Below, piece after piece: positions 1 to 54,010 of a stretch of 54,010 nt of DNA. Origin of the DNA: Candidatus Saccharimonadota bacterium (GTDB lineage Bacteria; Patescibacteriota; Saccharimonadia; Saccharimonadales; Saccharimonadaceae); the NCBI GenBank assembly GCA_037135295.1, contig JBAXKN010000001.1, positions 1 through 54,010 on the forward strand. Reading direction: 5' to 3'. The position numbers and the translations under genes are program-made. How positions within the stretch are numbered: position 1 is the first letter of the stretch; every line of letters begins with the position of its first letter. Below the pieces are notes generated by a model. That model worked only from the letters and a program-made list of their open reading frames with translations. It did not search any database and was not told the DNA's origin.

Positions 1-54
1 AGCGCTTCCTTGCCAAGGAAGAGGTCGAGAGTTAGAGTCTCTTCACCCGCACCA
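1..54 (+). tRNA. tRNA-Gly(GCC), 3' part only (5' part lies left of the window)
   Basis: Anticodon arm CTTCC/TTGCCAA/GGAAG (anticodon GCC). T arm GAGAG/TTAGAGT/CTCTT, acceptor 3' strand CACCCGC, discriminator A, encoded CCA ending at 54. The T loop reads TTA where TTC is near-universal. Confidence 0.75.
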
Positions 55-58
55 ATTT

Positions 59-87
59 AATAATCCCAGCCCTGTGTTGGGGTTATT
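59..87 (+). terminator. 10-bp hairpin directly after tRNA-Gly (weak putative terminator)
   Basis: AATAATCCCA (59-68) pairs with TGGGGTTATT (78-87) with one G-U. No clean T-run follows, so terminator function is uncertain. Confidence 0.35.
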
Positions 88-103
88 AAATTAGTATGGA
101 TAA

Positions 104-197
104 ACTCTAACTCTCGACCGATCCGAAGAAAATAGTCGAGAGATTTGCTCCCGCGCCTACAGGCGCCGGGAGTTCTAGAGTCTCTTCACCCGCACCA
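104..197 (+). repeat. tRNA-Gly-derived fragment: inverted T-arm copy plus displaced tRNA 3' end with an insertion in the T loop
   Basis: 176-197 is a 22/22 direct repeat of 33-54 (TAGAGTCTCTTCACCCGCACCA). 135-142 GTCGAGAG repeats 24-31. In the copy the two pieces are separated by a 33-nt GC-rich hairpin (CTCCCGCGCC..GGCGCCGGGAG) instead of 1 nt. 104-119 is the exact reverse complement of 23-38. Confidence 0.7.
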
Positions 198-268
198 ACA
201 AAGAATCGATCTATTCGGTCGGTTTTTTGATTTTTGATTCATGGTTATACTTGTAATATTTTTTACAA

Positions 269-907
269 ATGATAGAATTACAAAATATGGATAATAATTG
301 TAAGAACATAGAAGATGACGATGATTTCTTAAGGCGTCTATATAGTGAAGCTTATGGTGCTAGTCAGGATGGTGATGAATATGTGGATTACGCTACTGCC
401 ATAGCTAAAGAGAAGCACAGGGAACGTGAAGAAAAACGTCAGAGGCAAATGGCACAGAAAGCGCTTTCTGGAGAAAAACTCACGAAAATTGAACTAAAAA
501 AGATACTTGAATATCCAGACGGAAGGATAATTATCGGCGGTTTCAATATAAGTTTTTATAAGGATACTCACGGCTCTGACCCTAGCCAAACAGAGTGGCA
601 TCTTCATCTAGGAGGTAGATCTCGCAAGCAGAATTTTAATGTTTTACTCTCTGTTAATACAAATGATGATGGTGTTGAAGAGGTATACCTTGAGCCACAT
701 GGTGATAATAAAATAGCTGGAGAAAGTAAGATAAAAGATATTTTCGACTCATGCGATCAATGGTTGTTGATTAGGGACTTTGCAAGGTACACGGTTGAAC
801 AGAGTCCAATAAATGAAAAAAATAGACGCAGACATGGTGAAGGCGCAACGTTAATAGATAATGGACCAGACAAAAAGTTCGATTTCTACAATGGAATGGC
901 AAGTTGA
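269..907 (+). CDS. hypothetical protein (acidic N-terminus, K/E/R-rich segment)
   Basis: 212-aa ATG ORF with no overlapping competitor. No motif recognised. Confidence 0.55.
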   Translation: MIELQNMDNNCKNIEDDDDFLRRLYSEAYGASQDGDEYVDYATAIAKEKHREREEKRQRQMAQKALSGEKLTKIELKKILEYPDGRIIIGGFNISFYKDTHGSDPSQTEWHLHLGGRSRKQNFNVLLSVNTNDDGVEEVYLEPHGDNKIAGESKIKDIFDSCDQWLLIRDFARYTVEQSPINEKNRRRHGEGATLIDNGPDKKFDFYNGMAS

Positions 908-1009
908 TAAGTGGTTATTAGTGTGCAATACGATAGTTATCTGATAATCCGAATATGTCTATCTTTTTAAAAAACCAAGCTTGGTGATTACATCGCGTAT
1001 ACTAATATA

Positions 1010-1486
1010 ATGAACATTGCTGATTACCTATATATTTCAAATATTATTCTTTGTGCAGTATTGGCTGGTTTTATGGTATCCTACTCAATTACTCTTGGGG
1101 CATATTTTACCTATATGTTAAAAAACGGTAAATTAAAACAGCTTCAAGAAACGTATACACCGTTTAGGGAAACAACTCGTGCAAAGATGTGGTATAGCGT
1201 ATGGGTTATTGCGCAAACAGTAGTTGCACTCTTATCACTCATATTTAATGCACAGAATCATTTCTTGATTGCTCAAATATACGCAGTTGCTGTTTTTCCG
1301 TTATATATGATTTTTCATCAAATCATCGGATTTGGTAAAGTTGAAGAAAAAGTAAACAGCGGGAATAAGAACATTTCAAATATAGAGGTTAAGCTACACT
1401 CTCGTTATAATCTTACATTACATCGAATATACGCCGTACTTTACCTAATTGCAGCGATTTGGCTTATTTTTGATATAGTAAAATAA
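1010..1486 (+). CDS. hypothetical membrane protein (about 4 TM helices)
   Basis: 158-aa ORF with four hydrophobic stretches. Its stop abuts the start of the next gene (TAATG at 1483-1488). Confidence 0.6.
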   Translation: MNIADYLYISNIILCAVLAGFMVSYSITLGAYFTYMLKNGKLKQLQETYTPFRETTRAKMWYSVWVIAQTVVALLSLIFNAQNHFLIAQIYAVAVFPLYMIFHQIIGFGKVEEKVNSGNKNISNIEVKLHSRYNLTLHRIYAVLYLIAAIWLIFDIVK

Positions 1487-1950
1487 TGAAGAAGATTCGA
1501 GCTGTAAGTATAACTATTCGGAATGACGAGATACTATTGATGCATCGAATAAAGGATGGATTTGATTATTACACTTTTCCTGGTGGTGGCGTTGAGGTGG
1601 GCGAAACAGTGGAAAAAGCAGTGGTTAGAGAGTTGATAGAAGAGGCAACCATGAAGGTGAAGGTTGGAAAGTTACTTTATCACCATATTTATGACAATAA
1701 CTCCGAGCAATTTTTTTATTTATGTAAACATGTTAGTGGAGAGCCTAAACTCGGCAATTATAATGAAGCACAAAACATGGCTGCAGGTAATAATTTTTAT
1801 GAGCCTGTTTGGTATAAAATTTCAGAAATAAATAAATTAACCTTATTTCCAATAGAAATAAGGGATTGGCTAATCGAAGACCATATTTCTAAATTCGTTA
1901 ACACACCCCGTAATGCTACGATACCTGTGTCTGAACTAAGAAAAGAATAA
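1486..1950 (+). CDS. Nudix hydrolase
   Basis: Nudix box GGGVEVGETVEKAVVRELIEEATM fits G-x5-E-x7-REUxEExGU. Confidence 0.85.
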   Translation: MKKIRAVSITIRNDEILLMHRIKDGFDYYTFPGGGVEVGETVEKAVVRELIEEATMKVKVGKLLYHHIYDNNSEQFFYLCKHVSGEPKLGNYNEAQNMAAGNNFYEPVWYKISEINKLTLFPIEIRDWLIEDHISKFVNTPRNATIPVSELRKE

Positions 1951-2031
1951 AACTAATATCTCGAATTGAAAAAAAGATAACATTACTGTTATAATAATGT
2001 TAAATAATACAGTTTATTTTTAGGGGTATTT

Positions 2032-2448
2032 ATGGAAAATGAGCATAGAAAAGGGAAGAAGAAATCATATCATAAAGTAGTCTTGTTAATCATTGTATCA
2101 TTAGTTGTAATATTCTGTGTTGCAGGTATGATATTTTTCTATAATAAGTATCAAGATTTAAAAAATAATCCAGAACTAGTAGCTAAACAGCAGAATGAAT
2201 TGGTAGTTAACGAAATTGGTCAGTTGATGGTACTACCGAATGGCGAAGAACCCACTGTAGCAACTGTAACTGATAGTACTAAGCTATCTAGTCAAACTTT
2301 CTTTAAAGACTCAAAAAATGGAGACAAGGTTGTAGCTTATACAGTTGCCAAGAAAGTAATACTATACCGTCCATCAGTAAAAAAGATAATTAATATTGCG
2401 CCTTTCACGATAGATACAGGCAGCATAGAAGATTCGCAAAACAAATGA
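2032..2448 (+). CDS. hypothetical membrane-anchored protein
   Basis: 138-aa ORF: basic N-terminus, single TM helix (VVLLIIVSLVVIFCVAGMIFF), then a soluble domain. Confidence 0.6.
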   Translation: MENEHRKGKKKSYHKVVLLIIVSLVVIFCVAGMIFFYNKYQDLKNNPELVAKQQNELVVNEIGQLMVLPNGEEPTVATVTDSTKLSSQTFFKDSKNGDKVVAYTVAKKVILYRPSVKKIINIAPFTIDTGSIEDSQNK

Positions 2449-2463
2449 TAGGGGTAGTAAAAG

Positions 2464-4839
2464 GTGGCTATAAGTAGAAGAACATTTCTAATATCTACCG
2501 TAATAGTGGTTATTATAGTTTTTTCTAGTGCCTGGCTTATTAATGACGGTTTAAAGTCAAATTCCAGCAATTCAGTTTCAAATATTTTCACTGATGCTTA
2601 TTGTGGCGTATTTTCTAATGTTAATGATGATTGTATCGAAGGAATTCCAACCAAAGAGAGTAACACTATTATTGACAGTTCGCTAGATACTTCATCAATA
2701 GCACTGTCTAATTCATTAGGTGGAATAATTTCAATTGATGTTGGCGGTGGAGATGGTATTGTTGGACCTCAGGGTCCAATAGGATTAACTGGCCTAGAAG
2801 GTGATCAAGGTGCTTCAGGATCTCAAGGATTATCGGGTCAAACTGGCATTCAGGGACCTATAGGGTTAACTGGGTTGCAGGGTTCTCAAGGTTTACAGGG
2901 CGAAAAGGGGGATACAGGTTCACAAGGTGCTGATGGTATTAAGGGTGACACAGGCGCTCAAGGTATTCAAGGATTGCAGGGTTTACAAGGTATTCAGGGA
3001 GAAAAGGGTACTCAGGGTATTCAAGGACCGATTGGTTTAACAGGAGATCAAGGTATTCAGGGAGAAAAGGGTGATACAGGTTCACAGGGTACTCAGGGTA
3101 TTCAAGGACCTATTGGATTAACCGGTTCACAGGGCTTGCAAGGTGCACAGGGTGGACAAGGTAATCAAGGTATTCAGGGTATAGCTGGTGTGAATGGTCA
3201 AAGTATAGGCCAGTTATTTTGGTTTCGTGATGTAGATTCAGATATTACTGGTTATGAAAGTTTTTTGCGAGCACCAAGCGCAGGGAATGAAATAGAGGAA
3301 TCTACTGTCGCCCTAGTTTCAGATCAAGAGTATTTAATTGATTCATACGCAAGTGAATCTGGTGTGCCTGGTATTAGCAAGTTACCAGTCGGATTGTGGG
3401 AGTTTCATACTTATACTCATGTAACTGGTGGCACTGGCAACGTAATATACAGGATATATAAGAGAGATATTAGTGGAAACGAGACAGAGCTATTTAATAT
3501 CACGAGTGCTGACATAATAAATACATCTATTGACACAGAGGTGGTAACTAATTACACATACTCTGGATCAGCAGCCATGGAATCAACAGACAGAATAGTT
3601 GTTAAGATATTTGCGAAAAATAAAACCGCTGGTCAGTCTTCTGATTTTGTACATGATGGTACATCCCATGTTTCATATGTGATTACATCGTTAGGTGTTT
3701 CTGGAATAGTTGGTGCTCAAGGTATTCAGGGAATTCAGGGTACACAGGGTATTCAGGGATTGCAGGGCGTTCAAGGTATCCAAGGAGAAAAGGGGTTACA
3801 GGGTATTCAAGGACCTATTGGTTTAACGGGAGACCAAGGTATACAGGGAGAAAAGGGTGATACAGGTTCACAGGGCGCTCAGGGTATTCAAGGACCTATT
3901 GGATTAACTGGCTCACAAGGGTCGCAAGGCATACAGGGTGTTCAAGGTATTAAAGGTGACACAGGTTCACAAGGTATACAGGGAGAAAAGGGTGATACAG
4001 GTTCACAGGGCGCTCAGGGTATTCAAGGACCTATTGGATTAACTGGCTCACAGGGACTGCAAGGTATACAAGGAATCCAGGGTGTACAAGGTCTCCAAGG
4101 TGAGACTGGCTTATCCGTCGCTGGAAATGGGATTTCAATTGCAGGTAGTACTATCTCTGCAAAATTAAATGGAACATCAATATTAAACGGCGCAAGTGGT
4201 TTATCTATTAATTTGTCCAATGTTAACACATGGGCTGGGTTGCAGACATTCAACGGTGCGAAATTTGGTTCTGATGGCGTTAATTTTTCTCAATTCGAAA
4301 CTGATGGTACATTGGTTTTTGACGGCAATGCAACAGTATGGGATGATTTACGATTTCCTGCAACTGCCATAAATCCTGCAGGAGCAGCTATAGCGATGAC
4401 TTTCGATCCAGACCAAATAGGATTTATTTCAGCTGCAACAGGTACGCAGTCAATTGCTATAATCGGACAGATGCCGCATTCATGGAAAGTCGGATCTGAT
4501 ATCTATCCTCATATACACTGGAATCCAACAACTACCAATACTGGTAGTGTGCTATGGAGAATGGAATATAAGTGGACAAATATTAATGATACTGAACCGG
4601 CGGGTTTTACAACTGTTGATGTATTAGATCCGGGTGATGGAATTGCACTCAAGCACCAACTTATCGGATTCGGAGCAATATCGGGTGCAGGAAAAACATT
4701 ATCTAGTGGATTGACTATAAGAATATCAAGGATTGGTGGTGATGTAACAGATACATATACAGGCAATTCCTTGCTAAAAGAATTTGATATCCATTATGAA
4801 ATAGATACCTTAGGTTCCCGAACGGAGTCAGCAAAATGA
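2464..4839 (+). CDS. membrane-anchored collagen-like repeat protein with globular middle and C-terminal (tail-fiber-like) domains
   Basis: N-terminal TM helix. Two uninterrupted Gly-X-Y tracts (I count 50 and 46 triplets, Gln-rich, Pro-poor). They are separated by about 170 aa of non-repeat sequence and followed by a C-terminal domain of about 240 aa. The stop overlaps the next start (ATGA at 4836-4839). Confidence 0.9.
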   Translation: MAISRRTFLISTVIVVIIVFSSAWLINDGLKSNSSNSVSNIFTDAYCGVFSNVNDDCIEGIPTKESNTIIDSSLDTSSIALSNSLGGIISIDVGGGDGIVGPQGPIGLTGLEGDQGASGSQGLSGQTGIQGPIGLTGLQGSQGLQGEKGDTGSQGADGIKGDTGAQGIQGLQGLQGIQGEKGTQGIQGPIGLTGDQGIQGEKGDTGSQGTQGIQGPIGLTGSQGLQGAQGGQGNQGIQGIAGVNGQSIGQLFWFRDVDSDITGYESFLRAPSAGNEIEESTVALVSDQEYLIDSYASESGVPGISKLPVGLWEFHTYTHVTGGTGNVIYRIYKRDISGNETELFNITSADIINTSIDTEVVTNYTYSGSAAMESTDRIVVKIFAKNKTAGQSSDFVHDGTSHVSYVITSLGVSGIVGAQGIQGIQGTQGIQGLQGVQGIQGEKGLQGIQGPIGLTGDQGIQGEKGDTGSQGAQGIQGPIGLTGSQGSQGIQGVQGIKGDTGSQGIQGEKGDTGSQGAQGIQGPIGLTGSQGLQGIQGIQGVQGLQGETGLSVAGNGISIAGSTISAKLNGTSILNGASGLSINLSNVNTWAGLQTFNGAKFGSDGVNFSQFETDGTLVFDGNATVWDDLRFPATAINPAGAAIAMTFDPDQIGFISAATGTQSIAIIGQMPHSWKVGSDIYPHIHWNPTTTNTGSVLWRMEYKWTNINDTEPAGFTTVDVLDPGDGIALKHQLIGFGAISGAGKTLSSGLTIRISRIGGDVTDTYTGNSLLKEFDIHYEIDTLGSRTESAK
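2745..3200 (+). repeat. collagen-like Gly-X-Y tract 1 (coding)
   Basis: Runs from GIVGPQGPIGLTG to GIAGVNGQS. Contains recurring near-identical nucleotide blocks such as CAGGGTATTCAAGGACC-ATTGG-TTAAC. Confidence 0.9.
3703..4110 (+). repeat. collagen-like Gly-X-Y tract 2 (coding)
   Basis: Runs from GIVGAQGIQGIQG to GLQGETGLS. Shares long near-identical nucleotide blocks with tract 1 (for example around 3090-3125, 3880-3915 and 4015-4050). Confidence 0.9.
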
Positions 4840-6512
4840 TTAGTAAATCAAAACAATCTGCATTCACTATTGTCGAGCTTTTAGTGGTTATAGTGGTAAT
4901 TGGAATATTAGCAGCTATTACAATAATTTCATATACAGGTATTAGTCGAAAAGCCACAGAAGCATCATTACAATCAGACTTATCTGGCGCTTCAAGACAA
5001 TTAGAGATGTTTAAAGTAGACAACGGTTCATACCCTACCGCCCCATTGGGAGCAGGTAACTGTACAAATGATCCAAAATACTGTTTAAAACCAAGTTCTG
5101 GCAATACGTTTGACTATGCCGCAACTGGCTTAACTCCCCAGACATACAGCCTGACTGCCACAAATACTAGTAGCGGTATTAGCTATATAGTGACTGAGAG
5201 TACTAAACCTACATTGGCAGTTTCGGCTATAAATCCATTCGTAAAGGTTTACGGAGGGTCAGGTAGTGATTATGCTAGATCTTTAATTAAGACTAGTGAT
5301 GGTGGATTCGCCACTGTTGGAACCACAGACAGCTATGGCGAAGGAATGACCGATGCATTTATTGTAAAGTATAGTTCAAATGGAACAATATCTTGGAATA
5401 AAACATGGGGTGGTTCTTCGTCGGAAGCTGGTGATTCTATAGTACAAACTAGTGATGGTGGATTCGCTATTACTGGTAATACAGCTAGTTTTGGTGTTAA
5501 CGGTAGTCCTGATGTGTTTGTTGCAAAATATAGCGCTGACGGCTCATTATTGTGGGACACAACATGGGGTGATGCTAGCAGTGATTATGGCTATTCAATC
5601 ATTCAAACTAGTGATGGTGGTTTAGCTGTTACTGGGTATTTAACGAATGTAGATGGTCGTGAAGACGCAATTTTACTTAAATACACTTCTGGCGGTACAT
5701 ATTCATGGAGTAAAGCTACTAATGTCTGTGGTATATATGATCCCGATTATGGCAGGGCAATTATCCAAACTAGCGACGGCGGTTATTTAACTGTAGGTAA
5801 AGGTAGCAGGGCAAACGACGGTTTTAACGCTACAAGTAACGCTATTATAAAATACACTACTGATGGCACGGTGTCATGGTTAAAAACATGGAGCTATAAC
5901 GGATATAATAATATCGAGTCAGTTTTTCAAACTAGTGACGGTGGGTATATTGCCACAGGTTCAACGTCTAGCTATTCAAATGGGCTCAGTGTAATAAAGT
6001 TTAACTCTACTGGTGATTTGTTGTGGAATAGAGTATGGAGTGGAGGCAATACAAATTCTGATGGTGGTTATTCCATAATACAGACTAGTGATGGTGGTTT
6101 TGCAATTTCTGGATCAACCGAAATGTATGGCGCAGGTAATTTCGATGTTTTGCTTGCAAAATACAGCTCGGATGGAACTTTGGCATGGAGTAAAACTTGG
6201 GGAGGTTCTGGCTATGACTCAGGCGATTCATTAGTTCAAACTAGTGATGGTGGTTTTGTTATTACTGGCGTTACTGATAGCTATGGAACTGGAGGACAAG
6301 ACATGTTCTTGATAAAATTCAACTCCAGTGGTTCAATAGTCGGTTGTTCTTCACCTATTTGTCAAAGCCCATCAGCCAGTACTTTTAGCCCTGCAATGAC
6401 AATTCTTACACCATGGGCCCCATCGTTTACAAGTCCTTCGTTGCAAATTGGAAATCCATTAGCTATTTCAACAAGCCAACCGATTACTTCCACAGTTATC
6501 ATCGCTCCATAG
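4836..6512 (+). CDS. type IV pilin-like protein (prepilin N-terminal methylation motif) fused to a seven-repeat beta-propeller-like domain
   Basis: N-terminus KQSA/FTIVELLVVIVVIGILAAI is a class III signal/N-methylation motif. There are seven repeats of about 48 aa centred on TSDGG[FYL], resembling SBBP-type propeller repeats. Confidence 0.85.
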   Translation: MISKSKQSAFTIVELLVVIVVIGILAAITIISYTGISRKATEASLQSDLSGASRQLEMFKVDNGSYPTAPLGAGNCTNDPKYCLKPSSGNTFDYAATGLTPQTYSLTATNTSSGISYIVTESTKPTLAVSAINPFVKVYGGSGSDYARSLIKTSDGGFATVGTTDSYGEGMTDAFIVKYSSNGTISWNKTWGGSSSEAGDSIVQTSDGGFAITGNTASFGVNGSPDVFVAKYSADGSLLWDTTWGDASSDYGYSIIQTSDGGLAVTGYLTNVDGREDAILLKYTSGGTYSWSKATNVCGIYDPDYGRAIIQTSDGGYLTVGKGSRANDGFNATSNAIIKYTTDGTVSWLKTWSYNGYNNIESVFQTSDGGYIATGSTSSYSNGLSVIKFNSTGDLLWNRVWSGGNTNSDGGYSIIQTSDGGFAISGSTEMYGAGNFDVLLAKYSSDGTLAWSKTWGGSGYDSGDSLVQTSDGGFVITGVTDSYGTGGQDMFLIKFNSSGSIVGCSSPICQSPSASTFSPAMTILTPWAPSFTSPSLQIGNPLAISTSQPITSTVIIAP

Positions 6513-6600
6513 TTCGTGTGGTGTAAATTTGTAACAAACAAGTAAATAAAATTGACATAACCTTTATTTATGGGGTATTATATTATTAAAGGTTAGGGTC

Positions 6601-7014
6601 ATGGAAAACAAACAAAAAATATCCGAAGAACTAACAATTTATAATCTTGACGATTTGCCAGAACAAACCGATTATCCTGCAAGAGCAGTTTGTGAATTAA
6701 TCAAACCAGCGCTTAGAAGTATTATTGAAGACCGTCGAAGGTTAAATGATGTATATCTTGGTATTGGCGAAATCGTAAAAGATGTCGAAGTACATGGCGA
6801 TGATTCTGACCCAAGGTTGGTTATAGTTAGAAGAGAACTTGGGGGGGTCGCAATCGATACCGTAAATACAATAAAAGAACATACTGAACACAATGGATTA
6901 GGGAAAATTATTCTTGAAAGAGTTTTTGGAAAGAGCTATTCGTCAACAATCGAGGATGGTGTTTATCGCGGGCATTTATATATCAATAGGGATATTACAC
7001 TTCAAACTGAATAG
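6601..7014 (+). CDS. hypothetical protein
   Basis: 137-aa ATG ORF. No motif recognised. Confidence 0.55.
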   Translation: MENKQKISEELTIYNLDDLPEQTDYPARAVCELIKPALRSIIEDRRRLNDVYLGIGEIVKDVEVHGDDSDPRLVIVRRELGGVAIDTVNTIKEHTEHNGLGKIILERVFGKSYSSTIEDGVYRGHLYINRDITLQTE

Positions 7015-7056
7015 TAAAATGTAATATCATTTAATCAATTCTGTTATTATTGAAAT

Positions 7057-7656
7057 ATGAAGAGACAAGTATTAATAATCCATGGTGGAACAACATTTTC
7101 TAATTATGAAAAATATATTGATTATCTAAAAAATAAAATTGCGGATATTGATAAACTACAATATAGAATAGACTGGAAAGATTCAATCTCAGAAGATTTA
7201 GGTAATAAATATCAAGTCTTAGTCCCTAGAATGCCAAATAGCACAAACTCAAGATACGAGGAATGGAAAACTTGGTTCGAAAAGATTATTCCTTTATGTA
7301 AAAATGGTGTGATTCTTGTTGGTCATTCACTTGGAGGAATATTCCTAGCAAAATACCTGTCAAAAAATAATTTTCCTAAAAAAATTAAAGCGGTTTATTT
7401 GATCGCTGCTCCGTACGAAGATTTGGAGTTTGAGGAATTAGCTGATTTTTCACTTCCTAATTCACTTTCAAAATTCAATAATCAAGTTGATAATATTTTC
7501 TTAATACAAAGCAAAGATGACATAGTTGTGCCAGTGGATCATGTGTATATGTATAATAATGAACTATCAAATTCGAATGTTGTATTATTTGAAGGAAAAG
7601 CTCATTTCAAACAAGAACACTTTCCAGAATTAGTTAAATTAATCAAAAGTCTGTAG
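7057..7656 (+). CDS. alpha/beta serine hydrolase, YdeN/RBBP9-like
   Basis: About 200 aa. Starts LIIHGG and has the nucleophile elbow VGHSLGG. Late Asp and His candidates (DDIVVP, AHF). Confidence 0.6.
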   Translation: MKRQVLIIHGGTTFSNYEKYIDYLKNKIADIDKLQYRIDWKDSISEDLGNKYQVLVPRMPNSTNSRYEEWKTWFEKIIPLCKNGVILVGHSLGGIFLAKYLSKNNFPKKIKAVYLIAAPYEDLEFEELADFSLPNSLSKFNNQVDNIFLIQSKDDIVVPVDHVYMYNNELSNSNVVLFEGKAHFKQEHFPELVKLIKSL

Positions 7657-7683
7657 TGCTATTATTTCGAAGTATACTAAAAT

Positions 7684-8271
7684 ATGTTCTATAATAAAAA
7701 TATGACAGTTTTTGAAGGATACAAACAAAAGAAAAGTGTTATTGTTGTATATACAGGTGAGGGTAAAGGAAAAACAAGTGCTGGTCTGGGTTTAATGGTT
7801 CGTGCGTTGGGAACTGGTTGGAAGGTAGCATTTATCCAATTCATTAAGTCTTGGGATGTGGGTGAACATAAATTCATAAACGAAATCATGCCAATATATA
7901 AAGATAAACTTTCCTTTGACAAAGGGGGACTAGGTTTTTATAAGGCTGGTGAGTTAAGTTCCGATGCTTCGGAACAAGAACATAAATCTGAAGCCAGACG
8001 TACTTATGATTTTGCGTATGAATCTGCAACCTCTGGTGAATACGAATTAGTCATATGTGATGAAATAAACAACTCTGTTTATGATGGTTTACTATCAATT
8101 AAAGATCTAGAAAATTTGATTAGTAATAAACACCCAAAAACAAATCTATGTCTTACTGGTCGTAATTTTCCAATATCATTAATTGACAAGGTCGACATTG
8201 TCACTCAGATGACAAAATTAAAACATCATTTTGATGATAAAATATTAGCGAATGAAGGAATTGACTACTAG
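7684..8271 (+). CDS. cobO: cob(I)alamin (corrinoid) adenosyltransferase, CobA/CobO/BtuR family
   Basis: P-loop region VYTGEGKGKTSAGLGLMVRALGTGWKVAFIQFIK and a later CDEIN segment are typical of the family. The start may be the internal ATG (MTVFEG). Confidence 0.8.
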   Translation: MFYNKNMTVFEGYKQKKSVIVVYTGEGKGKTSAGLGLMVRALGTGWKVAFIQFIKSWDVGEHKFINEIMPIYKDKLSFDKGGLGFYKAGELSSDASEQEHKSEARRTYDFAYESATSGEYELVICDEINNSVYDGLLSIKDLENLISNKHPKTNLCLTGRNFPISLIDKVDIVTQMTKLKHHFDDKILANEGIDY

Positions 8272-8811
8272 TTTTCTTACAATAGCTCGATTTTTTACTA
8301 GCTGAAATGCTGTTAACGCCGCAGGTACTAAAATCAAGTTTCCGATTAGCATAGTTCTATAAAATGGTACAGCCATTACGAAACAGTCAATCAGACCTGT
8401 GATAGTTGCTGGATACCAACCCTGCAACCATACCCCAAAGTTCGTAATTACAAAGAATGTGAATGAACTAACAACTGCAAATCCGAAAGAGTACAAAATT
8501 TGTGATTTTGGTTTTTTATTAAATCTTCGTAGAAAAGTTGCACCTAAGCCAATAATTGCGAATGCCCCCCAGGTGAACATGAATATTGATGAGTTTCCGA
8601 TAAGAACATCAGAAATCACCATCGATGTTACTGGAACTATCAAGGCTGCTCGCCATCCTACTGAAATCGCAGCTATCACACTAACGGCCGTTATAATTTC
8701 AAGGTTGGGGGCAACCTGATATTTATTATTAATGATTCTCCATCCAACTGCTAAAACCACCAAGCATATTGTTAACGAGATATTTTTTATCATCATATTT
8801 TTTTTAGTCAT
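8245..8811 (-). CDS. polytopic membrane protein, DUF6580-like (putative vitamin/corrinoid uptake component)
   Basis: 5-6 TM helices. The motif pattern PNLEIITAVSV ... TNFGVWL..WYP.T..GL..CF..A.PFYR resembles my recollection of the DUF6580 family. The functional call is inference from context. Confidence 0.5.
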   Translation of the reverse strand: MTKKNMMIKNISLTICLVVLAVGWRIINNKYQVAPNLEIITAVSVIAAISVGWRAALIVPVTSMVISDVLIGNSSIFMFTWGAFAIIGLGATFLRRFNKKPKSQILYSFGFAVVSSFTFFVITNFGVWLQGWYPATITGLIDCFVMAVPFYRTMLIGNLILVPAALTAFQLVKNRAIVRKLVVNSFIR

Positions 8812-8821
8812 AATTTATCCT

Positions 8822-9190
8822 TTAAAAAGTATCTATTTTCCAAGTAATTGTTTCAGAACCTTTTGTTATATAAGTACCAGCACCCTCATTAGCTGGCTTG
8901 CCGTCAACATTAAATGACCAGAACTCTTTCTTTGCTGAATCGGCTGATACGCCATTTATACTATTAACCATACCCTCTGGACTAGCGTCTACTTTAGCGT
9001 TTTGTTTCAAAAGTTCAAGTGCGTTGACACCATCTTTACCTTTATATGATATTTCTTTTGCCTCAGTTTTTACTATGTTATCTGTTTTACTCTGTTTATT
9101 TTCATTAGACTTAAAGTAATATGCAGTTGCCGAAATACCACTTATTAATACTAGAGCCCCAATGATATATAAAATTATTCGTTTTTTCAT
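8822..9190 (-). CDS. secreted/lipid-anchored DUF4430-like protein (transcobalamin-like beta-domain family)
   Basis: Signal/TM N-terminus. The C-terminal pattern FWSFNVDGKPANEGAGTYITKGSETITWKI matches the W.[FY].VNG...G...Y.L..GD.I.W signature of DUF4430. Confidence 0.65.
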   Translation of the reverse strand: MKKRIILYIIGALVLISGISATAYYFKSNENKQSKTDNIVKTEAKEISYKGKDGVNALELLKQNAKVDASPEGMVNSINGVSADSAKKEFWSFNVDGKPANEGAGTYITKGSETITWKIDTF

Positions 9191-9215
9191 ATTGTTCCTT
9201 CAATATTATTAATTA

Positions 9216-11789
9216 TTAACACTTACTAAATCCACATAACTCACATTTTTGACAGCCTTCTATGAAACGTAAACTTGCTGAACCACATTCAGGACACATA
9301 TCAGTTAAACTTTTTGTTTTATCAGCTTCAAATAATGGAGCAGTTTCGTTTTGTACTGGCTCTTCCTCAGGTTTAACAGAAACTCTTGTTGCCTGATGTT
9401 GTTCGATGACTTTTGCGATTGCATCTGCAAGCGACCTTACTCTATCGGCTCCAAACCCAGTTGAACTGCTACCACCAATGCCGCGAAGTTGTGAAATAAC
9501 TTTTTGAGCAACTTGATCAGATGAATAATCTGATGGGATACGAAAGGCTAGTGATATCAACCGTCCGATAGCTTCAGCATCAGCAGTTATATCTGATCCT
9601 GCACGACCAACATTAATAAACACTTCAAAAATATTTCCTTCTTCATCTTCATTAATCGAGACAAAAGCGCTTCCAAGTGGTGTTGCAATTCGGTGTGTGC
9701 GACCATTTAATACACTTGGCCTCGGTTTGATAGTAATTAGTGCATTGATTGTTGTTTCAGATTTCTTAACTTCAATCGAACTATCAAGTTTATCGTAATA
9801 AGAAGATTCTTTTTTTACTTCTAGAACTTGCTTTTCACGACTACCATCTCGATATATTGTTATTCCCCTGCAACCAATTTCATGCGCCATTAAATAAGCA
9901 TTTCTTACGTCGTTGATGTCAGCAGTGTTTGGGAAGTTTATTGTCTTTGAAATTGCGTTATCGACATATTTTTGAAATGCAGCTTGAATCTTTAAATGCC
10001 ATTCAGGGCTAATATCTCCAGCAACTACAAATGTCTGACGTAGACTTTTTTGTAAAGAATCCATATTTTGGATTGAGCCACCATTTGTTTGAATTTTTTC
10101 AAGTAATTCTTCTGAATATATTCCATGTTTTTTTAGAGCCGACACAAAATACGGGCTAGTCTGGAACATCCTTTTTCCTTCAATGGTATTTTTTGAATAT
10201 GTTAAGGCGAAGAGTGGTTCACAACCACTTGAAGTGTCAGCTAACATCGCAATTGTGCCAGTTGGAGCAATAGTTGTCCGTGCGCCATTTCTAGGGCTAA
10301 TTTCTCCTGGTTTATCATAAATTGAACCTTTGTAGGCAGGGAAAACGCCACGAGTTTTTGCCAGTTTTTCAGACGCAATATCTGATTCTTTCTGAATAAA
10401 CTCCATAACCTGTTCGGCCATTTTTACACCTTCGTCAGTGTTATAGCCAATGCTCATTGATAATAGTGCATCAGCAAAGCCCATTATTCCAAATCCGATT
10501 CGTCGAATCTGACGAACCATATCACGAACCTTTTCGATTGGGTATTCATTCATATCAAGTACGTTATCTAAAAAGTGAATTGATTCATGAACTGCAATTC
10601 GCAACTCTTCCCAATCGAAATCATTTCTATCAACAAAAAGTGCTAGATTAATACTGCCCAATGTACAGGCGTCGTATGGTAGTAGTGGTTGTTCACCACA
10701 GGGATTTGTTGCTTCAATTTGGCCTAGTAGAGGTGTAGGATTGGCTCTAGAGTTATTTATTTGATCAATAAATATCATTCCTGGATCACCATATTGCCAT
10801 GCGAATCGAGTGATTAAATCAAAAACTTTCTTTGCGTTAAGGCGTCCCATAACTTCGCTATTTCGAGGGTTAATTAGTGGGTATCCGTAATTTAGATCTT
10901 CTTCGGTACACCATTTTGTAAGTTTCGCTACTGCGGCATCTAATCTGACATTCTTTAAATCCATGTCACGAGTTTGATGTGCTTCACGTACCTCAGATAT
11001 CAACGTATCAAAATCGAAATCTTTCTCATAATCATCAGCAAGTAGATCTTTGTCGATTTTTATCTGATCAAAAAACTCTTTAGATGTAGTAACCGAAATA
11101 TTAAAATTAGTTAATGAAAATTCATCGAGTTTATAAATCGCAAATAATAATATGTCTGGGTGATTATAGTGTAGTATTCCCATATTTGCGCCACGTCTAA
11201 CGCCTCCTTGACGTACTGAAGACGTAATATCGTTATACATCTGCATGAATGAAATTGGGCCTGTAGTCGTGCCACCTGATGTTGATAAAATATCATTTTT
11301 TGGTCGAAGTCTTGAAAATGCAAAACCCGTGCCTCCACCAGATTTATGAATAAGCGCCATATCTGTTGCTGACTCCAAAATACCTTCTAAATTATCAGGT
11401 ACTGGTAGTACGAAACAAGATGATAATTGTTGTTTTGGTTTTGCGGCATTCAAAAGTGTGGGTGTTCCAGGTAAAAATCGGCTAGTTGACATAAGTCTAT
11501 AGAATTTAACAGCAGTCGCTATATGTGTTTTTTCATCTCCACCGTATAATCTGTCAGCTGTTGCAATATTATATGCTACACGCCAAAACATTTCTCGGGG
11601 TGTTTCTATAGGGTTCCCAGTTTTGTCACGACGTGCATAACGAGTTCTTCCAATATACCAAGCATTCTCACTTAATTTTGGTTCTGCAAGTTTTGAAGGT
11701 GGGGTTGGTACTTCACACCCAATTTTATGAATCTCGTCTAGTTTTTTGGCCTCGTCAAGGTCTAATATCGGTTGATACACATTTTTCAT
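9216..11789 (-). CDS. nrdJ: adenosylcobalamin-dependent ribonucleotide reductase, class II
   Basis: Active-site segment NPCGEQPLLPYDACTLGSINL and C-terminal zinc ribbon CPECG...CQKCELCG. I moved the start to ATG 11789 (MKNVYQ), which has GAGGTG 5 nt upstream. The ORF-track start 11834 would sit inside the promoter and operator. Confidence 0.92.
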   Translation of the reverse strand: MKNVYQPILDLDEAKKLDEIHKIGCEVPTPPSKLAEPKLSENAWYIGRTRYARRDKTGNPIETPREMFWRVAYNIATADRLYGGDEKTHIATAVKFYRLMSTSRFLPGTPTLLNAAKPKQQLSSCFVLPVPDNLEGILESATDMALIHKSGGGTGFAFSRLRPKNDILSTSGGTTTGPISFMQMYNDITSSVRQGGVRRGANMGILHYNHPDILLFAIYKLDEFSLTNFNISVTTSKEFFDQIKIDKDLLADDYEKDFDFDTLISEVREAHQTRDMDLKNVRLDAAVAKLTKWCTEEDLNYGYPLINPRNSEVMGRLNAKKVFDLITRFAWQYGDPGMIFIDQINNSRANPTPLLGQIEATNPCGEQPLLPYDACTLGSINLALFVDRNDFDWEELRIAVHESIHFLDNVLDMNEYPIEKVRDMVRQIRRIGFGIMGFADALLSMSIGYNTDEGVKMAEQVMEFIQKESDIASEKLAKTRGVFPAYKGSIYDKPGEISPRNGARTTIAPTGTIAMLADTSSGCEPLFALTYSKNTIEGKRMFQTSPYFVSALKKHGIYSEELLEKIQTNGGSIQNMDSLQKSLRQTFVVAGDISPEWHLKIQAAFQKYVDNAISKTINFPNTADINDVRNAYLMAHEIGCRGITIYRDGSREKQVLEVKKESSYYDKLDSSIEVKKSETTINALITIKPRPSVLNGRTHRIATPLGSAFVSINEDEEGNIFEVFINVGRAGSDITADAEAIGRLISLAFRIPSDYSSDQVAQKVISQLRGIGGSSSTGFGADRVRSLADAIAKVIEQHQATRVSVKPEEEPVQNETAPLFEADKTKSLTDMCPECGSASLRFIEGCQKCELCGFSKC

Positions 11790-11836
11790 TTTTTCACCTC
11801 TATCCCCATACATTTTGTGTCTTAATTTTTGCACAT

Positions 11837-11852
11837 ACGCTATATGTTGCGT
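11837..11852 (-). promoter_or_regulatory. NrdR-box-like operator 1
   Basis: ACGCTATATGTTGCGT is a 16-mer partial palindrome. It matches the published NrdR consensus acaCwAtATaTwGtgt at about 12/16 positions and lies downstream of the -10. Confidence 0.55.
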
Positions 11853-11861
11853 GTGTTTTTA

Positions 11862-11891
11862 AGTATAGGCGCTATATATTGCGTATGTCAA
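11862..11891 (-). promoter_or_regulatory. nrdJ promoter (sigma70-like)
   Basis: On the minus strand: TTGACA (11891-11886), an 18-nt spacer, then TATACT (11867-11862). Confidence 0.55.
11869..11884 (-). promoter_or_regulatory. NrdR-box-like operator 2
   Basis: GCGCTATATATTGCGT lies 32 bp from box 1, about three helical turns, as is typical for tandem NrdR boxes. It fills the -35/-10 spacer. Confidence 0.55.
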
Positions 11892-11934
11892 CGATAATTG
11901 TTATTATTACACTAACGACAGATAATACAAAAGG

Positions 11935-12255
11935 ATGGTTATGAAAGCAACAGATAATGGTACATTTCAAAAAGATGTCTTGGAATCAAAAAAGATAGTT
12001 TTATTAGATGTTTGGGCTCCATGGTGCGCACCCTGTAGGGGTATGGAACCAGTGTTGGACGCACTTAAAGAGGAAGTGTCAGATTGGGCAGAAATTATAA
12101 AACTTGACGCATCTGTCGAGATGGAATTGGTTCAAAAGTTGGGGGTTAATAGTTTACCAACTTTCCTGATCTATAAAGACGGTGTTATTGTAAATTCTAC
12201 AATCGGTGCAACTTCAAAATCTAATTTACTAGACTTATTATCAAAATCAAGATAG
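11935..12255 (+). CDS. trxA: thioredoxin
   Basis: Active site WAPWCAPCR (CxxC) and typical length. The alternative start ATG 11941 has better spacing to AAGGA. Confidence 0.9.
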   Translation: MVMKATDNGTFQKDVLESKKIVLLDVWAPWCAPCRGMEPVLDALKEEVSDWAEIIKLDASVEMELVQKLGVNSLPTFLIYKDGVIVNSTIGATSKSNLLDLLSKSR

Positions 12256-12371
12256 TTACATACTATACAACATTACTACCAATTTGAAGGTCCGTCCTTC
12301 AAAATAAAAAAATATTATATAATGTATTATTTGCGGTCAAATATTATGCTTGTTTAAAGAATTTATTTGTC

Positions 12372-12380
12372 TGCTATAAT
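12372..12380 (+). promoter_or_regulatory. extended -10 element for the tRNA-Cys/tRNA-Leu unit
   Basis: TGcTATAAT ends 11 nt before the first tRNA nucleotide. Confidence 0.45.
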
Positions 12381-12391
12381 ATTTACGAGGT

Positions 12392-12465
12392 GGCGCGTTG
12401 ACGGAACGGTTACGTAGAGGTCTGCAAAACCTTTTAAATGGGTTCGACTCCCATACGTGCCTCCA
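12392..12465 (+). tRNA. tRNA-Cys(GCA)
   Basis: Acceptor GGCGCGT/ACGTGCC (one G-U), anticodon arm GAGGT/CTGCAAA/ACCTT, T arm ATGGG/TTCGACT/CCCAT, discriminator U, encoded CCA. Confidence 0.9.
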
Positions 12466-12473
12466 AACAATTA

Positions 12474-12560
12474 GCGTGGATGGTGGAATTGGTATACACG
12501 AGAGACTTAAAATCTCTTGGCCTCACGGCCGTGCGGGTTCAAGTCCCGCTCCACGCACCA
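12474..12560 (+). tRNA. tRNA-Leu(UAA)
   Basis: Acceptor GCGTGGA/TCCACGC, anticodon arm AGAGA/CTTAAAA/TCTCT, long variable arm (GGCC..GGCC), T arm GCGGG/TTCAAGT/CCCGC, discriminator A, encoded CCA. Confidence 0.92.
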
Positions 12561-12562
12561 AT

Positions 12563-12599
12563 ATAAATACTAGACGTAATTGTTTGGTATTTATTTTTT
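12563..12599 (+). terminator. intrinsic terminator after the tRNA pair
   Basis: ATAAATAC (12563-12570) pairs with GTATTTAT (12587-12594) and is followed by a T-run. The loop is long, so the call is moderate. Confidence 0.45.
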
Positions 12600-12669
12600 A
12601 CTCTTATTTTAATTTTATATATTTGCTATAATAATAGATATAACACGGTAATTTTTGAGGAGGAAAGTT

Positions 12670-13236
12670 ATGATTACAGCTATTTGGATTATTTTAGGAG
12701 TAATACTACTTCTGGTGATATTTTTATGGATTGCATACAATTCATTGGTAACATTGAAAATTCGTGTTGATGAAGCATGGAGCGATATAACTGTTCAATT
12801 AAAACGTCGCTTGGATTTGATTCCGAATCTAGTTGAATCAGTTAAGGGTTACGCTAAACATGAAAGCGGTGTATTTACGGCAGTTACTGAAGCTCGAGCA
12901 AATGCATTGAATGCTAAAGGTGTAAAAGAGACAGCTGCAGCTGAAAACCAATTTGAGGGTGCACTAAAAAGCCTGTTCGCAGTTGCAGAAGCATATCCTG
13001 ATTTAAAAGCTAGTCAGAATTTCGTTGAGCTACAACAAGAACTAGTAGATACAGAAGATAAAATTCAAGCTTCACGTCGTTTCTATAACGGTGGTGTTCG
13101 TGATCTAAATACAAAGATTCAAACTTTTCCAAGTAATGTTATTGCTGGAATGTTTGGTTTCAAAAATCGTGACTTTTTTGAACTTGACGAAGCTGAACAA
13201 AAACAAGCTGAAAAACCGGTGGAAGTTAAATTTTAA
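12670..13236 (+). CDS. lemA: LemA family protein
   Basis: N-terminal TM helix followed by the typical LemA sequence ([32 protein letters not shown]). I moved the start to ATG 12670, preceded by GAGGAGG. Confidence 0.9.
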
Positions 13237-13256
13237 TAAAAGTCAGTTGTTTATAA

Positions 13257-14129
13257 ATGTATAAAGCAATTGCCGCTAATAAACGTAACACTATACTTAT
13301 TATGGCACTATTCGTAGGTCTCATTAGTGCGATTGGCTGGGTAGTGAGTTATTTTTATGGTAATACAAATATTGCATATTTTGTTGTAGCTGGAGCTGCA
13401 ATTTATACGATTTTACAATATTTTATTGCCACAAATTTGACGATTGCAATGACAGGCGCAAAGCAGATTGAAAAACGCGATAATCCTAGATTTTACAGAA
13501 TTGTTGAAAATCTATCAATTACGACTGGTATGCAAATGCCAAAGGTTTATATTATTGAAGATCCTGCTCCAAATGCGTTTGCTACTGGAAGAGATCCAAA
13601 ACACGCTATAGTTGCTGCTACGACAGGTTTGATTGATATTATGGACGATAGTGAACTGGATGCTGTTATGGCTCATGAAATGGGGCATGTTCAAAACTAC
13701 GATATCCGCTTAAGCATGATAACTTTTGGTTTAGTAAGTGTAATCGGTATATTGACAGACATAATACTTCGAATGTTTATTTTTGGTGATCGAGATAGCG
13801 ACACATCACCAGTTGCGATGATAATTGGGATATTGGTAATAATCTTAGCTCCGATAATTGCTGCAATTATTCAAATGGCTATTAGTCGTCAAAGGGAATA
13901 TTTGGCGGATGCAACTAGTGCCATGACTACTAGAAATCCCAACGGCCTAGTATCTGCACTAGAAAAATTAAAAAAACAAGGTAAACCAATGAAACGTCAA
14001 AGTACCTCTTCGGCCCACTTATTCTTTTCCAATCCTTTGAAACCGGGTTTTTTAAATAAGTTATTTAGCACCCACCCACCATTAGATGAACGTATTGCGA
14101 GATTACAAAAGAACGAAGGGAAGTTTTAG
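13257..14129 (+). CDS. htpX: M48 family zinc metalloprotease HtpX
   Basis: HEMGHV zinc motif, four TM segments, and C-terminal STHPPLDERIARL. Confidence 0.9.
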   Translation: MYKAIAANKRNTILIMALFVGLISAIGWVVSYFYGNTNIAYFVVAGAAIYTILQYFIATNLTIAMTGAKQIEKRDNPRFYRIVENLSITTGMQMPKVYIIEDPAPNAFATGRDPKHAIVAATTGLIDIMDDSELDAVMAHEMGHVQNYDIRLSMITFGLVSVIGILTDIILRMFIFGDRDSDTSPVAMIIGILVIILAPIIAAIIQMAISRQREYLADATSAMTTRNPNGLVSALEKLKKQGKPMKRQSTSSAHLFFSNPLKPGFLNKLFSTHPPLDERIARLQKNEGKF

Positions 14130-15146
14130 ATGAGTTTTAAAAAGTCATACGATAAATACAAAAAAAAGACTGATACCTACCTAAAGCGCAGACCACACCG
14201 TAGTTTTCGCCGTACTAAACGACGAGATTATAATCGTTCACTAGATCTACCAGGTTATATATCTTTTACAAGGTATGTTGGAATAATAATATGGCAAAAT
14301 CGTAAAATTTTTGGAAGTTTAGCACTTTTATATGCTGTAATGACAGCTTTAATGGTCGGAATTGCATCACAGGAAACGTATTTAACCTTAACTAATACTC
14401 TAGATGCTACTAGTGGCAATATATTTGGCGGCGGATTTGGTGAAATTGGAAAAGCTGGATTGATGTTCGTTACCGCAGCATCTGGTGGTCTCTCTCAAAA
14501 TTTGACAGACGTACAACAACTATATGCTGGTCTAATTACTCTCATAACTGTATTAACTAGTATTTGGTTGCTTCGTAATATTATGGCTGGGCATGAAGTA
14601 AGGCTACGTGATGGATTATATAATTCAGGCTCGCCAATAGTTTCGACTTTTATAGTCTCATTACTCATAGTTATTCAATTACTACCACTATCATTAGCTG
14701 TCATCGGCTTTAGCGCTGCATCACTAACTGGATTATTGAATGGCGGAGTTGAGGCTATGTTGTTTTGGATTGCAGCAGGTTTGCTGACGATGCTTTCATT
14801 ATACTGGATTACGAGTACTTTCTTTGCTTTAATAATAGTAACTTTGCCTGGGATGTACCCATTCAAGGCAATAAGAACTGCGGGAGATTTAGTGGTTGGT
14901 CGTCGATTACGTATCTTACTTCGTCTAATTTGGATGCTTTTTTGCACATCAATAGCGTGGATATTAGTAATGATTCCAGTAATATTGTTGGATAAATGGA
15001 TTAAAGGTTTTTGGTCTGCGATCTCTTGGGTACCGACTGTTCCGTTTTGCCTACTTGTACTTGGGGCATTAACAATTGTTTGGACGACAAGTTATATTTA
15101 TCTATTATATAGAAGTGTAGTTGCTGATGATGCAAATCCTGCCTAA
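14130..15146 (+). CDS. hypothetical polytopic membrane protein with a strongly basic N-terminus
   Basis: 338-aa ORF that starts immediately after the htpX stop. About 6 TM helices. No motif recognised. Confidence 0.65.
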   Translation: MSFKKSYDKYKKKTDTYLKRRPHRSFRRTKRRDYNRSLDLPGYISFTRYVGIIIWQNRKIFGSLALLYAVMTALMVGIASQETYLTLTNTLDATSGNIFGGGFGEIGKAGLMFVTAASGGLSQNLTDVQQLYAGLITLITVLTSIWLLRNIMAGHEVRLRDGLYNSGSPIVSTFIVSLLIVIQLLPLSLAVIGFSAASLTGLLNGGVEAMLFWIAAGLLTMLSLYWITSTFFALIIVTLPGMYPFKAIRTAGDLVVGRRLRILLRLIWMLFCTSIAWILVMIPVILLDKWIKGFWSAISWVPTVPFCLLVLGALTIVWTTSYIYLLYRSVVADDANPA

Positions 15147-17151
15147 GATAAGAGCCAAAGAACTCAGAGTTTTACTTGCTGATTATAGTTATGAGTATCA
15201 TGTTCTTGATGATCCATCAGTTAGTGACGCTGTATATGACAGCTTATTCAATGAATTAAAGAAAATTGAACAACAGTATCCTGACCTTGTGACTTTTGAT
15301 AGCCCAACGCAAAGAGTTGGTAGTGAACTATTGGGTGGTTTTAAAAAAGCTAAACATAGTTCACGTATGCTTAGTCTAAATGATGTTTTTGATCGTAGTG
15401 AGGTAGAGGCCTGGGTGAAACGAACTGACAAATTATTACCCGGAAGTAAACATGAATTTTTTGCTGATATTAAAATGGATGGCCTAGCATGTGCTTTGAT
15501 ATATATTGATGGGTTATTCACCAAAGCAATCACTCGTGGTGATAGTTTTGTCGGTGAAGATGTTACCGAAAATGTTAAAACAATTAAAAATATACCATTA
15601 AGTTTAAGAAGCGCTAAAGGATATGAATTTTTATTATTTGGCCGTACAGAAGTGCGTGGAGAAATTGTAATACTAAAGAAAGATTTCGAAAATCTAAACA
15701 AAAAACGTCGAGATTTAGATAAGGTTGAGTTTGCAAATCCTAGAAACTTAGCGGCGGGCACAATTCGTCAGCTTGATCCAAAACTTGTATCGAAAAGGCC
15801 ACTCCATTTCAGGGCTTACGATTTGATACGTGATGAACCAGGAGAAATAAAAACAAATATGTTTGCGTATGAAGGTCTAACAGCTATTGGTATAAGCAGA
15901 AATCAACAAGCTTCTGTATTTTGTAATATCAATGACGTTATGGATTTTGTGGATATTTGGGATAAAAAAAGGCATGACCTACCTTTTAATACCGACGGTC
16001 TAGTTATAAAAGTTAATAATCGTGATCAATTTTCTAAACTTGGTATTGTAGGAAAACAACCACGTGCGGCAGTTGCATATAAATATGCACCTGAACAGGC
16101 CACAACGGTTGTTAATGATATAGTTATTAGTATTGGTAGAACTGGAGCGGCGACTCCAGTAGCTGTATTTGAACCTGTAATTGTTGCAGGCACAAGAGTC
16201 CAACATGCAAGTTTGCATAATGCTGATGAAATTTCACGTCTAGATATTAGAATTGGTGATACTGTAGTCGTTTTCAAAGCAGGTGATATTATTCCTCAAG
16301 TGCAAGCTGTGGTTTTAGAACTACGACCTAAAAATACACTCAAATTTGATTTTTTAAAAGCTCTCGCAAGTCAATATCCTGAATTAGATTTTTATCGTCC
16401 TGAAGGTGAAGTTGTTTATCGTATAAAAGGTGCGACTGGAAAAATATTACTGAAGAAGTCACTAGAGCACTTTGCTAGTAAAAGTGCACTTGATGTCGAT
16501 ACATTAGGTGAAAAAAACGTGGTGGCGTTGGTTGATTCGGGCATCGTTAATGATATAGCTGATATTTTTTCGATTAGTGAAGAACAATTATTAAAGATTG
16601 ACAGATTTGCGCAGGTTTCTGCAGAAAAGTTAATTAATGCTATATCAAATAAAAAAACCCCAACAATTGAAAAATTTATTTATGGTCTTGGGATACGTCA
16701 TGTTGGTGTACAAACGGCAATCGATCTAGTAAATACTTTTCATTCACTTTATGAGCTGCAACAAGCTTCAATAGATAAACTACAGTCGATTGATGGAATC
16801 GGAGATGTAGTTGCTGAAAGTATAGTTGCCTGGTTTGCAGATCCAGAAAACGAAGATCTATTAAAAAAGTTCAAAAAACTTGGAGTAGATCCTATCTATG
16901 AAGCCAGATTCGGTAAATTGCTTGATCAAAATTTTGTTATCACAGGATCATTAAAAAATATTTCCAGGGATATGGCGGCTGATAAAATTCGTTCACTTGG
17001 TGGAACATTCCAAACTACTATTACTCACGATACAACATACCTAGTTGTTGGCGAAAAAATAGGCGCTAGTAAATTAAAAAAAGCGCAAGATTTTGATATA
17101 AATATTATTAATGAGTCAAAATTTGAAGAATTATTGGCTACCGCAACATGA
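15127..17151 (+). CDS. ligA: NAD-dependent DNA ligase
   Basis: Adenylation motif DIKMDGLA, OB and HhH regions, C-terminal BRCT-like segment (FVITGSL...YLVVGEKIGASKLKKA). I chose ATG 15127 over the TTG at 15121. Confidence 0.92.
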   Translation: MMQILPKIRAKELRVLLADYSYEYHVLDDPSVSDAVYDSLFNELKKIEQQYPDLVTFDSPTQRVGSELLGGFKKAKHSSRMLSLNDVFDRSEVEAWVKRTDKLLPGSKHEFFADIKMDGLACALIYIDGLFTKAITRGDSFVGEDVTENVKTIKNIPLSLRSAKGYEFLLFGRTEVRGEIVILKKDFENLNKKRRDLDKVEFANPRNLAAGTIRQLDPKLVSKRPLHFRAYDLIRDEPGEIKTNMFAYEGLTAIGISRNQQASVFCNINDVMDFVDIWDKKRHDLPFNTDGLVIKVNNRDQFSKLGIVGKQPRAAVAYKYAPEQATTVVNDIVISIGRTGAATPVAVFEPVIVAGTRVQHASLHNADEISRLDIRIGDTVVVFKAGDIIPQVQAVVLELRPKNTLKFDFLKALASQYPELDFYRPEGEVVYRIKGATGKILLKKSLEHFASKSALDVDTLGEKNVVALVDSGIVNDIADIFSISEEQLLKIDRFAQVSAEKLINAISNKKTPTIEKFIYGLGIRHVGVQTAIDLVNTFHSLYELQQASIDKLQSIDGIGDVVAESIVAWFADPENEDLLKKFKKLGVDPIYEARFGKLLDQNFVITGSLKNISRDMAADKIRSLGGTFQTTITHDTTYLVVGEKIGASKLKKAQDFDINIINESKFEELLATAT

Positions 17152-17867
17152 TAATCGTACTTATAATATTTGCGGCAGTAATAAGCACCGCTTTGGGTGG
17201 TTTATTTGCTATAAAGTTTAAAGACAAATTACATCTTATTTTAGGTTTTGGCGCTGGTGCAATTTTAGGAGTTGCACTTTTTGATCTATTGCCAGAATCT
17301 TTAGAATTAACTAAAGGTTTTTTTAGTGTCCAGGTTGTCTCTGGTTTAATTGCTATTGGTTTTGCGATATTTATGCTAATCGATAGATTCTTTTCGCCAC
17401 ACGGTGATCATGATGATAATTGCGAAAACCAACATCACAAAGGTCAATTCGGAGCTTCTGCAATAATACTTCATAGTTTCTTGGATGGATTTAGTATTGG
17501 CTTGGCATTCAAGATATCACCAGCAATTGGTGGAGTAGTAGCATTGGCGGTTTTGATCCATGGTTTTTCAGATGGAGTAAACACTGTAAATATGATTATT
17601 AAAACAAAAGGCAAGCGAAAAATCGCACTTAAGTGGCTTGCGGTTGATGCGTTAGCCCCAGCATTAGGTGTCGTATCTGCTTATTTAATGAATGTGCAAA
17701 ATCAGATTCTTGGATTGGTAATGGCATTTTTTATAGGATTGTTCTTATATATCAGTGCCAGCGATTTAATTCCTGAAAGCCATCATCGTCATCCCGCAAC
17801 TTGGACTACAATTTCAACAATTATTGGAATGATAGTAATTTTCCTTGCTTCTACTATTTTGAGTTAG
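17148..17867 (+). CDS. zupT: ZIP family metal transporter (ZupT-like)
   Basis: Multi-TM protein with a His-rich loop (HGDHDDNCENQHHKG) and HSFLDGFSIGLAF / HGFSDGV motifs. ATGA overlap with the ligA stop. Confidence 0.8.
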   Translation: MIIVLIIFAAVISTALGGLFAIKFKDKLHLILGFGAGAILGVALFDLLPESLELTKGFFSVQVVSGLIAIGFAIFMLIDRFFSPHGDHDDNCENQHHKGQFGASAIILHSFLDGFSIGLAFKISPAIGGVVALAVLIHGFSDGVNTVNMIIKTKGKRKIALKWLAVDALAPALGVVSAYLMNVQNQILGLVMAFFIGLFLYISASDLIPESHHRHPATWTTISTIIGMIVIFLASTILS

Positions 17868-17899
17868 CTTCAAATCAAAAATATTTATTCGATGATATA

Positions 17900-19945
17900 A
17901 TGACGAATATGGTATTTAAAAATAAACCACCAGCCACAAAAAAAGTTTCAACAATCGAAAATTTTCATGGCTATAAAATTGCTGATGATTATCGTTGGCT
18001 TGAGGATAACAAAAATCACGATAAAAAAATATGGATTAATCAGCAGAATAAATACACAGATTCAATATTAAAAAAACAACCAAATTTTAATATTTGGAAA
18101 CAAAAAATCGAACCTTATATTCGCACGGAAATGCATAGTATGCCAGTAAATAAAAATGGTGTTATTTTTTTTAGATGCCAATTTCCAAATGATGATTTTC
18201 CAAGTTTAATAGTTGATAATGGAAGTAAAGAGAAAGTTTTACTAGATTTGGCTGAAATTGGTGGTGGCGAGTCGATAGAACTTAGTTTTTGGTCTCCATC
18301 TCATGATGGTAATTTATTGGTATATGGAATAGCAAAAAAAGGTAACGAAATCCCAACCCTAAAAGTTCGCAATGTTAATACTAGAAAAGATATCGATGTT
18401 GAAATAATTAATGCAAACGGTAATATTAATTGGCTAGATGATAATTCGGGATTTTTTTATACGAGAGGTCCAAAGCCTAATACTGTGTCTGAAAATGATG
18501 TTAGAATGCATACGAAATTATATTTACATAAACTCGGTGATAATTTTGATGGTGATGAACTTATTTTTGGTAAAGATCGCCCAGCTGATGATAAAATCAT
18601 TATCGATCGTAGATTCGGTGCACCATATTTAGCGATTAGTGTTTCAAAAGCCTGGAGTGTAAATGATGTATATTTATTCGATATAAAAAGTGGAAAAATA
18701 AATGAATTATTTATTGATAAAAATGCCCAATTTGATGTTGTACCGTTGCCCGACAAATTGGTTGTCGGTACCAATCTCAACGCTCCTAATGTTAAAATTA
18801 TTGTCATTCCAAATAATGATATAAATAATACAGCTAAACAATATAAAGAACTAATTTCTGAAAGTAATATGTTGATTGTCTCTTTTTCAATAACGAAGTC
18901 GCGAATATTCGTTAGTTATTTACATGACGCTTCTACGAAAGTCGATATTTTTGATCACGACGGTAATAAAAAAGGTAAATTACCTGCACCAGATATTGCA
19001 AATATTTATTTAAAAACTAGTTCAACTGATGACGAAATTTATTATAGGGTTGAAACAATGGTTCAGCCAGGCATCATTTATAAAATGAATACAATTAGTC
19101 TAGATTCCAAAGTGTATTTTGTCATAAAAATAAATCATAATCCTGATGATTATATTATCAAAAGAGAATGGGCAAAATCCAAAGATAAAACAAAATTGCC
19201 AATTTTTATTGTTTATAAAAAGGGTCTTAAACTGAACGGAAAGAATCCAACTATACTGTATGGTTATGGTGGTTTTAATAATATAATTTCACCATATTAT
19301 ATGTATACAAATATGGCATGGCTAGAAAGTGGAGGCGTCTATGTATTATCAGTACTACGTGGCGGTGGCGAATATGGGGAAAAATGGCATCAAGATGGTA
19401 TATTAGACAAAAAACAAAATACATTTGATGATTTTATTGCTTGTGCTGAGTATTTACAAATGAAAAATTATACCGATAAAGAACACTTGGCTATTATTGG
19501 CGGTAGTAACGGAGGTCTATTAGTTGGGGCAGTAACTATGCAACGTCCAGATTTATTTAAAACAGTCGTCTGCGCTGTGCCATTACTAGACATGATACAT
19601 TATCATAAATTATTAATAGCAAGTAGGTGGATGAATGAATATGGTGATCCAGATAATATTCAAGATTTTAATTATATTATTAAATGGAGTCCTTATCATA
19701 ATGTAGATAATGCAATAGATTATCCATCAATTTATTTTATAACTTCAGAAAATGACACACGTGTTCATCCAATGCATACATATAAAATGACAGCAAAGCT
19801 ACAAAATGTCGATAATCCAAATATCGTTTTAATGAGACTGGAACGAAATACAGGTCATTCTGGATCAAAACCTAGATCAATGATGATAGATTCAATTTCC
19901 GAGAAACTAACTTTTATTGCATGGCAATTAGGTTTAAAAGTTTAA
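17900..19945 (+). CDS. prolyl oligopeptidase (S9A family)
   Basis: N-terminus DDYRWLED, nucleophile elbow GGSNGGLL, C-terminal GHSG. I moved the start to ATG 17900. The ORF-track start 17801 overlaps the ZIP gene by 67 nt. Confidence 0.88.
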   Translation: MTNMVFKNKPPATKKVSTIENFHGYKIADDYRWLEDNKNHDKKIWINQQNKYTDSILKKQPNFNIWKQKIEPYIRTEMHSMPVNKNGVIFFRCQFPNDDFPSLIVDNGSKEKVLLDLAEIGGGESIELSFWSPSHDGNLLVYGIAKKGNEIPTLKVRNVNTRKDIDVEIINANGNINWLDDNSGFFYTRGPKPNTVSENDVRMHTKLYLHKLGDNFDGDELIFGKDRPADDKIIIDRRFGAPYLAISVSKAWSVNDVYLFDIKSGKINELFIDKNAQFDVVPLPDKLVVGTNLNAPNVKIIVIPNNDINNTAKQYKELISESNMLIVSFSITKSRIFVSYLHDASTKVDIFDHDGNKKGKLPAPDIANIYLKTSSTDDEIYYRVETMVQPGIIYKMNTISLDSKVYFVIKINHNPDDYIIKREWAKSKDKTKLPIFIVYKKGLKLNGKNPTILYGYGGFNNIISPYYMYTNMAWLESGGVYVLSVLRGGGEYGEKWHQDGILDKKQNTFDDFIACAEYLQMKNYTDKEHLAIIGGSNGGLLVGAVTMQRPDLFKTVVCAVPLLDMIHYHKLLIASRWMNEYGDPDNIQDFNYIIKWSPYHNVDNAIDYPSIYFITSENDTRVHPMHTYKMTAKLQNVDNPNIVLMRLERNTGHSGSKPRSMMIDSISEKLTFIAWQLGLKV

Positions 19946-19965
19946 TTATAATTTTTGAAAAATAA

Positions 19966-19997
19966 AATAACACCTCGATATAAAACGAGGTGTTATT
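19966..19997. terminator. bidirectional intrinsic terminator between convergent genes
   Basis: Perfect 12-bp stem AATAACACCTCG/CGAGGTGTTATT, with A-rich sequence on the left and T-rich sequence on the right. Confidence 0.8.
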
Positions 19998-20015
19998 TAG
20001 GTTTCTAGTAATTAA

Positions 20016-20357
20016 TTACCAGCTACGTTGTCGGAATGAACCGCCACCGCTGCCACCATTACCACCACCGTTGCCGCCACCACCGAAGTCACGACGAGGT
20101 CGATCTTCCTTTGGTCGAGCAAGACCAACGCTGATTGCGCGTCCGTCAAGTTCTTTGCCGTCAAGTTGATCGACTGCTTTTTGGTTATCTGCTTCATTAG
20201 CCATTTCAACAAAGCCGAAGCCTTTTGAACGTCCGCTATCACGGTCAGTGATAACTCTTGCACTTGTAACTTCACCAATTTGCTCAAAATGAGCCTTCAA
20301 TGTGTCGTCAGTAGTAGCGTATGCTAAGCTACCGATGAATAGATTTTGCTGTGCCAT
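20016..20357 (-). CDS. RRM-type RNA-binding protein with Gly-rich C-terminal tail
   Basis: RNP2 LFIGSL, RNP1 KGFGFVEM, and tail GGGGNGGGNGGSGGG. Confidence 0.9.
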   Translation of the reverse strand: MAQQNLFIGSLAYATTDDTLKAHFEQIGEVTSARVITDRDSGRSKGFGFVEMANEADNQKAVDQLDGKELDGRAISVGLARPKEDRPRRDFGGGGNGGGNGGSGGGSFRQRSW

Positions 20358-20785
20358 ATACTTTAGGTACTCTTTTCTTCTTATCTGATTCTAAATTATC
20401 GTCAGATCGACCGCTTCTGCGATTTTTGCGAAGAAGAGAGTTTACCTACAAGAGGTAAGCGCCCGCCTTTTGCCTTTATACGCGTGTGCTTCTGAACATC
20501 ATTATTTAAGCATAGTTTCATAAAAAATACTAGTATGAGCGGTATGAGCAATAAAAAAGCTTGTGTTATAAATAAAAATAAGTCATAATACTAATATGGC
20601 TGGTGCGCAAAAGGGGTAACCTTTGCGCTAAAAATAAACATAGCATTAATAAACAAAAAAAGTGCCCCGGGTGGGCGCGCAACAGCAACAATATTGAATC
20701 CGTCTGATTATTTAGACGGATTCAATTATAATAATATATATTCCCGCTTGTGCTCTAAAAGGGTGGGTGATATATTAATATCTAA

Positions 20786-21751
20786 ATGATAATCAAACAA
20801 ACATCTAAGTCCTCTGCCTTCACAATAGTCGAACTCCTGGTAGTAGTAGTAGTAATAGGCATACTAGCAGCGATAACGATAGTTAGTTATACAGGTGTAA
20901 GTAAAAAAGCTAAAGAAGCTTCATTACAATCAGATTTAACTGGAGCATCTAAACAGTTAGAGATGTATAAAGTAGATAATAGTTACTATCCAAAATCTAT
21001 AAATGGTGATAATTGTCCATTGAATTCTGGCAATATTGTTGATACTAGATATTGCCTAAAATCAAGTTCAGGTAATACATATAATTATGAACCTGGCTCA
21101 CCGGTTGACAACGCTCAAACCTATAGTCTAAATGCCACAGATCCTGGGTCAACGGTTGTATACACTATTACAAATTCTTCCGCTCCAACTATAGCTGATT
21201 TAATACCTACTGTTATAATCGGTACTCAATTTTGGATGAAATATAATATGAATGTCGGCACAAAAGTAAATGGTGGAGTAAATCAATCGATAGGACAAAA
21301 ATGGTGTTACGCAAATCTTGAAAGTAACTGTACATCTGGTGGTGGGTTGTATCAATGGGACACCGCTATGAAAGGTTCAACCACAGAGGCTGCGCAAGGT
21401 ATTTGTCCGACTGGTTTTCACATTCCAACAGATACAGAGTATAAAACACTAGAAAAATATCTTGGTATGTCTCAGGTTGATGCAGATACTATTGGTGAAA
21501 GGGGTACAGATCAAGCTACAAAATTAATCAACGGTGGATCTAGTGGTTTTAATTTATTACTTACAGGTCAGTATTGGGGGTGGTTTGATTATGTTGGTGT
21601 TTTTGGTGGGGTCTGGACTAGTTCACAATATTCGGTTGAGCCTACGGCCGCATGGTATCGTAGCTTCGATACTGGCTATTATCCAGGTTTGGTAAATAGA
21701 TTTGCGTCTGATAAGACCGACAATTTTTCCGTTCGTTGTCTAAAAAATTAA
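20786..21751 (+). CDS. type IV pilin-like protein fused to a Fibrobacter succinogenes major paralogous (Fib_succ_major) domain
   Basis: N-terminus KSSA/FTIVELLVVVVVIGILAAI. The C-terminal half has FWMKYNMNVG, GGLYQWDTAM, CPTGFHIPTDTEYKTL and SVRCLKN, all typical of the TIGR02145-type domain. Confidence 0.8.
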   Translation: MIIKQTSKSSAFTIVELLVVVVVIGILAAITIVSYTGVSKKAKEASLQSDLTGASKQLEMYKVDNSYYPKSINGDNCPLNSGNIVDTRYCLKSSSGNTYNYEPGSPVDNAQTYSLNATDPGSTVVYTITNSSAPTIADLIPTVIIGTQFWMKYNMNVGTKVNGGVNQSIGQKWCYANLESNCTSGGGLYQWDTAMKGSTTEAAQGICPTGFHIPTDTEYKTLEKYLGMSQVDADTIGERGTDQATKLINGGSSGFNLLLTGQYWGWFDYVGVFGGVWTSSQYSVEPTAAWYRSFDTGYYPGLVNRFASDKTDNFSVRCLKN

Positions 21752-21895
21752 AAATCATCAGTACATTTAATATTGTTACTTATGACGATAGAATCACAAA
21801 TCAAACAAATTGAATTATTGAAATAAGTGAAGGTAGAATAATTTCAGACAAATAAAATATAAGCAGTTCGTGTAGTGATTAAATTTATATGAAAG

Positions 21896-22270
21896 CTATT
21901 TTTTATCATCATCTTTTATAAAAATCGAAAATATCATTGTCAAAATGCTAATCATTATCGATCCCCAAAATGCTGCCCAAAATCCATCGACATAAAATCC
22001 TATATGAAACCAATTTACAGCTACATATGATGCTCCCCATAAGGTAAGGGCGTTAATAACAAGCATAAAAAGACCAAGTGTTAATATAATAAAACCTATA
22101 GAAAACAGGGAAATAAGTGGCTTCAAAACGGCGTTAACGAGTCCCAAAATAACTGCGAATACTAGCACTGCAATTATTCCATTTCCTTCTACGCGAATGC
22201 CAGGAATTACATAAGCAGCTCCTGCAATTGCTGCTGCTGACAACGCCCAACGGATTAGTATATTTTTCAT
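21896..22270 (-). CDS. small 4-TM membrane protein, phage-holin-family-4/YvlD-like
   Basis: The pattern AAYVIPGIRVEG...AVILGLVNAVLKPL...LTLGLF is typical of that family. I moved the start to ATG 22270, with GGAG 6 nt upstream. Confidence 0.6.
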   Translation of the reverse strand: MKNILIRWALSAAAIAGAAYVIPGIRVEGNGIIAVLVFAVILGLVNAVLKPLISLFSIGFIILTLGLFMLVINALTLWGASYVAVNWFHIGFYVDGFWAAFWGSIMISILTMIFSIFIKDDDKK

Positions 22271-22360
22271 TTCTAACTCCATTCTTGATATTCCATTAAT
22301 ATTTTATGGTATCTAAAGTATAGCAGTAATATTATTAAAATGATGTAAAATAGTATTTAT

Positions 22361-23776
22361 ATGATAGTTGGATTATTAACACTACTTTTTTATGTTGTTT
22401 TTGTAATTTCATTAATCAGATTAATTGCAGATAATAGAGAACCTACTAAAACAATTGCATGGCTACTTGTTATGTTGTTTTTGCCAGTTATTGGCTTCTT
22501 ACTTTATATGGCACTGGGTAGAGATTGGCGGAATGCAAAACGAAAACAAAGGGATAGTAAAAAATTAGAACATTCAAGCCGTAGAAAGTTCATGAGTAAA
22601 TTATATTCCGAAAATAAAAATTCTGGTGTTAATCTATCTAGTTGGTCAAAATCTGCAATTAAATTGACGACTTCTAATAATAAAACACAGATATTGATGG
22701 CTGATTCGGTAAAGATATTTGATAATGGTCAAGAAAAATTTGATTCATTGATGGAAGATATATCAAATGCAAAGTCATTTATCAATCTAGAATATTTCAT
22801 TTGGGAAAAAGATGAGTTAACGAAACAAATATTTGATATTTTATCGAAAAAAATAAAAGACGGTATTGAAGTCCGGATCATTTACGATTTTATTGGTTCA
22901 ATTAAATATAGTAAATCTGAACTTAGAAAGTTAAAAAGGATGGGTGCTAAAGTACATGCCCAGGCGCGTGATTTTCGAAAATTGAATTATCGTAATCACC
23001 GAAAAATTGCAGTAATTGATGGATTAATTGGCTATACAGGTGGAATGAATATGGGTCAAGAATATATCGATGGAGGCGGTCGATATAAAACTTGGCGCGA
23101 TACACATTTAAGGGTCACAGGTAAGGCAGTTTATTCATTGCAGGATGTTTTTTCTAGGGATTGGCAAAAAAGAACAGGCGAGGATTTATATAAAGACAAA
23201 TTTTTCCCTAGTGATGCAAAAACTGGAAATATCATCACACAATTATCTTATTTGGGGTCAGAATTAGAGTTTGAGGCTACAAAACAATTATATCTCTCTG
23301 CAATTACGAATGCTCGAGATAAAATTTATATTCAGTCACCATATTTTATTCCTGACGAAACATTACTTGATGCTCTTGTTACGTCAGCCTTATCTGGTGT
23401 CGATGTTAGGGTCATGATTACGGGAGTACCAGATAAAAAAGCTCCTTGGTGGGCAGCTCAATCATTTTTTGCTGGATTGCTAGCGGGTGGTGTTAAATTT
23501 TACCTATACGATGACGGCTTTTTTCATTCAAAAACATTAGTCAAAGACAACGACATGGTTTCAATTGGGACTACGAATTTTGATATTCGTAGTTTTAGCC
23601 TACAACAGGAAGATACTTTATTAATATTCGACTCGAAACTAATTTCTGAACATTATCAAATATTTAATAAAGACCTAAAAGGCTGTCGTCAGGTGACGTT
23701 AGATATAATAAAAAAAGAATCGTTTTTAATAAAATTTAGGAATTCATTATCACGATTACTAGCTAATCTATATTGA
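22361..23776 (+). CDS. cls: cardiolipin synthase (PLD superfamily)
   Basis: Two N-terminal TM helices and two HKD motifs (HRKIAVIDGLIGYTGGMN and HSKTLVKDNDMVSIGTTNFDIRS). Confidence 0.9.
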   Translation: MIVGLLTLLFYVVFVISLIRLIADNREPTKTIAWLLVMLFLPVIGFLLYMALGRDWRNAKRKQRDSKKLEHSSRRKFMSKLYSENKNSGVNLSSWSKSAIKLTTSNNKTQILMADSVKIFDNGQEKFDSLMEDISNAKSFINLEYFIWEKDELTKQIFDILSKKIKDGIEVRIIYDFIGSIKYSKSELRKLKRMGAKVHAQARDFRKLNYRNHRKIAVIDGLIGYTGGMNMGQEYIDGGGRYKTWRDTHLRVTGKAVYSLQDVFSRDWQKRTGEDLYKDKFFPSDAKTGNIITQLSYLGSELEFEATKQLYLSAITNARDKIYIQSPYFIPDETLLDALVTSALSGVDVRVMITGVPDKKAPWWAAQSFFAGLLAGGVKFYLYDDGFFHSKTLVKDNDMVSIGTTNFDIRSFSLQQEDTLLIFDSKLISEHYQIFNKDLKGCRQVTLDIIKKESFLIKFRNSLSRLLANLY

Positions 23777-24313
23777 TTACTTTTTTTGCAGTTTTATTTT
23801 TTTAATTGTGGTTATGGTGTCATTATCTTCATACCTACAAATATCAACGCAGTCAATTAAACCAGTTATATTAATCTGATTAGAATTCAGACGACTGGCT
23901 TCTTTTTTTATCAATTTCATATTTTTACTATTACCTATACCTATATGTGGCGTAAAAGGTATATCAGTCCTTAACTCTTTTTTTAAAACACCCGAATATA
24001 ATTTGTCATGTAAATTTACAATGTTTTTACTTCCAATATCAGGTACCAGGAATGTATGCCAGTATTCGTTAAAAGCATCTTTATTAATTTCGACATGATT
24101 AACGTTGAATTTTATAGTTTTAGTGTTTCGGAGCTCTTTTACTATATGATTAATAATTGACTTTTCGTCAGAGTAGTCAAAAACTGGAAAGACTAAAGTA
24201 AAATGTGGTTTTATAACACTATAATAAAGCTCGTCATTTTTTTGCCTATATTTCTGAATCCATTCAAAATCACTATTTATTAATTTTGGGTATGCTATTA
24301 CTATTAATGCCAT
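23777..24313 (-). CDS. 2H phosphoesterase superfamily protein (LigT-like)
   Basis: HFTL and HIGI motifs about 85 aa apart. I moved the start to ATG 24313 (MALIVIAYP), with AGGAG 5 nt upstream. The ORF-track start 24400 lies 2 nt from the divergent neighbour. Confidence 0.5.
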   Translation of the reverse strand: MALIVIAYPKLINSDFEWIQKYRQKNDELYYSVIKPHFTLVFPVFDYSDEKSIINHIVKELRNTKTIKFNVNHVEINKDAFNEYWHTFLVPDIGSKNIVNLHDKLYSGVLKKELRTDIPFTPHIGIGNSKNMKLIKKEASRLNSNQINITGLIDCVDICRYEDNDTITTIKKIKLQKK

Positions 24314-24402
24314 AAACACTCCTAATGACATTCTAGCAAACCCTAACCTGATTTTGGAATATATTATAGTGACAAAAAATCTTAGTATGATATTATTCAT
24401 TT

Positions 24403-25131
24403 ATGGCATATGGAATTATTAATAGCGAAAAATTTGGTACAGGTAGTTTTATAGGTGATATGCAAAAATCGGGCATCATAAATGCGCCTATTGATGAACA
24501 AGCTAGATTCACAGGTGGACGCGCAGGTTGTCCAATTGTAGAAAAATTAATAAAAGAAAGATCACCCGAAGTTATGCTTGATCGTTATATCGGTATTAAC
24601 ACTTGGTATAAATTTATAAATCAAGAAATATTAAAAGAATGTAACCCATCACTTTATGATGAGTTTACCAAGCAAATAGATCGAATTGAACCAGTTCCTA
24701 GCGATGGCTATGAGCAGCAATCTGTACCAAAAAACTACGTCGAGGCCATGGCTCCTATAAATGCTATTTACGGTTTTTCATTACCAAGGATGTTAATAAT
24801 CCAGATGGAATATGACGGTAAAAATCAGTCAGACATGCAACCAAGATTATTCGCAGGTTTACAAATTATTGAAGATTTTGCAAAAATATCTAAAACCCCT
24901 ATGGAATTAATGGCTAGAGTTGCAGAGGGTTTTGTAGGCTGTGGTGTTGATGAACCATTAATTTTAAAGCAAATATTGTCTCAGGGTTGGATGGATGAAC
25001 ATGGAGCGCAAACAATGTTTAAAGAAGCTGAGGGTTCGATAAAAGAATTCGCACCAATATTATGGGATTATTACAGCCATCTTTCCGACGACGAAAGAAC
25101 CGAACAAGGGCTTTTTGTAAAAGATAATTGA
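24403..25131 (+). CDS. hypothetical protein
   Basis: 242-aa ATG ORF. No motif recognised. Confidence 0.6.
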   Translation: MAYGIINSEKFGTGSFIGDMQKSGIINAPIDEQARFTGGRAGCPIVEKLIKERSPEVMLDRYIGINTWYKFINQEILKECNPSLYDEFTKQIDRIEPVPSDGYEQQSVPKNYVEAMAPINAIYGFSLPRMLIIQMEYDGKNQSDMQPRLFAGLQIIEDFAKISKTPMELMARVAEGFVGCGVDEPLILKQILSQGWMDEHGAQTMFKEAEGSIKEFAPILWDYYSHLSDDERTEQGLFVKDN

Positions 25132-25324
25132 AAAATTGAAATACATACCAGTTTTTGTTGTATCAAACTACGAAATTTTAGTTATAAAAAATAATTTCAT
25201 AAAAAGTAATAACAGCTTGGTGAGTATTAGTAAACAGGTTAGTAGATTCAATTAATTAGCAAAAATAACAAAATACAATCTTTCAATCATCACTTAATCA
25301 ACTTGTTAATGTATAATTGTTATT

Positions 25325-26608
25325 ATGTTTAAAACATATATCCAAAAACGGATGGAAAAATATGTAAATAAATACTTCGTAAAACATCCCGAGGTAAAGT
25401 TGATAGTTGTTACAGGTAGTGTTGGAAAAACTAGCACTAAAGTAGCAATTGCAACTGTATTATCAGAACATTTCAAGGTGCGACTACATATGGATAATCA
25501 TAATACCCACATGAGCGCTCCATTAGCGATATTAGGAATTGAATACCCCAAAAACATCAAAAAAATTGGAGAATGGTTAAGTGTATTTCGTGCAGCCAAA
25601 AAGCGCATTAAAGATCCTACTGATGTTGATATCATTGTTCAGGAACTAGGATCTGACAGAATTGGCGAAGTGCCATATTTCGGAACTTATCTCCATCCAG
25701 ATATAGCTGTTATAACAGCAGTCTCGGCTGAACATATGGAATATTTTAATACAATTGAAAACGTTGCCGCAGAAGAGTTATCTGTAGCGAATTTTTCAAA
25801 AATGGCTCTAATCAATAAAGATGATATTGATGGTGTTTACGCTAAATATTTAACAAATTCTAATATTAACACTTATGGAACTAGTGCAACTGCTGAATAC
25901 CATTTTTTGAGTGCTAACTACACTGCCAAAGAAGGACATATAGGTTTATTTATAGCCCCAGAACTACCTGATCCAATGCCAGCAACGATTCAACTATTTG
26001 GTGAACATACTCTAAGGCCTGCGATTGCAGCTGGTGCTGTTGCGTTAAAATTTGGTATGAGCACATCCGAAATAGTAAGGGGTCTTTCGCTAATTCGATC
26101 ATTGCCGGGTCGTATGAATAAACTTCGAGGATGTGATGGTTCAACGATTATTGATGATTCATATAATTCAAGTCCTTTAGCCGCAAAATCTTCATTACAG
26201 GAATTATATAAACTATCTGGTTCACAGAGGATTGTAGTATTTGGTGACATGAATGAGTTAGGTCAAACAGCAGCATTTGAACATGAAGAACTTGGAAAGC
26301 TATGTGATCCGAATCAGTTGGCTTGGGTGATAACTGTTGGACCTCAGACGAAAAGCTTTTTAGCACCTGCGGCAAAAGCCAGAGGCTGTCAAGTTAAATG
26401 TTTCGACGATGCATTATCAGCTGGAGCATTTACAAAAAGTGTTATTGAAAGTGGCGAAGCTATTCTTTTCAAGGGATCAGAAAGCGGAATATTTCTTGAG
26501 GAGGCCGTAAAAGTCGTGTTACATTCAACAGCTGACGAATCACAACTTGTTCGCCAGTCATCATATTGGATGAATCGAAAAAATAACTTTTTTTCAAAAT
26601 TCAAATAA
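25325..26608 (+). CDS. Mur ligase family protein, MurF-like with a very short N-terminal region
   Basis: P-loop VTGSVGKTSTK at about residue 31. Also DNHNTHMSAPLAILGI, DDSYNSSPLAAKSSL and VFGDMNELG, which resemble MurF motifs. Confidence 0.7.
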   Translation: MFKTYIQKRMEKYVNKYFVKHPEVKLIVVTGSVGKTSTKVAIATVLSEHFKVRLHMDNHNTHMSAPLAILGIEYPKNIKKIGEWLSVFRAAKKRIKDPTDVDIIVQELGSDRIGEVPYFGTYLHPDIAVITAVSAEHMEYFNTIENVAAEELSVANFSKMALINKDDIDGVYAKYLTNSNINTYGTSATAEYHFLSANYTAKEGHIGLFIAPELPDPMPATIQLFGEHTLRPAIAAGAVALKFGMSTSEIVRGLSLIRSLPGRMNKLRGCDGSTIIDDSYNSSPLAAKSSLQELYKLSGSQRIVVFGDMNELGQTAAFEHEELGKLCDPNQLAWVITVGPQTKSFLAPAAKARGCQVKCFDDALSAGAFTKSVIESGEAILFKGSESGIFLEEAVKVVLHSTADESQLVRQSSYWMNRKNNFFSKFK

Positions 26609-26704
26609 TATCATATAAAATTATGTCGATACTTCTTGTTTTATTCGTACCGCTTATGATAAGCTAAAATCAACATTTGCATAATTATAAAAAAAGGATT
26701 TTTT

Positions 26705-28150
26705 ATGCCAGACGAAAATAAAGATATAGAACAGCAACCTGTAGTAAACACACAAGAAAATAATTTTTCTAATGACAGCATGTCGGAAAAACCAGCGACA
26801 TCAATTGATGGCTATAGTCCAGCAGTTCAACAACCAGTTCCGGTCCTTCAAAATGACACTACTCCAATTACTCCAGTTGAACCAAGTTTCAATCCAACAG
26901 CTACACAAGATAATTCTGTTTCAATGGCAGAGCCTTTGACTAACATGGCGACTACTCAACCGATGGTTACATCTACTAAACCGGCTGGTCCAAATTGGCT
27001 AAAAAATAAAAAACTTATTATTGGTCTTGTGATTGCATTTACTATTGTCCTGATTGGTGGTGGAACAACACTTGCGTATACATCTTGGTATCAAAATCCA
27101 AAGAAAGTACTAGCAGATGCGGTAATTAATATGGTTACTGCAAAAACTTCTATATATACCGGCAAGTTTACTATGAACATGGACGATAGGTATAGTGAAA
27201 AAATGAATATCGAAGTCAATGTAGACGCTAAACAGGCTGACGCTACCGGAAGTGTCGATGTTGGTTTTAAGATTGTTTATTCAGGAAAAACATTTCAATT
27301 AAGTGGATCAGGTTTATACGACTCAAAAGGTGATCTATATGTGAAAGTTCAAGATCTGAAGAGTATAGTTGCGGAATTAAAAACAACTCTTGGATCCGGA
27401 ATGCCTCAATCGGTAATCGACGCTATTGATAAGTTCGTAAACAAGATTGATGGCGTATGGATTAGAGTTTCCAGTGATGATATGAAAACTTATAGCGATA
27501 GCTACTCAACTACTCAAAAATGTCTAAATAAAGCTGTCGACAATTTCAAGAAAAATCAAAATGACACCAAAGAAGTTACTAATTTATACCAGAAAAATCA
27601 ATTCATAGCTATCGACGATGAATTAGGTGAAACTAACGGCAGCTCAGGTTACCTACTGAGTTTGAACTACACTGCCCTAAAGTCATTCGCTAAAGGTTTC
27701 AAGAGCACGAAAATCTACACTGACCTAAAGGCATGTGATAGTAGTTTTAATATAGACGAAGAACAAATACAAGAACCAGAAAAATCTAGTGACGATACAT
27801 CAGAAGTAACTAATAAAATTTGGATAAGCACATGGGGACATCAAATAACTAAATTTGAGACAAAAGTATCAGGAAAGGGTGAATATTCAAAGAATCTTGC
27901 ATTATTGACAGTTGAACCAAAATTTAATCAAACAGTAACAGTATCAGCTCCAAAGGATTTCATCACTCTAACTGATCTACAGACCTATATTGAGGAAATG
28001 TACGATTCTATATATTCATCATATGAAGCTTCAATTAACGACACATCATATGACACAAATTCAGACTATCCTGCTGCAAGTAGTATCGATTCAACAAAAA
28101 ATGGGAATGTATTCGATATTCTATTAAATCAGTTTACAAATAAACCATAA
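26705..28150 (+). CDS. hypothetical membrane-anchored protein (disordered N-terminus, one TM helix, large extracytoplasmic domain)
   Basis: 481-aa ORF with AAAGGA upstream. TM helix LIIGLVIAFTIVLIGGGTTLAY. Confidence 0.65.
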   Translation: MPDENKDIEQQPVVNTQENNFSNDSMSEKPATSIDGYSPAVQQPVPVLQNDTTPITPVEPSFNPTATQDNSVSMAEPLTNMATTQPMVTSTKPAGPNWLKNKKLIIGLVIAFTIVLIGGGTTLAYTSWYQNPKKVLADAVINMVTAKTSIYTGKFTMNMDDRYSEKMNIEVNVDAKQADATGSVDVGFKIVYSGKTFQLSGSGLYDSKGDLYVKVQDLKSIVAELKTTLGSGMPQSVIDAIDKFVNKIDGVWIRVSSDDMKTYSDSYSTTQKCLNKAVDNFKKNQNDTKEVTNLYQKNQFIAIDDELGETNGSSGYLLSLNYTALKSFAKGFKSTKIYTDLKACDSSFNIDEEQIQEPEKSSDDTSEVTNKIWISTWGHQITKFETKVSGKGEYSKNLALLTVEPKFNQTVTVSAPKDFITLTDLQTYIEEMYDSIYSSYEASINDTSYDTNSDYPAASSIDSTKNGNVFDILLNQFTNKP

Positions 28151-28202
28151 ATATTTCACCTCTGTAGCATCTTTAAGATAGATTTGATATACTGCATTTG
28201 AC

Positions 28203-31115
28203 ATGAAGCGTTATAATCCAACAGAAATTGAAAAAAAATGGCAAGAAGTTTGGGAAAATGAAGGCACCTATAAAGTAGACTTTTCTGACCATACAAAGCC
28301 AAAATACTACGCAATGAGTATGTTGCCGGGGATTACTGGTGCTGGGATTCATATTGGTCACGGACGAACCTTTCAGTTTAGCGATATTAAAGTTCGATCC
28401 AAGCGTCAGCAAGGATATAATGCATATCATCCTATTGGCTGGGATTCATTTGGTCTTCCAGTTGAAAATTATGCTATAAAAATCGGTAAAAACCCTAGGA
28501 TTGCTCATGATGAAGCTCTAGTTAATTTTAAACGTCAATTAAAGCGACTTGGTTATAGTTATGATTGGTCAAAAGAGATTAGCACGGCTGATCCATCTTA
28601 TTATCGTTGGACTCAATGGATTTTTAATCAATTATTTGAACGTGGTTTAGCCTATCAAAAACAAAGTCCACAATGGTGGTGTGAAACGGATCAAACGGTC
28701 CTTGCAAATGAACAAGTCGAAGCAGGCAAATGTTGGCGATGCGGTAATCAGGTTGTTAAAAAGAATCTTAAACAATGGTTTTTCAAGATTACCGAATATG
28801 CTGATGAAATATTGGATGCAACAGATGATCTAAATTGGACTGAAATGGTAAAAACCATGCAGAAAAATTGGATTGGGCGCTCTCAGGGTGCCGAAGTTGA
28901 ATTCAAGATAGATGGTAGTGATAAAATTATCACTGTTTTCACAACTCGTCCTGATACTCTATTTGGTGCTACTTTTATGGTTATCGCTCCCGAACATAAA
29001 TTTGTAAATGAATTAGTTACAGAAAATACCAAAAGTTCAGTTGAGTCATACGTAACTGAATCAGCTCGTAAATCAGAAATTGAGCGTATGAATGAGTCAC
29101 GCGAAAAAACGGGAGTGTTTACAGGCAGTTATGCTATTAACCCAGCAAATGGTGAAAATATTCCAATCTGGATAGCAGATTATGTATTAGCTGGTTATGG
29201 AACAGGCGCTATAATGGCAGTGCCTGCACATGATGAACGAGATTTTGCCTTTGCCGAAAAATTTAATTTGCCAATTTGTGCAGTTATTTCAAGAGACTTT
29301 GGTGAATTTCTACCAGACTCTAAAGAAGTTAGTGGAGTTGTAGTAATTGGCTATGATTCAAAAACAAAAAAATATATGAGTATCATGAACGGTGATAGGC
29401 GTTGGTTGGTAGGTGGCGGTCACGAGGATGGAGAATCTTATGAACAAACAGCTTATCGTGAACTAAAAGAAGAAGCCGGATTTATTGATGTTCAGAAAAT
29501 GGTTACATTGGGTGATCCTGTTTATTCGTATTATTATAATAGTATAAAAGACAGCAATCGTAGGTCGTTAGCATATAATTTCCTGGTCATGATTGACGCC
29601 AATAACCAAATTGAACAACAACAAGAATCTCATGAAAATTTTTCTGTAGTTTGGTCTGATATCGATGAAATTATTAATGATCTTAAAAAAGAAGATAGTG
29701 GTGCTCATCATTGGTTAGAAATATTATACAGGGCAAAATCAGCTGTAAAGGCCTACGAAACTGGTGATGTATATAAGCCAGACATATATTGTGGCGAAGG
29801 TGTATTGGTAAATTCTAGTGCTTTTGATGGAATGGCGTCAAGTGAAGCTCGTGAGGAAATTGTTGCTTGGCTTGAACAGCAAGGCGTTGGACGTACGAAA
29901 ACTGCATACAAAATGCGGGACTGGTTAATTAGTCGTCAGCGATATTGGGGTGCTCCAATCCCGATTATTCATTGTCCCGAGCATGGTGCTGTGGCAGTTC
30001 CTAATAATCAACTGCCGGTGATTCTACCTGATATCGATGATTACAAACCAAAAGACGGTGAAACCTCAGCTTTAGCTAGCGCTACCGATTGGGTGAATAC
30101 AACATGCCCAAACTGTGGAATGCCCGCGAAACGCGAGACAGACACTATGGATGGTTATGCCTGTAGTAGTTGGTATTTCCTACGCTATTTGGATCCATTT
30201 AATAATAAGCAAGCCTGGGATCCAGAGATTGAAAAGCACTGGGGACCTGTTGATTTTTACAATGGAGCCGACCATGCGGTTGCTCATTTACTGTATTCAC
30301 GTTTTTGGATGCGATTTTTCTATAAAATTGGTCTTGTCTCTACACCAGAACCATTTAAGCGCATGATGTATAACGCCTACATAATGGCACCAGATGGTTC
30401 AAAGATGAGCAAATCTAAAGGTAATACAATCGATCCACTCGAAATAATGGATAGTGGCTATGGCGCTGATAGTTTACGTGTTTACGAAATGTTTATCGCT
30501 CCTTACGATATAGAAGCGCCTTGGGACACTCGCGGTGTGCCTGGCTCATATCGTTTTTTAAACCGTGTTTGGAATTTGACCCAGGAATACATCGAATCTG
30601 GTGATGTTGATTTAGATAAAACTGCTGAAAACGAGATATTATCAATTGCTCATAAAACAGCCAAAAAAATAACCTCTGATATCGAAGACGATAAATTTAA
30701 CACAGCCGTGTCAGCAATGATGGAAGCTGTAAATAACTATTTCAAATTAAAGGAAAAATACAAAATTGGTAAATCACCTGCCTGGGACTTTGCAATCGAA
30801 AGCTTATTGCAGGTATTGTCGCCATTCTCGCCGCATATAACAGAGGAATTATGGCATCAAATAGGTAACAAAGACACTATTCATGTTGATCATTGGCCAA
30901 AGTGGGACAATAAATATCTGCAGTCCGATGTAATGACAATAATAGTCCAAGTGAATGGTAAGTTGCGAGCCAAACTAGAGCTTGCAAAAGATACAGATGA
31001 AGAAGATATTAAAAAACTTGCCTTAGGCAATGATAATGTGAAATTATTTATAGGAAATAAAAAACCGACCAAGGTTATTTATGTTCCTGGTCGGTTAGTG
31101 AATATCGTTGTCTAG
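28203..31115 (+). CDS. leuS: leucyl-tRNA synthetase carrying an inserted Nudix domain
   Basis: HIGH variant (HIGHG), CP1 editing motif TTRPDTLFGATFMVIAPEH, AVPAHDERDF, KMSKS. Total length 970 aa. Confidence 0.95.
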   Translation: MKRYNPTEIEKKWQEVWENEGTYKVDFSDHTKPKYYAMSMLPGITGAGIHIGHGRTFQFSDIKVRSKRQQGYNAYHPIGWDSFGLPVENYAIKIGKNPRIAHDEALVNFKRQLKRLGYSYDWSKEISTADPSYYRWTQWIFNQLFERGLAYQKQSPQWWCETDQTVLANEQVEAGKCWRCGNQVVKKNLKQWFFKITEYADEILDATDDLNWTEMVKTMQKNWIGRSQGAEVEFKIDGSDKIITVFTTRPDTLFGATFMVIAPEHKFVNELVTENTKSSVESYVTESARKSEIERMNESREKTGVFTGSYAINPANGENIPIWIADYVLAGYGTGAIMAVPAHDERDFAFAEKFNLPICAVISRDFGEFLPDSKEVSGVVVIGYDSKTKKYMSIMNGDRRWLVGGGHEDGESYEQTAYRELKEEAGFIDVQKMVTLGDPVYSYYYNSIKDSNRRSLAYNFLVMIDANNQIEQQQESHENFSVVWSDIDEIINDLKKEDSGAHHWLEILYRAKSAVKAYETGDVYKPDIYCGEGVLVNSSAFDGMASSEAREEIVAWLEQQGVGRTKTAYKMRDWLISRQRYWGAPIPIIHCPEHGAVAVPNNQLPVILPDIDDYKPKDGETSALASATDWVNTTCPNCGMPAKRETDTMDGYACSSWYFLRYLDPFNNKQAWDPEIEKHWGPVDFYNGADHAVAHLLYSRFWMRFFYKIGLVSTPEPFKRMMYNAYIMAPDGSKMSKSKGNTIDPLEIMDSGYGADSLRVYEMFIAPYDIEAPWDTRGVPGSYRFLNRVWNLTQEYIESGDVDLDKTAENEILSIAHKTAKKITSDIEDDKFNTAVSAMMEAVNNYFKLKEKYKIGKSPAWDFAIESLLQVLSPFSPHITEELWHQIGNKDTIHVDHWPKWDNKYLQSDVMTIIVQVNGKLRAKLELAKDTDEEDIKKLALGNDNVKLFIGNKKPTKVIYVPGRLVNIVV
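29290..29770 (+). other. in-frame Nudix-domain insertion within leuS (Nudix box at 29412-29483)
   Basis: GGHEDGESYEQTAYRELKEEAGF matches G-x5-E-x7-REUxEExGU at every fixed position. It lies between AVPAHDERDFAFAEKFNLPI and GEGVLVNSSAFDGM, segments that are only a few tens of residues apart in canonical bacterial LeuRS. Confidence 0.8.
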
Positions 31116-31128
31116 GACCTATAATTGG

Positions 31129-31521
31129 TTATTTTGGGCTTGGGCTAATATTTTTATCTCCAGAGTTTGATTCTGAAGTGTTATTGTCAATAAACCCTTC
31201 AATATACTCAAAATCGCCTGACCCATTATCTCTAATACTATCATTTATTACCTCTACATCTATTGCCTCAGTATTGTCAATAGACCCTTCAATATACTCA
31301 AAATCGCCTGACCCATTATCTTTAAGACTATCGTGTATAATTCGTTCATTTGTAACTGGAGTTGTCGACGTGCTATCGAAGGTAATATGCGCGCACTCGT
31401 TTAGTCCTGTTCCTATCACAGCAGCTAATATCACCGCCAAACCCAGTCGCTTCATTCTTACCAGTTTAATGTCTGGTGATTTTTCTTTTGTCTGACTACG
31501 GTTTAAATCTTCTTGGTTCAT
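31129..31521 (-). CDS. small membrane-anchored protein with a tandem 30-aa repeat
   Basis: N-terminus MNQEDLNR..EKS..MKRLG plus a TM helix. The repeat DS[LI][KR]DNGSGDFEYIEG.IDN occurs twice. The N-terminus is paralogous to that of 34388..34741. Confidence 0.65.
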   Translation of the reverse strand: MNQEDLNRSQTKEKSPDIKLVRMKRLGLAVILAAVIGTGLNECAHITFDSTSTTPVTNERIIHDSLKDNGSGDFEYIEGSIDNTEAIDVEVINDSIRDNGSGDFEYIEGFIDNNTSESNSGDKNISPSPK

Positions 31522-31527
31522 ACTTAA

Positions 31528-31556
31528 ATTATACCACTAATGCTAATCGATGTCAA
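31528..31556 (-). promoter_or_regulatory. consensus sigma70-type promoter; geometry predicts a leaderless mRNA
   Basis: On the minus strand: TTGACA (31556-31551), a 17-nt spacer, TATAAT (31533-31528), then only 6 nt before ATG 31521. Confidence 0.6.
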
Positions 31557-31613
31557 TATTTATTATATATAAATTATGTTTTGAGCTTCATCTTTAAATT
31601 TCCACTGTAAATC

Positions 31614-31642
31614 TTGACATATTATAGATTCTACAATATTGT
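31614..31642 (+). promoter_or_regulatory. putative promoter of the 31653 gene
   Basis: TTGACA (31614-31619), a 17-nt spacer, TATTGT (31637-31642), then ATG 10 nt downstream. Confidence 0.4.
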
Positions 31643-31652
31643 TTAAGTTGGA

Positions 31653-33233
31653 ATGAAAATAAAACAAACAATTATTGTTGGTGCATTACTCGTCATGGCC
31701 ATTATTGGGATTTTTGCGATCCCTACGGCTTATGCTGCTGATTGTGGAGGTAAGGTCCTGAAATCTGGTGAGAGTTGCTGCGGGGGTGTGGTAACGTCTA
31801 TAGTTTCATGTAAAGAGCTTGGCTGGGGTTCTCTCGAAGACACTGGTTTGTGGGGAGTTGTTTTATTATCATTCAGTATCTTATCTGCCGGTGTGGGTAT
31901 TGTGGCCGTTGGTGGTGTAGTTTATGGATCTGTAATATATACTACAGCAGGTGGTAATCTTGAACAAACAAAAAAAGCGCGAGCAATAATAGCCAGCACA
32001 GTAATAGGTATAATAATGTATGCATTGTTATACTCATTCTTGAATTTTTTGATTCCAGGCGGTTTATTTGCAACGAATCCACCAAAATCAAAAACAATCA
32101 TTTCCAAATCTACATTTATCGATACGACTCCGCCGACTACACCAAAAAATCTATCATCACAAGGTTATGGCGGTTATACGAAACTTTCATGGGATAGCTC
32201 CACTGACAATGTTGGTGTTATTGGGTATTTTATCGAAAGATCAATCGATTCATCATCAGGCACATCAACTACGTGGGTTAATATAGGTAATGTTAGTAAT
32301 TTTTCAAAATTAGAGTTCAGAGATACCTCAATATTTAACAGTACCATCCAATATAACTATAGGGTAAAAGCATTTGATGCAGCTGGTAACGTATCATTAC
32401 CATCTAACGTTGTAGCTGGTTTAGTAATTGCCAAGCCAAAAATAATAACACCTCCAAAACCAACTACGCCTCCAAAACCAAAAACACCTCCAAAACCAAC
32501 TACGCCTCCACCTATCGTTAACCCAAATATAGTAAAAAATCTAAAACCAGGCTCAGTCAGGGTTCTAGTAATTGGAAATCAATTTGCATCTACTTCAGAG
32601 TTTAAAACTACTTTAAGTGATGTACAGTCTGCACTTACTTTAGCAGAGCCTTATAAAAGTAATAAGAGCGCATACGATTTTGTGTCTTATAGCTCTTCGG
32701 CTAACGAGTTTAAATGTATTATGGAACCACCCCCGCGTTCAACGAGTGGTCCCCTTGTGCAATGTAATAATTCATTAGTGACAGCATATCGTTCTAAATA
32801 TGGTGCTGATTTAGTATTATTAATAGATAATAAAGTAAGTTACAAATATCCAAATGGAACCGTCAGTAGTGGAGGAGCGGGTTATCCAACATTGGGCATA
32901 GCAACTGTTACACGACTGAGTCTCTCCCCATCTCCTAAGCATTTAGTCTTACATGAATTTACACATATCTTTGCTCTCTTGAATGATGAATACTTATATT
33001 ACGATAGTACGCCTGGTTCGACTACTAATACAATACCTAATAAAACGGATGATGGTAAATTCTCTAATCGTACTTGTTATGCGGGAAGAAAAACAGGTTG
33101 GACAACAAGCTGCTTATATTATAATTGGTCTAGAGAAACTTCCATAAATATTATGGCTAAGTATGGCTCTTTTGTATTTTCTCCCACACAATTTAATTTA
33201 GTAAAAGAAGCTTTCCAAAAGTATAGTAAATAA
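31653..33233 (+). CDS. fusion protein: T4SS-pilin-like (TrbC/VirB2-type) N-terminal domain, FN3 domain, Pro-rich linker, M64-like zinc metallopeptidase domain
   Basis: Signal peptide, Cys-rich segment, and two TM helices around YTTAGGNLEQTKKARAIIASTVIGII (a T4SS_pilin-like pattern). FN3-like LSWDSSTDNVGVIGYFIER...YNYRVKAFDAAGNVS. Linker PPKPTTPPKPKTPPKPTTPPP. HEFTH at 32952-32966 followed by LNDEY, as in M64 peptidases. Confidence 0.7.
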   Translation: MKIKQTIIVGALLVMAIIGIFAIPTAYAADCGGKVLKSGESCCGGVVTSIVSCKELGWGSLEDTGLWGVVLLSFSILSAGVGIVAVGGVVYGSVIYTTAGGNLEQTKKARAIIASTVIGIIMYALLYSFLNFLIPGGLFATNPPKSKTIISKSTFIDTTPPTTPKNLSSQGYGGYTKLSWDSSTDNVGVIGYFIERSIDSSSGTSTTWVNIGNVSNFSKLEFRDTSIFNSTIQYNYRVKAFDAAGNVSLPSNVVAGLVIAKPKIITPPKPTTPPKPKTPPKPTTPPPIVNPNIVKNLKPGSVRVLVIGNQFASTSEFKTTLSDVQSALTLAEPYKSNKSAYDFVSYSSSANEFKCIMEPPPRSTSGPLVQCNNSLVTAYRSKYGADLVLLIDNKVSYKYPNGTVSSGGAGYPTLGIATVTRLSLSPSPKHLVLHEFTHIFALLNDEYLYYDSTPGSTTNTIPNKTDDGKFSNRTCYAGRKTGWTTSCLYYNWSRETSINIMAKYGSFVFSPTQFNLVKEAFQKYSK

Positions 33234-33271
33234 TAAATAGGAAAAATAATTTTAATGATAGGTGAAATAAT

Positions 33272-34309
33272 ATGATAAAAAAATTTTTGGAAAGCTATAT
33301 ATTTTTAATAATCACAATTTCTTTCATTTTTTCAGGTACTGTTGCGGCAGAATCAAACAGGGGTATTTCAGTTTATGTCAATCTTAAATATTCTGATAGT
33401 TTTTCTTTAAACGCAGCAAAGATTATTGATACTAAAGTATATGAGGTTTCACGATTTTCGATTCCGAATACTGAGTTGGGTCAGCATAACATTTATTTTG
33501 TAGAGGTTTTAGATAATTCCAAGAAAGTTATTTATAGCTTCTCGGACGAAGCTGTTCTTTTTGAAGATGAAGCTATTGCTGATCAAAAAGATGGTAGTTA
33601 TGCATCCTATAATTTGCCATGGTCTAAAGATGCTAAGTTTATACAAATCAGAAAAGATACAACGATATTGGATTCAAAGCAAATACCAAATTCAATAATT
33701 GACAATACCAAAACAGCATCTTTATCTGAACCAAATAAAGAGAAGAATGTTGTAGCTGTCGATCTATTGGCAGATGAATCTTATGATATTAAATCAGCCG
33801 ATGGTTTTGTGACTTTTTCGTTTTCTTCCGGCTCATTCAAAGAGGACGTTTTTCTAGTTATAGAGAAAATTGAAACCAATATTAAATATACTAACGGCCG
33901 TATCAAAGCATCGGGTGTTTACCAAATTAGAGCAAATAATGCAGAAGGTGTAAGTGTAAGTAAGTTAGAAAAGCCTATTAGTATAAAGTTCAAAATTGAT
34001 AAAAATATCGGAAGAGTAAAATCTGAAACACAAAAAGTCACGTTTCTTGAAAATGATTTAGGAAAAGTTCAATATTTGAAATCTGAGTTTGGGATAAATG
34101 AAGTTAAGTCACAGAATACTAGTCTTGGTTTATATTTGTTAACTTCAGAAGAGGACAGTAATATTTACATATTAGGTATTAATGCATGGTATATATTAAT
34201 AGTATCAGTATCTGTCGCATTAGTAGTGGTAATAATTGTCAGGATATACATTATTAAAAAGCGTAAATCTAAACCAGAGTTTATTGACGATCCGGGTATG
34301 CTTTCATAG
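33272..34309 (+). CDS. hypothetical secreted protein with C-terminal TM anchor
   Basis: Signal peptide (ITISFIFSGTVAAES) and a C-terminal TM helix followed by KKRKSK. Confidence 0.65.
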   Translation: MIKKFLESYIFLIITISFIFSGTVAAESNRGISVYVNLKYSDSFSLNAAKIIDTKVYEVSRFSIPNTELGQHNIYFVEVLDNSKKVIYSFSDEAVLFEDEAIADQKDGSYASYNLPWSKDAKFIQIRKDTTILDSKQIPNSIIDNTKTASLSEPNKEKNVVAVDLLADESYDIKSADGFVTFSFSSGSFKEDVFLVIEKIETNIKYTNGRIKASGVYQIRANNAEGVSVSKLEKPISIKFKIDKNIGRVKSETQKVTFLENDLGKVQYLKSEFGINEVKSQNTSLGLYLLTSEEDSNIYILGINAWYILIVSVSVALVVVIIVRIYIIKKRKSKPEFIDDPGMLS

Positions 34310-34332
34310 TCAAATAATCTATTAACAAAAAA

Positions 34333-34359
34333 ACAACCAGAAGTGTTATCTCTGGTTGT
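34333..34359. terminator. bidirectional terminator between convergent genes
   Basis: 9-bp stem ACAACCAGA/TCTGGTTGT, with an A-run on the left and T-rich sequence on the right. Confidence 0.65.
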
Positions 34360-34387
34360 CATATATTTTAATTACAATAAAAATTAC

Positions 34388-34741
34388 TTAACGCTTAACA
34401 CTTTCTGGAATTACAATAGTTTCACCGGGTTGTAGACCGTCTATATAAGTTTCGGCATTATCTGGATTTGATTCAATTTCATCAACAACACGTCTAATAT
34501 CAACACTATCAATACCCTTAACATGTTCTGCAGCAGTCCAAGTACTATCGCCTGGTTCAGCAACAAATTCAATTTCTTTTTCGGAGAGCTGTGGGGCACG
34601 ATTCGCATATTTATCAGCTGCAATGCCTCCAGCAAGGGCCATTAATACTAAGGTTGAAACACCAATGCGCTTCATCAATAAATTATTACCAGTATTCCTG
34701 CTTTTCTCTTGATTTGGTCTATTCGATTCATTTTGATTCAT
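34388..34741 (-). CDS. small membrane-anchored protein with LysM-like C-terminal domain
   Basis: N-terminus MNQNESNR..EKS..MKRIG plus a TM helix, paralogous to 31129..31521. The C-terminus PGDSTWTAAEH...LQPGETIVIP resembles LysM. Confidence 0.6.
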   Translation of the reverse strand: MNQNESNRPNQEKSRNTGNNLLMKRIGVSTLVLMALAGGIAADKYANRAPQLSEKEIEFVAEPGDSTWTAAEHVKGIDSVDIRRVVDEIESNPDNAETYIDGLQPGETIVIPESVKR

Positions 34742-34747
34742 TGCTCT

Positions 34748-34776
34748 TTTATACCACTAATGGTTATGATTGTCAA
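34748..34776 (-). promoter_or_regulatory. near-consensus promoter; geometry predicts a leaderless mRNA
   Basis: On the minus strand: TTGACA (34776-34771), a 17-nt spacer, TATAAA (34753-34748), then 6 nt before ATG 34741. The spacer shares CCATTAGTGG-like sequence with the 31528 promoter. Confidence 0.55.
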
Positions 34777-34793
34777 TGTTTTTTTACGAACAC

Positions 34794-34822
34794 TTGAGCT
34801 TAAGAGTAATGTTAGATATAAT
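34794..34822 (+). promoter_or_regulatory. promoter of the rpmF-nusB-nudix-rnc operon
   Basis: TTGAGC (34794-34799), a 17-nt spacer, TATAAT (34817-34822). Confidence 0.55.
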
Positions 34823-34865
34823 AGAGCTAAGTTTTATCATTATAACCTGAAAAGGAGTTCTTTAT

Positions 34866-35015
34866 ATGGGACAACCGAAAAAGCAATCAAGTCCACGAAA
34901 AACTGGTTTGCGTCGCAGTCATCTGCGTCTTGAACTAGCCCGACGTGTTAACAAGACATCACCTGTAAAAGCACGTACAACCGCCAAAGAATCTGGCAAG
35001 GCACTCGCAAAATAG
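34866..35015 (+). CDS. rpmF: 50S ribosomal protein L32 (short form without zinc ribbon)
   Basis: 49-aa ORF absent from the ORF track: MGQPKKQSSPRKTGLRRSHLRL, which fits the L32 N-terminal pattern PK+..S..+...RR.H. AAGGAG lies 9 nt upstream. Confidence 0.7.
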   Translation: MGQPKKQSSPRKTGLRRSHLRLELARRVNKTSPVKARTTAKESGKALAK

Positions 35016-35064
35016 CGATTTGTCACTTACCTTTAAAAAATAATTAAAGAAAGAATTAAACGTT

Positions 35065-35523
35065 ATGGCATCTAATCGCCACCTCGGTCGCATCGTTGCT
35101 TTGCAAACTTTATACGAATATGAATTTCGTGTTCAATCAGCAGACATAACAGTAAATGTTGACGAAATTCTAACTCGTAACCTTGATAGGTACGAGGCTA
35201 CGATTGATGACAAAGGCTTTGTAGGAATACTCGTAAAGGGTGTTATTTCCGAACAAGCCGACTTAGATGCCAAAATCCAACCAATTGCGCCTGATTGGCC
35301 GATTGATCAGATAGCGCGAATCGATTGTAATATTATACGAATTGGTTTATATGAGTTGCTTTATCAAGCAAAACTTATTCCACCAAAAGTTGCAATTAAC
35401 GAAGCTGTCGAGTTGGCAAAAGCGTTTGGTTCCGATAATTCAAGTAAGTTCGTAAATGGTGTGCTTGGCACCGCATATAGAACGCTTGTCGAGGAAACAA
35501 CCGATGACAGCAGTAAAGTTTGA
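35065..35523 (+). CDS. nusB: transcription antitermination factor NusB
   Basis: [13 protein letters not shown] ... [25 protein letters not shown]. Confidence 0.88.
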
Positions 35524-35995
35524 GAATTTCAAAAAATACTTTAGTAAAAAAAATCAAATACAGGAAATAGTTCGTGAGCCGACCTCTGGTGGTATTATTT
35601 TTCGTCGTGATAAAAATGATGGCGTTGAGATTTTATTAATTCAAGATGGAAAAGATCGCTGGACTATTCCAAAAGGTCATATCGAAGAAGGCGAAACTGC
35701 TGAACAAACAGCAAAGCGTGAAATTAATGAAGAGGCAGGTCTTTCTGATGTTGATATATTGGGGTGGCTAGGTAAGATACATTTTCGTTATCGACGTGTT
35801 GATAAGTTAGTCCTAATGACTACTCAAATTTATCTTGTTCGTGCCAAAGGCGATACCACTGCAATTCAAAAAGAAGAATGGATGAATGGTATAAAATGGT
35901 TCAAGTTTAATGATGCACTTGATGCAATTGAATATGAAGATATTGGAAAATTAATGTTACTAGCTATGAAGCGAATTAGACAGGAGAATTTATGA
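35504..35995 (+). CDS. Nudix hydrolase
   Basis: Nudix box [24 protein letters not shown] moved the start to ATG 35504, with GAGGAA 7 nt upstream. It overlaps the nusB end by 20 nt. Confidence 0.85.
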
Positions 35996-36708
35996 GCGGA
36001 ATGCAAACGGAACCTTATCAAAATTTCGCTAGGGAAAAGTTAGGTTTTGAATTTAATGACCTGCAGCTGCTTATTACAGCTTTAACTCATCGAAGTTATG
36101 TAAACGAGCATAAAAAAAGTGTCAGCGAACACAACGAGCGCCTTGAGTTTTTAGGTGACGCTGTACTTGAGTTAGCAGTAACTGATTATTTGTATAGAAA
36201 ATATTCCGAACAAGAAGGTATATTAACTAGTTGGCGAGCAGCGTTAGTCAGAACAGAGAGTATCGGAGAAGCTGGCGTTTTATTGGGCTACGAACCTCTC
36301 GTTAGAATGAGTAAGGGCGAAAAACAAGGTAGTGATCGTGCTAGGCAACAAATTCTTGCTAATGCCTTCGAAGCAGTGACAGGTGCAATATATCTTGAAC
36401 GTGGCTATGAAGATGCAGCAGCTTTTATATATAAAAACATCATTAGTAAATTGGATGGTATCTTGGAATCAGGAACTTGGCGGGATGCAAAATCAAATCT
36501 TCAAGAAGTGTCACAGCGCATCGACAACCAAACTCCTCAATATCGTGTAATCGAAGAGATAGGTCCAGACCATGACAAGATATTCACACTAGGTGTTTAT
36601 GTCGGTAGCCAGTTGATGGGTAAAGGTAGTGGTCCAAGCAAACAGGTGGCTCAGCAACAAGCTGCACAAGCTGCATTGGATGAATATTCAAGACGTCAGT
36701 CTAATTGA
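35992..36708 (+). CDS. rnc: ribonuclease III
   Basis: Signature ERLEFLGDAVLE plus a C-terminal dsRBD. ATGA overlap with the preceding stop. Confidence 0.93.
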   Translation: MSGMQTEPYQNFAREKLGFEFNDLQLLITALTHRSYVNEHKKSVSEHNERLEFLGDAVLELAVTDYLYRKYSEQEGILTSWRAALVRTESIGEAGVLLGYEPLVRMSKGEKQGSDRARQQILANAFEAVTGAIYLERGYEDAAAFIYKNIISKLDGILESGTWRDAKSNLQEVSQRIDNQTPQYRVIEEIGPDHDKIFTLGVYVGSQLMGKGSGPSKQVAQQQAAQAALDEYSRRQSN

Positions 36709-36783
36709 CGTTTGTATGAAAACAGTGTAGAATTGGTCAAGAGTAAAAATCAATTAAAGATAAGAAAAAGGAATTTATAATTT

Positions 36784-37224
36784 ATGCTCGCAATTCGTTT
36801 ACAACGTGTAGGCCGAAAAGGTCATGCAATGTACCGTATGGCTGTTCAAGAGTCTCAACGTCACCCATCAAGTGGTCGTGTAGTTGCTTATGTCGGTACA
36901 TATGATCCACACACCAAAGACGCAAAAGTCCAAGTTGAAATAGCACAAAAATATCTTGATAATGGTGCACAACCATCACCTCGTGTAGTTAAACTTCTAA
37001 AAGATGCTGGTGTTAAACTACCAAAATGGGTAACAGAAGCTAGTGACAAGAAGTCAAAAACAATCAGAAATGCTGAAAAACTTCGCAAGAATCAACCAAA
37101 AGTTGAAGCTGTAAAAGAAGAAAAAGTTGAAGAAGTTGTTGAAAAAAAAGAAGTAGCAGAAGTACAAGAATTAGTTGAAGTTGAAAAAGCCGAAGAAACA
37201 ACCGAGCCTGCAGTCCAAGAATAA
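36784..37224 (+). CDS. rpsP: 30S ribosomal protein S16 with a K/E-rich C-terminal extension
   Basis: MLAIRLQRVGRKGHAMYRMAV ... GTYDP, then a tail of about 60 aa (KEEKVEEVVEKKEVAEVQELVEVEKAEE). Confidence 0.92.
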   Translation: MLAIRLQRVGRKGHAMYRMAVQESQRHPSSGRVVAYVGTYDPHTKDAKVQVEIAQKYLDNGAQPSPRVVKLLKDAGVKLPKWVTEASDKKSKTIRNAEKLRKNQPKVEAVKEEKVEEVVEKKEVAEVQELVEVEKAEETTEPAVQE

Positions 37225-37278
37225 ACATGGTACAATAAAATTACATAGTAGTAATGACCGAAGAGGTGAGGGGGCAAT

Positions 37279-37671
37279 ATGTCGACAATCGACCAACAAT
37301 TCGTAGAATATATCGTAAAATCTCTCGTAGGACATCCTGACGATGTTGCTGTAGAGCGTCTTATTGATGAAAAGGGCGTCCTGTTATCACTAACTGTAAA
37401 CCCAGAAGATCTTGGACGTGTTATTGGCAAACGTGGCGTGACAGCGCAAAGCTTGCGAACATTATTACGCGCACTGGGTACAAAGAATGATGCTCGTTAT
37501 AACCTTAAGATTGTCAATAATGATGATCAGCGTGAAAACTATACGACATCATCAGACAGCACTCCTAGCGAGCCTGTGGTAAAATCTACAGATGAACCTG
37601 TGGATAACGCTAGTGATTATGCAAAAACCGCTCGCCAAGAACTTGCGGAACTTGACGACTTAGATATATAA
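37279..37671 (+). CDS. KH-domain RNA-binding protein (YlqC-like) with an acidic C-terminal extension
   Basis: KSLVGHPDDVAV and GRVIGKRGVTAQSLRTLL (GxxG KH motif). Confidence 0.85.
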   Translation: MSTIDQQFVEYIVKSLVGHPDDVAVERLIDEKGVLLSLTVNPEDLGRVIGKRGVTAQSLRTLLRALGTKNDARYNLKIVNNDDQRENYTTSSDSTPSEPVVKSTDEPVDNASDYAKTARQELAELDDLDI

Positions 37672-37765
37672 TCAAAGACAGTTAGAAGTAATTTACTATA
37701 ACTGCGAGAAATTGAGCTCTATGCGAGCAAACCAACAGGGTTTGAGAGCCTTATATGTCAGAATA

Positions 37766-37790
37766 ACCACCTTTAGGGGTGGTTTTTTTG
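37766..37790 (+). terminator. intrinsic terminator
   Basis: ACCACC/GGTGGT stem followed by a run of seven T residues. Confidence 0.7.
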
Positions 37791-37815
37791 TGGCAATACT
37801 TTATCATGGACATAG

Positions 37816-38469
37816 ATGATAAAAATACAAGTTGTTACGTTATTCCCTGAAATGTTTGAAGGTGTTTTTAATAATTCAATGATGTGGAAGGCTCAAGAAC
37901 AAAAAGCTGTCGAATTTAAGACGGTCAATTTACGTGACTTTGGTTTAGGGCCTCGACAACGTGTCGACGATACTCCTTATGGAGGTGGTGATGGGATGTT
38001 GTTGATGGTTGAGCCACTGACAAATGCTATTTTAAAATGTAAAGAGTATGACTCAAATGCAAAAGTTGTTCTATTAACACCACGTGGGGAACGCTGGAAG
38101 CAGTCTCTGGCGCAATCTTGGTCTGACTCTAATAATAGTTATATTTTTGTTTGTGGACGATACGAAGGCTATGACGAGCGGATACTAAATCTTGTTGATG
38201 AACAGGTTAGTGTAGGTGATTATATATTAACTGGTGGAGAAATACCTGCAATGACGATTATTGACAGTATAGTCCGTCTTATGCCTGGAGTACTGGGTGG
38301 TGAAAATAGTGCCTCAATCGAAAGTTTTAGTGATGGCGAAACATTAGAGTTTCCACAATACACTAGGCCAGATGATTATAAAGGTCAAAAAGTGCCCAAT
38401 GTTTTATTAAGTGGTAATCACGCCGAAATAGAAAAATGGCGTTCTGAAAACTCAAAAAAATCATTATAG
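37816..38469 (+). CDS. trmD: tRNA (guanine37-N1)-methyltransferase
   Basis: VVTLFPEMFEG, GRYEGYDERI, GDYILTGGEIPAM. Confidence 0.93.
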   Translation: MIKIQVVTLFPEMFEGVFNNSMMWKAQEQKAVEFKTVNLRDFGLGPRQRVDDTPYGGGDGMLLMVEPLTNAILKCKEYDSNAKVVLLTPRGERWKQSLAQSWSDSNNSYIFVCGRYEGYDERILNLVDEQVSVGDYILTGGEIPAMTIIDSIVRLMPGVLGGENSASIESFSDGETLEFPQYTRPDDYKGQKVPNVLLSGNHAEIEKWRSENSKKSL

Positions 38470-38520
38470 ATTAAACGTTTATGTTTGTGTTTGGTCTGGG
38501 CCTCATATATATTTAACTTT

Positions 38521-38880
38521 ATGCTTGATAAAGAAAAATTTGAAATATTACCACCTGAGCTAGGAAGTCAATTTCCAGAATTTAGAGGTTTTGCAAGAAC
38601 ATTTTTCAATGACCCAGAAAAACAGGCACGAGCGATGCGTTTTATTGTAGGTTTTTATGGGTTAGTAAATTATGAATCTCACTCTAATCCAGATGAAGGT
38701 AAAATTCTCAAAGAATCTTTATCAAACATTACTGATTTTTTTGTTAAACATTATCCTGAATTTATGGAGGAAGAGGTTCAAATAGATAGCGAATGCGGGG
38801 GCGGAACATACCATCGAGAGGAAAGATTGGCACATTTTGTAATGAAAATATTATCTGAGGTTGAGACTGAAGAGGAATAA
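38521..38880 (+). CDS. hypothetical protein
   Basis: ORF with start moved to the first ATG (MLDKEKFEIL). The ORF-track start is a TTG with no RBS. Confidence 0.55.
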   Translation: MLDKEKFEILPPELGSQFPEFRGFARTFFNDPEKQARAMRFIVGFYGLVNYESHSNPDEGKILKESLSNITDFFVKHYPEFMEEEVQIDSECGGGTYHREERLAHFVMKILSEVETEEE

Positions 38881-38886
38881 TCAAGG

Positions 38887-38913
38887 AACCCCGCCATAAT
38901 AGCGGGGTTTTTT
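38887..38913 (+). terminator. intrinsic terminator
   Basis: AACCCCGC/GCGGGGTT stem followed by a T-run. Confidence 0.8.
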
Positions 38914-39085
38914 GTTGTGGTGAATATCATAGAGCGATCAGTCACAACATATGTTTTTTTTGGAGTTATGTTTGTTTTTGTAACTTTCGCTGAATGTACT
39001 TTAAGTTAAAAATATAAAAAGCGCAAGCATAATAACAAAAATAACAACGTTTGTGCTTTATGTACTCAGGTTGTATCCTAGTAAT

Positions 39086-39592
39086 ATGAACTTAATAGTC
39101 AAAGCTCTACCAGCAAAAAAACCTAGAACTCTTGAATCACAAAAAGTTTCTTATATGTTTGCGGTAATATTAATAATATTCTTACTTAGTCAATTATATT
39201 CATTCGATGAATTTTTATTATTAGTTGAAAGCTTTTGGATCCCCGGTGGTTATGTCTCTTCCCAATTATTGGCAAGTATCATTGTCACAACCGAGTTATT
39301 TGCCCTTCCATTTTTATTAGGTATGTCGCTTAGTCCTTTAATGCGAATATGCAGTATGGTTTGTTGTTGGCTTGCTCCGACTATTTGGTTATTATTATCA
39401 ATATGGCTAAACGTAACGACAAACGCAGTTTCAAATATTGGTTTCCTAGGTACGACGGTTAGCTTAATCCCAGGTTGGTGGACAATGTTCTTTAGTTTTG
39501 CATTAGTTATGTTGTCGATATGGGCTAGTTGGGGATTGTGGCCATTTCCAATAAGTAAGGGCCATTTGTCAAAACAAAAAGCCGAAAAATAG
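39086..39592 (+). CDS. hypothetical 4-TM membrane protein (possibly MauE/DoxX-like)
   Basis: Hydrophobic ORF. I moved the start to ATG 39086. The family guess is weak. Confidence 0.5.
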   Translation: MNLIVKALPAKKPRTLESQKVSYMFAVILIIFLLSQLYSFDEFLLLVESFWIPGGYVSSQLLASIIVTTELFALPFLLGMSLSPLMRICSMVCCWLAPTIWLLLSIWLNVTTNAVSNIGFLGTTVSLIPGWWTMFFSFALVMLSIWASWGLWPFPISKGHLSKQKAEK

Positions 39593-39654
39593 TCGCTCCT
39601 AGTTGCGTTCTTTATTTCATGGGTTTATTATGAAATTATAAGGGGGATAATATT

Positions 39655-40200
39655 ATGGAATCAATACGTAAATTAGAAAACGTAATTGGAGGATGGTTAA
39701 AACCACTTCCACATTTGCCGGATACTTGGCGAAAATGGTTATCGGAAAATATCTGGTGGTTAACATTAATAGGGGTAATTTTAGAGGTTATTGCAATATT
39801 CATGCTAGTTGCTGCAATATTTGCTGCAATGGCAGTTGTTAGTACTACAGATGCATTTCTAGGTGCGTATTACAGAGCATCAGTCACAACATATTCTGGA
39901 ATGTGGTATTTTTCATCGATTGTATCAATAATTTTTATTATCGCAACAACAGCTATCACAGCAATGGCTATTAAACCTTTGCAGGGTATGAAGAAAAAAG
40001 GTTGGGACTTGTTATTTATAGTATTTCTATTAGGTGTTGCTTCGTCAGTTGTTAGTGCTGCCCTAAGTCTTACTTATAATGCGTATGGTCTAATACCAAA
40101 CATTGCCTCGGCCATCATTAGTGCTGTTATAGGTGCATATTTCTTATTTGAAATAAGATCACATTTTAACGCTGCTAAAGTAGTCAAAAAAGAAAAATAA
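39655..40200 (+). CDS. hypothetical 4-TM membrane protein
   Basis: 181-aa ORF with AAGGGGGA upstream. Confidence 0.6.
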   Translation: MESIRKLENVIGGWLKPLPHLPDTWRKWLSENIWWLTLIGVILEVIAIFMLVAAIFAAMAVVSTTDAFLGAYYRASVTTYSGMWYFSSIVSIIFIIATTAITAMAIKPLQGMKKKGWDLLFIVFLLGVASSVVSAALSLTYNAYGLIPNIASAIISAVIGAYFLFEIRSHFNAAKVVKKEK

Positions 40201-40250
40201 AATCAATACTTGAGCCGTCACCCTGATTAGTGTACAATTTGTATTGTTAA

Positions 40251-40395
40251 TGGGGTGTCGCCAAGTGGTAAGGTGAGAATTGCCAGACGGCAATTCGCAA
40301 GGCCGGAAGTGCGACGGCACTGAGGCGGGCTCGCGAAATTTATCCCCAGATAAATATTTGTGAGACGGGTTTTGGTCCTGGCACCAAAGCTGTAG
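40251..40395 (+). pseudogene. tRNA-Gln-derived 5' fragment (acceptor 5' strand, D arm, 92-nt insertion, degenerate UUG anticodon arm)
   Basis: 40251-40273 is 23/23 identical to 40434-40456. 40366-40382 matches the anticodon arm of the intact gene at 14/17 positions, including the loop TTTTGGT. The insertion starts with the hairpin GAATTGCC-AGAC-GGCAATTC. TACAAT lies 12 nt upstream, the same spacing as at the intact gene. Confidence 0.65.
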
Positions 40396-40415
40396 AAAAT
40401 TACAGCACTTTAAGA

Positions 40416-40421
40416 TATAAT
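40416..40421 (+). promoter_or_regulatory. -10 element (TATAAT) of tRNA-Gln
   Basis: Perfect TATAAT 12 nt upstream of tRNA nucleotide 1. Confidence 0.45.
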
Positions 40422-40433
40422 TGTTCATTGTAA

Positions 40434-40508
40434 TGGGGTGTCGCCAAGTGGTAAGGCACCGGCTTTTGGTGCCGGCATTCGGGGGTTCGAATCCCTCCAC
40501 CCCAGCCA
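40434..40508 (+). tRNA. tRNA-Gln(UUG)
   Basis: Acceptor TGGGGTG/CACCCCA (U1-A72), D arm GCC/GGC, anticodon arm CCGGC/TTTTGGT/GCCGG, T arm GGGGG/TTCGAAT/CCCTC, discriminator G, encoded CCA. 75 nt. Confidence 0.93.
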
Positions 40509-40511
40509 TAG

Positions 40512-40546
40512 AAAAAAGTCCTAGGTTTTTATCCTAGGACTTTTTC
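40512..40546 (+). terminator. intrinsic terminator of tRNA-Gln
   Basis: AAAAAGTCCTAGG/CCTAGGACTTTTT stem plus a T-run. Confidence 0.8.
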
Positions 40547-40582
40547 TATAACTGAGCTGTAGTGATTCGATGCCCCGAGTGA

Positions 40583-40703
40583 GCATTCGGGGGCGAAAAC
40601 TGCCAAACGGCAGTTTGAGAGAAACCTTTCAGATTATTAGCTGTGCTAATAGTATGTAAGTTTCGGGGTCGCGGAACGTGACCGAATCCCTCCACCCCAG
40701 CCA
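40583..40703 (+). pseudogene. tRNA-Gln-derived 3' fragment with a 90-nt insertion in the T loop
   Basis: GCATTCGGGGG (40583-40593) equals the variable loop plus T-stem 5' strand. GAATCCCTCCACCCCAGCCA (40684-40703) is 20/20 identical to 40489-40508. The insertion starts with the hairpin AAACTGCC-AAAC-GGCAGTTT. Confidence 0.65.
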
Positions 40704-40705
40704 AT

Positions 40706-40735
40706 AAAAACGCAGACCTTTTGGTCTGCATTTTT
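40706..40735 (+). terminator. intrinsic terminator after fragment C
   Basis: GCAGACC/GGTCTGC stem, TTTT loop, and a downstream T-run. Confidence 0.7.
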
Positions 40736-40744
40736 ATTGCCGTG

Positions 40745-40885
40745 GTCGGGATCCGAATCATCGGTTTTGTGAAACAAAACATCGCGGGGTTCGGCGAAGC
40801 GATTGAAGTGAAAAAGTGTTTACATTTTTTCGTGAATGAACGGAGAAGCGACACAAAGTGAAGCGCTATACCTCCACCCCAGTCA
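40745..40885 (+). pseudogene. second, more degenerate tRNA-Gln 3' fragment
   Basis: A degenerate T-arm-like stretch TCGGGATCCGAATC is followed by about 110 nt of hairpin-rich sequence. It ends with CCTCCACCCCAG (12/12 match) then TCA instead of CCA. Confidence 0.5.
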
Positions 40886-40888
40886 ATC

Positions 40889-40917
40889 ATAAGCACTCTG
40901 TATGAAGTGCTTATTTT
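40889..40917 (+). terminator. intrinsic terminator after fragment D
   Basis: 9-bp stem ATAAGCACT/AGTGCTTAT followed by TTTT. Confidence 0.7.
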
Positions 40918-40979
40918 ATTGCATTTAATGCTAATGTTTGTTTAAATTAGATTAAGTTTAATTTTTAATAGGATAAATC

Positions 40980-41618
40980 ATGAAAAAACAAATATACAAG
41001 TCAGGTTTTGCCCCAATTATTATAATAGTAGTCATAGTCGGTATGGTCGTAGTTGGAGTTTCAGGGTATTTATTTTATAAAAATTTTGTACAGAAAAAGT
41101 CTAATAACTCAATAGCCGGAACTAGCGCAAAACAAAAGTCAGATAATAATGTATACTCAGATAATAATTTAAGTTTTGAATATCCTAAAACAGGGTGGTC
41201 AACCACCACTAATACAAGAGATGATCCTTCTGGCTATGGTTTTAAGTACCACTCCGTATATTTACGTAGTGACGATTTCAAGGAGAGTGGTGATGGTAAT
41301 CCAGGTTCTTCAGCGAATATACTAGAGGGCACACAAATTTCTATTGTAAAGAATGGGCCAAACCCAGCTGGGGATAATGGTCCGAGAATCGATACAGAGG
41401 TTAAGTCTGCTGCCGACAGAGACTACTATACTGACGTTAACACTATAATGGTTGATGGATATAAAGCCTATAGTTACATCGATCAGTTTGGGTCACCTGT
41501 TACTAGATTTGCAAAAACTAATTACGAATATGGGATAGCAATTTTTCGTTCAGACAAAAAATACGACATGTATATGGCAGTCTATGATTTAATCAGGTCT
41601 ACCCTGAAGGTAAAATAG
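40980..41618 (+). CDS. hypothetical membrane-anchored/secreted protein
   Basis: 212-aa ORF with an N-terminal TM helix (FAPIIIIVVIVGMVVVGVSGYLF). Confidence 0.6.
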   Translation: MKKQIYKSGFAPIIIIVVIVGMVVVGVSGYLFYKNFVQKKSNNSIAGTSAKQKSDNNVYSDNNLSFEYPKTGWSTTTNTRDDPSGYGFKYHSVYLRSDDFKESGDGNPGSSANILEGTQISIVKNGPNPAGDNGPRIDTEVKSAADRDYYTDVNTIMVDGYKAYSYIDQFGSPVTRFAKTNYEYGIAIFRSDKKYDMYMAVYDLIRSTLKVK

Positions 41619-41756
41619 TTTTCCTGAAACACGACTACTAATCTTAGACAGATTGACGTTATATATTATTTATATGATAGTATTTCATCTAGAAAGTATT
41701 ATGAAAAAACGCTATAATAAGTAGTGGTATATTAACCAACTAAAGGAGAAGCTAAT

Positions 41757-41948
41757 ATGGCAACAGGATACTGCGTTAAATGCAAAGAAAAAGGAGTCGA
41801 TTTGTCGGCACCAGAAATTCATAAAACAGCAAAAGGTGGCTTCATGGCAAAAGGTAAGCATGAGAAATGCGGAACAACTGTTTGCGCAATGATGTCTAAA
41901 GAAACCGCTGAAAAAGCCCTAGAAGACGGCGCTAAAAAATCTTACTAA
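41757..41948 (+). CDS. small zinc-ribbon protein (DUF5679-like)
   Basis: CVKC ... CGTTVC cysteine pairs. AAAGGAGA lies 8 nt upstream. Confidence 0.6.
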   Translation: MATGYCVKCKEKGVDLSAPEIHKTAKGGFMAKGKHEKCGTTVCAMMSKETAEKALEDGAKKSY

Positions 41949-42014
41949 ATAATTTGATTTTTGATGGGTATAATAAACGGCTTAGACCGACTTACCCAGC
42001 CAAGATTAACACCA

Positions 42015-42046
42015 AAGGTGACCCGAATGGGTCATCTTTAGTTTTT
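42015..42046 (+). terminator. intrinsic terminator
   Basis: AAGGTGACCC/GGGTCATCTT stem (one G-U) followed by a T-run. Confidence 0.7.
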
Positions 42047-42171
42047 ATTAGTATATCGAGATTCACAAAAATACTGTTATCTGATACAGTTCGTCTGTTT
42101 ATTTTAAAATGTTAAAATTATAAAAAAGATATAATCAATTCGAATTTATATGGGCATGCTATAATATATTT

Positions 42172-42867
42172 ATGGGCGCCGGCTATACAGTTTTTTCATT
42201 TGGTCCTGTTATATTCTTTTTAATTTGTGCCATCTCTTCGGTTGCTTGGCTCACCTTGGCGATGAGCATTGCAATTAAGGGAATCGTAATTGTACCAGAG
42301 AAGAAATCTACTTTTATTAAGCTGTTTTACGTGGCAGCTATCTTTGCTGCTATCTTCTTTTTTGCAGTGGTAAAGTACGAGTGGCTTGGTGGCACTACTT
42401 CTTATGACGGTTTATATCATTCAACGGGTTTTATAGGTAGTATTATAATTGGCATAGTCGCGATTAGTATTAGAGATAATAATAAATTAAGGTCTTTTGG
42501 CGTAGGGTTACTGCCATTTTTCGTGGCAATTGGGTTTTTAATTGTTAATGCAACATTCACATCTGGCGCTTCTGGGGATTTAAATTCCTTATCGTACGTT
42601 ATTGGTTTCTTTTTTGCATCAATTCAGGTTATATACCCGTTGGCCTACTACTTTTACATTAAACAGCCTAGTAATATGCAAGCTGCTATTGATAAACGAA
42701 ATGCAAAAATAGACAAAAAAAATGCTAAAATGGGCATCGCAAACTCAAATCAAATGCCATCTGCATCTACACAACCTACCTATATGCCTCCAACGCAAAC
42801 TGCCGCAACACCACAAACTCAGTCAGAGCCTCTGAATGCCACGCAAGATACTACTAACAGGCAGTAG
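42172..42867 (+). CDS. polytopic membrane protein with a Q/T/P-rich C-terminal tail
   Basis: About 6 TM helices. First gene of the plus-strand half of the lipid locus. Confidence 0.65.
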   Translation: MGAGYTVFSFGPVIFFLICAISSVAWLTLAMSIAIKGIVIVPEKKSTFIKLFYVAAIFAAIFFFAVVKYEWLGGTTSYDGLYHSTGFIGSIIIGIVAISIRDNNKLRSFGVGLLPFFVAIGFLIVNATFTSGASGDLNSLSYVIGFFFASIQVIYPLAYYFYIKQPSNMQAAIDKRNAKIDKKNAKMGIANSNQMPSASTQPTYMPPTQTAATPQTQSEPLNATQDTTNRQ

Positions 42868-45004
42868 ACATTTTGTTGCATTAAAAGAAGCCCGAATACT
42901 TCATGATTCGGGTTGTGAAGTATATACGGCGGATAGTGTAAATTTTGACTATACGATGTATTCTAATGCAGTCAAAAAGCATTTTCTCGTTCCATCTGTA
43001 CGTTTTGAGGAAACGAAGTATATTGAAAAACTTTGTGAAATCATAATAGAGTACAAAATAGATGAGGTTGTAGCTCTTGGTGAGGAAACATTTTACCTAT
43101 CGAATAATATACAAAAGATTCGACAGTCATGTTCCGATGTCTGCATAAAACTAGATAGTCTTGATAAACTTTCCACATTACATAATAAATGGCTCTTTTA
43201 TAAGCTTTCCATGTCTTTAAAATTTACTGTACCGAAAACCGCACTCGTAAAATCACCAAGTGAAATTGCTAAGTTGCAACAGTGGTCATCACAACATAGC
43301 GTGATAAAGCCAATATATTCTCGATTTGGCTATGAGGTAAAAGAACTTTATGATATCAACATGACTGTGCTTGAGAGTCTCGATTGGGACGACGAGGATG
43401 GGTATATCATTCAAGAATATATCAAAGGTGAAGACATATCTTCTTTTTCAATGTCAAGCGATGGGAGTGACATCATCACGTATAAAAGTGCACTAACGAC
43501 TAGTGCACCGGGGGCAATGGCAGCTGCAATAAGGGTAGAAACACCGCAACAAGTGCGTGATATTGATATAAAAATACGTAAAGCGCTTAACTATTCTGGC
43601 CAACTGGGTTTAGATTTTCTATTAACGCCTGATGGTGAAATAGTTCTTCTGGAAGCAAACCCGCGAGCAACAATCGGACGAGTATTAATGCGACAACCAA
43701 AGATTCAATTTAGAATCATGATGCTACATCAGTTTTTAAATGGTTTAATACCGTTACGCGCGTGGCTAAAATATTTTTGGGTAATGACTTGGTATCCTGA
43801 TATGGTATGGAGTTGGAGAGATATTCGTCCGGCTTTTATGAGTCAAATTATGTGCAAGGGTCTTGGAACATATCTGCGTTTTTTGTCACGTCATTCTGGA
43901 GTTAGTTTTCAGGCATACAGCACCTATGACATGGAATATAATGGCGATAAAGTTATAATTTCCAAAGTTGAAAACCCTACAAAAAATGATGATAAAACCA
44001 TATTAAGTTTGTTGGAAGGCCTATCAAGAAAAGGTATGTTCTATTTAATTTATACTCGTCGTCCATCGCCACTACTATCATTTAAACATGAGCAAGCAAA
44101 TATCGGTGTGATAAAAGATAGTCGACAGGATATAAAATACATGTGCGCCTGCTCACATGACGAATACTATATTAACGGAAAATCTTGTGGGTTGGGGTAT
44201 TTGAGCGCAGTCCGGAAAAATCCAACTTTTCAAGGATTTATTGACTGGAGAATGCCATTTTTTAATTATTTTAGCGAAAGAAACTATTTTTTTTCAGTTA
44301 TGAAAAGTAACTCCCGTGCCATTCAAGCATTTACAAGACCCCACGAGTCACTCGTGCTATCAAGTCTGGTTGCAGACTATAATATTATGATCATCAACGC
44401 TCGTCGGATTGCTGTGCCACATCATAGTAAATGTATATTCAAAAATACAGTCGGCATTAATCGGGCAGAGTTGTTGGAATTTATTAATAGGGAAGGACGC
44501 AAATATAATTTCTTTCCGGTCGTGAACGAATATCTGCTTCAGCGCCTCGACATAACGGACAAAAACAGTTTTGTGCTATTGCGTGACGGTAACATAGTTG
44601 GTTTTGCTGGACTTGTAGATCAGAGAAAATGGAAGCAATTCATCATTGTTCGCTATGCGTGGATATTGCGTTTTATTCGAATCCCATTTAATTTGTTTGC
44701 TAGACGCTTAAGTTATATCTCTATTCCAAAACAAGACAAAACAGTTATATGTCCAACGGCGACTATTTTTGTGGTTTCCGAAAACGATCAGAATCTGTAC
44801 AAGGAGTTGTTATATGGTCTTTCTTGTGAAGCTAGAAAGAAAGCTGATATATTCACGTTGGCCGTAACAACAAAAAGCCCACTCTACAGATCGCTCCAGA
44901 CAAGATATAACTTTGCGATTGAAAATAATCTATATATTCAGGAGATAAACGGGCTTGCGGTTGACGGTAAGCAAGTATATGTAGATGCCCTTATGCTATA
45001 CTAG
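42836..45004 (+). CDS. 722-aa fusion: ATP-grasp ligase N-terminal half plus a large C-terminal domain of GNAT/Fem-like character
   Basis: Pre-ATP-grasp ILLTGSRHFVALKEARILHDSGCEVYTADS. ATP-grasp core KW..YKL...VPKT..V....E......VIKP..SRFG, IIQEYIKGEDIS, GLDFLLTPDGEIVLLEANPR. The C-terminal 340 aa have no motif I can name. The GNAT/Fem-like idea is inference. Confidence 0.7.
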   Translation: MPRKILLTGSRHFVALKEARILHDSGCEVYTADSVNFDYTMYSNAVKKHFLVPSVRFEETKYIEKLCEIIIEYKIDEVVALGEETFYLSNNIQKIRQSCSDVCIKLDSLDKLSTLHNKWLFYKLSMSLKFTVPKTALVKSPSEIAKLQQWSSQHSVIKPIYSRFGYEVKELYDINMTVLESLDWDDEDGYIIQEYIKGEDISSFSMSSDGSDIITYKSALTTSAPGAMAAAIRVETPQQVRDIDIKIRKALNYSGQLGLDFLLTPDGEIVLLEANPRATIGRVLMRQPKIQFRIMMLHQFLNGLIPLRAWLKYFWVMTWYPDMVWSWRDIRPAFMSQIMCKGLGTYLRFLSRHSGVSFQAYSTYDMEYNGDKVIISKVENPTKNDDKTILSLLEGLSRKGMFYLIYTRRPSPLLSFKHEQANIGVIKDSRQDIKYMCACSHDEYYINGKSCGLGYLSAVRKNPTFQGFIDWRMPFFNYFSERNYFFSVMKSNSRAIQAFTRPHESLVLSSLVADYNIMIINARRIAVPHHSKCIFKNTVGINRAELLEFINREGRKYNFFPVVNEYLLQRLDITDKNSFVLLRDGNIVGFAGLVDQRKWKQFIIVRYAWILRFIRIPFNLFARRLSYISIPKQDKTVICPTATIFVVSENDQNLYKELLYGLSCEARKKADIFTLAVTTKSPLYRSLQTRYNFAIENNLYIQEINGLAVDGKQVYVDALMLY

Positions 45005-45009
45005 GCATT

Positions 45010-45690
45010 ATGAAATATCTAATTAGTTTACTTAGTGACAAAGTTAACCCATGGGTGTTTGGGTTCTTCGCAATAGGGGCGCTTCTACTACTATTAATAT
45101 CAAGTTATTACTTGTGGCATAAAAAAAATAAAACTTTTCGATTATTCGGTGTTGGACTTGTACTAACTGGACTAGCTTTTACATGTTGGTCGTATGTAAC
45201 AGGCTTTCATCCAGAGAACATCGGGTTATATACAAACATAGGCGTGCTGCTTTTTCTAGGGGCATTGATTTCGTTCTTCCTTTCATATACAAGTACTATT
45301 AAGCGCAAGAAAGCGCGCATAGCATATTGGGCTGTTGGAACAGTCGCACTAGTGGCATTTATAACACTCCGATTCGTGCTACATAAGTCTAATCCTGGAT
45401 TTTCAGAAGACGGCTTTTTTTCTTTCAATATAGACCAATTGGTTGTTTATGCTTATGTTGTTCTGATTGCATTTTCTATGGTACCAGCTGCATATGGAGT
45501 TGCGGCTATAACAAAGAGCGCTCTTTTAGCGGGCGTGACACGGTTTGGTTTTTCGTTAATTACTATCGGTACTGCTATTCTAATCACTAGCCCCGATAAC
45601 TACATGCAAATCATTAATGGTACGGGCATGGTGGTTGGTATTGTTATGATCGCTGCAACACATATTTTTGTGCCGCTGGAATCTAAATAG
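45010..45690 (+). CDS. hypothetical 7-TM membrane protein
   Basis: 226-aa hydrophobic ORF starting 5 nt after the previous stop. Confidence 0.65.
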   Translation: MKYLISLLSDKVNPWVFGFFAIGALLLLLISSYYLWHKKNKTFRLFGVGLVLTGLAFTCWSYVTGFHPENIGLYTNIGVLLFLGALISFFLSYTSTIKRKKARIAYWAVGTVALVAFITLRFVLHKSNPGFSEDGFFSFNIDQLVVYAYVVLIAFSMVPAAYGVAAITKSALLAGVTRFGFSLITIGTAILITSPDNYMQIINGTGMVVGIVMIAATHIFVPLESK

Positions 45691-45692
45691 AA

Positions 45693-46244
45693 TTGTTTGC
45701 TCTTCAGACCTTAACGCTTATTTTACCAGTTTCGGTGTCTGGTGTTATGCTGATTATCTGTCTAAAAACGGGTGCCTTTTCATCGTGGGACATACCAGTA
45801 GATCACGGTATTTTATTTAAGGGTAAATCACTATTCGGTCGAAACAAAACCTACCGTGGTGTGATTATATATATAGTTGGATCTTTGGCTACTACAGTAT
45901 TGCTATGGTCATTACGTCTGAATGGTGAGATGTGGGTTCACTGGGTCTTTGCATATAACCCAATTGTACTGGGTTGCCTTTTTGGTCTTTCATACTCACT
46001 GGGCGAATTGATCAATAGCTTTATTAAACGTCGCCTTGGTATTAAACCGGGAGGTGTAAATTCACATTTTACCGAAATTCAATATTTTTTTGATCTTGTG
46101 GATGGACCGGTTGTAGTAACTATAGTTTTGATTGTTATTTATGGCTTTAGTTGGCAATCTTTGGCGGCCCTGTTTTTTGGGGTTTTAATCCACTGGTTTG
46201 CCGAGTTTGCCATGTATAAGTTAAATCTTAAAAAGAAGCATTAA
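45693..46244 (+). CDS. CDP-archaeol synthase (CarS, DUF46) family CTP-transferase-like membrane protein
   Basis: 183 aa, 5 TM helices. Motifs KGKSLFGRNKTYRG, GELINSFIKRRLGIKPG and a C-terminal YKLNLKK resemble the conserved G(D)GKTWRG / SFIKRR / LNLK blocks I recall for archaeal CarS. Confidence 0.65.
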   Translation: MFALQTLTLILPVSVSGVMLIICLKTGAFSSWDIPVDHGILFKGKSLFGRNKTYRGVIIYIVGSLATTVLLWSLRLNGEMWVHWVFAYNPIVLGCLFGLSYSLGELINSFIKRRLGIKPGGVNSHFTEIQYFFDLVDGPVVVTIVLIVIYGFSWQSLAALFFGVLIHWFAEFAMYKLNLKKKH

Positions 46245-46832
46245 GGCTGTAGCCGCTAGAGGCACAGTAAGGTTATCACTCCCAAAAGGCGAGAAACGTT
46301 CTACTACAGTAACCCCAAGGGCAACTCCCATGGCCATTAATAGCGGTGAGTTTGTACATAAAATTATTACTACACTTGCAATGGCAAAGAAAACAAGTGA
46401 GCCTGCTATCGTCTTCTTGTTTTTATTTAGTAAATATACCGTTAAACCTGCGCCACTATCGGCAAGAGTTAAAATTAAAATACTGGCAACATAAATATAG
46501 GGCGTATGAGACACAAGTACGAGGGGTGCGAGTATACCAATTGGAAGGAACACTTCTCCGTATGTTGGCCGTTTAACGCCATTTATAGATGAGAGTAGTT
46601 TTTTCCGAAATGAGATTGCGATAAACAAAGCCAGAATTGATACAATAAATACATATAACCAGATGGGACCTTCAATAAATCCCAAAGTAGCTACTATACC
46701 TAGTGTTATATGTACAAGTTTACGCGTTATTTCGGGAGAGACACGAAATTTACGACTGGTATACTCGATTACAGTAACGATGACAATTGGTAAAAGTATA
46801 AGTATTGCCGAAATAATAGGACGTCTAATCAT
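46221..46832 (-). CDS. polyprenol (dolichol/phytol) kinase-like protein, CTP-transferase 1 family
   Basis: ITRKLVHITLG and ADSGAGLTVYLLNKNKKTIAGSLVFF patterns are as in SEC59/VTE5-type kinases. I moved the start to ATG 46832 (MIRRP), which forms an ATGA overlap with the upstream GNAT stop. Confidence 0.6.
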   Translation of the reverse strand: MIRRPIISAILILLPIVIVTVIEYTSRKFRVSPEITRKLVHITLGIVATLGFIEGPIWLYVFIVSILALFIAISFRKKLLSSINGVKRPTYGEVFLPIGILAPLVLVSHTPYIYVASILILTLADSGAGLTVYLLNKNKKTIAGSLVFFAIASVVIILCTNSPLLMAMGVALGVTVVERFSPFGSDNLTVPLAATALMLLFKI

Positions 46833-47305
46833 TTTTTCGCCAATCTGACTATATAGATTGCTTGTCGTTTTGCTAAATGACTGGCAACTCGTAGGCATGA
46901 ATGGACGCGTTTTGTAATAAATTTACCTCGGCTTAGTGACGTAATTTCTAAAAGTGAGGATTTATGATAGCCATGGTTGTTACAGAAATGATTGATAATA
47001 TATGGGGAATATGAAGCCACAACGTAAGTCTGGTTTTTTAGAGTCAATTCATCAATAAGTCGAGAAAAAATTCCTTGACGTCGATAGGATGGGTGAATAT
47101 ATGCGCCACCTATTTCGTAAACATTACTACATAAATGCTCAGAGATTAGCCAACCAACAATCTTGTTTTCATCTCGGGCAATGGCGATCTTGTTCGATTT
47201 TAGTGAAGCTTTTGATCGAGGAGTTAGTTCGTCAGTTTCATTAAGTAAGCGAATGATTTCATCTAGGTCTTTTGCGGTGGGATCAGTAGTGACGGTTATA
47301 GCCAT
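46829..47305 (-). CDS. GNAT family acyltransferase
   Basis: Acetyl-CoA-binding motif YRRQGIFSRLIDEL. 158 aa. Confidence 0.75.
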   Translation of the reverse strand: MAITVTTDPTAKDLDEIIRLLNETDELTPRSKASLKSNKIAIARDENKIVGWLISEHLCSNVYEIGGAYIHPSYRRQGIFSRLIDELTLKNQTYVVASYSPYIINHFCNNHGYHKSSLLEITSLSRGKFITKRVHSCLRVASHLAKRQAIYIVRLAKK

Positions 47306-47898
47306 ATGAATCCAATGATGCCAATTATTATCGCTACTGGTGCCCAGAATAATAAGGCGCCTGACTTTCGAGTTTTTATATTAGACAATTGGAGAAGAGC
47401 AAATATTGAAATACAACCGGCAACAAGTAATTGTGGTAGTTGTACTACATGTACAATAATTAAAAATATAAATGTAATTAGTGATAAGTGGCAAGTAATT
47501 AAACCTCGGTAGTAAGTGATGCCTTTTTTCTTTATGTAGCCTTCTTGGTTAAATCCTGCAAGTCGAATTATGCCAGTGGCAATTACAATAAAGCCTACGA
47601 TTGCGCCGAGTGTTCCTGGTAAAATTTCTTTCCAAATGACTAATGCTGAAAGTAGAGAGTAGTTGAATGAATCGACTATACTGTCGAGCTGACGACCGAA
47701 TTCGCTAATAAGATTTAGTTTACGCGCAACGAAACCATCAAGACTATCGAGTAAAAATGCTCCAACCGCCATAACTACACTGGCTTTAAGATTGTTCGAG
47801 AGTAATAGTAAAATTGCTATCCATGAAAAAAGCAGGCTCATCAATGTAATGGCGCCAGGTATATGTAGTTTATTTATTATCTGTTTTGCGTTTTTCAA
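47296..47898 (-). CDS. CDP-alcohol phosphatidyltransferase (phosphatidylserine/archaetidylserine synthase-like)
   Basis: Complete family signature DSLDGFVARKLNLISEFGRQLDSIVD (D-x2-DG-x2-AR-x8-G-x3-D-x3-D) plus about 6 TM helices. Confidence 0.85.
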   Translation of the reverse strand: MKNAKQIINKLHIPGAITLMSLLFSWIAILLLLSNNLKASVVMAVGAFLLDSLDGFVARKLNLISEFGRQLDSIVDSFNYSLLSALVIWKEILPGTLGAIVGFIVIATGIIRLAGFNQEGYIKKKGITYYRGLITCHLSLITFIFLIIVHVVQLPQLLVAGCISIFALLQLSNIKTRKSGALLFWAPVAIIIGIIGFIWL

Positions 47899-50185
47899 GT
47901 ATTATTTCTCCTGATAACCCGTCCATTATAACAAAATCACCATTTTTGTAACGGGTTGTTGAGTCTTGAGCGCCAACTATAGCCGGAATACCAAGCTCGC
48001 GAGCGACGATGGCAACATGTGATAGGGCGTTACCACGTTCTGTTATTACACCCACAGCTTGCGTAAATAGTAGTGTCCAACCCGGATCAATGTGAGTAAC
48101 AACTAAAATTTTACCCGATATATCTAGGTGCGGGTTAAAAGTCGTTGCAACAACAATATATCCGGATACTTTTCCGTTTGAAACACCTGTTCCGAGTTGA
48201 AGTTTACCAGACGGCTTTTTTTCATTAACTAAGTGGATTGGAGCGATTTTGCCCCGCCCTGAAACAAGCAACGACATAGTGCAAGATTCATACTCTTTTA
48301 TTTTATTTTTTCGACTAGTTACTAAATATTTGGCGTTGTAGTCCAATGTGTGACCATTGATAATCTCTTCAATTTCTCGTTCGTATAGATAGTAAATGTC
48401 ACGTGGGGTATCGATAATACCTTCGTCGGAAAACCTCTTGCCAATAACCAAATAGGCATCGCTTGCCATGCGGAATACTTGAGCCCTGTTAAATCTAAAA
48501 CTTTCGCGCCAGTCGATAGCTTGGCGTGTATTTTTTGCAAGGTAGTGTATCAACAGTCCGTGGGTAGAGATTTGCGTTCCGCTATTAGGTGGTGAATTGT
48601 AGTTTGAACCGTTGGAATGGCTAGCGAGTATCATGATGTCTTCTATATTTTCTGTAATAGGAACACTCTCAAGTTTAAGTTCGTCTGGAGTTCTAGCGGA
48701 ATATTTCTTGGTGTACGCCATTGTTTTATCAATACACTCCTGCCATGACTCAGTATTCTTTAATAAATCAATCGTAGTCACATTCTGTTTTTTTATTTGA
48801 GAATTTATAAAGTCTCCGAGTTCTTGAAGCGCTTGAAGTGGTTTAATACTCGCTCGTTTTGTTAAACCTTGTAATACCTGTAAGTACTCTTCGTGACTAT
48901 ATCGCTTGAGAAGTTGTTTTTTTAGCATACCGTGAAATACCATAGTACGAAAGTCATTAAGCACTGGCATAGCCCATAATTCAAGCAAACTACTCTTCGT
49001 TTGTTGGATATTGTAGAAAATAGTGTTGGCATTCACGTTATCAGGTATAGCCTGATGAAGAGCACCGTACCGTTGTGAAAATAGGCGAGTGAACTTTCGA
49101 GAAATTCTAGGAGAATTGAGTATTACCCATATAAACCTGGCTATCGCCATAGTAGATCTTACATCCATTCGTGTAGTGTTCTTTAAAGCACCACGCTTTT
49201 TAACTGGATTTAACATAGATTCAAAATAGACCTGGTTATGTCGACCTGGGATCAACTCGACCAGCTTGTACCAGTTTGAAATACGATAATACACATGACC
49301 ATTTAGATATCCCAGCATATTTTCAAACACGTCTGATTTTGCGTTTAAGATATTTTTATTTATACCGATTATTTGCAAAAACTCTGGGTATACTTGTGCA
49401 TATATCGAACGAATAAATGAATAAGTTAGAGGTAATGTCGTACCTGGGTAGTTTTCTGAAATATTAGTACTATCCCAAACTAGATCATAATCAAGATTTG
49501 TTGTAGTTTGAGGCCGCATTTGCAAGTACACAAGGCTTTTGCCGTCATATGACCACTCAATATCAAGTGGCATATTAAGTGTCTGTTCTAGTCTACTTAC
49601 TTCATTAGCGAGTTTCCGCATGTGGCTAGGTGCTACGCTATTGGCGATGCTAATTTTTGGAACCAAATATTGCTTAGCAGACTCATTCTCTACAACGGCG
49701 TTCTTCCATGAGTCGGTGTAGACAATGTGCATATTACCATTACCGTCTTCACTAAAAATAACGCCACTCTGTTTTCCATAAAACATCTCTTGAACGATCA
49801 ACGAACCACCAGCTTTTAGCTCTAAACCATGTTTACACGCATATTGTCTTACGCCTTCGCTGAATGTACTTTTATAACAATCAATAATGTATTTTTTCAG
49901 TGCTGTTTTTGAATATGTGATGTCGACAAATGACTTGTATTGACCAGCAAATGAAGAGCGCTCACCGTCTTCTTGAAGCGCCGATGTCCGAAAACTTACC
50001 TTGCCCCAACCTTTTTTTTCAAGCTCGAGGTGTACCTTGTCTATAGCTGCATTATTAAGGGTTATTATGTCCGTCTTGCGATTTTTTTCAATGGCTTCAT
50101 CGAACGGTATAATTAAAAAATCTGGTACCGAAAGCTGGAACTCGTCTCTCAATCGAATCAAATTATTCGCTTTGTTGCCTATCAT
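47870..50185 (-). CDS. three-domain PEP-utilising-enzyme-family dikinase (rifampin-phosphotransferase-like architecture)
   Basis: N-terminal PPDK_N/ATP-grasp motifs (GNKANNL, SFRTSALQEDGERSSFAGQYKSF, LIVQEMF..QSGVIFS). An unassignable central region of about 430 aa. C-terminal swivel His domain ERGNALSHVAIVARELGIPAIVG. I moved the start to ATG 50185 (MIGNKANNL), which overlaps the UbiA stop as ATGA. Confidence 0.8.
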   Translation of the reverse strand: MIGNKANNLIRLRDEFQLSVPDFLIIPFDEAIEKNRKTDIITLNNAAIDKVHLELEKKGWGKVSFRTSALQEDGERSSFAGQYKSFVDITYSKTALKKYIIDCYKSTFSEGVRQYACKHGLELKAGGSLIVQEMFYGKQSGVIFSEDGNGNMHIVYTDSWKNAVVENESAKQYLVPKISIANSVAPSHMRKLANEVSRLEQTLNMPLDIEWSYDGKSLVYLQMRPQTTTNLDYDLVWDSTNISENYPGTTLPLTYSFIRSIYAQVYPEFLQIIGINKNILNAKSDVFENMLGYLNGHVYYRISNWYKLVELIPGRHNQVYFESMLNPVKKRGALKNTTRMDVRSTMAIARFIWVILNSPRISRKFTRLFSQRYGALHQAIPDNVNANTIFYNIQQTKSSLLELWAMPVLNDFRTMVFHGMLKKQLLKRYSHEEYLQVLQGLTKRASIKPLQALQELGDFINSQIKKQNVTTIDLLKNTESWQECIDKTMAYTKKYSARTPDELKLESVPITENIEDIMILASHSNGSNYNSPPNSGTQISTHGLLIHYLAKNTRQAIDWRESFRFNRAQVFRMASDAYLVIGKRFSDEGIIDTPRDIYYLYEREIEEIINGHTLDYNAKYLVTSRKNKIKEYESCTMSLLVSGRGKIAPIHLVNEKKPSGKLQLGTGVSNGKVSGYIVVATTFNPHLDISGKILVVTHIDPGWTLLFTQAVGVITERGNALSHVAIVARELGIPAIVGAQDSTTRYKNGDFVIMDGLSGEIILEKRKTDNK

Positions 50186-51006
50186 ATAAACAACAATAAC
50201 CCTTGGATTGCCAGTGATATGCCAAACGCTGCTTGTATCAACTCGAATTTTCCAGAATAAGTAAATAATACCGAAATCAGAGCTAATATTAAATGCCAAA
50301 TATTACCAGTTATAACAGATAGAAAAATACCGATAAATGACACCATTGTTATAAGTAGTACAGTTGTAAAAGGCGCACCCCATACGGCAGGGTAGGAATC
50401 TTTAACGATCTTACCATGTGTATTATGACGATATTCTAGTTTTCGAATAATTTCGAATACAGACATTGTCATTACGAATGCCAGACCGCCGAGTAGCGCC
50501 CTAAGGTTTAGCTGTACGCCAAAAGTTATAAAACCCCACATAGCAAACACGACAAATATCATCTGATGAGTAATAAAATATATAGTAAAGTGTTTATTCA
50601 GCCATGATGATATAAAAAATTCTTTTGCTGTCAACGCAGAGTATACTAGCACCGGTATGTAAAATATGACTGCTTTAGGGTTGATAATATACAATGAGCC
50701 GAGTTCAATAATAAGTGAGATTACTCCAATGCCAATTAATTGCCGTGAGCTGATTGCTCCGCGTTGAAAAGGACGGTTGGGGTAGTTTTTAGAGTCATGA
50801 TCTATATCTTTGAACTCATCAGTTACTCGAAGTCGTAGTAGGAATGCCGCAAATGATAAAGCTACTAGCCCTATGATTACGAAACTAGTCGCAGTACCAG
50901 TAAGATGACTACATACACCCATAATCATCAAGCTGTAGCTAAGCGACAGTAATAAGACAAGTTGGACTGGAAAACGTTCTTTAAAGTACAGGATGATTGA
51001 ATTCAT
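50182..51006 (-). CDS. UbiA-superfamily prenyltransferase (divergent)
   Basis: First Asp-rich motif TDEFKDIDHD followed by NRPFQRG. 8-9 TM helices. The second Asp-rich motif is poorly conserved. Confidence 0.7.
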   Translation of the reverse strand: MNSIILYFKERFPVQLVLLLSLSYSLMIMGVCSHLTGTATSFVIIGLVALSFAAFLLRLRVTDEFKDIDHDSKNYPNRPFQRGAISSRQLIGIGVISLIIELGSLYIINPKAVIFYIPVLVYSALTAKEFFISSWLNKHFTIYFITHQMIFVVFAMWGFITFGVQLNLRALLGGLAFVMTMSVFEIIRKLEYRHNTHGKIVKDSYPAVWGAPFTTVLLITMVSFIGIFLSVITGNIWHLILALISVLFTYSGKFELIQAAFGISLAIQGLLLFI

Positions 51007-51167
51007 CTCTCGATTATATCACTCTTATAACTATGTGTTGGATTATGATGAAAGAATCAATCAATATAAAATTTATCGACTTGTTGAGTTCTTTTTCGGT
51101 AATCTTTTTTTATTAATATATCGACATTAACAAAAATACTTCCAGATTCTTAAAATCTGACAATATT

Positions 51168-52322
51168 TCACTTTACTGTTACGTTATCAGATGAGTTATC
51201 AATTTTCTCTTGATCATTTCTTGTTGATATAAATATATCTGATGTGGTAAGTAGTAATATGACAATTAATGGTCCGTAAACTATCCCTATTGTACCAAAG
51301 TAATATAATCCACAAAAAGTTGCTAGTGTGGTTATGGCAGGTATTACGTTGGCCTTTTTCGGAATTAAATGTGGCCTCATTACAGTGTCAAGGTTGCATA
51401 TTAACCCCAGATATATCACAAGGCTCCAAATGGCTGGCCAAGTATTACCTATAACCATTTGAATAATTATTATAGGTATAACGACTATCCCACTGCCGAG
51501 TGGTACCATACCTAGAATTGTAAAGACGAATACAAATAAAACAAAAAACTGCATCATTCCAAATGCAATACCTATTAAAAGTGCCGAGCTAATAGCTGTT
51601 ACTAACGATATAATAAATTGGCCTCTTAAACTAGCCGCAACAATAAGACCAGACCTGTTTATGTATTTATTACTGATATCTTCATCAAAGGGACTTATGT
51701 TCCTGATGTACTGCTGTAGAGATTCATTGTGCTTTAGTATGGCTAGAAATATAAAAGTATAGACTATTACTGATGTAAATAAATATGGAATATTGGAAAG
51801 AAAGTTAGTTATTCCCTTGGTCATCTGATTAATAGTTAAGGGTAAAAGTTTATTAAAAAAATCCGCTAATGAATCTGCGTTAATTAATGAATTATTTCCA
51901 AATGGGGCTAGTAGACTATTTATATTCGATACTACCGAGCCATTAATTATTCTTGTAAATGTTTGTGAATCAAAGTTTACTCCTACTAACGTCTTTGAAA
52001 AGTTAACTAATTGACTAAACGCAGATACGGATAAGACCGCGATAGGAATAATAATAATCAAAGAACTGATTAAATAAACAATAACCGACGATATATTATC
52101 TGGTAGATATTTTGTCGATTTCCGGTAAAGCGGTAACCAAAGGAAAGCCATGAGTGCAGCCAGACAGATTGTACCGATGAAAGGTGAAAAGAATAAGAAA
52201 GCAACTACGATACAAACAGCGCCTATAATAGTCCAGTTAGGCTTTCTTTTATTTATTACCTTTATGTTTTGCTCCTTATTAAATATATTTTGTATTATGA
52301 CTCTAACAGGAGCGTGCGTCAA
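51168..52322 (-). CDS. AI-2E (PerM/UPF0118) family transporter
   Basis: 384 aa and about 8 TM helices, with the size and topology typical of the family. The family call rests on general resemblance only. Confidence 0.6.
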   Translation of the reverse strand: MTHAPVRVIIQNIFNKEQNIKVINKRKPNWTIIGAVCIVVAFLFFSPFIGTICLAALMAFLWLPLYRKSTKYLPDNISSVIVYLISSLIIIIPIAVLSVSAFSQLVNFSKTLVGVNFDSQTFTRIINGSVVSNINSLLAPFGNNSLINADSLADFFNKLLPLTINQMTKGITNFLSNIPYLFTSVIVYTFIFLAILKHNESLQQYIRNISPFDEDISNKYINRSGLIVAASLRGQFIISLVTAISSALLIGIAFGMMQFFVLFVFVFTILGMVPLGSGIVVIPIIIIQMVIGNTWPAIWSLVIYLGLICNLDTVMRPHLIPKKANVIPAITTLATFCGLYYFGTIGIVYGPLIVILLLTTSDIFISTRNDQEKIDNSSDNVTVK

Positions 52323-52365
52323 CTTTTTTTAATATTTTACACCTGATGAATGCAGAAGAGTATAG

Positions 52366-52605
52366 TTATGAATCTTCTTTTTTATGGTCGGCGCTATTAT
52401 AATCATTAATAAGATTCAATGTCTTATTAATCATGGTCATACGTTGTTCATTAGCCACTTTACCATCTTCTGTCATTTTTTTTGTGTCTTTTATGATTTT
52501 GCGGCTACTATCGATTATTTCTTGATGAGTTGTGGGATGTAATTGATTTACTTCCAAAACATCTTCTCCTTCTGCTTTTGATTGATTTTGATTTTCTATA
52601 GACAT
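52366..52605 (-). CDS. small hypothetical acidic protein
   Basis: 79-aa ATG ORF with GGAGAA upstream. Confidence 0.5.
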   Translation of the reverse strand: MSIENQNQSKAEGEDVLEVNQLHPTTHQEIIDSSRKIIKDTKKMTEDGKVANEQRMTMINKTLNLINDYNSADHKKEDS

Positions 52606-52756
52606 AATTATTCTCCTGATTGCATGCTTATATTATAAAACATAAATATTACAAGATACAATACTCAAGAATCATTTTTATGGAACCAGACCGACAGGTT
52701 TTCAGCTAAATAACGATATTCATACCGTCTATTCATTACTGTAGTATTATATTTAT

Positions 52757-53185
52757 ATGACAGTTAATAAACAAAATTTGAATAAAAAGCAGGAACTATT
52801 CCGTAATATGTTTGTAGGGATTTTACTTTATTCTGTTGTACTTGGTTTTTTTAATGACTATACTAAAATTTTGCACACAGGCACGTACTCTATAACTTTC
52901 TTGATGGCGATAGTTATGCAGATTCTGACGTACTTAACATACTTGGTAAAAGACAAATTTGTGGACTGGTTTAATAATCGCAAGGAGCCAAAAAGCAAGC
53001 TGTTGTTAGTGTTTGGTGTTTGGTTGGTAGTTTTCTTGTCGAAGTTTGTATTTTTATGGGTTATAGATTTAGTATTTCGTGGTACGGTTGAAATTAGCGG
53101 TTTCTTGGGATTATTGCTCATGATTGTAATATTGACCATCATTCAGAAACTAGCCGAGATTGCATATTCCAAGCTCGGGAACTAG
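52757..53185 (+). CDS. hypothetical 4-TM membrane protein
   Basis: 142-aa hydrophobic ORF. Confidence 0.6.
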   Translation: MTVNKQNLNKKQELFRNMFVGILLYSVVLGFFNDYTKILHTGTYSITFLMAIVMQILTYLTYLVKDKFVDWFNNRKEPKSKLLLVFGVWLVVFLSKFVFLWVIDLVFRGTVEISGFLGLLLMIVILTIIQKLAEIAYSKLGN

Positions 53186-53223
53186 ACTCAGATGTTTAGA
53201 TAATAATATGATAAACTACACTT

Positions 53224-53532
53224 ATGAATAAAAATAAAAAAACACTTATAATCATCGGATTGGTATCATTCTTTGTTGTTACTGCGGCTGTATTAGGATA
53301 CTTAATAATTAGTCAGCCTCATGGTAGTAAGCTTATAATTGTAAAATCAAAAAAATATAGTTGTAAAGTTGAAAATTGCCCCGAAATGAACGGTAAAACA
53401 CTAGAGGGAAGTGTCGATGTTTACTATGGAATTAAATCAGAGGAAGAATGTAAAAGCCTAGAAGGTCATCCAATAATAGTTTACTTTGGATTTGTCGGAG
53501 AAAGAGTCTACTTGGACTGCGGCGTGAAATAA
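53224..53532 (+). CDS. small hypothetical membrane-anchored Cys-containing protein
   Basis: 102-aa ORF with an N-terminal TM helix and four Cys residues. Confidence 0.5.
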   Translation: MNKNKKTLIIIGLVSFFVVTAAVLGYLIISQPHGSKLIIVKSKKYSCKVENCPEMNGKTLEGSVDVYYGIKSEEECKSLEGHPIIVYFGFVGERVYLDCGVK

Positions 53533-53552
53533 TAATCAACTTTAAAAATTTA

Positions 53553-54010
53553 TTAATATCCCAAGAATTCTTCAATTAAAATACTATGCTTGTTGATGCC
53601 ACTTTCGATTAGCATTTTACGTATTGATACCACCATAGATTTTGGACCAGTAACATAGTAATTAGGCTTAGTAGAGTCTGTAATATATCTTTCAATCATG
53701 TCGCTATTAACGCGACCTATTTCTGCTCCACCGAGCTTTTCAATTGGATCGGTTATTGTAGGTATGAAATGAAAACAGTCATTCTTTTTAGTATATTCAA
53801 AAAAATCATTTAAAAATACTGCTGAACCTACAGTTTTATTTGAATAAAATAAATACATTTGTTGGTTAAGTTTGTCGTGTGTAGCTTGCGAAACGATACT
53901 TCTTACTGGAGTCACGCCGATTCCTCCAGTTATAAAAATAGCTGGTTGTGAGCCCTGTTTTAATGTCAGCTTTCCATTAGGTCCATCAAGCTTAATTACT
54001 GACCCAATTT
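53553..54010 (-). CDS. ferredoxin-NADP reductase-like oxidoreductase, C-terminal NAD(P)-binding part (5' end beyond the window)
   Basis: The reading frame stays open to the window edge. The translation ...GPNGKLTLKQGSQPAIFITGGIGVTPVRSIV... shows the FNR-type GGIGVTP motif. It ends ...EEFLGY. Confidence 0.75.
   Translation of the reverse strand, partial: IGSVIKLDGPNGKLTLKQGSQPAIFITGGIGVTPVRSIVSQATHDKLNQQMYLFYSNKTVGSAVFLNDFFEYTKKNDCFHFIPTITDPIEKLGGAEIGRVNSDMIERYITDSTKPNYYVTGPKSMVVSIRKMLIESGINKHSILIEEFLGY

Follow-up and report, generated by a model that had tools for sequence, protein, structure and literature searches.

Collagen-like fibres are known from several bacteria, among them BclA of the Bacillus exosporium and Scl1/2 of Streptococcus, in which an N-terminal attachment is followed by a Gly-X-Y stalk that lacks hydroxyproline and varies in length between strains. 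In BclA, a globular beta-sandwich domain trimerises and caps the fibre. The MAT (mosaic adhesive trimer) fibres of Bdellovibrio bacteriovorus, encoded on the chromosome, are phage-like trimers whose swapped tips bind glycans of the prey (Caulton et al. 2024, PMC10769870). Tip swapping on near-identical MAT stalks is documented, and binding of prey glycans was demonstrated for one of these fibres (PMC10769870). In Nanosynbacter lyticus TM7x, the thin type IV pilus needs PilX2 to bind the host efficiently; PilX2 is a minor pilin with a heptabladed propeller, is described with RCC1 repeats and is encoded in a pilus locus (PMC11623550).

Here we describe a locus in a stretch of DNA of 54,010 nucleotides (the window), whose carrier is a tiny, probably episymbiotic Saccharibacteria-like bacterium. 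The locus encodes a collagen-like protein that we take, with moderate confidence, to be a fibre anchored to the cell, assembled from phage parts and working like BclA or the Bdellovibrio MAT fibres, presumably in adhesion. Its features are:

1966 to 1995, + strand: best promoter-like site (TTGAAA-18-TATAAT with TG, 11/12), 37 nt before the gene of the small membrane protein
2032 to 2448, + strand: small membrane protein of 138 aa, with an N-terminal TM helix and an extracytoplasmic domain of ~100 aa
2464 to 4839 (stop included), + strand: membrane-anchored collagen-like fibre gene, GTG start, 791 aa, Pfam Collagen
2482 to 2541, + strand: signal-anchor TM helix of the fibre protein, aa 7-26, read directly from the translation
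2746 to 3204, + strand: collagen tract 1, aa 95-247, 51 uninterrupted G-X-Y triplets
3205 to 3693, + strand: middle globular domain (knob), aa 248-410, a jelly-roll beta-sandwich in the AF2 model
3694 to 4116, + strand: collagen tract 2, aa 411-551, 47 uninterrupted triplets
4117 to 4386, + strand: neck, aa 552-641, short beta strands, pLDDT 48-86 as a monomer
4387 to 4836, + strand: tip domain, aa 642-791, a jelly roll
4836 to 6512, + strand: type IV pilin-like protein of 558 aa, with a DUF5122/delta-60 beta-propeller and a Ser/Pro/Thr-rich tail

The fibre gene is the sole collagen-repeat gene in the 0.8-Mb genome, and its product matches Pfam Collagen with E = 1e-45. The N-terminus carries RR and then a hydrophobic stretch of 19-20 residues (aa 7-26), in agreement with the membrane-anchored collagen-like protein proposed in an earlier, sequence-only reading of the same DNA. 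Past the TM helix lies a Cys-x9-11-Cys loop (C47 and C57), and both the hydrophobic N-terminus and this AYCG...C loop are preserved in the fibre sequences P0002, P0003, G003, L042, L043 and L044. The protein would be oriented N-in/C-out, and is presumably trimeric. That reading had also noted two uninterrupted Gly-X-Y tracts, rich in Gln and poor in Pro, and a globular insert between them; all of this stands except the counts of 50 and 46 triplets, which a strict G-X-Y scan of the protein corrects to 51 and 47. Gln occupies 56/98 Y positions of the two tracts (57%), and Pro 8/196 X and Y positions (4%). As triple helices, which at 4% Pro are putative, tracts 1 and 2 would measure ~44 nm and ~40 nm.

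Tract length differs between species, as anticipated, ranging from 22 to 51 triplets (29, 30, 33, 39 and 41 in tract 1 of relatives, and 31, 36, 38, 47 and 51 in tract 2). The near-identical DNA blocks reported within and between the tracts are likewise confirmed: tract 2 contains an exact 83-bp direct repeat (3835-3917 and 3970-4052), exact blocks of 31-32 bp are common to tracts 1 and 2, and a 213-nt block is 86% identical between them. One independent assembly is broken at 4023, within the 83-bp repeat, and three other assemblies of the same strain are base-for-base identical.

The knob is predicted with high confidence (AF2 pLDDT 96.7). Foldseek relates it to the C-terminal jelly-roll domain of CocE/NonD hydrolases (TMq 0.65-0.74), with CBM and TNF-like matches ranking below. 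Sequence searches of the knob gave no Pfam, PHROG or PDB match, and in the PDB profile search a match to 1wck (BclA) was confined to the collagen columns. The knob family comprises 1,501 representatives at E<=1e-3, and the domains that accompany it include Collagen, Peptidase_S74, Gp5_trimer_C and K1-lyase_C.

The C-terminal region (aa 552-791) is modelled with a mean pLDDT of 83, reaching 93-98 in the jelly-roll core and remaining at <=60 over the first ~50 residues, which belong to the neck. The neck is probably an intertwined trimer, and other genomes of the order contain giant ORFs with neck-like repeats. The tip itself returned no Pfam, PHROG or PDB match in sequence searches, and the fibre protein shows no Pfam match to BclA_C, C1q or TNF. 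Relatives of the tip sit at the ends of phage tail proteins, as the earlier comparison with phage tail-fibre or receptor-binding tips had implied: a lambda-J-like protein encoded within a complete siphophage tail module has a C-terminus homologous to the tip (33% identity, E = 6e-24). Family member P0021 is a J-like protein encoded 3' of tube, tape-measure, M, L, K and I genes, P0020 and P0009 are on phage contigs, and a member from a Rhodobacteraceae phage is located between a 'distal tail protein' and a 'tail spike'. The best viral fold matches are the ends of collagen-repeat proteins of Catovirus and Klosneuvirus (E = 1e-14, TMq 0.63), and the top PDB fold match, lambda gpJ, is weak (E = 2.6e-4, TMq 0.26). 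Tip and knob are found in just 1 and 3 of 50,697 deposited phage records.

The tips are mosaic with respect to the stalks that carry them. L042 and L044 are 78% identical in the knob and 73% in the neck, and only 29% in the tip, while P0004 combines a tip of 71% identity with an unrelated stalk; tips have been swapped between lineages. The invariant columns listed for the tip in the alignment are D628, H672, H683, Y702, R756, H777 and G784, and H685 is present in at least 90% of the sequences.

The conserved partner of the fibre gene is the small TM gene and not the pilin gene. It adjoins the fibre gene, in the same orientation, in 7/7 fibre loci (the window, L001/L009, L008, L042, L043, L044 and L040). 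In L040 the order is reversed, with the small TM gene (40% identity of the protein, E = 2e-29) downstream of the fibre gene and overlapping it by 11 nt, followed by an opposite-strand ORF. Of 62 genus genomes, three have the fibre gene; the small TM gene gives strong E-values only in the same three, with marginal matches (E ~3e-4) in two further genomes. The tip core gave a single weak match among 400 sampled genomes of the order, and with such rarity the lifestyle cannot in general depend on the fibre. The small protein is a member of a broad Patescibacteria family of mostly longer proteins, named 'LytR_C domain-containing', to whose N-terminal module it corresponds. It has neither a Pfam model of its own nor a PHROG match, and probably, at a guess, aids assembly or anchoring of the fibre in the envelope. 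The promoter-like site upstream of it, a consensus match of a kind no more frequent in the region than in shuffled sequence, could drive 2032-6512 as one transcript; between 1966 and 6512 the search for terminator-like sites found none but one low-quality match inside coding sequence.

The sequence-only reading had paired the collagen fibre with the pilin-borne propeller, the two being translationally coupled and jointly forming a composite appendage for host attachment, which we now regard as most improbable. The observations behind it hold. Fibre stop and pilin start overlap in ATGA at 4836-4839, the pilin ATG lying within it, and the pilin-propeller protein has an N_methyl pilin motif, seven TSDGG motifs spaced 51-54 aa apart and a DUF5122 beta-propeller match of 39.5 bits (cut-off 27), with seven blades likely. 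Three further assemblies of the strain, making four in all, show the same arrangement, and in other organisms TM-anchor, short collagen and DUF5122-propeller are fused in single polypeptides (e.g. P0324, P0338 and P0345), so that stalk and propeller are able to work in one structure. Against this, the pilin gene is absent at every other fibre-family locus with a readable flank, where it is cobO, an Nramp gene or a lipoprotein gene that follows (in L040, the small TM gene), and the propeller is present in 11/61 other genus genomes, none of which has the fibre gene; with the two genes unlinked in related genomes, the pairing is unsupported. The N-terminal pilin module of ~130 aa has ~30 matches scattered over the genome (~13 of them 50-66% identical over the module, in open frames of very different length), and the N_methyl and DUF5122 fusion is common in Saccharibacteria. 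ATGA also joins ligA (DNA ligase) to a ZIP transporter gene and another unrelated gene pair in the window, and the fibre already owns a tip domain. The pilin-propeller gene, which is not close to PilB/PilT, whose genes are on contigs C2 and C6, is a lineage-specific neighbour outside the conserved module. It may be co-transcribed with the fibre gene in the present lineage, given the overlap, the lack of a terminator-like site between the two and the stability of the arrangement in four assemblies.

The fibre could also be an ordinary phage tail fibre, as part of a prophage, prophage remnant or tailocin and with no cellular role. The PHROG matches of the whole protein do fall in tail-fibre families (chiefly on account of its collagen repeats), tip and knob are shared with phage proteins, the distribution is patchy, and a tRNA-Gly 3' end is duplicated 2.3 kb upstream. 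The copies are, however, just 143 bp apart and enclose no genes. The fibre locus is flanked by nrdJ, cobO, ligA, Nudix and hydrolase genes, and occupies the same chromosomal housekeeping slot in three species. No capsid, portal, terminase, tail or integrase family turned up in the scan of neighbouring ORFs in the window or among the ORFs called in six related loci, and the PHROG matches of the Nudix ORF are Nudix-type only. With no phage genes among the neighbours so scanned, the gene does not encode an ordinary prophage fibre, the alternative that the earlier reading had set against its own. The N-terminal TM anchor is conserved, whereas tail fibres lack such an anchor, and the conserved partner belongs to a cellular family; we consider an ordinary phage tail fibre of this kind very unlikely. 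A passive coat or spacer, a BclA-like hairy nap for cell spacing, hydration or protection (e.g. against phages) and with no specific tip ligand, is also unlikely in our view, if less decidedly so. The layout of anchor, collagen stalk and C-terminal beta-sandwich cap is BclA-like, the stalk differs in length between species, and the TNF-like matches of tip and knob in fold searches are weak. Yet the tip and knob families serve phage tail proteins at their receptor-binding ends, exchange of a whole tip on a conserved stalk (L042/L044) is the pattern expected of ligand-specific heads, and the invariant His/Asp/Arg/Tyr set of the tip suggests a defined site.

In the favoured reading, that of an anchored cellular fibre made of phage parts, 2032-2448 and 2464-4839 form a conserved two-gene unit. 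An uncleaved N-terminal signal-anchor would hold the fibre protein in the cytoplasmic membrane, and the protein would most likely trimerise into a surface fibre of ~90-100 nm, with the short Cys-loop linker, first collagen stalk, knob, second collagen stalk, neck and tip in that order and a conserved His/Asp cluster in the tip. Knob and tip are modules otherwise carried by phage tail fibres, J-type tail-tip proteins and giant-virus collagen fibrils, which would give the cell a phage-style receptor-binding fibre of its own. Repetitive DNA would let the stalk length shift, and tips have been traded between lineages. The most likely function would be contact with a surface ligand of another cell, e.g. 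the host bacterium of an episymbiont, and the fibre is a plausible candidate device for gripping other cells. The pilin-propeller would be a separate minor pilin of a type IV pilus, of the kind shown for host binding (PilX2).

Among described systems, the MAT fibres are likened to the present one in being chromosomal, non-prophage and phage-tail-fibre-like, in a bacterium that lives on other bacteria, as the carrier here probably does. Both have a constant cell-proximal end and exchangeable C-terminal beta-sandwich tips. The MAT stalk is, however, a beta-helix or beta-prism and not collagen, MAT fibres are held on a diderm surface via a conserved N-terminal domain and not by a TM helix, and their description includes no small TM partner. 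Knob and tip match no solved structure in sequence, MAT tips included, and glycan binding was shown for one MAT fibre, whereas the fibre here is a putative adhesin. With BclA and Scl the fibre shares N-terminal attachment, a variable Gly-X-Y stalk, a globular beta-sandwich and the match to Pfam Collagen. It differs from them in lacking a match to BclA_C, C1q or TNF, in having two stalks with a knob between, and in using a TM helix instead of exosporium or sortase attachment; its tracts abound in Gln, Ile and Leu, whereas BclA has GPT repeats. The phage and giant-virus likenesses lie in the tip, homologous to the J-like C-terminus and similar in fold to the Catovirus and Klosneuvirus ends, and in the knob family, which occurs on collagen stalks with S74 chaperone domains. 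In contrast to those proteins, the fibre here is membrane-anchored, encoded among housekeeping genes and paired with a cellular small TM protein, and its knob and tip, rare in deposited phage records, have no Pfam or PHROG model. The pilin-propeller is likened by architecture to PilX2, both being Saccharibacteria proteins of minor-pilin type with a C-terminal propeller (seven-bladed in PilX2 and probably so here), but it matches DUF5122/delta-60 and not RCC1, and it stands apart from the PilB/PilT genes, whereas PilX2 is encoded in a pilus locus.

The fibre gene lies between a gene for a small membrane protein and a pilin-propeller gene, arranged as follows.

2032-2448, + strand: small TM gene (138 aa; a single TM helix plus ~100 residues of outside domain), 15 nt upstream of the fibre gene
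2464-4839, + strand: fibre gene (791 aa; GTG start)
4836-6512, + strand: pilin-propeller gene (558 aa), starting at the ATG of the ATGA at 4836-4839, which overlaps the fibre stop

Both larger ORFs, and the ATGA stop/start overlap between them, are as described in the sequence-only reading. The fibre protein begins with MAISRR, followed by a hydrophobic stretch of 19-20 residues (aa 7-26), and belongs to the Pfam Collagen family (PF01391; 153.7 bits against a cut-off of 27.2, E = 1e-45). The two Gly-X-Y tracts had been reported as uninterrupted, with 50 and 46 triplets; they are indeed unbroken, and a strict scan corrects the counts to 51 (aa 95-247) and 47 (aa 411-551). They are Gln-rich and Pro-poor, as had been noted, with Gln at 56 of the 98 Y positions, mostly Ile and Leu at X, and Pro at only 4% of X and Y positions, so that any triple-helix stability must come from other residues. 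The near-identical DNA blocks noticed within and between the tracts comprise an exact 83-bp direct repeat (3835-3917 and 3970-4052), exact 31-32-bp blocks common to tract 1 and tract 2, and a 213-nt block that is 86% identical between the tracts. In the window genome (0.80 Mb, 78 contigs, 97.5% complete), this is the sole collagen-repeat gene. Homologues of proteins from this genome carry the source names Saccharibacteria or Saccharimonadales.

The distal domain of the fibre protein, the tip (aa 642-791), is homologous to the distal ends of bona fide phage tail proteins. One relative, P0021, is a 1,359-aa J-type protein encoded downstream of tail terminator, tube, tape-measure, M, L, K and I genes; others occur in two further phage contigs, and another forms the C-end of a protein encoded between a 'distal tail protein' and a 'tail spike' in a deposited Rhodobacteraceae phage. 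The resemblance to phage receptor-binding tips first remarked on by inspection is one of homology to the C-ends of J-type and other phage tail proteins. The predicted structure of the whole C-terminal region (aa 552-791; mean pLDDT 83) combines a low-confidence neck (aa 552-641) with a confident core (93-98). Among viral proteins its fold is closest to collagen-repeat proteins from Catovirus and Klosneuvirus (E = 1e-14 and 2e-13; TMq 0.63-0.64). In the PDB the top fold match, to the lambda tail-tip J protein, is weak (E = 2.6e-4, TMq 0.26), and other jelly rolls come next. D628, H672, H683, Y702, R756, H777 and G784 are invariant across 33 sequences and H685 is nearly so, which suggests a putative metal or ligand site.

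Stand-alone short tip proteins of 200-375 aa, with signal-peptide-like N-termini and no stalk, are encoded on JGI metagenome contigs (L066, L069, L071, L075-L078). Two other genomes of the order have giant ORFs (2,710-3,061 aa) in which neck-like repeats, similar to aa 3-55 of the C-terminal region, recur several times at a spacing of ~1 kb (loci L047, L049, L051, L052 (G270:C25), L046, L050 (G303:C1)), suggesting very long repeat fibres that share the neck unit.

The knob between the two tracts (aa 248-410) is predicted to fold as a jelly roll (pLDDT 96.7), closest to the C-terminal domain of CocE/NonD hydrolases (TMq 0.65-0.74), with CBM and TNF-like folds scoring lower. At E<=1e-3, a library of 1.8 billion proteins yields 1,501 representatives of its family (50% clustering), in which the knob is often placed right after a collagen tract. 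Partner domains in 47 sampled members were Collagen (19), Peptidase_S74 (3), Gp5_trimer_C and K1-lyase_C, all typical of phage fibres or spikes. The family (window 3205-3693; proteins P0034-P0182) includes some proteins with two or three knob copies, and the only deposited phage genomes in which the knob was detected are those of three uncultured phages of huge size (640-735 kb). Searched alone, the three non-collagen parts of the fibre protein gave zero matches in PHROGs, Pfam and PDB sequences; profile searches found no solved structure for the tip or the knob, and there is no Pfam or PHROG model for the tip, the knob or the small TM protein.

A protein with such an end might be an ordinary tail fibre within a prophage, the alternative named in the sequence-only reading, and the whole fibre protein does give 'tail fiber' PHROG matches, mostly driven by the repeats. 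A PHROG scan of the neighbouring window ORFs found no phage structural, integrase or terminase family, and a Nudix ORF near the fibre gene gave Nudix-type matches only. The housekeeping genes of the window include nrdJ, cobO, NAD-ligase, LeuRS, Mur ligase, LemA and an M48 peptidase. No phage tail or baseplate module surrounds the fibre gene: in the window and at six related loci, the flanks consist of housekeeping or unknown cellular genes. To judge from the neighbours scanned, the fibre gene is therefore not part of a phage tail gene module, and no capsid, terminase or integrase gene of a prophage was found among them.

The 3' end of a tRNA-Gly is repeated as an exact 21-nt copy 143 bp downstream of the tRNA (window 34-54 and 177-197). 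The window holds no third copy, so the duplication does not bracket the fibre region, and it resembles a scar left by a small integration/excision event. The slot upstream of cobO is different in every species examined (window 4840-7683; L001 12167-12687; L008 5252-7377; L038 7860-11918), containing the pilin-propeller gene, a 137-aa ORF and a hydrolase in the window genome, nothing or DUF378 in G032, an Nramp transporter in G003, and DUF378, gpmI and eno, without the fibre pair, in G002 (G-handles denoting other genomes). This slot seems to be a hot spot for rearrangement.

Within the genus, strong E-values for the small TM gene come from precisely those three genomes in which the fibre gene occurs, and two other genomes give only marginal matches (E about 3e-4). 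The closest metagenomic relatives were chosen by similarity to the small protein alone (55-59% identity), and all three carry a fibre gene of the same family within 31-40 nt downstream. At a further locus, L040, the small gene (40% identity, E = 2e-29) lies downstream of a more distant fibre gene (product P0004) with an 11-nt overlap. Since the small TM gene adjoins the fibre gene in 7/7 loci, including one with inverted order, this conserved adjacency gives good support to a functional pair. The small protein is the equivalent of the N-terminal module in a broad family of Patescibacteria proteins, longer members of which add a LytR_C domain, and is a putative assembly or anchoring factor.

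Tract length, which the repeats had been thought able to vary, does differ between species in the fibre family.

L043 member: 415 aa; TM, Cys loop, 22 triplets, neck and tip, with the knob absent
Two-stalk members: about 700-790 aa; tract 1 of 29-51 triplets, tract 2 of 31-51 triplets

Three other assemblies of the strain contain no tract variants, and one of them breaks at 4023, within the 83-bp repeat. Between the members at loci L042 and L044, identity is 78% for the knob, 73% for the neck and only 29% for the tip, and P0004 has a window-like tip (71% identical) on an unrelated stalk. Such tip swapping is the mosaic pattern of receptor-binding proteins.

The sequence-only reading had joined the fibre and the pilin-propeller protein in a single host-attachment appendage, and had itself taken unlinked genes in related genomes as the finding that would count against this. 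Among 62 genus genomes, the tip domain is present in the window genome and in G003 and G032 (two other species, 79% identity), with one weak match besides. In G003 and G032 the fibre gene occupies the same chromosomal slot, upstream of cobO-DUF6580-DUF4430-nrdJ-trx, and is followed by an opposite-strand Nramp-type transporter (G003, locus L008) or a 522-bp spacer (G032, locus L001). At four metagenomic loci (L040, L042, L043, L044) a pilin neighbour is absent wherever the flank is present. The propeller domain occurs in 11 of the 61 other genus genomes, often in many copies and in varied gene contexts, and the fibre gene in none of those 11. The absence of the pilin gene from related loci, together with propeller-bearing genomes that have no fibre gene, thus tells against the pairing: outside this strain the two genes are unlinked. 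Nor is the overlap at 4836-4839 special, since ATGA also joins unrelated pairs in the window (NAD-ligase/ZIP transporter at 17148 and another pair at 35992).

Within this strain the gene arrangement does not change: three further assemblies, from different samples, match at every base across the 4,481 bp between the start of the small TM gene and the end of the pilin gene, or across as much of it as they contain. The best promoter-like site of the region lies just 5' of the small TM gene (1966-1995) and the next only past the pilin gene (6552-6581), both as consensus matches only. Given this spacing, and no convincing terminator between the two sites, the pilin gene could share the fibre transcript in this strain. 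Single chains that join a TM-anchor, a short collagen tract (14-19 triplets) and one or two DUF5122/delta-60 propellers occur in other organisms (P0324, P0338, P0345, P0347, P0348, P0357, P0387). They demonstrate that one chain can carry both stalk and propeller, and are only a weak hint for the proposed pairing because the fibre already has its own tip.

The pilin-propeller protein is of an already known kind, since the N_methyl+DUF5122 fusion is common in Saccharibacteria; many of its more than 7,700 propeller relatives are such proteins. A class III pilin signal consists of a short basic leader, a cleavage site and a hydrophobic helix with Glu at +5. Read directly, the N-terminus has this signal (cleavage between KQSA and FTIVELLVVI, with Glu5, and Ala rather than Gly at -1), with N_methyl at 27.7 bits against a cut-off of 21.2. 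DUF5122 (PF17164) reaches 39.5 bits on the whole protein against a cut-off of 27, and seven TSDGG motifs, 51-54 aa apart, were counted, in agreement with the original description of a pilin-like protein with seven such repeats. The pilin N-terminal module matches about 30 places in the window genome, ~13 of them at 50-66% identity over the first ~130 residues and on open frames of very different lengths (240-580 aa); matches include C5:12242-12652, C12:19249-19641 and C29:3125-3514 on other contigs, and window 20786-21751. To judge from these sequences, the pilins of this genome look like a large modular family with exchangeable heads. The genome also encodes two PilB-type ATPases and one PilT-type ATPase (C2:33809-35905, C6:6788-8038), and despite the many pilin genes no match to Peptidase_A24 (prepilin peptidase) was found in the 97.5%-complete draft.

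A type II signal-anchor would place the C-terminal 765 residues of the fibre protein outside the cell, where three chains could wind into a pair of triple helices, about 44 nm and about 40 nm long at 0.286 nm per residue, with a trimeric knob between them and a trimeric tip as the cap. With a length of about 90-100 nm, such a fibre would reach past the wall of a few-hundred-nm-wide cell. The tip, and perhaps a lectin-like knob too, would bind a surface ligand on another cell, and the small TM protein may aid insertion, trimer nucleation or anchoring. Tentatively, and with more doubt than belief, we propose that a subset of Saccharibacteria has acquired the receptor-binding end of a phage tail fibre and displays it on a double collagen stalk anchored in the membrane, together with a small membrane protein dedicated to it, to recognise, in the manner of phages, a specific surface ligand of the host bacterium; tip swaps would retune host range, changes in stalk length would retune reach, and possible co-expression with a PilX2-like pilus tip adhesin in this strain would give two recognition tiers on one transcript. 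The fibre is a well-defined and rare candidate for recognition, and its pairing with the pilin is unsupported.

Type IV pili are so far the sole demonstrated factor in the selection and holding of hosts by ultrasmall episymbionts (PMC11623550, PMC9894109). A cell-anchored fibre with a phage-type tip would, if true, be a second and modular recognition device. The MAT fibres of Bdellovibrio established an emerging pattern in which bacteria living on bacteria reuse phage fibre parts (PMC10769870), and this fibre would add an example with a collagen stalk. Our literature search turned up no description of collagen-like proteins from Saccharibacteria or Patescibacteria. The tip of ~150 residues, the knob family of ~1,500 representatives and the small conserved partner offer experimental handles.

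In its proposed function, the fibre is closest to the MAT fibres, chromosomally encoded phage-like trimers in which the cell-proximal end is constant and the tips are swapped; one MAT fibre binds prey glycans, and structures of MAT tips are in the PDB (PMC10769870). The resemblance is functional and architectural only: the MAT N-terminal domain, beta-helical shaft and S74/NS74 tip that define the superfamily are not the parts of the fibre protein, which has a collagen shaft and no S74 domain, and neither of its globular domains matches any solved structure by sequence. In layout, BclA-type collagen-like proteins are closest, although no BclA_C or C1q-TNF-like domain was detected by sequence and the C-terminal domain has no Pfam family; PDB profile matches to BclA (1wck) are confined to collagen columns of the knob alignment, and Foldseek matches of the C-terminal region to TNF ligands are weak (TMq 0.23-0.25). 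The pilin-propeller gene is closest to PilX2 of TM7x, a minor pilin with a heptabladed propeller that is needed for host binding (PMC11623550). By descent of tip and knob, the closest systems are phage J-type and fibre proteins and the collagen fibrils of giant viruses.

Follow-up and report, generated by a model that had tools for sequence, protein, structure and literature searches.

A single open reading frame on the plus strand of the window (the whole 54,010-nucleotide stretch analysed here, from contig JBAXKN010000001.1 of Candidatus Saccharimonadota assembly GCA_037135295.1) encodes a leucyl-tRNA synthetase (LeuRS) with an additional domain nested in its CP1 editing domain. The gene and its features are:

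28203..31115, plus strand: leuS, bacterial-type leucyl-tRNA synthetase with a nested Nudix domain (970 aa, uninterrupted ORF)
28350..28361, plus strand: HIGH motif (aa 50-53), a class I signature in the synthetic site
28863..29297, plus strand: N-terminal three quarters of the CP1 editing domain (aa 221-365; PF13603 profile positions 1-143 of 185)
28941..28976, plus strand: Thr-rich editing motif TTRPDTLFGATF (aa 247-258)
29217..29276, plus strand: editing-site motif AVPAHDERDFAFAEKFNLPI (aa 339-358), the final conserved LeuRS block ahead of the insert
29286..29795, plus strand: variable cassette in place of the CP1 linker (aa 362-531), delimited by alignments of relatives, with identity collapsing at about aa 346-530
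29406..29699, plus strand: Pfam NUDIX domain (aa 402-499; PF00293 at 45.9 bits, above the cut-off of 21.1, E = 7e-12)
29415..29483, plus strand: Nudix box GGHEDGESYEQTAYRELKEEAGF (aa 405-427), with predicted metal-binding residues E420, E423 and E424
29526..29567, plus strand: subfamily motif SYYYNSIKDSNRRS (aa 442-455), 3' of the box; its K449 is invariant
29793..29834, plus strand: GEGVLVNSSAFDGM, where the CP1 sequence picks up again past the cassette (aa 531-544; query residue 529 corresponds to Thermus thermophilus residue 377)
30402..30416, plus strand: KMSKS motif (aa 734-738)

The whole protein scored 969.8 bits against the NCBIfam model TIGR00396 (leuS_bact), exceeding the equivalog cut-off of 548.4 in a match that falls into two stretches split at aa 365, and aligned with T. 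thermophilus LeuRS (PDB 1h3n) at E = 1.9e-235. The CP1 editing profile was likewise recovered (PF13603, E = 2.9e-67), its remainder being matched in a second stretch. Residues H50, G52 and H53 of the HIGH motif, all five residues of KMSKS (K734, M735, S736, K737 and S738), T248, R249, D251 and T252 of the Thr-rich motif (which includes TTRPDT), and H343, D344, R346 and D347 of AVPAHDERDFAFAEKFNLPI (which includes AVPAHDERD) are invariant among 79 LeuRS homologs. An earlier note on this DNA, made from the sequence alone, had held that the core LeuRS motifs are retained; their location and invariance bear this out and show what is predicted to be a working bacterial-type LeuRS with intact catalytic and editing motifs.

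Between AVPAHDERDFAFAEKFNLPI and GEGVLVNSSAFDGM lie 172 residues. Query residues 1-374 align with T. thermophilus residues 1-373 of 1h3n and query residues 529-729 with residues 377-579; since query 374 and 529 flank T. thermophilus 373 and 377, the insert comprises ~155 residues, in keeping with the ~160 extra residues relative to a short canonical linker that the earlier note had described. In alignments, insert-less close relatives have a CP1 linker of 10-17 aa at the insertion point. One natural linker of 14-15 aa from an insert-less LeuRS reads DKPEDSADIGCYTG. The position that the note gave for the domain, 29290-29770 (aa 363-523), is slightly too short, as the segment that differs from insert-less relatives runs from 29286 to 29795. 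Besides the whole Nudix fold, the cassette includes a strand at its N-terminus ('DFGE.LPD..EV.G') and a long helix at its C-terminus. A surface loop of CP1, the LeuRS domain that binds the 3' (acceptor) end of tRNA, holds a complete, self-contained Nudix protein of ~155-170 aa.

Profile searches and structural modelling confirmed the extra segment as a genuine Nudix domain and so upheld the reading of an in-frame Nudix domain inside LeuRS: the Pfam match lies above its cut-off, the AlphaFold model of the segment is confident (pLDDT 92.9, pTM 0.88; pLDDT of about 84-94 for the insert region in the full-length LeuRS model), its structural matches are Nudix enzymes and its three metal-binding glutamates are invariant in the aligned inserts. 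The box is intact, as had been claimed, with GGHEDGESYEQTAYRELKEEAGF fitting the regular expression G-x5-E-x7-R-E-U-x-E-E-x-G-U at all fixed positions. This strict pattern is matched twice in the six-frame translation of the window, once in the insert and once in a stand-alone gene at 35456..35995; 200 shuffles of the window averaged 0.0 matches each. Searched against the PDB with Foldseek, the insert model gave 544 matches at E <= 0.001, of which the best 50 are all Nudix enzymes, including 2azw (TM 0.77), Escherichia coli RppH (0.65-0.72) and the Caenorhabditis elegans and human Ap4A hydrolases (0.64-0.71), with fold similarity to ADP-ribose and NDP-sugar hydrolases nearly equal to that to the RppH and Ap4A hydrolases; the full-length LeuRS model retrieved LeuRS structures only. 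A PDB profile search with the insert also placed 2azw at the top (E = 1.4e-10), followed by lupin Ap4A hydrolase 1f3y, whose match (E = 2.6e-8) is confined to the N-terminal half, and the best named NCBIfam match was RppH (NF001936, 19.3 bits). Membership of the RppH equivalog (PRK00714) was rejected at 19.3 bits against a cut-off of 118, the resemblance being one of fold only. The insertion is typical of its lineage, a finding which the earlier note would have counted against its claim had a Nudix fold been missing, but the Nudix fold is present.

Across 28 diverse inserts, G405, E420, E423, E424 and K449 are invariant, and R419 and G426 are at least 90% conserved. The box matches at 9/9 positions in all 48 close homologs with the insert type of the window and is intact in nearly all LeuRS-embedded representatives. 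Two types depart from it: in the type C clade the box no longer has its first Glu (E to Q), its Arg (R to A/N/M) or its last Gly (G to A), and in type B the box loop is longer by two residues, with the three metal-binding glutamates kept even in these. The motif [YF][YF]xxxKxxN[RY] is common to most insert types and to stand-alone homologs, and its lysine (LeuRS K449, K88 of the insert alignment) is invariant in A2, A3 and A4. From these sequence patterns, Nudix catalysis appears to be under selection.

A survey of LeuRS in related genomes, which the earlier note had called for, found a Nudix insert in the same CP1 loop of at least 80 independently assembled Saccharimonadales LeuRS, with independent assemblies from JGI, ENA, NCBI and Logan and 18 GTDB species genomes represented. 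The fusion is common in environmental Saccharimonadales and is no singleton; among the sampled loci named Nanosynbacter, Nanosyncoccus and Minimicrobia, the insert was absent. The note had been aware of no described LeuRS-Nudix fusion, and our partly completed literature search found no description of it; however, the architecture is already machine-annotated with PF00293 in public databases and is present in dozens of assemblies, while the recorded names of distant LeuRS-Nudix representatives say nothing beyond 'leucyl-tRNA synthetase'. What is new here is the cassette behaviour of the module, its ancient insert types and its other host enzymes.

The cassette behaviour is evident from closely related LeuRS. 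P0003 and P0055 have cores that are 92.7% identical and inserts that are 27% identical, the corresponding values for P0058 and P0077 are 95.4% and 35%, and P0003 and P0061, with cores 93% identical, differ in that one has the insert and the other lacks it; presence or absence varies in this way between cores 93-95% identical. Sliding-window identity falls exactly at the insert borders. Core identity is at least 90% in 103 pairs, of which 26 differ in insert presence and 8 in insert type. LeuRS with core identity as low as about 45% carry the same insert type. The chromosomal locus is syntenic: upstream genes keep one order whether or not the insert is present, a Mur ligase gene being followed in many loci by one for a homolog of the 481-aa unknown protein and then by leuS. 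LeuRS genes that share this locus and have almost identical cores, yet carry deeply different types or a short linker, show that the Nudix module is dispensable and exchangeable, and the insert types are ancient and swapped at one LeuRS site. As its frequent loss indicates, LeuRS functions without the insert.

These observations also bear on trivial origins. An assembly chimera, which the earlier note had named as a possible undoing of its claim, is ruled out because the same LeuRS-Nudix architecture recurs in dozens of independent assemblies and in the 18 GTDB species genomes. A pseudogene is at odds with the unbroken reading frame. An intein-like element that is spliced out was considered on account of Cys at aa 363, near the insert border, but the window LeuRS has no Hint-family Pfam match, this Cys is unconserved among homologs and the C-terminal His-Asn is absent. 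The GC content of the insert (0.32-0.38, against 0.37-0.45 around it) is not aberrant, and its profile shows no clear compositional sign of recent foreign DNA. With unusual length alone in its favour, an artefact or selfish insertion is given virtually no credence. The search for phage origin yielded one weak match to a Yersinia-phage Nudix protein and no phage relative. The window also contains stand-alone Nudix ORFs at 1486..1950 and 35456..35995; the earlier note had reported both genes, although the start that it assigned to the latter, 35504, lies inside the ORF. The insert as a recent copy of either gene was rejected, as the box region alone aligns (28.5 and 44.7 bits). Among the scanned neighbours of leuS are genes for a Mur ligase, a 2H phosphoesterase, a PLD-type enzyme and a pilin-like protein, and five further scanned ORFs were without a Pfam match; these neighbours are uninformative on function and include no toxin or immunity gene.

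Relatives of the insert are found both nested and free. Among its 150 closest 50%-cluster representatives, 59 are LeuRS or LeuRS fragments, and the subfamily is also nested in an IleRS-like protein, in ArgRS and in PNPase/RNase PH-like proteins; with a single exception, the remaining multidomain hosts that were scanned are enzymes of RNA or tRNA. This distribution links the Nudix module strongly to enzymes of tRNA and RNA. Three metagenomic stand-alone proteins of 172-177 aa (P0001, P0128 and P0129) match the insert from end to end, both terminal extensions included, at 40-44% identity over nearly the whole insert. They share with it the N-terminal sequence 'EFG..P....V.G', the box, the K motif and the C-terminal helix with 'HW..L..A'; because they match end to end, the module is self-contained. 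Unlike the insert, they are encoded by free genes. P0001 does not adjoin leuS, and its neighbours, a nucleoside phosphorylase and a kinase-like gene, form a salvage-type context. A single-protein metagenome scan placed a stand-alone homolog on one 2.2-kb contig with uninformative neighbours.

We propose that the module is an active Mg2+-dependent pyrophosphohydrolase, an activity inferred from the invariant E420, E423 and E424, which would sit on the LeuRS domain handling the tRNA acceptor end and act on a nucleotide-pyrophosphate linked to tRNA or RNA metabolism rather than on leucine activation itself. Hydrolysis of misactivated aminoacyl-adenylates by a Nudix enzyme is chemically unlikely, the bond being an acyl-phosphate and not a pyrophosphate. 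Synthetases make Np4N as a side product, and our best guess at the substrate would be of the RppH/Ap4A-hydrolase class, that is, dinucleoside polyphosphates (Np4N), either free or as RNA 5' caps, cleavage of which at the pyrophosphate would release a nucleoside monophosphate. ArgRS is not known to make Ap4A, and the products of PNPase are NDPs; a pure role in mopping up synthetase-made Ap4A therefore fails for these hosts. We caution that substrate assignment is the least secure step of this explanation. Counting against the explanation, ADP-ribose and NDP-sugar hydrolase folds are nearly as close, the RppH cut-off was failed and the type C box is degenerate. Moreover, coupling of the module to LeuRS chemistry may be nil, given its frequent loss. 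As a whole, an exchangeable active Nudix module on LeuRS with an Np4N- or RNA-end-type substrate is our best explanation, with a probability of roughly 45%.

Alternatively, the insert might be an independent housekeeping Nudix enzyme for nucleotide sanitation or salvage that occupies a tolerant surface loop. The host gene being essential and constitutively expressed, fusion would simply secure expression of the enzyme in a tiny genome, without any mechanistic tie to LeuRS or tRNA. That the insert equals a whole stand-alone protein, that it is dispensable between cores 93-95% identical and that P0001 lies in a salvage-type neighbourhood are all consistent with this interpretation, as is the nesting of GNAT, His_Phos_1, NTP_transf_5 and DUF559 domains in such enzymes of Patescibacteria. 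However, the strongly non-random host range (59/150 LeuRS, with all other scanned hosts but one being RNA or tRNA enzymes) argues against it, and it does not predict that several ancient types would be kept and swapped at one site; we consider it rather unlikely, if deserving of attention. An alternative that takes the turnover itself as the signal is that a hypervariable, horizontally exchanged cassette with several ancient allelic types serves as a conflict or repair module in a tRNA-end-binding domain, removing pyrophosphate-linked adducts that block the acceptor end of tRNA or are toxic there (for example 3'-pyrophosphorylated CCA, a 5'-triphosphate or cap, or ADP-ribose-type adducts, an idea from the toxSAS literature) or destroying a toxin-made nucleotide, such that phages, hosts or competitors would have driven insert diversity in an arms race. 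The turnover of alleles, with frequent loss and with types that are deep and long-lived, the location in CP1, which binds the tRNA 3' end, the recurrence in the RNA- or tRNA-end binders ArgRS, IleRS-like and PNPase-like proteins, and the resemblance in fold to the RNA-end enzyme RppH would all fit. Nevertheless, the sole match among PADLOC-DB defence models (PDC-S07, E = 0.0038, a 40-residue match in the box region) is not meaningful, and the lack of a known defence-model match, of a phage relative and of a toxin or immunity gene among the scanned leuS neighbours makes such a role improbable.

Both of these alternatives retain an enzyme, whereas the Nudix fold could instead be a structural, tRNA-binding or nucleotide-sensing appendage of CP1 to which hydrolysis is irrelevant. 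The degenerate type C box and the longer box loop of type B point in that direction, but the three metal-binding glutamates are invariant even in these types, almost every other copy embedded in LeuRS has a perfect box and the stand-alone homologs keep the same residues; we regard a non-catalytic role as very improbable.

Natural near-isogenic LeuRS with different Nudix types or none, an insert that corresponds to a whole stand-alone protein and identifiable catalytic residues make this system well suited to experiment. If the preferred reading of an Np4N or tRNA/RNA-end activity is true, a nucleotide-signal or RNA-end activity would be physically tied to tRNA charging in ultra-small Patescibacteria; if turnover is conflict-driven, a new kind of immunity function would be built into a core translation enzyme; and even on the plain reading, the case illustrates how entire enzymes come to be nested within loops of essential genes in reduced genomes.

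The known systems closest to this protein resemble it in part. LeuRS of T. thermophilus (1H3N/2BYT) and E. coli (4AQ7/4ARC) share with the window LeuRS the domain order, the HIGH, KMSKS and CP1 motifs, and the anticodon-binding and C-terminal domains (Foldseek TM about 0.6-0.68); in comparison with the T. thermophilus enzyme, the window LeuRS has ~155 aa of Nudix sequence between T. thermophilus residues 373 and 377, inside CP1, and lacks the leucine-specific domain (about T. thermophilus residues 580-636). E. coli RppH (NudH) and the Ap4A hydrolases human NUDT2, C. elegans 1KTG and lupin 1F3Y, among the best structural or profile matches, have the same Nudix fold and box as the insert; RppH and Nudix Ap4A hydrolases cleave Np4N and RNA 5'-end pyrophosphates. 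However, the insert is only 14-18% identical to them, is nested where they are free-standing, and has its own N-terminal strand, C-terminal helix and YYxxxKxxNR motif. The best profile and structure match, covering nearly the whole domain, is the Enterococcus faecalis MutT/nudix protein 2AZW, a stand-alone structural genomics target that is 18% identical and adds no functional information. Foreign catalytic domains in bacterial aminoacyl-tRNA synthetases are, to our knowledge, rare, and their placement inside an editing domain is unusual. A parallel in architecture is IleRS with a nested N-acetyltransferase (NF040702, ileS_w_GNAT), likewise a class Ia synthetase, whose foreign enzyme domain is recognised by curators and which differs in both host synthetase and guest enzyme family and matches the window LeuRS through the shared synthetase core only.

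The window encodes a bacterial-type leucyl-tRNA synthetase (LeuRS) that is also a member of the Nudix superfamily, with every feature of both that could be tested here present in the protein. It scores 969.8 bits against the bacterial LeuRS equivalog TIGR00396 (cut-off 548.4), and Thermus thermophilus LeuRS (1h3n) aligns to it at E = 1.9e-235.

Features of the LeuRS gene
28203..31115, + strand: leuS, bacterial-type LeuRS, 970 aa (ORF)
aa 50-53 of LeuRS, + strand: HIGH motif
aa 247-258 of LeuRS, + strand: Thr-rich editing motif
aa 339-347 of LeuRS, + strand: AVPAHDERD motif
29286-29795 (aa 362-531), + strand: Nudix insert
30390-30402 (aa 729-734), + strand: site of the missing leucine-specific domain (T. 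thermophilus alignment)
aa 734-738 of LeuRS, + strand: KMSKS motif

The core LeuRS motifs, described as retained in the earlier note, are indeed in place, all four being invariant among 79 homologs, and judged by its sequence the LeuRS is intact. The leucine-specific domain of T. thermophilus (approximately residues 580-636) is missing, the alignment passing from query 729 to 734. LeuRS residues 1-374 match T. thermophilus 1-373 and residues 529-729 match 377-579; because the alignment breaks between query 374 and 529, the window protein has ~155 extra residues, so that the proposed insertion stands and its size is slightly below the ~160 residues first suggested. The match to the editing-domain profile PF13603 is split at position 143 of 185, which puts the extra residues within CP1, the editing domain.

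The earlier note was right to read the insert as a Nudix domain: it folds as one, and its catalytic residues are conserved. The profile search it proposed (NUDIX, PF00293) matched aa 402-499 above the gathering score (E = 7e-12), and the Nudix box at aa 405-427 fits at 9/9 fixed positions, with 0 occurrences of the strict pattern across 200 shuffles of the window. AlphaFold predicts few parts of the full-length protein better than the insert (pLDDT ~84-94), and the segment modelled alone reached pLDDT 92.9 and pTM 0.88. All 50 Foldseek matches listed from the PDB are Nudix enzymes, the best being 2azw (TM 0.77), Escherichia coli RppH, Caenorhabditis elegans and human Ap4A hydrolases, and ADP-ribose and NDP-sugar hydrolases; at the sequence level, a profile built from 28 inserts leads to these enzymes as well (2azw, E = 1.4e-10; lupin Ap4A hydrolase, E = 2.6e-8). 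Two other candidates were rejected, an intein for the window protein (Pfam) and a listed defence protein for the insert (PADLOC).

A full-length homolog search listed 120 close LeuRS (69-85% identity), the named ones all from 'Candidatus Saccharimonadales', 'Saccharibacteria' or 'Patescibacteria group' metagenome-assembled genomes (MAGs). The survey of relatives that had been called for places a ~160-aa insert in exactly the same loop in 83 of these 120, counting the window protein, almost all of the 83 with a precomputed PF00293 match, and in 18 of the 80 top-ranking leuS loci in GTDB (one genome per species); the other 37 close LeuRS have a 15-16 aa linker there. One more GTDB locus, which bears an archaeal MAG label, has a 123-aa gap, and loci named Nanosynbacter, Nanosyncoccus and Minimicrobia have a 14-15 aa linker. 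Judged by the names of these relatives, the window most likely comes from a Saccharimonadia (Patescibacteria) bacterium. Six GTDB Saccharibacteria leuS loci (L033, L034, L040, L054, L056 and L015) have ~130 extra residues near the CP1 start, ahead of the site that corresponds to aa 243 of the window LeuRS; this stretch showed no Nudix box, so it is a different insertion.

The module is dispensable and exchangeable, core identity (LeuRS minus insert) and insert identity disagreeing across LeuRS pairs.

Identity of cores and inserts in pairs of LeuRS (P-numbers, homologous proteins)
Window and P0033: core 87%, insert 28-31%
Window and P0004: core 80%, insert 59-60%
Window and P0127: core 56%, insert 43-46%
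P0033 and P0221: core 45%, insert 49%
P0003 and P0055: core 92.7%, insert 27%
P0058 and P0077: core 95.4%, insert 35%
P0003 and P0061: core 93%, insert present in one and absent from the other

Sliding-window identity drops from ≥90% to ~20% in exactly the stretch of aa 346-530 and recovers beyond it. The 103 pairs whose cores share ≥90% identity comprise 36 without the insert in either member, 26 that differ in its presence, 33 that share an insert type and 8 with different types. In GTDB genomes, L013 and L016 carry an insert and relatives with 93-95% identical cores have the linker DKPEDSADIGCYTG. In a neighbour-joining core tree, built without bootstrap support and used descriptively, the branching is star-like, and genes that lack the insert are mixed among the various insert types. 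The upstream order (a Mur ligase gene, in many loci a homolog of the uncharacterised 481-aa protein, then leuS) does not change with the presence of the insert: this is one orthologous locus. The most economical interpretation is that the gene pool retains several insert types of ancient origin, swapped or lost through recombination within leuS. As an alternative, ancestors may have had tandem Nudix copies that were lost differentially; tandem and multi-site forms are present in distant lineages (P0125, P0131, P0138 and P0141).

An exhaustive HMMER search, run with the insert as query against 1.84 billion cluster representatives, returned only 160 proteins at E ≤ 0.001. LeuRS or LeuRS fragments account for 59 of the best 150 matches, with cores only 35-60% identical to that of the window. 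Among the distant LeuRS P0131, P0138, P0141, P0125 and P0143 (941-1251 aa), some have two or three Nudix domains, placed at two sites on either side of CP1, and P0143 also holds an inserted NTP_transf_5 nucleotidyltransferase domain. Other hosts of the subfamily are an IleRS-like protein with a His_Phos_1 histidine phosphatase domain (P0183), ArgRS (P0217 and P0224), a GNAT-Nudix-GNAT-M17 peptidase protein (P0145) and four RNase PH-domain, PNPase-like proteins (P0142, P0144, P0181 and P0262) whose nearest named relatives come from Patescibacteria. A Nudix domain is also present in at least 14 more clusters of PNPase-like proteins. Since stand-alone proteins of 172-177 aa align end to end with the insert, N- and C-terminal extensions included, a complete small protein has either been lodged in LeuRS or come out of it. 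A word-indexed search, in which short divergent queries may give false negatives, returned 18 candidates and 1 match for the 163-aa insert alone and missed dozens of LeuRS with 55-67% identical inserts.

Other features of the window
2464-4839, + strand: 791-aa ORF with collagen-like repeats
12392-12560: tandem tRNA-Cys(GCA) and tRNA-Leu(UAA)
23777-24400, - strand: 2H phosphoesterase (2'-5' RNA ligase superfamily, RNA-end-healing type)
31129-31521, - strand: 130-aa ORF just downstream of leuS
35456-35995, + strand: stand-alone Nudix gene (PF00293, E = 1.8e-18)
40434-40508: tRNA-Gln(UUG)

The stand-alone Nudix gene, previously placed at 35504..35995, is akin to the LeuRS insert around the box only; it overlaps both neighbouring ORFs, the end of the 152-aa one before it and the start of the 238-aa one after it, and by eye these two resemble nusB and rnc. 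The 2H phosphoesterase gene lies ~4 kb upstream of leuS on the opposite strand, a closeness that is probably coincidental. The 130-aa ORF has an internal near-repeat (DSLKDNGSGDFEYIEGSIDN / DSIRDNGSGDFEYIEGFIDN) and no match in a Pfam scan, and the 791-aa ORF has long Gly-X-Y repeats (GIQGPIGLTGxQG...) ahead of a C-terminal part free of repeats.

In an alignment of 28 diverse inserts of ten types (mean column identity 41%), G405, E420, E423, E424 and K449 are invariant (28/28), and conservation reaches 90% or more at G406, R419, G426 and W484. The full 9/9 box occurs in 48 close homologs that share the type of the window insert and in almost every representative embedded in LeuRS; type B has a box loop two residues longer, and in type C the first Glu, the Arg and the last Gly of the box are gone but the three glutamates are kept. 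The pattern is that expected of a still-active enzyme, and a non-catalytic appendage seems very unlikely. We tentatively favour, at a probability of roughly 0.45 for the joint statement, an active pyrophosphohydrolase that would be carried on the domain handling the tRNA acceptor end and would take its substrate from tRNA or RNA metabolism, perhaps of the RppH/Ap4A-hydrolase class (free Np4N, or RNA 5'-end pyrophosphates and caps). This class is favoured because its enzymes rank near the top both by structure and by profile, because synthetases are a source of Np4N and because decapping would also suit a PNPase-like host. Against this reading, the insert fails the equivalog test for RppH, ADP-ribose hydrolases fit almost equally well in Foldseek, ArgRS is not known to produce Ap4A, and the frequent loss of the insert shows that LeuRS does not need it.

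An independent housekeeping Nudix enzyme, nested for expression only, is a weaker candidate, and a conflict or repair cassette working on tRNA-end adducts or toxic nucleotides is weaker again. We give practically no credence to an artefact or intein; the insert is neither artefact nor singleton. Aminoacyl-adenylate hydrolysis by the Nudix domain, as earlier proposed, is unlikely because the adenylate bond is not a pyrophosphate.

An incomplete literature check found no description of a LeuRS-Nudix protein, and the architecture is already in public databases, auto-annotated by Pfam; we expect specialists to be surprised by its cassette-like turnover and its recurrence in other tRNA and RNA enzymes. 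The window protein stands outside the RppH equivalog family.

Follow-up and report, generated by a model that had tools for sequence, protein, structure and literature searches.

The window, the whole 54,010-nucleotide stretch of DNA analyzed here, contains one intact tRNA-Gln(UUG) gene surrounded by partial copies of itself. The four elements that the initial annotation had recognized at this locus, an intact gene (B) and three fragments (A, C, and D), are all present, and each fragment carries a structured insert. The features are as follows, all on the forward strand (+).

40210-40238, +, putative ancestral tRNA-Gln promoter TTGAGC-17-TACAAT, now driving fragment A (promoter scan)
40251-40273, +, A, tRNA-Gln nt 1-23, probable original 5′ end of the ancestral gene (23/23 identity to B)
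40274-40366, +, A-type structured insert, 93 nt, in place of 2 nt of the D-stem 3′ strand (family-model match, shared fold)
40367-40411, +, remainder of the A copy, comprising a degenerate anticodon arm (40367-40383), a fold-back TTTGGT..ACCAAA, and a hairpin at 40388-40405 (sequence reading; repeats D3/D5)
40393-40421, +, secondary promoter TAGAAA-17-TATAAT of intact gene B (promoter scan, 10/12 matches)
40434-40508, +, B, intact tRNA-Gln(UUG), the sole functional copy (ARAGORN; Rfam tRNA model, 62.9 bits)
40513-40545, +, terminator hairpin of B, centre of a long palindrome (inverted repeats I7, 13 bp, 100%, and I1)
40546-40582, +, X′, inverted degenerate copy of the tRNA 3′ third, module C (I1: 41-nt arms, 78% complementary)
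40583-40593, +, U, direct copy of the variable loop and T-stem 5′ strand, GCATTCGGGGG (sequence reading)
40594-40682, +, C-type structured insert, 89 nt, in place of T54-T55; four-way junction closed by the T-stem (R1 model, 112.4 bits)
40683-40703, +, module C tail, tRNA nt 56-76 including CCA (21/21 identical to B)
40704-40737, +, module C terminator, stem 40712-40729 (terminator scan; inverted repeat I3)
40738-40780, +, module D, degenerate inverted tRNA 3′ copy (40738-40759) and small conserved hairpin (40763-40780) (sequence reading)
40784-40793, +, module D, T-stem 5′ strand and TTCG (T-loop nt 54-57), with GGGGTTCG at 40786-40793 (sequence reading)
40794-40870, +, D-type structured insert, 77 nt, after T-loop nt 57; second family (own-genome copies; BLAST in relatives)
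40871-40885, +, module D decayed tail CCTCCACCCCAGTCA, probable original 3′ end of the ancestral gene (repeat D1)
40889-40920, +, putative ancestral tRNA-Gln terminator ATAAGCAC...GTGCTTAT (terminator scan; homologous in G079, L141, and G016, L021)

The intact gene had been placed correctly, and it is the one gene that ARAGORN and the Rfam covariance model both call there. Fragment A begins 12 nt after the −10-like hexamer TACAAT (40233-40238), matching the spacing of B from TATAAT (40416-40421), as first read from the sequence. The A/B duplication reaches into the −10 element and leader (repeat D2: 41 nt, 83%), and the promoter of B is a copy of the ancestral −10 and leader that has since diverged. 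Both the A and the C inserts begin with 8-bp hairpins, as had been proposed; their lengths, originally put at 92 and 90 nt, measure 93 and 89 nt. The degenerate anticodon arm of A is also real, but it does not simply stop at GGCA and instead runs into the fold-back and the hairpin that follows it; in relatives, an inverted copy of the anticodon arm likewise lies 3′ of A-type modules (L086). The descriptions of C, as a T-loop insert followed by the tRNA 3′ end with CCA and a terminator, and of D, as a second, more degenerate 3′ fragment with its own terminator, both hold. The first reading overlooked two stretches, 40546-40582 and 40738-40759, that repeat the last third of the tRNA in inverted orientation. 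An Rfam scan of 40150-41000 by E-value returned only the tRNA and spurious long-hairpin miRNA matches, the latter because the tRNA/X′ palindrome mimics a long hairpin; at gathering thresholds nothing but tRNA matched, and scans of six related loci yielded tRNAs only.

Comparison with relatives indicates which parts of the locus are old. About 12 relatives retain a promoter block, TTAGTGTACAAT, immediately 3′ of the orthologue of the upstream gene, and in them it drives an intact tRNA; at our locus it drives A. At the other end, the module D tail runs directly into a terminator that G079 and G016 have behind their outermost tRNA-Gln tail, and in G079 the homologous terminator precedes the orthologue of the downstream ORF at 40980-41618. 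The ancestral promoter and terminator therefore appear to sit on A and D, not on A and C. The B terminator and X′ recur nearly identically in G026 and at the tRNA-Gln(CUG) locus of G028, and a hairpin homologous to the small one of module D, CTTTTGTGAAACAAAAG, is found in a D-type module of G062 (L162). Orthologous tRNA-Gln loci carry an A-type module without C (G061), C without A (G029), a D-type module only, or no module at all (G080, G076, G008). Because these loci may be empty, A-only, or C-only, A and C are independent events, and the proposal that they are complementary halves of a single second gene copy, or one split gene, is not supported and was rejected. tRNA-Gln is a synteny breakpoint among the relatives. 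The closest of them shares 55% protein identity in the flanking gene and provides no strain-level pair of empty and filled loci, so the exact inserted unit is one that we infer.

The covariance model R1, which describes the C-type insert, was applied to the 0.8-Mb genome that contains the window and to 61 relatives. It identified six copies in the former and about 250 in 45 of the 61 relatives (1-22 each). When 150 other genomes sampled across the phylum were searched with R1, a single genome, from the same order, was positive. The C insert matches R1 at 112.4 bits (E about 1e-25) and the A insert matches its 5′ module (E 2e-4), with the 5′ junction and the P2 hairpin in common; neither match is due to chance. 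In the own genome, inserts adjoin cognate tRNAs for Ile, Leu, Pro, His, Arg, Ser, Gly, and Gln-CUG. The inserts are multicopy and recur beside other tRNAs both here and in relatives, contrary to the possibility, entertained at the outset, that they are unique.

The C-type fold is well defined. Across 108 copies, 94.9% of cells are paired, compared with 74.2% in shuffles and at most 48% in slid controls, and compensatory double changes occur in 37 of the 39 pairs. Insert helices contain 162 G·U pairs versus 16 A·C mismatches (about 10:1), which places the fold on the tRNA-sense strand. Junction nucleotides show strong conservation, and one G·U pair is kept in 93 of 106 copies. Six A-type copies from four genomes share one fold with compensatory changes in 17 of 30 pairs, and an A-type insert occupies the same tRNA-Gln position in G002 and G061; the A insert is a variant of the C-type fold. 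The D insert belongs to a second multicopy family, apart from that of A and C. Further members occur in the own genome at C8:2388-2438, at C16:4834-4894, on C64, and at the end of C6, and BLAST finds matches in 22 of the 36 relatives from the genus, as many as 8 in a single genome. This family was counted by BLAST and has no covariance model because a MAFFT alignment misregistered its hairpin; read by eye, two variants of the hairpin differ by compensating changes. Inserts are equally intact beside decayed and perfect tRNA tails, a result biased by the sample, which consists of copies still matching the model.

Neither family corresponds to a catalogued RNA or mobile element. Hammerhead, HDV, and hairpin ribozyme cores, compared by eye with the A and C junctions, do not fit, and the Rfam scan of the locus gave no group I or group II intron signature. 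A full-text literature search found no description of such inserts, and a paper on rRNA insertions in CPR bacteria leaves tRNA unmentioned.

Insertion is precise. Two nucleotides are replaced per site, either T54-T55 or two in the D-stem; in the fresh repeats that were inspected, the insert takes the place of the TT in the gene, and the R1 boundaries agree in every aligned T-loop copy. Where an A-type insert is nested inside a C-type insert, 2 nt are again replaced, after GG. D-arms, another insert, and non-tRNA hairpins are further hosts (L100, L101, L106, L024, L131). Sixty-two of the 108 copies lie 62-94 nt 3′ of an intact cognate tRNA, and these downstream modules follow one order, in which the tRNA and its terminator are succeeded by an inverted copy of the last third of the tRNA, then by a direct copy interrupted by the insert, and finally by the tRNA 3′ end with a second terminator. 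The inverted copy is found in 50 of the 62, with a score above every shuffle. The direct repeats are 56-68 nt long and begin exactly at nt 56. Even where they are identical, the inverted copy is only about 75% complementary, a value that fits neither simple fresh copying nor simple decay. The exact boundaries, the covarying helices, and the recurrence beside other tRNAs both here and in 45 of 61 relatives lend strong support to one of the initial suggestions, that of a family of small hairpin-led insertions aimed at tRNA genes.

Large serine recombinases are encoded in the genomes of 42 of the 61 relatives, and at no fewer than 15 of 30 loci their gene runs convergently toward the 3′ end of a tRNA. 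In G041, two perfectly repeated tandem units of 4101 bp each consist of tail, serine recombinase, module, and tail, with the 21-nt tail bounding the units; a decayed integrase 3′ end abuts the decoy tail in G014; and in G018 a 1.15-kb two-gene cargo is bracketed by two insert-plus-tail repeats. From these arrangements, spare tRNA ends appear to serve as attachment sites for serine-integrase islands in relatives. The modules are nevertheless not the mere right ends of such islands, because the two complete islands that could be delimited stop short of the module (...GCACCA, then terminator, then module); seven other islands had no tail repeat within 20 kb. A tRNA 3′ repeat bounding an integrase element was seen in G041 and G014, and not in the window or the rest of its genome. 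Of the initial suggestion that the fragments are scars of serial T-loop integration, the stack of separate events and, in relatives, the use of spare tRNA ends by serine-integrase islands both stand; the notion of decaying leftovers does not, as inserts are intact where their tRNA flanks have decayed.

Several candidate mobilizing systems were considered. A TnpB/IscB guide RNA and a retroelement (group II intron, retron, or DGR) were rejected: the own genome contains neither TnpB (PF07282), and hence no RNA-guided nuclease for a guide-RNA reading, nor a reverse transcriptase (PF00078). Small GIY-YIG genes of relatives lie in tRNA duplications and, at two loci, inside an insert; both C24 and the tRNA-Gln locus of G078 have an insert in which a 93-aa GIY-YIG ORF separates a P2-like 5′ part from the P4 3′ part. 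The three inserts of the window, and nearly all others, contain no ORF. GIY-YIG was rejected as a general mobilizer since it is found in tRNA duplications of its own kind and in two inserts, and is absent from the copy-richest genomes, which also lack a Y1 transposase.

Two rival readings place the locus among known mobile-element processes. The fragments could be plain attachment-site debris, that is, attR/attL remnants of islands that serially integrated at tRNA-Gln and were later deleted, with the inserts being conserved arm sequences. The abundance of serine recombinases next to tRNA 3′ ends, the duplicated integrase unit of G041, the bracketed cargo of G018, and the synteny breakpoint at tRNA-Gln are all consistent with this account. 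We nonetheless consider it unlikely: a double-stranded binding site needs neither 37 covarying pairs nor a 10:1 excess of G·U over A·C, inserts also lie in D-arms, within another insert, and in non-tRNA hairpins, and both complete islands end before the module. Moreover, upstream-type modules duplicate the tRNA 5′ part, which is impossible by 3′-end integration, and the own genome (97.5% complete) has six copies yet no serine recombinase, its one tyrosine recombinase being on another contig. The sequence left of nt 56 likewise departs from the unrelated, structure-free element DNA expected of attachment-site remnants, consisting instead of a fold with 37 of 39 covarying pairs and, 5′ of it, the T-stem 5′ strand and the inverted tRNA copy. 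Mobilization in trans by a Y1 (HUH) transposase acting on single-stranded DNA, with the inserts as nonautonomous REPIN- or PATE-like elements, would account for the strand-specific fold, the sub-terminal hairpins at both ends, the exact ends, and the lack of a short target duplication, and the own genome does encode two Y1/RAYT-like genes. Among 60 relatives, Y1 and inserts are associated weakly (odds ratio 4.3, p 0.04, with kin not independent). However, the Y1 genes are bordered by their own palindromes, unrelated to the inserts, and no Y1 is present in 18 of the genomes that carry inserts, among them the ones with 22, 13, 11, and 10 copies. IS200/IS605-type insertion deletes no two target bases and makes no partial gene duplications, and TnpB is absent. 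With unrelated ends and a presence that does not track copy number, Y1 was rejected as the mobilizer, and the reading as a whole is highly improbable.

The remaining rivals assign the fragments a role as RNA. In one, modules transcribed by read-through or, for A, from their own promoter would be useful to the host, with the junction acting as an aptamer, a protein-binding domain, or a ribozyme, and with the antisense X′ and the CCA-ending sense tail acting on tRNA maturation, on tRNA-targeting toxins or phage, or in recruiting tRNA enzymes. Conserved junction nucleotides, covarying helices with a G·U pair retained in most copies, and a fold on the tRNA-sense strand argue for this function, as do the good promoter kept by A, the terminators right after CCA in C and D, the preservation of inserts next to decayed flanks, and the finding that 35 of 61 tails agree with the tRNA at 20 or more of 21 positions while X′ drifts. 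On the other hand, a terminator separates the tRNA from most modules, no consistent promoter lies 5′ of them, and tails are decayed in a third of copies. Copy number, 0-22 among close relatives with orthologous loci often empty, is unlike that of a housekeeping RNA, and both the junction role and the role of the arms seem to us rather improbable. That C and D are expressed tRNA-like small RNAs, as first suggested, may hold, the signals that bear on it being promoter- and terminator-like motifs. In the other, A and C, or other interrupted copies, would be halves or precursors spliced into a second tRNA-Gln, a reading suggested by the variable loop being both the end of A and the start of C, by a full-length tRNA-Lys(UUU) with only a T-loop insert in one relative (L124), and by the mobile tRNA introns and split tRNAs of Archaea. 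It is already close to refuted. An intact cognate gene lies nearby or elsewhere for every interrupted copy examined, A and C occur apart in relatives, and when the insert is deleted in silico, 1 of 108 copies yields a tRNA, the other 107 being truncated. Removal leaves a 5-nt T-loop without T54 and Ψ55; the 97.5%-complete genome lacks splicing endonuclease and RtcB ligase (PF01974, PF01139), and no group I or II signature is present.

We favor, at a probability of roughly 55%, the reading that one working tRNA-Gln is surrounded by three independent tRNA-decoy modules stacked in layers. It builds on observations of the insert family and the way it folds, of exact positions and a fixed layout, of the presence or absence of modules at orthologous loci, and of the association with integrase islands. 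Against it weigh the lack of any assignable enzyme, the own genome having one tyrosine recombinase and none of serine recombinase, reverse transcriptase, TnpB, splicing endonuclease, and RtcB; the absence of Y1 and GIY-YIG genes from the copy-richest genomes; and the imperfect complementarity of the inverted copy. Each module would be a truncated gene copy in which two or three loop nucleotides have been swapped for a conserved, strand-specifically folded noncoding element, A and C carrying variants of one four-way-junction family and D a second family. The elements would belong to an order-specific (Saccharimonadales-like) system acting on tRNA genes. Each event would hit the functional gene at a fixed position, which is either just past G53 in the T-loop or within the 3′ strand of the D-stem; the displaced original end would stay attached to the insert, and the intact gene would presumably be regenerated on the inner side, with an inverted partial tRNA copy coming to lie between intact gene and decoy. 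Under such nesting the outermost parts would be the ancestral ends, namely the promoter and 5′ end in A and the 3′ end and terminator in D, and B would be the youngest composite, the order of events being our reconstruction. The insert itself is presumably the mobile or recombination-active part. Spare tRNA 3′ ends would remain usable as attachment sites for large serine-integrase islands, and therefore modules and islands could accrete side by side and modules could travel along. More tentatively, the four-way-junction insert may itself be the active agent, directing as RNA or as folded single-stranded DNA its own placement into the loops of tRNA genes, and of a few other structured-RNA genes, while the gene regenerates alongside; we regard this as possible but doubtful.

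If true, this would be a gene-less, structure-encoded mobile element of an undescribed kind, whose decoy tRNA ends double as landing pads for islands. More broadly, the insert would be either a new gene-less mobile element with its information in the fold or a new tRNA-linked RNA with a host or defense role. Saccharibacteria genomes are among the smallest of bacteria, yet one holds up to 22 copies of a folded element of about 90 bases, each precisely placed within a spare tRNA-gene piece. Such modules also explain assembly breaks at tRNA loci of these genomes, the odd fragments that tRNA finders report there, and the pile-up of genomic islands at these sites. Some members of the group are culturable.

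Several known systems share features with the modules. At integron attC sites and the attP site of CTX phage, recombination acts on a strand-specific folded single strand whose shape is conserved over its sequence, and such sites can bracket promoterless cassettes. The two insert-plus-tail repeats around the two-gene cargo of G018 resemble this arrangement; unlike attC, the inserts have a highly conserved junction sequence and lie inside a tRNA copy, with no integron integrase and no cassette array in the window. REPINs/RAYT and IS200/IS605-derived elements are small, noncoding, palindromic, and multicopy. The inserts are similar in size, coding status, and copy number, in compensating hairpin changes, in their strand-specific fold, and in the presence of Y1 genes in the genome. 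They differ in targeting RNA-gene loops rather than intergenic tetranucleotides, in the loss of two bases, in the partial gene duplication accompanying each copy, and in that the Y1 genes have other flanking palindromes and a presence that does not track copy number.

Mobile noncanonical tRNA introns and split tRNAs occur in Archaea (Thermoproteales, Nanoarchaeum). As with those introns, many tRNA genes carry related short inserts at several sites outside the anticodon (D-arm, T-arm), a pattern that implies transfer from one tRNA gene to another. In contrast to them, the interrupted copies here are truncated decoys beside an intact gene in a bacterial host, the insert is a large four-way junction, and neither a bulge-helix-bulge motif nor splicing endonuclease or RtcB is present. 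In fungal mitochondrial atp6, a mobile GIY-YIG ORF brings a replacement piece of its target gene. There, as proposed for our modules, the target stays functional through the supplied end and the displaced end is left as a pseudo-fragment; small GIY-YIG genes of relatives lie in such tRNA duplications, at two loci inside an insert, whereas most modules have no ORF and GIY-YIG is missing from the copy-richest genomes. SegB of phage T4, in a tRNA cluster, offers a further homing-endonuclease comparison (PMC2330249).

The modules depart from attachment-site accretion in the covarying 80-90-nt fold within the displaced T-loop and the inverted tRNA copy, in the duplication by some modules of the 5′ end with a new promoter, in copies that lie in D-arms, in one another, and in non-tRNA hairpins, and in an own genome without an island integrase. 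Accretion at tRNA and tmRNA attachment sites characteristically leaves displaced tRNA-gene fragments, tandem arrays of att-flanked integrase-less elements, and cis-mobilizable elements. The likeness to it lies in the partial tRNA 3′ copies 3′ of the intact gene, in the stacking of several gene-less minimal units at one tRNA, and in the 21-nt tail repeats that bound integrase-bearing units in relatives.

The tRNA-Gln(UUG) locus at 40200-40950 contains a single intact gene and no plausible protein-coding gene. The fragments A to D of the initial annotation were all recovered there by sequence comparison, ARAGORN, and Rfam, with the following parts:

40251, start of A, whose first 23 nt are the same as the gene
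40274-40366, A insert, 93 nt, G+C-rich, followed by a degenerate anticodon arm
40434-40508, B, tRNA-Gln(UUG), the sole tRNA called (ARAGORN and Rfam)
40583-40593, 5′ piece of C, GCATTCGGGGG
40594-40682, C insert, 89 nt, followed by the tRNA's final 21 nt (21/21) and a terminator
40794-40870, D insert, 77 nt, preceded by GGGGTTCG and followed by a slightly decayed acceptor end and a terminator

A starts 12 nt past a TACAAT box, and B likewise 12 nt past TATAAT. Missing from the earlier reading were inverted, degenerate copies of the tRNA 3′ third, which follow each terminator (40546-40582 and 40738-40759). Nor does A stop cleanly at the variable loop, as had been proposed; it continues into a fold-back.

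The suggestion that such inserts recur beside other tRNAs was confirmed by a BLAST comparison of the region with its own genome (796 kb, 78 contigs, 97.5% complete): every insert is multi-copy, and each recurring insert is embedded in a fragment of the adjoining cognate tRNA. The tRNAs with inserts are those for Ile, Leu, Pro, His, Arg(GCG), Arg(UCG), Ser, Gly(UCC), and Gln(CUG). Contigs break in or beside tRNA genes or modules (truncated tRNA copies with their inserts) at C6 31000-31216, at the end of C16, in C37, C39, and C67, and at the start of the window. Only 26 tRNAs were found in this nearly complete genome, which suggests that the repeats break up the assembly and leave some tRNA genes undetected.

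Five copies of the C-type insert share a four-way junction closed by the T-stem, with compensatory changes in 17 pairs. A covariance model built on these copies (R1) matched six sites in the same genome and approximately 250 in relatives (45 of 61 genomes, 1-22 per genome), spanning 32 of the genus's 36 genomes and 13 of the order's 25 genera. The one match among 150 other genomes sampled phylum-wide fell in a genome of the same order. Across 108 aligned copies, 94.9% of cells were paired, versus 74.2% when shuffled and at most 48% with slid partners, and 37 of 39 pairs had changes on both sides. G·U pairs outnumbered A·C mismatches by 162 to 16 in the C-type helices, and one G·U was kept in 93 of 106 copies; both features place the fold on the tRNA-sense strand, as RNA or single-stranded DNA. 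The junction nucleotides are nearly invariant. Inserts were equally intact beside decayed and perfect tails (tRNA nt 56-76), with 93.5% and 95.5% of conserved columns kept, a comparison biased by its restriction to model-matching copies. The A insert has its 5′ junction and first hairpin in common with the C-type model and forms, with five relatives, a variant with another central arm (compensatory changes in 17 of 30 pairs). The D insert belongs to a second family, with BLAST matches in 22 of 36 genus relatives at up to eight copies per genome. The inserts are families, not debris. Rfam returned no match to the A, C, or D inserts, and we found no description of the element in the literature, including a paper on CPR rRNA insertions.

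Insertion sites are fixed. C- and A-type inserts in the T-loop lie between G53 and nt 56, replacing T54-T55; in the D-arms of tRNA-Gln, tRNA-Ser, and tRNA-Pro they take the place of two nucleotides in the stem's 3′ strand. At tRNA-Arg(GCG), an A-type insert is nested within a C-type insert, where it likewise follows GG and replaces two bases. D-type inserts come after TTCG, with three bases replaced. An intact cognate tRNA stands 62-94 nt before 62 of the 108 copies and 34-40 nt after about a dozen others; one more copy interrupts an otherwise complete tRNA-Lys with an intact twin 3.5 kb off. The downstream arrangement reads tRNA, terminator, inverted copy of nt 44-76 (X′), short loop, direct nt 44-53, insert, nt 56-76, terminator. 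Of the 62 downstream modules, 50 have a significant X′. The freshest modules carry direct repeats of 56-68 nt that start exactly at nt 56 and extend through the terminator; even there, X′ complementarity is approximately 75%. Upstream, a short inverted copy separates the interrupted copy from the intact gene; at tRNA-Leu this copy is CTTGAACC, which is also the −35 box. A full-length pseudo-tRNA-Pro upstream of intact tRNA-Pro (C63:454-668, locus L004) is interrupted twice: after nt 23 by a 64-nt hairpin that represents a third type, and in the T-loop by a C-type insert. C-type inserts also occur in relatives in the loops of GG-closed non-tRNA hairpins (L100, L101, L106, L024:2475-2572, L131). 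These hosts, for which Rfam gave no identification, are G+C-rich noncoding stretches, some of which have an uninterrupted duplicate alongside.

The upstream gene (39655-40200) serves as anchor for the orthologous tRNA-Gln locus in 50 genus relatives. A promoter block, TTAGTGTACAAT, lies 3′ of the anchor gene in all inspected loci. It drives an intact tRNA-Gln with no module in G080, G076, and G008. G029 has only a C-type module after the gene, G061 an A-type before the gene and none after, and G002 both; G004 and G079 have a 5′ fragment with other hairpin inserts before the gene and a C-type after, and G005 and G062 a D-type after. G026 (L147) keeps the terminator, X′, and nt 44-55, nearly identical to 40509-40593, with no insert or tail; it represents either the state before insertion or a product of deletion. 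A and C had been taken for complementary halves of one second gene copy. Orthologous loci hold either alone, and their varied arrangements indicate that A and C arose as separate events; that their ends fit together at the variable loop is most plausibly coincidental. In the window, it is A that the ancestral promoter drives. The D tail adjoins a terminator, ATAAGCAC...GTGCTTAT, whose counterpart in G079 stands before the orthologue of the gene at 40980-41618. With the promoter at A and the terminator at D, the outermost pieces represent both termini of the original gene, and intact B is the innermost and youngest composite. Decay is greater in D than in C, as expected of an older D. It is from these features that we infer the order of events.

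Small GIY-YIG genes accompany some tRNA duplications. The genome has one such gene; another GIY-YIG match, weaker, is presumably UvrC. At C24:6116-6612 (L012, L043), a hairpin and a promoter separate tRNA-Gln(CUG) from a 93-aa GIY-YIG ORF, beyond which come an insert end and a tail. The ORF sits between a 5′ part resembling hairpin P2 of the C-type model and the P4 end of the insert; on its 3′ side, a C-type insert contributes its final ~25 nt and is followed by a tail resembling that of tRNA-Gln(UUG). This cassette also occurs at the tRNA-Gln(UUG) locus of G078 (L140). Small GIY-YIG genes in 15 of 30 loci from relatives belong to another kind of tRNA duplication, laid out as promoter, tRNA nt 1-30 with a hairpin at the D-loop, ORF, and intact tRNA (L046, L049, L053, L055, L059, L062, L067, L072). 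Here the ORFs encode 85-115 aa and are preceded by a ribosome-binding site, a G+C hairpin replaces the D-loop, and the cognate tRNAs are Asn, Gln, Lys, Trp, Arg, and Ala. The D-stem GGAG appears to be the ribosome-binding site of these ORFs. No small GIY-YIG genes were found in the genomes richest in insert copies.

Large serine recombinases are present in 42 of 61 relatives versus 2 of 14 control genomes, at up to seven per genome in relatives of ~0.8 Mb (G004-G060). The recombinase gene converges on or overlaps an intact tRNA 3′ end in at least 15 of 30 loci; the reading frames typically enter the tRNA 3′ end on the opposite strand (L205, L207, L212, L216, L220, L221, L223, and L225-L228). 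In G041, a 4101-bp unit (tail, recombinase, two ORFs, module, and tail) occurs as two perfect copies in tandem. After tRNA-Pro(GGG) in G018 (L111:880-1942), two 96%-identical insert-plus-tail repeats surround two ORFs (131 and 219 aa), the larger with a subthreshold HEPN/AbiU2 match (E 0.0013), hinting that the bracketed genes may be defence cargo. In G014, tRNA-Gly(GCC) hosts an 8.4-kb serine-integrase island; immediately beyond it lies the same module as at window 55-197, and that module's tail leads into a 318-nt decayed integrase 3′ end. These three cases indicate that decoy tails are used as attachment sites and that modules can ride with islands. In window 1-230 itself, a tRNA-Gly(GCC) truncated at the window edge precedes a terminator, a T-arm copy in inverted orientation, GTCGAGAG, a 33-nt G+C hairpin, and the tRNA's final 22 nt; the hairpin is the same in the G014 module. 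In G042 the layout is shared but the hairpin differs.

Plain attachment-site debris would leave tRNA ends of this kind, and tails do serve as such sites; delimited complete islands stop before the module, so an island arm does not by itself account for the insert, and we consider this explanation unlikely. A putative host-useful RNA, for which the conserved sense-strand fold could be invoked, is somewhat less probable still. Hairpin transposition driven by Y1 enzymes has candidates in two Y1/RAYT-like transposases of 202-206 aa (C19:4609-5226, minus strand, and C61:1348-1947, plus strand); up to six paralogues occur in relatives. Both genes are, however, flanked on both sides by their own palindromes (TTTAGAAGGACGGACCTTCTAAA and TTTTCCAAGGTTSRACCTTGGAAA), unrelated to the inserts, and Y1 is missing from 18 insert-bearing relatives, including the four richest in copies, making this mechanism improbable. 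A spliced split tRNA, which the separated gene pieces might recall, is the most doubtful proposal. Searches of the 97.5%-complete genome for a splicing endonuclease, RtcB, TnpB, reverse transcriptase, or serine recombinase found none; its one tyrosine recombinase is on a contig other than the window.

Our best reading, to which we assign a probability of roughly 0.55, is a lineage-specific system at tRNA genes. A functional tRNA gene would be struck repeatedly at fixed loop positions, the structured insert would stay joined to the displaced end, and the gene would be regenerated alongside. The decoy ends so made may then feed the accretion of islands.

Follow-up and report, generated by a model that had tools for sequence, protein, structure and literature searches.

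A conserved nine-gene membrane-lipid cluster around a bacterial relative of archaeal CarS in Candidatus Saccharimonadota

Within the window, the whole 54,010-nt stretch of DNA analysed here, ten ORFs were confirmed between positions 42172 and 52322. Nine of them (42172-51006) form a real and conserved cluster of tightly packed membrane-lipid genes around a bacterial relative of archaeal CarS, and six of the nine encode polytopic membrane proteins. The ORFs are as follows.

O1, 42172..42867, plus strand: membrane protein, 5-6 TM segments, tail rich in Pro, Gln, and Thr
O2, 42836..45004, plus strand: soluble 722-aa ATP-grasp/tandem-GNAT fusion
O3, 45010..45690, plus strand: membrane protein with about 7 TM segments
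O4, 45693..46244, plus strand: CarS-like CTP:lipid-phosphate cytidylyltransferase, 183 aa, TTG start
O5, 46221..46832, minus strand: 203-aa integral membrane protein, divergent candidate member of the SEC59/DGK1/VTE5 family
O6, 46829..47305, minus strand: small soluble GNAT N-acyltransferase, 158 aa
O7, 47296..47898, minus strand: CDP-alcohol phosphatidyltransferase, 200 aa, TTG start
O8, 47870..50185, minus strand: soluble RPH-type dikinase, 771 aa
O9, 50182..51006, minus strand: divergent UbiA-superfamily prenyltransferase, 274 aa, about 8-9 TM segments
O10, 51168..52322, minus strand: AI-2E family permease (Pfam 3.2e-24), a neighbour outside the conserved unit

Gene lengths and starts were corrected by ortholog alignment for O8 (start 50185) and O5 (start 46832), and the same alignments favoured the long starts of O4, O7 and O9. 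The sequence check confirmed the ATGA overlaps at 50182-50185 and 46829-46832 and the longer overlaps of 29 nt at 47870-47898 and 10 nt at 47296-47305, and overlapping start and stop codons link all five minus-strand genes of the unit. O1 and O2 overlap by 32 nt, and the converging genes O4 and O5 share 24 nt at their 3' ends. A TATAAT box lies 6 nt 5' of the ATG of O1 and likewise of O9, the first gene of the minus-strand operon. The gap between O10 and the UbiA start is 161 nt, and no AI-2E homolog was found in the 13 related loci; together with UbiA's own TATAAT box, this indicates that the unit comprises nine genes, not ten. Thus, the initial annotation, which had placed all ten in two convergent operons, was correct for the nine coupled and co-inherited genes but not for the permease, and the export step that it had considered possible receives no support from O10.

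Pfam matches above the gathering threshold were obtained for ATP-grasp_3, CarS-like (46.1 bits against 22), GNAT, CDP-OH_P_transf (59.9 against 22), PPDK_N with the PEP-utilizers, UbiA (45.1 against 34.2), and AI-2E_transport. The ORFs, their family calls, and the four start/stop overlaps were found to be as initially described, including an archaeal-type CTP-transferase mixed with a UbiA enzyme and a PssA-like transferase. However, all NCBIfam equivalog cut-offs were missed: CarS (NF003114, 55.9 bits against 148), pssA (TIGR00473, 62.8 bits against 107), DGGGPS (22 against 353), and Rph (141 against 999). The substrates may therefore differ from those of the named enzymes.

The ortholog alignment of O4 showed the conserved motifs P-x-D, G-x2-K-T, E-x2-N-S-F-x-K-R-R, and D-x2-D-G; its Pfam E-value was 7e-12, and its best PDB match was CarS from A. 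pernix (5GUF, 3e-6). The catalytic signature of O7 (D-x2-D-G-x2-A-R...G-x3-D-x3-D) is complete, as had been described, and invariant among orthologs. This protein (Pfam E = 4.9e-16) is closest to phosphatidylserine and archaetidylserine synthases, with the M. jannaschii PS synthase (7POW and 7B1K, 6e-7) as the best PDB match. O9 (Pfam E = 9.8e-12) retains the first motif, D-E-x2-D-x3-D...R-P-x-Q-R-G, whereas the second Asp-rich motif is absent and E-x2-R-K stands in its place; its nearest solved enzyme, the M. jannaschii DGGGPS (6M31), was a marginal match (E = 0.042). The proposed CarS and DGGGPS-like UbiA assignments thus hold at the family level and not at that of the equivalogs or, for UbiA, of the canonical second motif.

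In O8, an N-terminal ATP-grasp domain (PPDK_N) is followed by a central substrate domain and, at the C-terminus, a swivelling phospho-histidine domain; there is no PEP/pyruvate barrel. The catalytic His is kept in 122 of 122 sequences. O8 has 168 homolog clusters, and its nearest solved relatives are 5FBS and 5HV1, entries for Listeria rifampin phosphotransferase; the RPH-like call was right. O6 matched Acetyltransf_1 and Acetyltransf_7. O5 itself gave no direct Pfam or PDB sequence match, and its predicted model gave no fold match in the PDB, so that the kinase call needed a family profile. This profile matched phytol kinase, dolichol kinase, and SEC59/DGK1/VTE5-named proteins at 1e-17 to 1e-29, and PF01148 was matched by 4 of the 35 family members. 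On this profile evidence, O5 probably belongs to the CTP-dependent lipid-alcohol kinase family SEC59/DGK1/VTE5, in agreement with its earlier description as polyprenol-kinase-like.

The fusion protein O2 was resolved by Pfam, NCBIfam, AF2, and Foldseek into a PRK06849-like ATP-grasp ligase (residues 1-295), a Trp-rich, low-confidence linker (296-375), and a tandem GNAT acyltransferase fold (376-722; AF2 model, pLDDT 83.8), which matched tandem GNATs and N-myristoyltransferases in Foldseek at E about 1e-11. The fusion is rare (20 clusters at 90% identity, five representatives at 50% identity), whereas stand-alone relatives of its C-terminal half, about 360 aa long, number 2118 representatives and are covered by neither a Pfam nor an NCBIfam model. 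The analysis found no tRNA-dependent domain. From its position among lipid genes, O2 may acylate or aminoacylate a lipid head group. No family assignment was obtained for O1. It is present only in loci carrying O2, always directly upstream of and overlapping it, and is thus likely to be the membrane partner of the fusion enzyme. O3 has a weak relationship to MAB_1171c, an actinobacterial family of putative transporters; it is kept in Saccharibacteria-type loci and in some of the loci that lack O2, with orthologs of 31% identity in locus L026 and 45% in L027.

The same nine genes, collinear or rearranged, occur in at least seven other loci, with identities of 35-75% and different flanks each time, a recurrence beyond chance; cluster genes are found together in at least 12 loci whose flanks are unrelated. 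The core comprises six to seven genes, namely UbiA, dikinase, CDP-alcohol transferase, GNAT, kinase, and CarS-like, often with the 7-TM protein. UbiA is present in every locus and translationally coupled to the dikinase, and O6 orthologs are present in every core locus. The core is not specific to Patescibacteria: it is commoner in Actinomycetota, including cultured Microbacteriaceae, and has the same order in Agreia, Leucobacter, and Rhodoluna. The lipid product is therefore directly testable. This distribution also undercuts the earlier idea that host-lipid dependence explains the locus. The hosts of Saccharibacteria belong to Actinomycetota. O1 and the ATP-grasp/tandem-GNAT module are a rare add-on restricted to Saccharibacteria-type loci. 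Two variant loci bear on the product: in L024, a phosphatidylserine decarboxylase gene directly follows the CDP-alcohol transferase, which argues for a serine head group, and in L028, a PlsC-type acyltransferase gene diverges from UbiA with an MprF-type LPG_synthase_TM gene nearby, which argues for a glycerolipid. GGGPS, G1P dehydrogenase, and GGPP synthase were found neither in the window nor within 10 kb of any related locus; CdsA, PlsY, and PlsC were not seen in the window.

The nine genes may encode a membrane pathway in which a serine-type phospholipid bearing an isoprenoid is made through CDP activation and then N-acylated, a reading to which we give about an even chance. The gene set and its conservation, the intact catalytic motifs, the family placements, and the core in common with Actinomycetota are observations; we infer the substrates, the order of steps, and the isoprenoid tail, and the isoprenoid product is plausible but unproven. 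The product would be made de novo or rebuilt from lipid alcohols. O9 would attach a prenyl chain to a lipid backbone, and O5 would phosphorylate the lipid alcohol with CTP. A second, ATP-driven phosphorylation by O8 is a guess: the dikinase could convert prenyl phosphate to prenyl diphosphate for UbiA or phosphorylate the UbiA product. O4 would then form the CDP-lipid, O7 would exchange CMP for L-serine, and O6 would N-acylate the head-group amine. In Saccharibacteria-type loci, O1 might dock the soluble O2, which would decorate the head group further through amide bonds, and O3 is a putative transporter or flippase. Such a pathway would parallel the archaeal series of DGGGPS, CarS, and archaetidylserine synthase, supplemented by two lipid-phosphorylating enzymes, a parallel about as likely to hold as to fail. 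The intact catalytic signatures of O4, O7, O8, and O9 speak for this scheme, as does the fact that archaeal lipid enzymes are the closest solved structures to O4 and O7 and, marginally, to O9. Further support comes from the profile link of O5, the six polytopic proteins, the chained minus-strand genes, the co-occurrence across loci, the variants L024 and L028, and the two folds of O2. Against it stand the missed equivalog cut-offs, the second Asp-rich motif that O9 lacks, the failure to find GGGPS, G1P dehydrogenase, or GGPP synthase in the window or near related loci, and the missing fold match of O5. In addition, a linear route needs fewer than two phosphorylating enzymes, and serine or ether-isoprenoid phospholipids are not known from routine Microbacteriaceae polar-lipid profiles.

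The lipid might instead be a linear polyprenol (for example, undecaprenol or decaprenol) rather than a glycerolipid, with O5 phosphorylating it, the CarS-like enzyme forming CDP-polyprenol, and O7 adding serine, so that an envelope or carrier lipid of the polyprenyl-phospho-serine type results; UbiA and the dikinase would supply prenyl diphosphate or perform a phosphoribosyl-type transfer like that of decaprenyl-phosphate phosphoribosyltransferase. This actinobacterial enzyme belongs to the UbiA superfamily, and the core is mainly actinobacterial. The dolichol and polyprenol kinases among O5 relatives and the lack of glycerol-phosphate backbone enzymes in most loci also favour this reading. 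This carrier-lipid decoration is nevertheless rather unlikely, given the L028 acyltransferase, the L024 decarboxylase, an enzyme known from glycerophospholipids, and the fact that the only known substrates of CarS and PssA-type enzymes are two-chain glycerolipids (PMC9385802).

Salvage of ordinary diacylglycerol lipids would explain those two variant loci and the absence of CdsA, PlsY, and PlsC from the window, and Patescibacteria are regarded as dependent on lipids from their hosts. Here O5 would act like the CTP-dependent DAG kinase DGK1 of yeast, a name found in its family, the CarS-like enzyme would replace CdsA and O7 PssA, and scavenged DAG would yield PS or PE and N-acyl derivatives. 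This would leave the invariable, dikinase-coupled UbiA to a side reaction, and archaeal CarS selects against phosphatidate as a substrate (PMC9385802). The cluster is also retained by free-living Actinomycetota with phospholipid synthesis of their own; its general role is therefore not salvage, and we consider this explanation improbable. That the locus is a small biosynthetic or resistance cluster, whose RPH/PigC-type dikinase activates or inactivates a hydrophobic small molecule such as a prenylated metabolite or an antibiotic, is very improbable: O8 does have 5FBS and 5HV1 as relatives and PigC and RedH ligases among its NCBIfam matches, but it scores far under the Rph and PigC cut-offs and always lies amid five or six integral-membrane lipid enzymes. 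It is also kept beside housekeeping genes in streamlined genomes of freshwater Actinomycetota.

No described pathway with this enzyme combination, and no published description of such a cluster, was found in the literature searched, consistent with what the initial annotation had stated. The archaeal archaetidylserine route runs from DGGGP synthase (UbiA family) through CarS and archaetidylserine synthase (a CDP-alcohol transferase) to archaetidylserine decarboxylase. The cluster shares three of these enzyme families, four in L024, and the succession of CTP activation and CMP-for-alcohol exchange. It differs in its bacterial carriers, in the absence of GGGPS and G1P dehydrogenase noted above, in the UbiA motif, in scores under every equivalog cut-off, and in the addition of the dikinase, the VTE5/SEC59-like kinase, and the GNAT.

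Plant and cyanobacterial phytol salvage proceeds from VTE5 phytol kinase through VTE6 phytyl-phosphate kinase to UbiA-type prenyltransferases (VTE2, ChlG). Similarly, the cluster combines a VTE5-family kinase, a second phosphorylating enzyme, and a UbiA-family prenyltransferase, which by analogy could convert a free prenol to a prenyl-diphosphate donor. However, it contains no VTE6-family protein, the place of the second kinase would be taken by a phospho-histidine dikinase of unrelated type, and it goes on to CDP activation and head-group chemistry, both of which phytol salvage lacks. RPH and the PigC/RedH/YvkC-type PEP-synthase-like enzymes use ATP to phosphorylate hydroxyl groups of hydrophobic substrates, releasing AMP and phosphate. 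O8 shares their domain order and invariant histidine but differs in its low scores and in its translational coupling to UbiA and a CDP-alcohol transferase in a lipid operon.

Villanueva et al. (PMC7852524) and Coleman et al. (PMC6431249) described archaeal-type GGGPS and DGGGPS genes in bacteria of the FCB group, in Firmicutes, and in Actinobacteria, and these too are bacteria with archaeal lipid-enzyme relatives, including DGGGPS-like UbiA-family genes in Actinobacteria. Those studies focused on G1PDH, GGGPS, and DGGGPS, and CarS was outside their analyses, whereas the hallmark here is a CarS-like gene clustered with those for a PssA-like transferase, a GNAT, and two enzymes of lipid phosphorylation, with no GGGPS seen. 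Among head-group amine modification systems (MprF/aminoacyl-PG, N-acyl-PE, and the Eis-type and N-myristoyltransferase tandem GNATs), the Eis-like acetyltransferases and N-myristoyltransferases share the tandem-GNAT fold of the C-terminal half of O2; unlike them, O2 carries an ATP-grasp ligase in the same polypeptide and has a likely membrane partner of its own, O1.

All ten open reading frames that the initial annotation had placed in the locus at 42172-52322 were recovered from the sequence, and Pfam and NCBIfam profile searches confirmed the families it had proposed for O2, O4, O6, O7, O8, O9, and the AI-2E permease O10. No family match was obtained in these direct searches for O1 (6-TM protein), O3 (7-TM protein), and O5 (SEC59/DGK1/VTE5-like kinase). 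The domain assignments were as follows:

42836-45004, plus strand: O2, ATP-grasp, with the Pfam domain limited to residues 1-295
45693-46244, plus strand: O4, CarS-like (PF01864, 46.1 bits versus a gathering score of 22)
minus strand: O6, GNAT (Pfam profile search)
minus strand: O7, CDP-alcohol phosphatidyltransferase (Pfam, 59.9 bits versus 22, E-value 4.9e-16)
minus strand: O8, dikinase, with an N-terminal PPDK_N domain and a C-terminal PEP-utilizers swivel domain (Pfam)
minus strand: O9, UbiA (Pfam, 45.1 bits versus a threshold of 34.2)

The interpretation held at the level of family placement but not at the level of equivalogs. Because every NCBIfam equivalog cut-off was missed by a wide margin, O4, O7, O8, and O9 are judged from their profile scores to be family members and not orthologs of the named enzymes.

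The four gene overlaps reported earlier are present in the sequence (ATGA at 50182-50185 and 46829-46832, 29 nt at 47870-47898, and 10 nt at 47296-47305); in addition, the O1 and O2 genes share 32 nt and the convergent 3' ends of O4 and O5 share 24 nt. Starts set by ortholog alignment gave 771 aa for the dikinase O8 (start 50185) and 203 aa for O5 (start 46832), and the conserved starts of O4, O7, and O9 were the long TTG or ATG ones.

Nine of the genes, O1 to O9, recur together rather than scattered around distant O2 homologs of 38-50% identity, with a collinear order in the related loci L009, L021, and L022 and a rearranged one in L006 and L023. Each related locus has different genes on its flanks, which rules out chance adjacency of the nine. 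The proposed ten-gene locus was reduced accordingly to a nine-gene unit, from which the AI-2E permease was excluded because a 161-nt gap separates its gene from the UbiA start, a TATAAT box precedes UbiA, and tblastn detected no AI-2E homolog in any of the 13 related loci, not even in L011, which is the closest and is a 10-kb contig comprising little beyond the locus. Its suggested role as exporter of the locus product was rejected on the same absence. O2, O6, and O8 are soluble, and the other six of the nine proteins are polytopic in the membrane.

The genes that head the two operons, O1 and UbiA, each have a TATAAT box 6 nt 5' of their ATG (42160-42165, plus strand, before O1; 51013-51018, minus strand, before UbiA). 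Boxes at a distance of 6-7 nt were also seen before several other gene starts in the window, including those at 25325 and 31521, and TATAAT-N4-8-ATG sites numbered 18 in the window versus 9.6 +/- 3.1 in shuffled sequence. This spacing suggests leaderless transcripts in the genome of the window. A sigma-70 promoter scan returned 46 sites versus 43 expected, which is chance level. At the other end of the operons, the CarS-like and kinase genes converge, and in 10 of the 11 loci compared, which come from different phyla, their 3' ends overlap by 9-45 nt (window 46221-46244, L006, L009, L014, L021-L023, and L026-L028), the sole exception being Agreia with a 26-nt gap. A terminator cannot fit between two operons that overlap in this way, and the ends of the two transcripts would be antisense to each other.

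The CarS-like protein O4 lies within the CarS family, as had been proposed, and its polar motifs G-x2-K-T, S-F-x-K-R-R-x-G, and D-x2-D align with those of A. pernix CarS (5GUF), its best solved relative (3e-6); the motif residues were invariant or nearly so in 10 orthologs. It scored 55.9 bits versus a cut-off of 148 as a CDP-2,3-bis-(O-geranylgeranyl)-sn-glycerol synthase equivalog (NF003114). By these profiles, O4 is a CarS family member with a predicted CTP-dependent activity, not an ortholog of CDP-archaeol synthase.

O5 gave no match in Pfam or PDB sequence searches, either alone or as a 7-sequence profile. Its family profile from a large database matched, at E = 1e-17 to 1e-29, proteins that their sources label as phytol kinase, dolichol kinase, SEC59/DGK1/VTE5 family, or diacylglycerol/polyprenol kinase; the link was reached only through this large-database search. 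PF01148 was matched by 4 of 35 aligned O5 relatives. The relationship to named members of the SEC59/DGK1/VTE5 family (COG0170; CTP_transf_1 superfamily) is significant, and the earlier description of O5 as polyprenol-kinase-like is therefore supported by the sequence profile. The structural model of O5 (pLDDT 93.7) found no match in the PDB with Foldseek (best E-value 0.5).

The prenyltransferase O9 was likewise retained in the UbiA family. Its first Asp-rich motif is intact (D-E-x2-D-x3-D...R-P-x-Q-R-G, with D63, E64, D67, D71, R78, and P79 invariant). The second motif, of the D-x3-D type in the TM6-TM7 loop, is missing and an invariant E185-x2-R188-K189 is found instead; the region reads EIVKDFEDMEGD in M. 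jannaschii DGGGP synthase and EIIRKLEYRHNT in O9. The nearest solved enzyme is that same synthase (6M31), at a profile E-value of 0.042 only, and as a DGGGP synthase equivalog (PRK12883) O9 scored 22 bits versus a cut-off of 353.

In O7, the signature D-x2-D-G-x2-A-R...G-x3-D-x3-D is complete, and D51, D54, G55, A58, R59, G68, D72, and D76 were invariant in 9 orthologs. By profile, O7 is closest to phosphatidylserine and archaetidylserine synthases, with scores below both sets of cut-offs (62.8 bits versus 107 for pssA; 55 bits versus 200-240 for archaetidylserine synthase), and its best PDB match was the M. jannaschii PS synthase (6e-7).

The dikinase O8 has the RPH-type domain order of N-terminal ATP-grasp, middle substrate domain, and C-terminal swivelling His domain, the PEP-utilizers domain occupying residues 729-797 of the 809-aa ORF before its start was revised. 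A PEP-utilizers_C domain, the PEP/pyruvate barrel, was not detected by the Pfam search. The catalytic His, in NALSHVAIVARE, was kept in 122 of 122 family members. The best PDB matches were 5FBS and 5HV1, which we take to be the Listeria rifampin phosphotransferase. As an Rph equivalog, which would imply a rifamycin substrate, O8 scored 141.5 bits versus a cut-off of 999. A total of 168 clusters of O8 homologs was found.

The ATP-grasp domain of O2 was above the Pfam threshold (ATP-grasp_3, 37.8 bits versus 23.2) and also matched PRK06849 (3e-54). Residues 296-722 were modelled with a pLDDT of 83.8, and the best Foldseek matches of this C-terminal half were tandem-GNAT acetyltransferases and N-myristoyltransferases (E ~1e-11, TM-scores 0.44-0.50), so that O2 combines the ATP-grasp domain with a double-GNAT fold seen in the model. 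O2 is rare, with 20 clusters among 5.8 billion proteins, all of ~720 aa; true relatives were found in one of 185,579 species-representative genomes and in a few JGI metagenome contigs. The loci L012 (Planctomycetales) and L013 (Gammaproteobacteria) carry a PRK06849-like ATP-grasp only and are not the same system. In an exhaustive profile search, the tandem-GNAT module was mostly stand-alone, at ~360 aa (2118 representatives at E < 1e-3), and only five were fused to ATP-grasp. This stand-alone family has no Pfam or NCBIfam model; P0283-P0427 are such relatives of the region 43961-45004, and in P0375 the module is joined to an HpnJ-like radical-SAM domain that binds B12. Two further candidates gave negative results: the 354-aa protein of the locus L024 is not a stand-alone tandem GNAT, and the 351-aa ATP-grasp of the locus L028 is not an O2 relative. 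The O1 gene always lies 5' of O2 and overlaps it, and the searches found no family for O1. O3 resembles the actinobacterial MAB_1171c putative-transporter family, weakly but consistently (5 of 7 orthologs).

Full-length O8 relatives of 39-46% identity included many with Actinomycetota names (Rhodoluna, Microbacteriaceae, Agreia pratensis, and Leucobacter coleopterorum). The operon of the Actinomycetota type comprises UbiA, the dikinase, the CDP-OH transferase, a ~168-aa protein, a ~200-aa protein, and the convergent CarS-like gene, and was seen in Agreia pratensis (L025), a freshwater Actinomycetota MAG (L026), and two unlabelled clades (L027 and L028); an O3 ortholog was present in the freshwater MAG. 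O1 and O2 were absent from all four neighbourhoods. Therefore, the conserved core comprises six to seven genes and is shared by the unit and loci of Actinomycetota, and the O1-O2 module is an add-on limited to Saccharibacteria-type loci. According to PMC10633639, Actinomycetota is the phylum that includes known hosts of cultivated Saccharibacteria.

In a neighbour-joining tree of 123 dikinases, drawn with a very distant outgroup and without support values, most tips being unlabelled, the O2-associated copies formed one clade nested among Actinomycetota-labelled lineages. This tree topology is compatible with a single transfer of the cluster. The GC content of the locus (0.381) is close to that of the rest of the window (0.358), and any transfer would thus be old.

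Two variant loci bear on the nature of the product. L024 (1-12226) is a distant O2-bearing variant in the order CarS-like, dikinase, CDP-OH transferase, PS decarboxylase, UbiA, a 529-aa protein, a 354-aa protein of no assigned family, an AMP-binding enzyme, O1, and O2; the 529-aa protein has the swivel domain only, and from their sequences the two proteins are possibly the halves of a split second dikinase. No ortholog of the GNAT, O5, or O3 was found within the fetched DNA of this locus. The PS decarboxylase adjoining the transferase, which occurs only in this distant variant, argues for a serine head group. In the basal-clade locus L028 (1-16960, GC 0.34), a PlsC-type acyltransferase and an epimerase/dehydratase diverge from UbiA, and the 351-aa ATP-grasp adjoining CarS is followed by a serine recombinase, an MprF-type LPG_synthase_TM gene, and DUF2079. 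The PlsC-type acyltransferase and the MprF-type gene argue for a glycerolipid. The low GC suggests that L028 belongs neither to a typical actinobacterium nor to the lineage of the window.

Elsewhere in the 54-kb window, the only other lipid-metabolism gene was a PLD-type cardiolipin synthase (22361-23776, plus strand; PLDc_N and two PLD domains), and no CdsA, PlsY, PlsC, PgsA, or isoprenoid-precursor genes were seen. The gene content of the window resembles that of Patescibacteria. Other features of the window were a cobalamin-related neighbourhood at 7684-11834, containing a CobA/BtuR corrinoid adenosyltransferase, a DUF6580 membrane protein, a DUF4430 protein, and a class II (B12-dependent) ribonucleotide reductase with a TSCPD domain, and a 970-aa leucyl-tRNA synthetase (28203-31115, plus strand) in which an inserted NUDIX hydrolase domain occupies about residues 402-499, directly behind the editing domain. 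Three proteins probably belong to a type IV pilus or to the cell surface: a 791-aa collagen-triple-helix-repeat protein and, after it, a pilin-like protein that carries an N_methyl motif and beta-propeller repeats (2464-6512 for the pair), and a second N_methyl protein with a Fib_succ_major domain (20786-21751). The stretch at 40159-40980 is ~0.8 kb of non-coding sequence with a tRNA-Gln at 40434-40508; two 116-aa minus-strand ORFs overlapping or adjoining the tRNA look spurious, and Rfam gave no match for the other 470 nt.

The most economical reading of the gene content is a membrane pathway for a CDP-activated serine-type phospholipid. O9 would attach a prenyl chain, and lipid alcohols or phosphates would be phosphorylated by O5 with CTP and by O8 with ATP via a phospho-histidine. 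The dikinase could either generate the prenyl diphosphate that UbiA uses or add a phosphate to what UbiA produces, and this is the weakest step of the scheme. O4 would then activate the lipid phosphate with CTP, O7 would swap CMP for serine, and O6 would N-acylate the head-group amine. In Saccharibacteria-type loci, O2, anchored by O1, would decorate the lipid further through amide bonds, and O3 may serve to transport it.

A bolder version is that some Actinomycetota (Microbacteriaceae such as Agreia, Leucobacter, and Rhodoluna) and the Saccharibacteria-type epibionts carrying the cluster make an isoprenoid ether lipid via a bacterial CarS and a CDP-archaeol-like intermediate, ending as an N-acylated serine lipid, with the prenyl or lipid-phosphate substrates supplied by a new dikinase step that proceeds via phospho-histidine. 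Under this version, the cluster would have been transferred between the host phylum and the epibiont, which would later have gained the ATP-grasp/tandem-GNAT protein as a means of altering the head group again, for instance so as to resemble the host surface or conceal it. We regard this version as unlikely. An archaeol-like product is disfavoured because G1P dehydrogenase, GGGP synthase, and GGPP synthase were found neither in the 54-kb window nor within ~10 kb of the 13 related loci, because the second UbiA motif is degenerate, and because such lipids have, to our knowledge, not been reported in the chemotaxonomy of Microbacteriaceae.

The earlier statement that no pathway with this enzyme combination is described agreed with the full-text literature searched, in which no description of the cluster was found. 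Coleman et al. surveyed bacterial G1PDH, GGGPS, and DGGGPS, but not CarS (PMC6431249), and a review of archaeal lipids treats CarS as archaeal and as selective for DGGGP over phosphatidate (PMC9385802). The Lipocone survey describes other UbiA and ATP-grasp lipid operons, not the O1-O9 cluster (10.1101/2025.01.14.632903). CarS has so far counted as a signature of membrane synthesis in archaea; a conserved bacterial cluster coupling CarS-like, UbiA, and serine-synthase-like enzymes would be a further case in which the 'lipid divide' is crossed, and the RPH-type dikinase family would gain its first role in lipid metabolism. The presence of the core in cultured, genetically tractable Microbacteriaceae makes the product directly identifiable, and a core shared by Saccharibacteria-type genomes and the host phylum, with an epibiont-specific add-on, offers a concrete starting point for learning how these parasites assemble their membranes or hide them.

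Among known systems, plant phytol salvage follows a logic of kinase, kinase, and UbiA-type transferase, which the unit parallels. Pfam and NCBIfam searches found no VTE6-family phytyl-phosphate kinase in the locus, and for this step only a functional analogy via the dikinase is possible. O9, O4, and O7 parallel the archaeal succession of DGGGPS, CarS, and archaetidylserine synthase. The unit is best filed with the CDP-activated phospholipid head-group pathways, among which its activation enzyme is unusual in being of archaeal type and its dikinase is without precedent.
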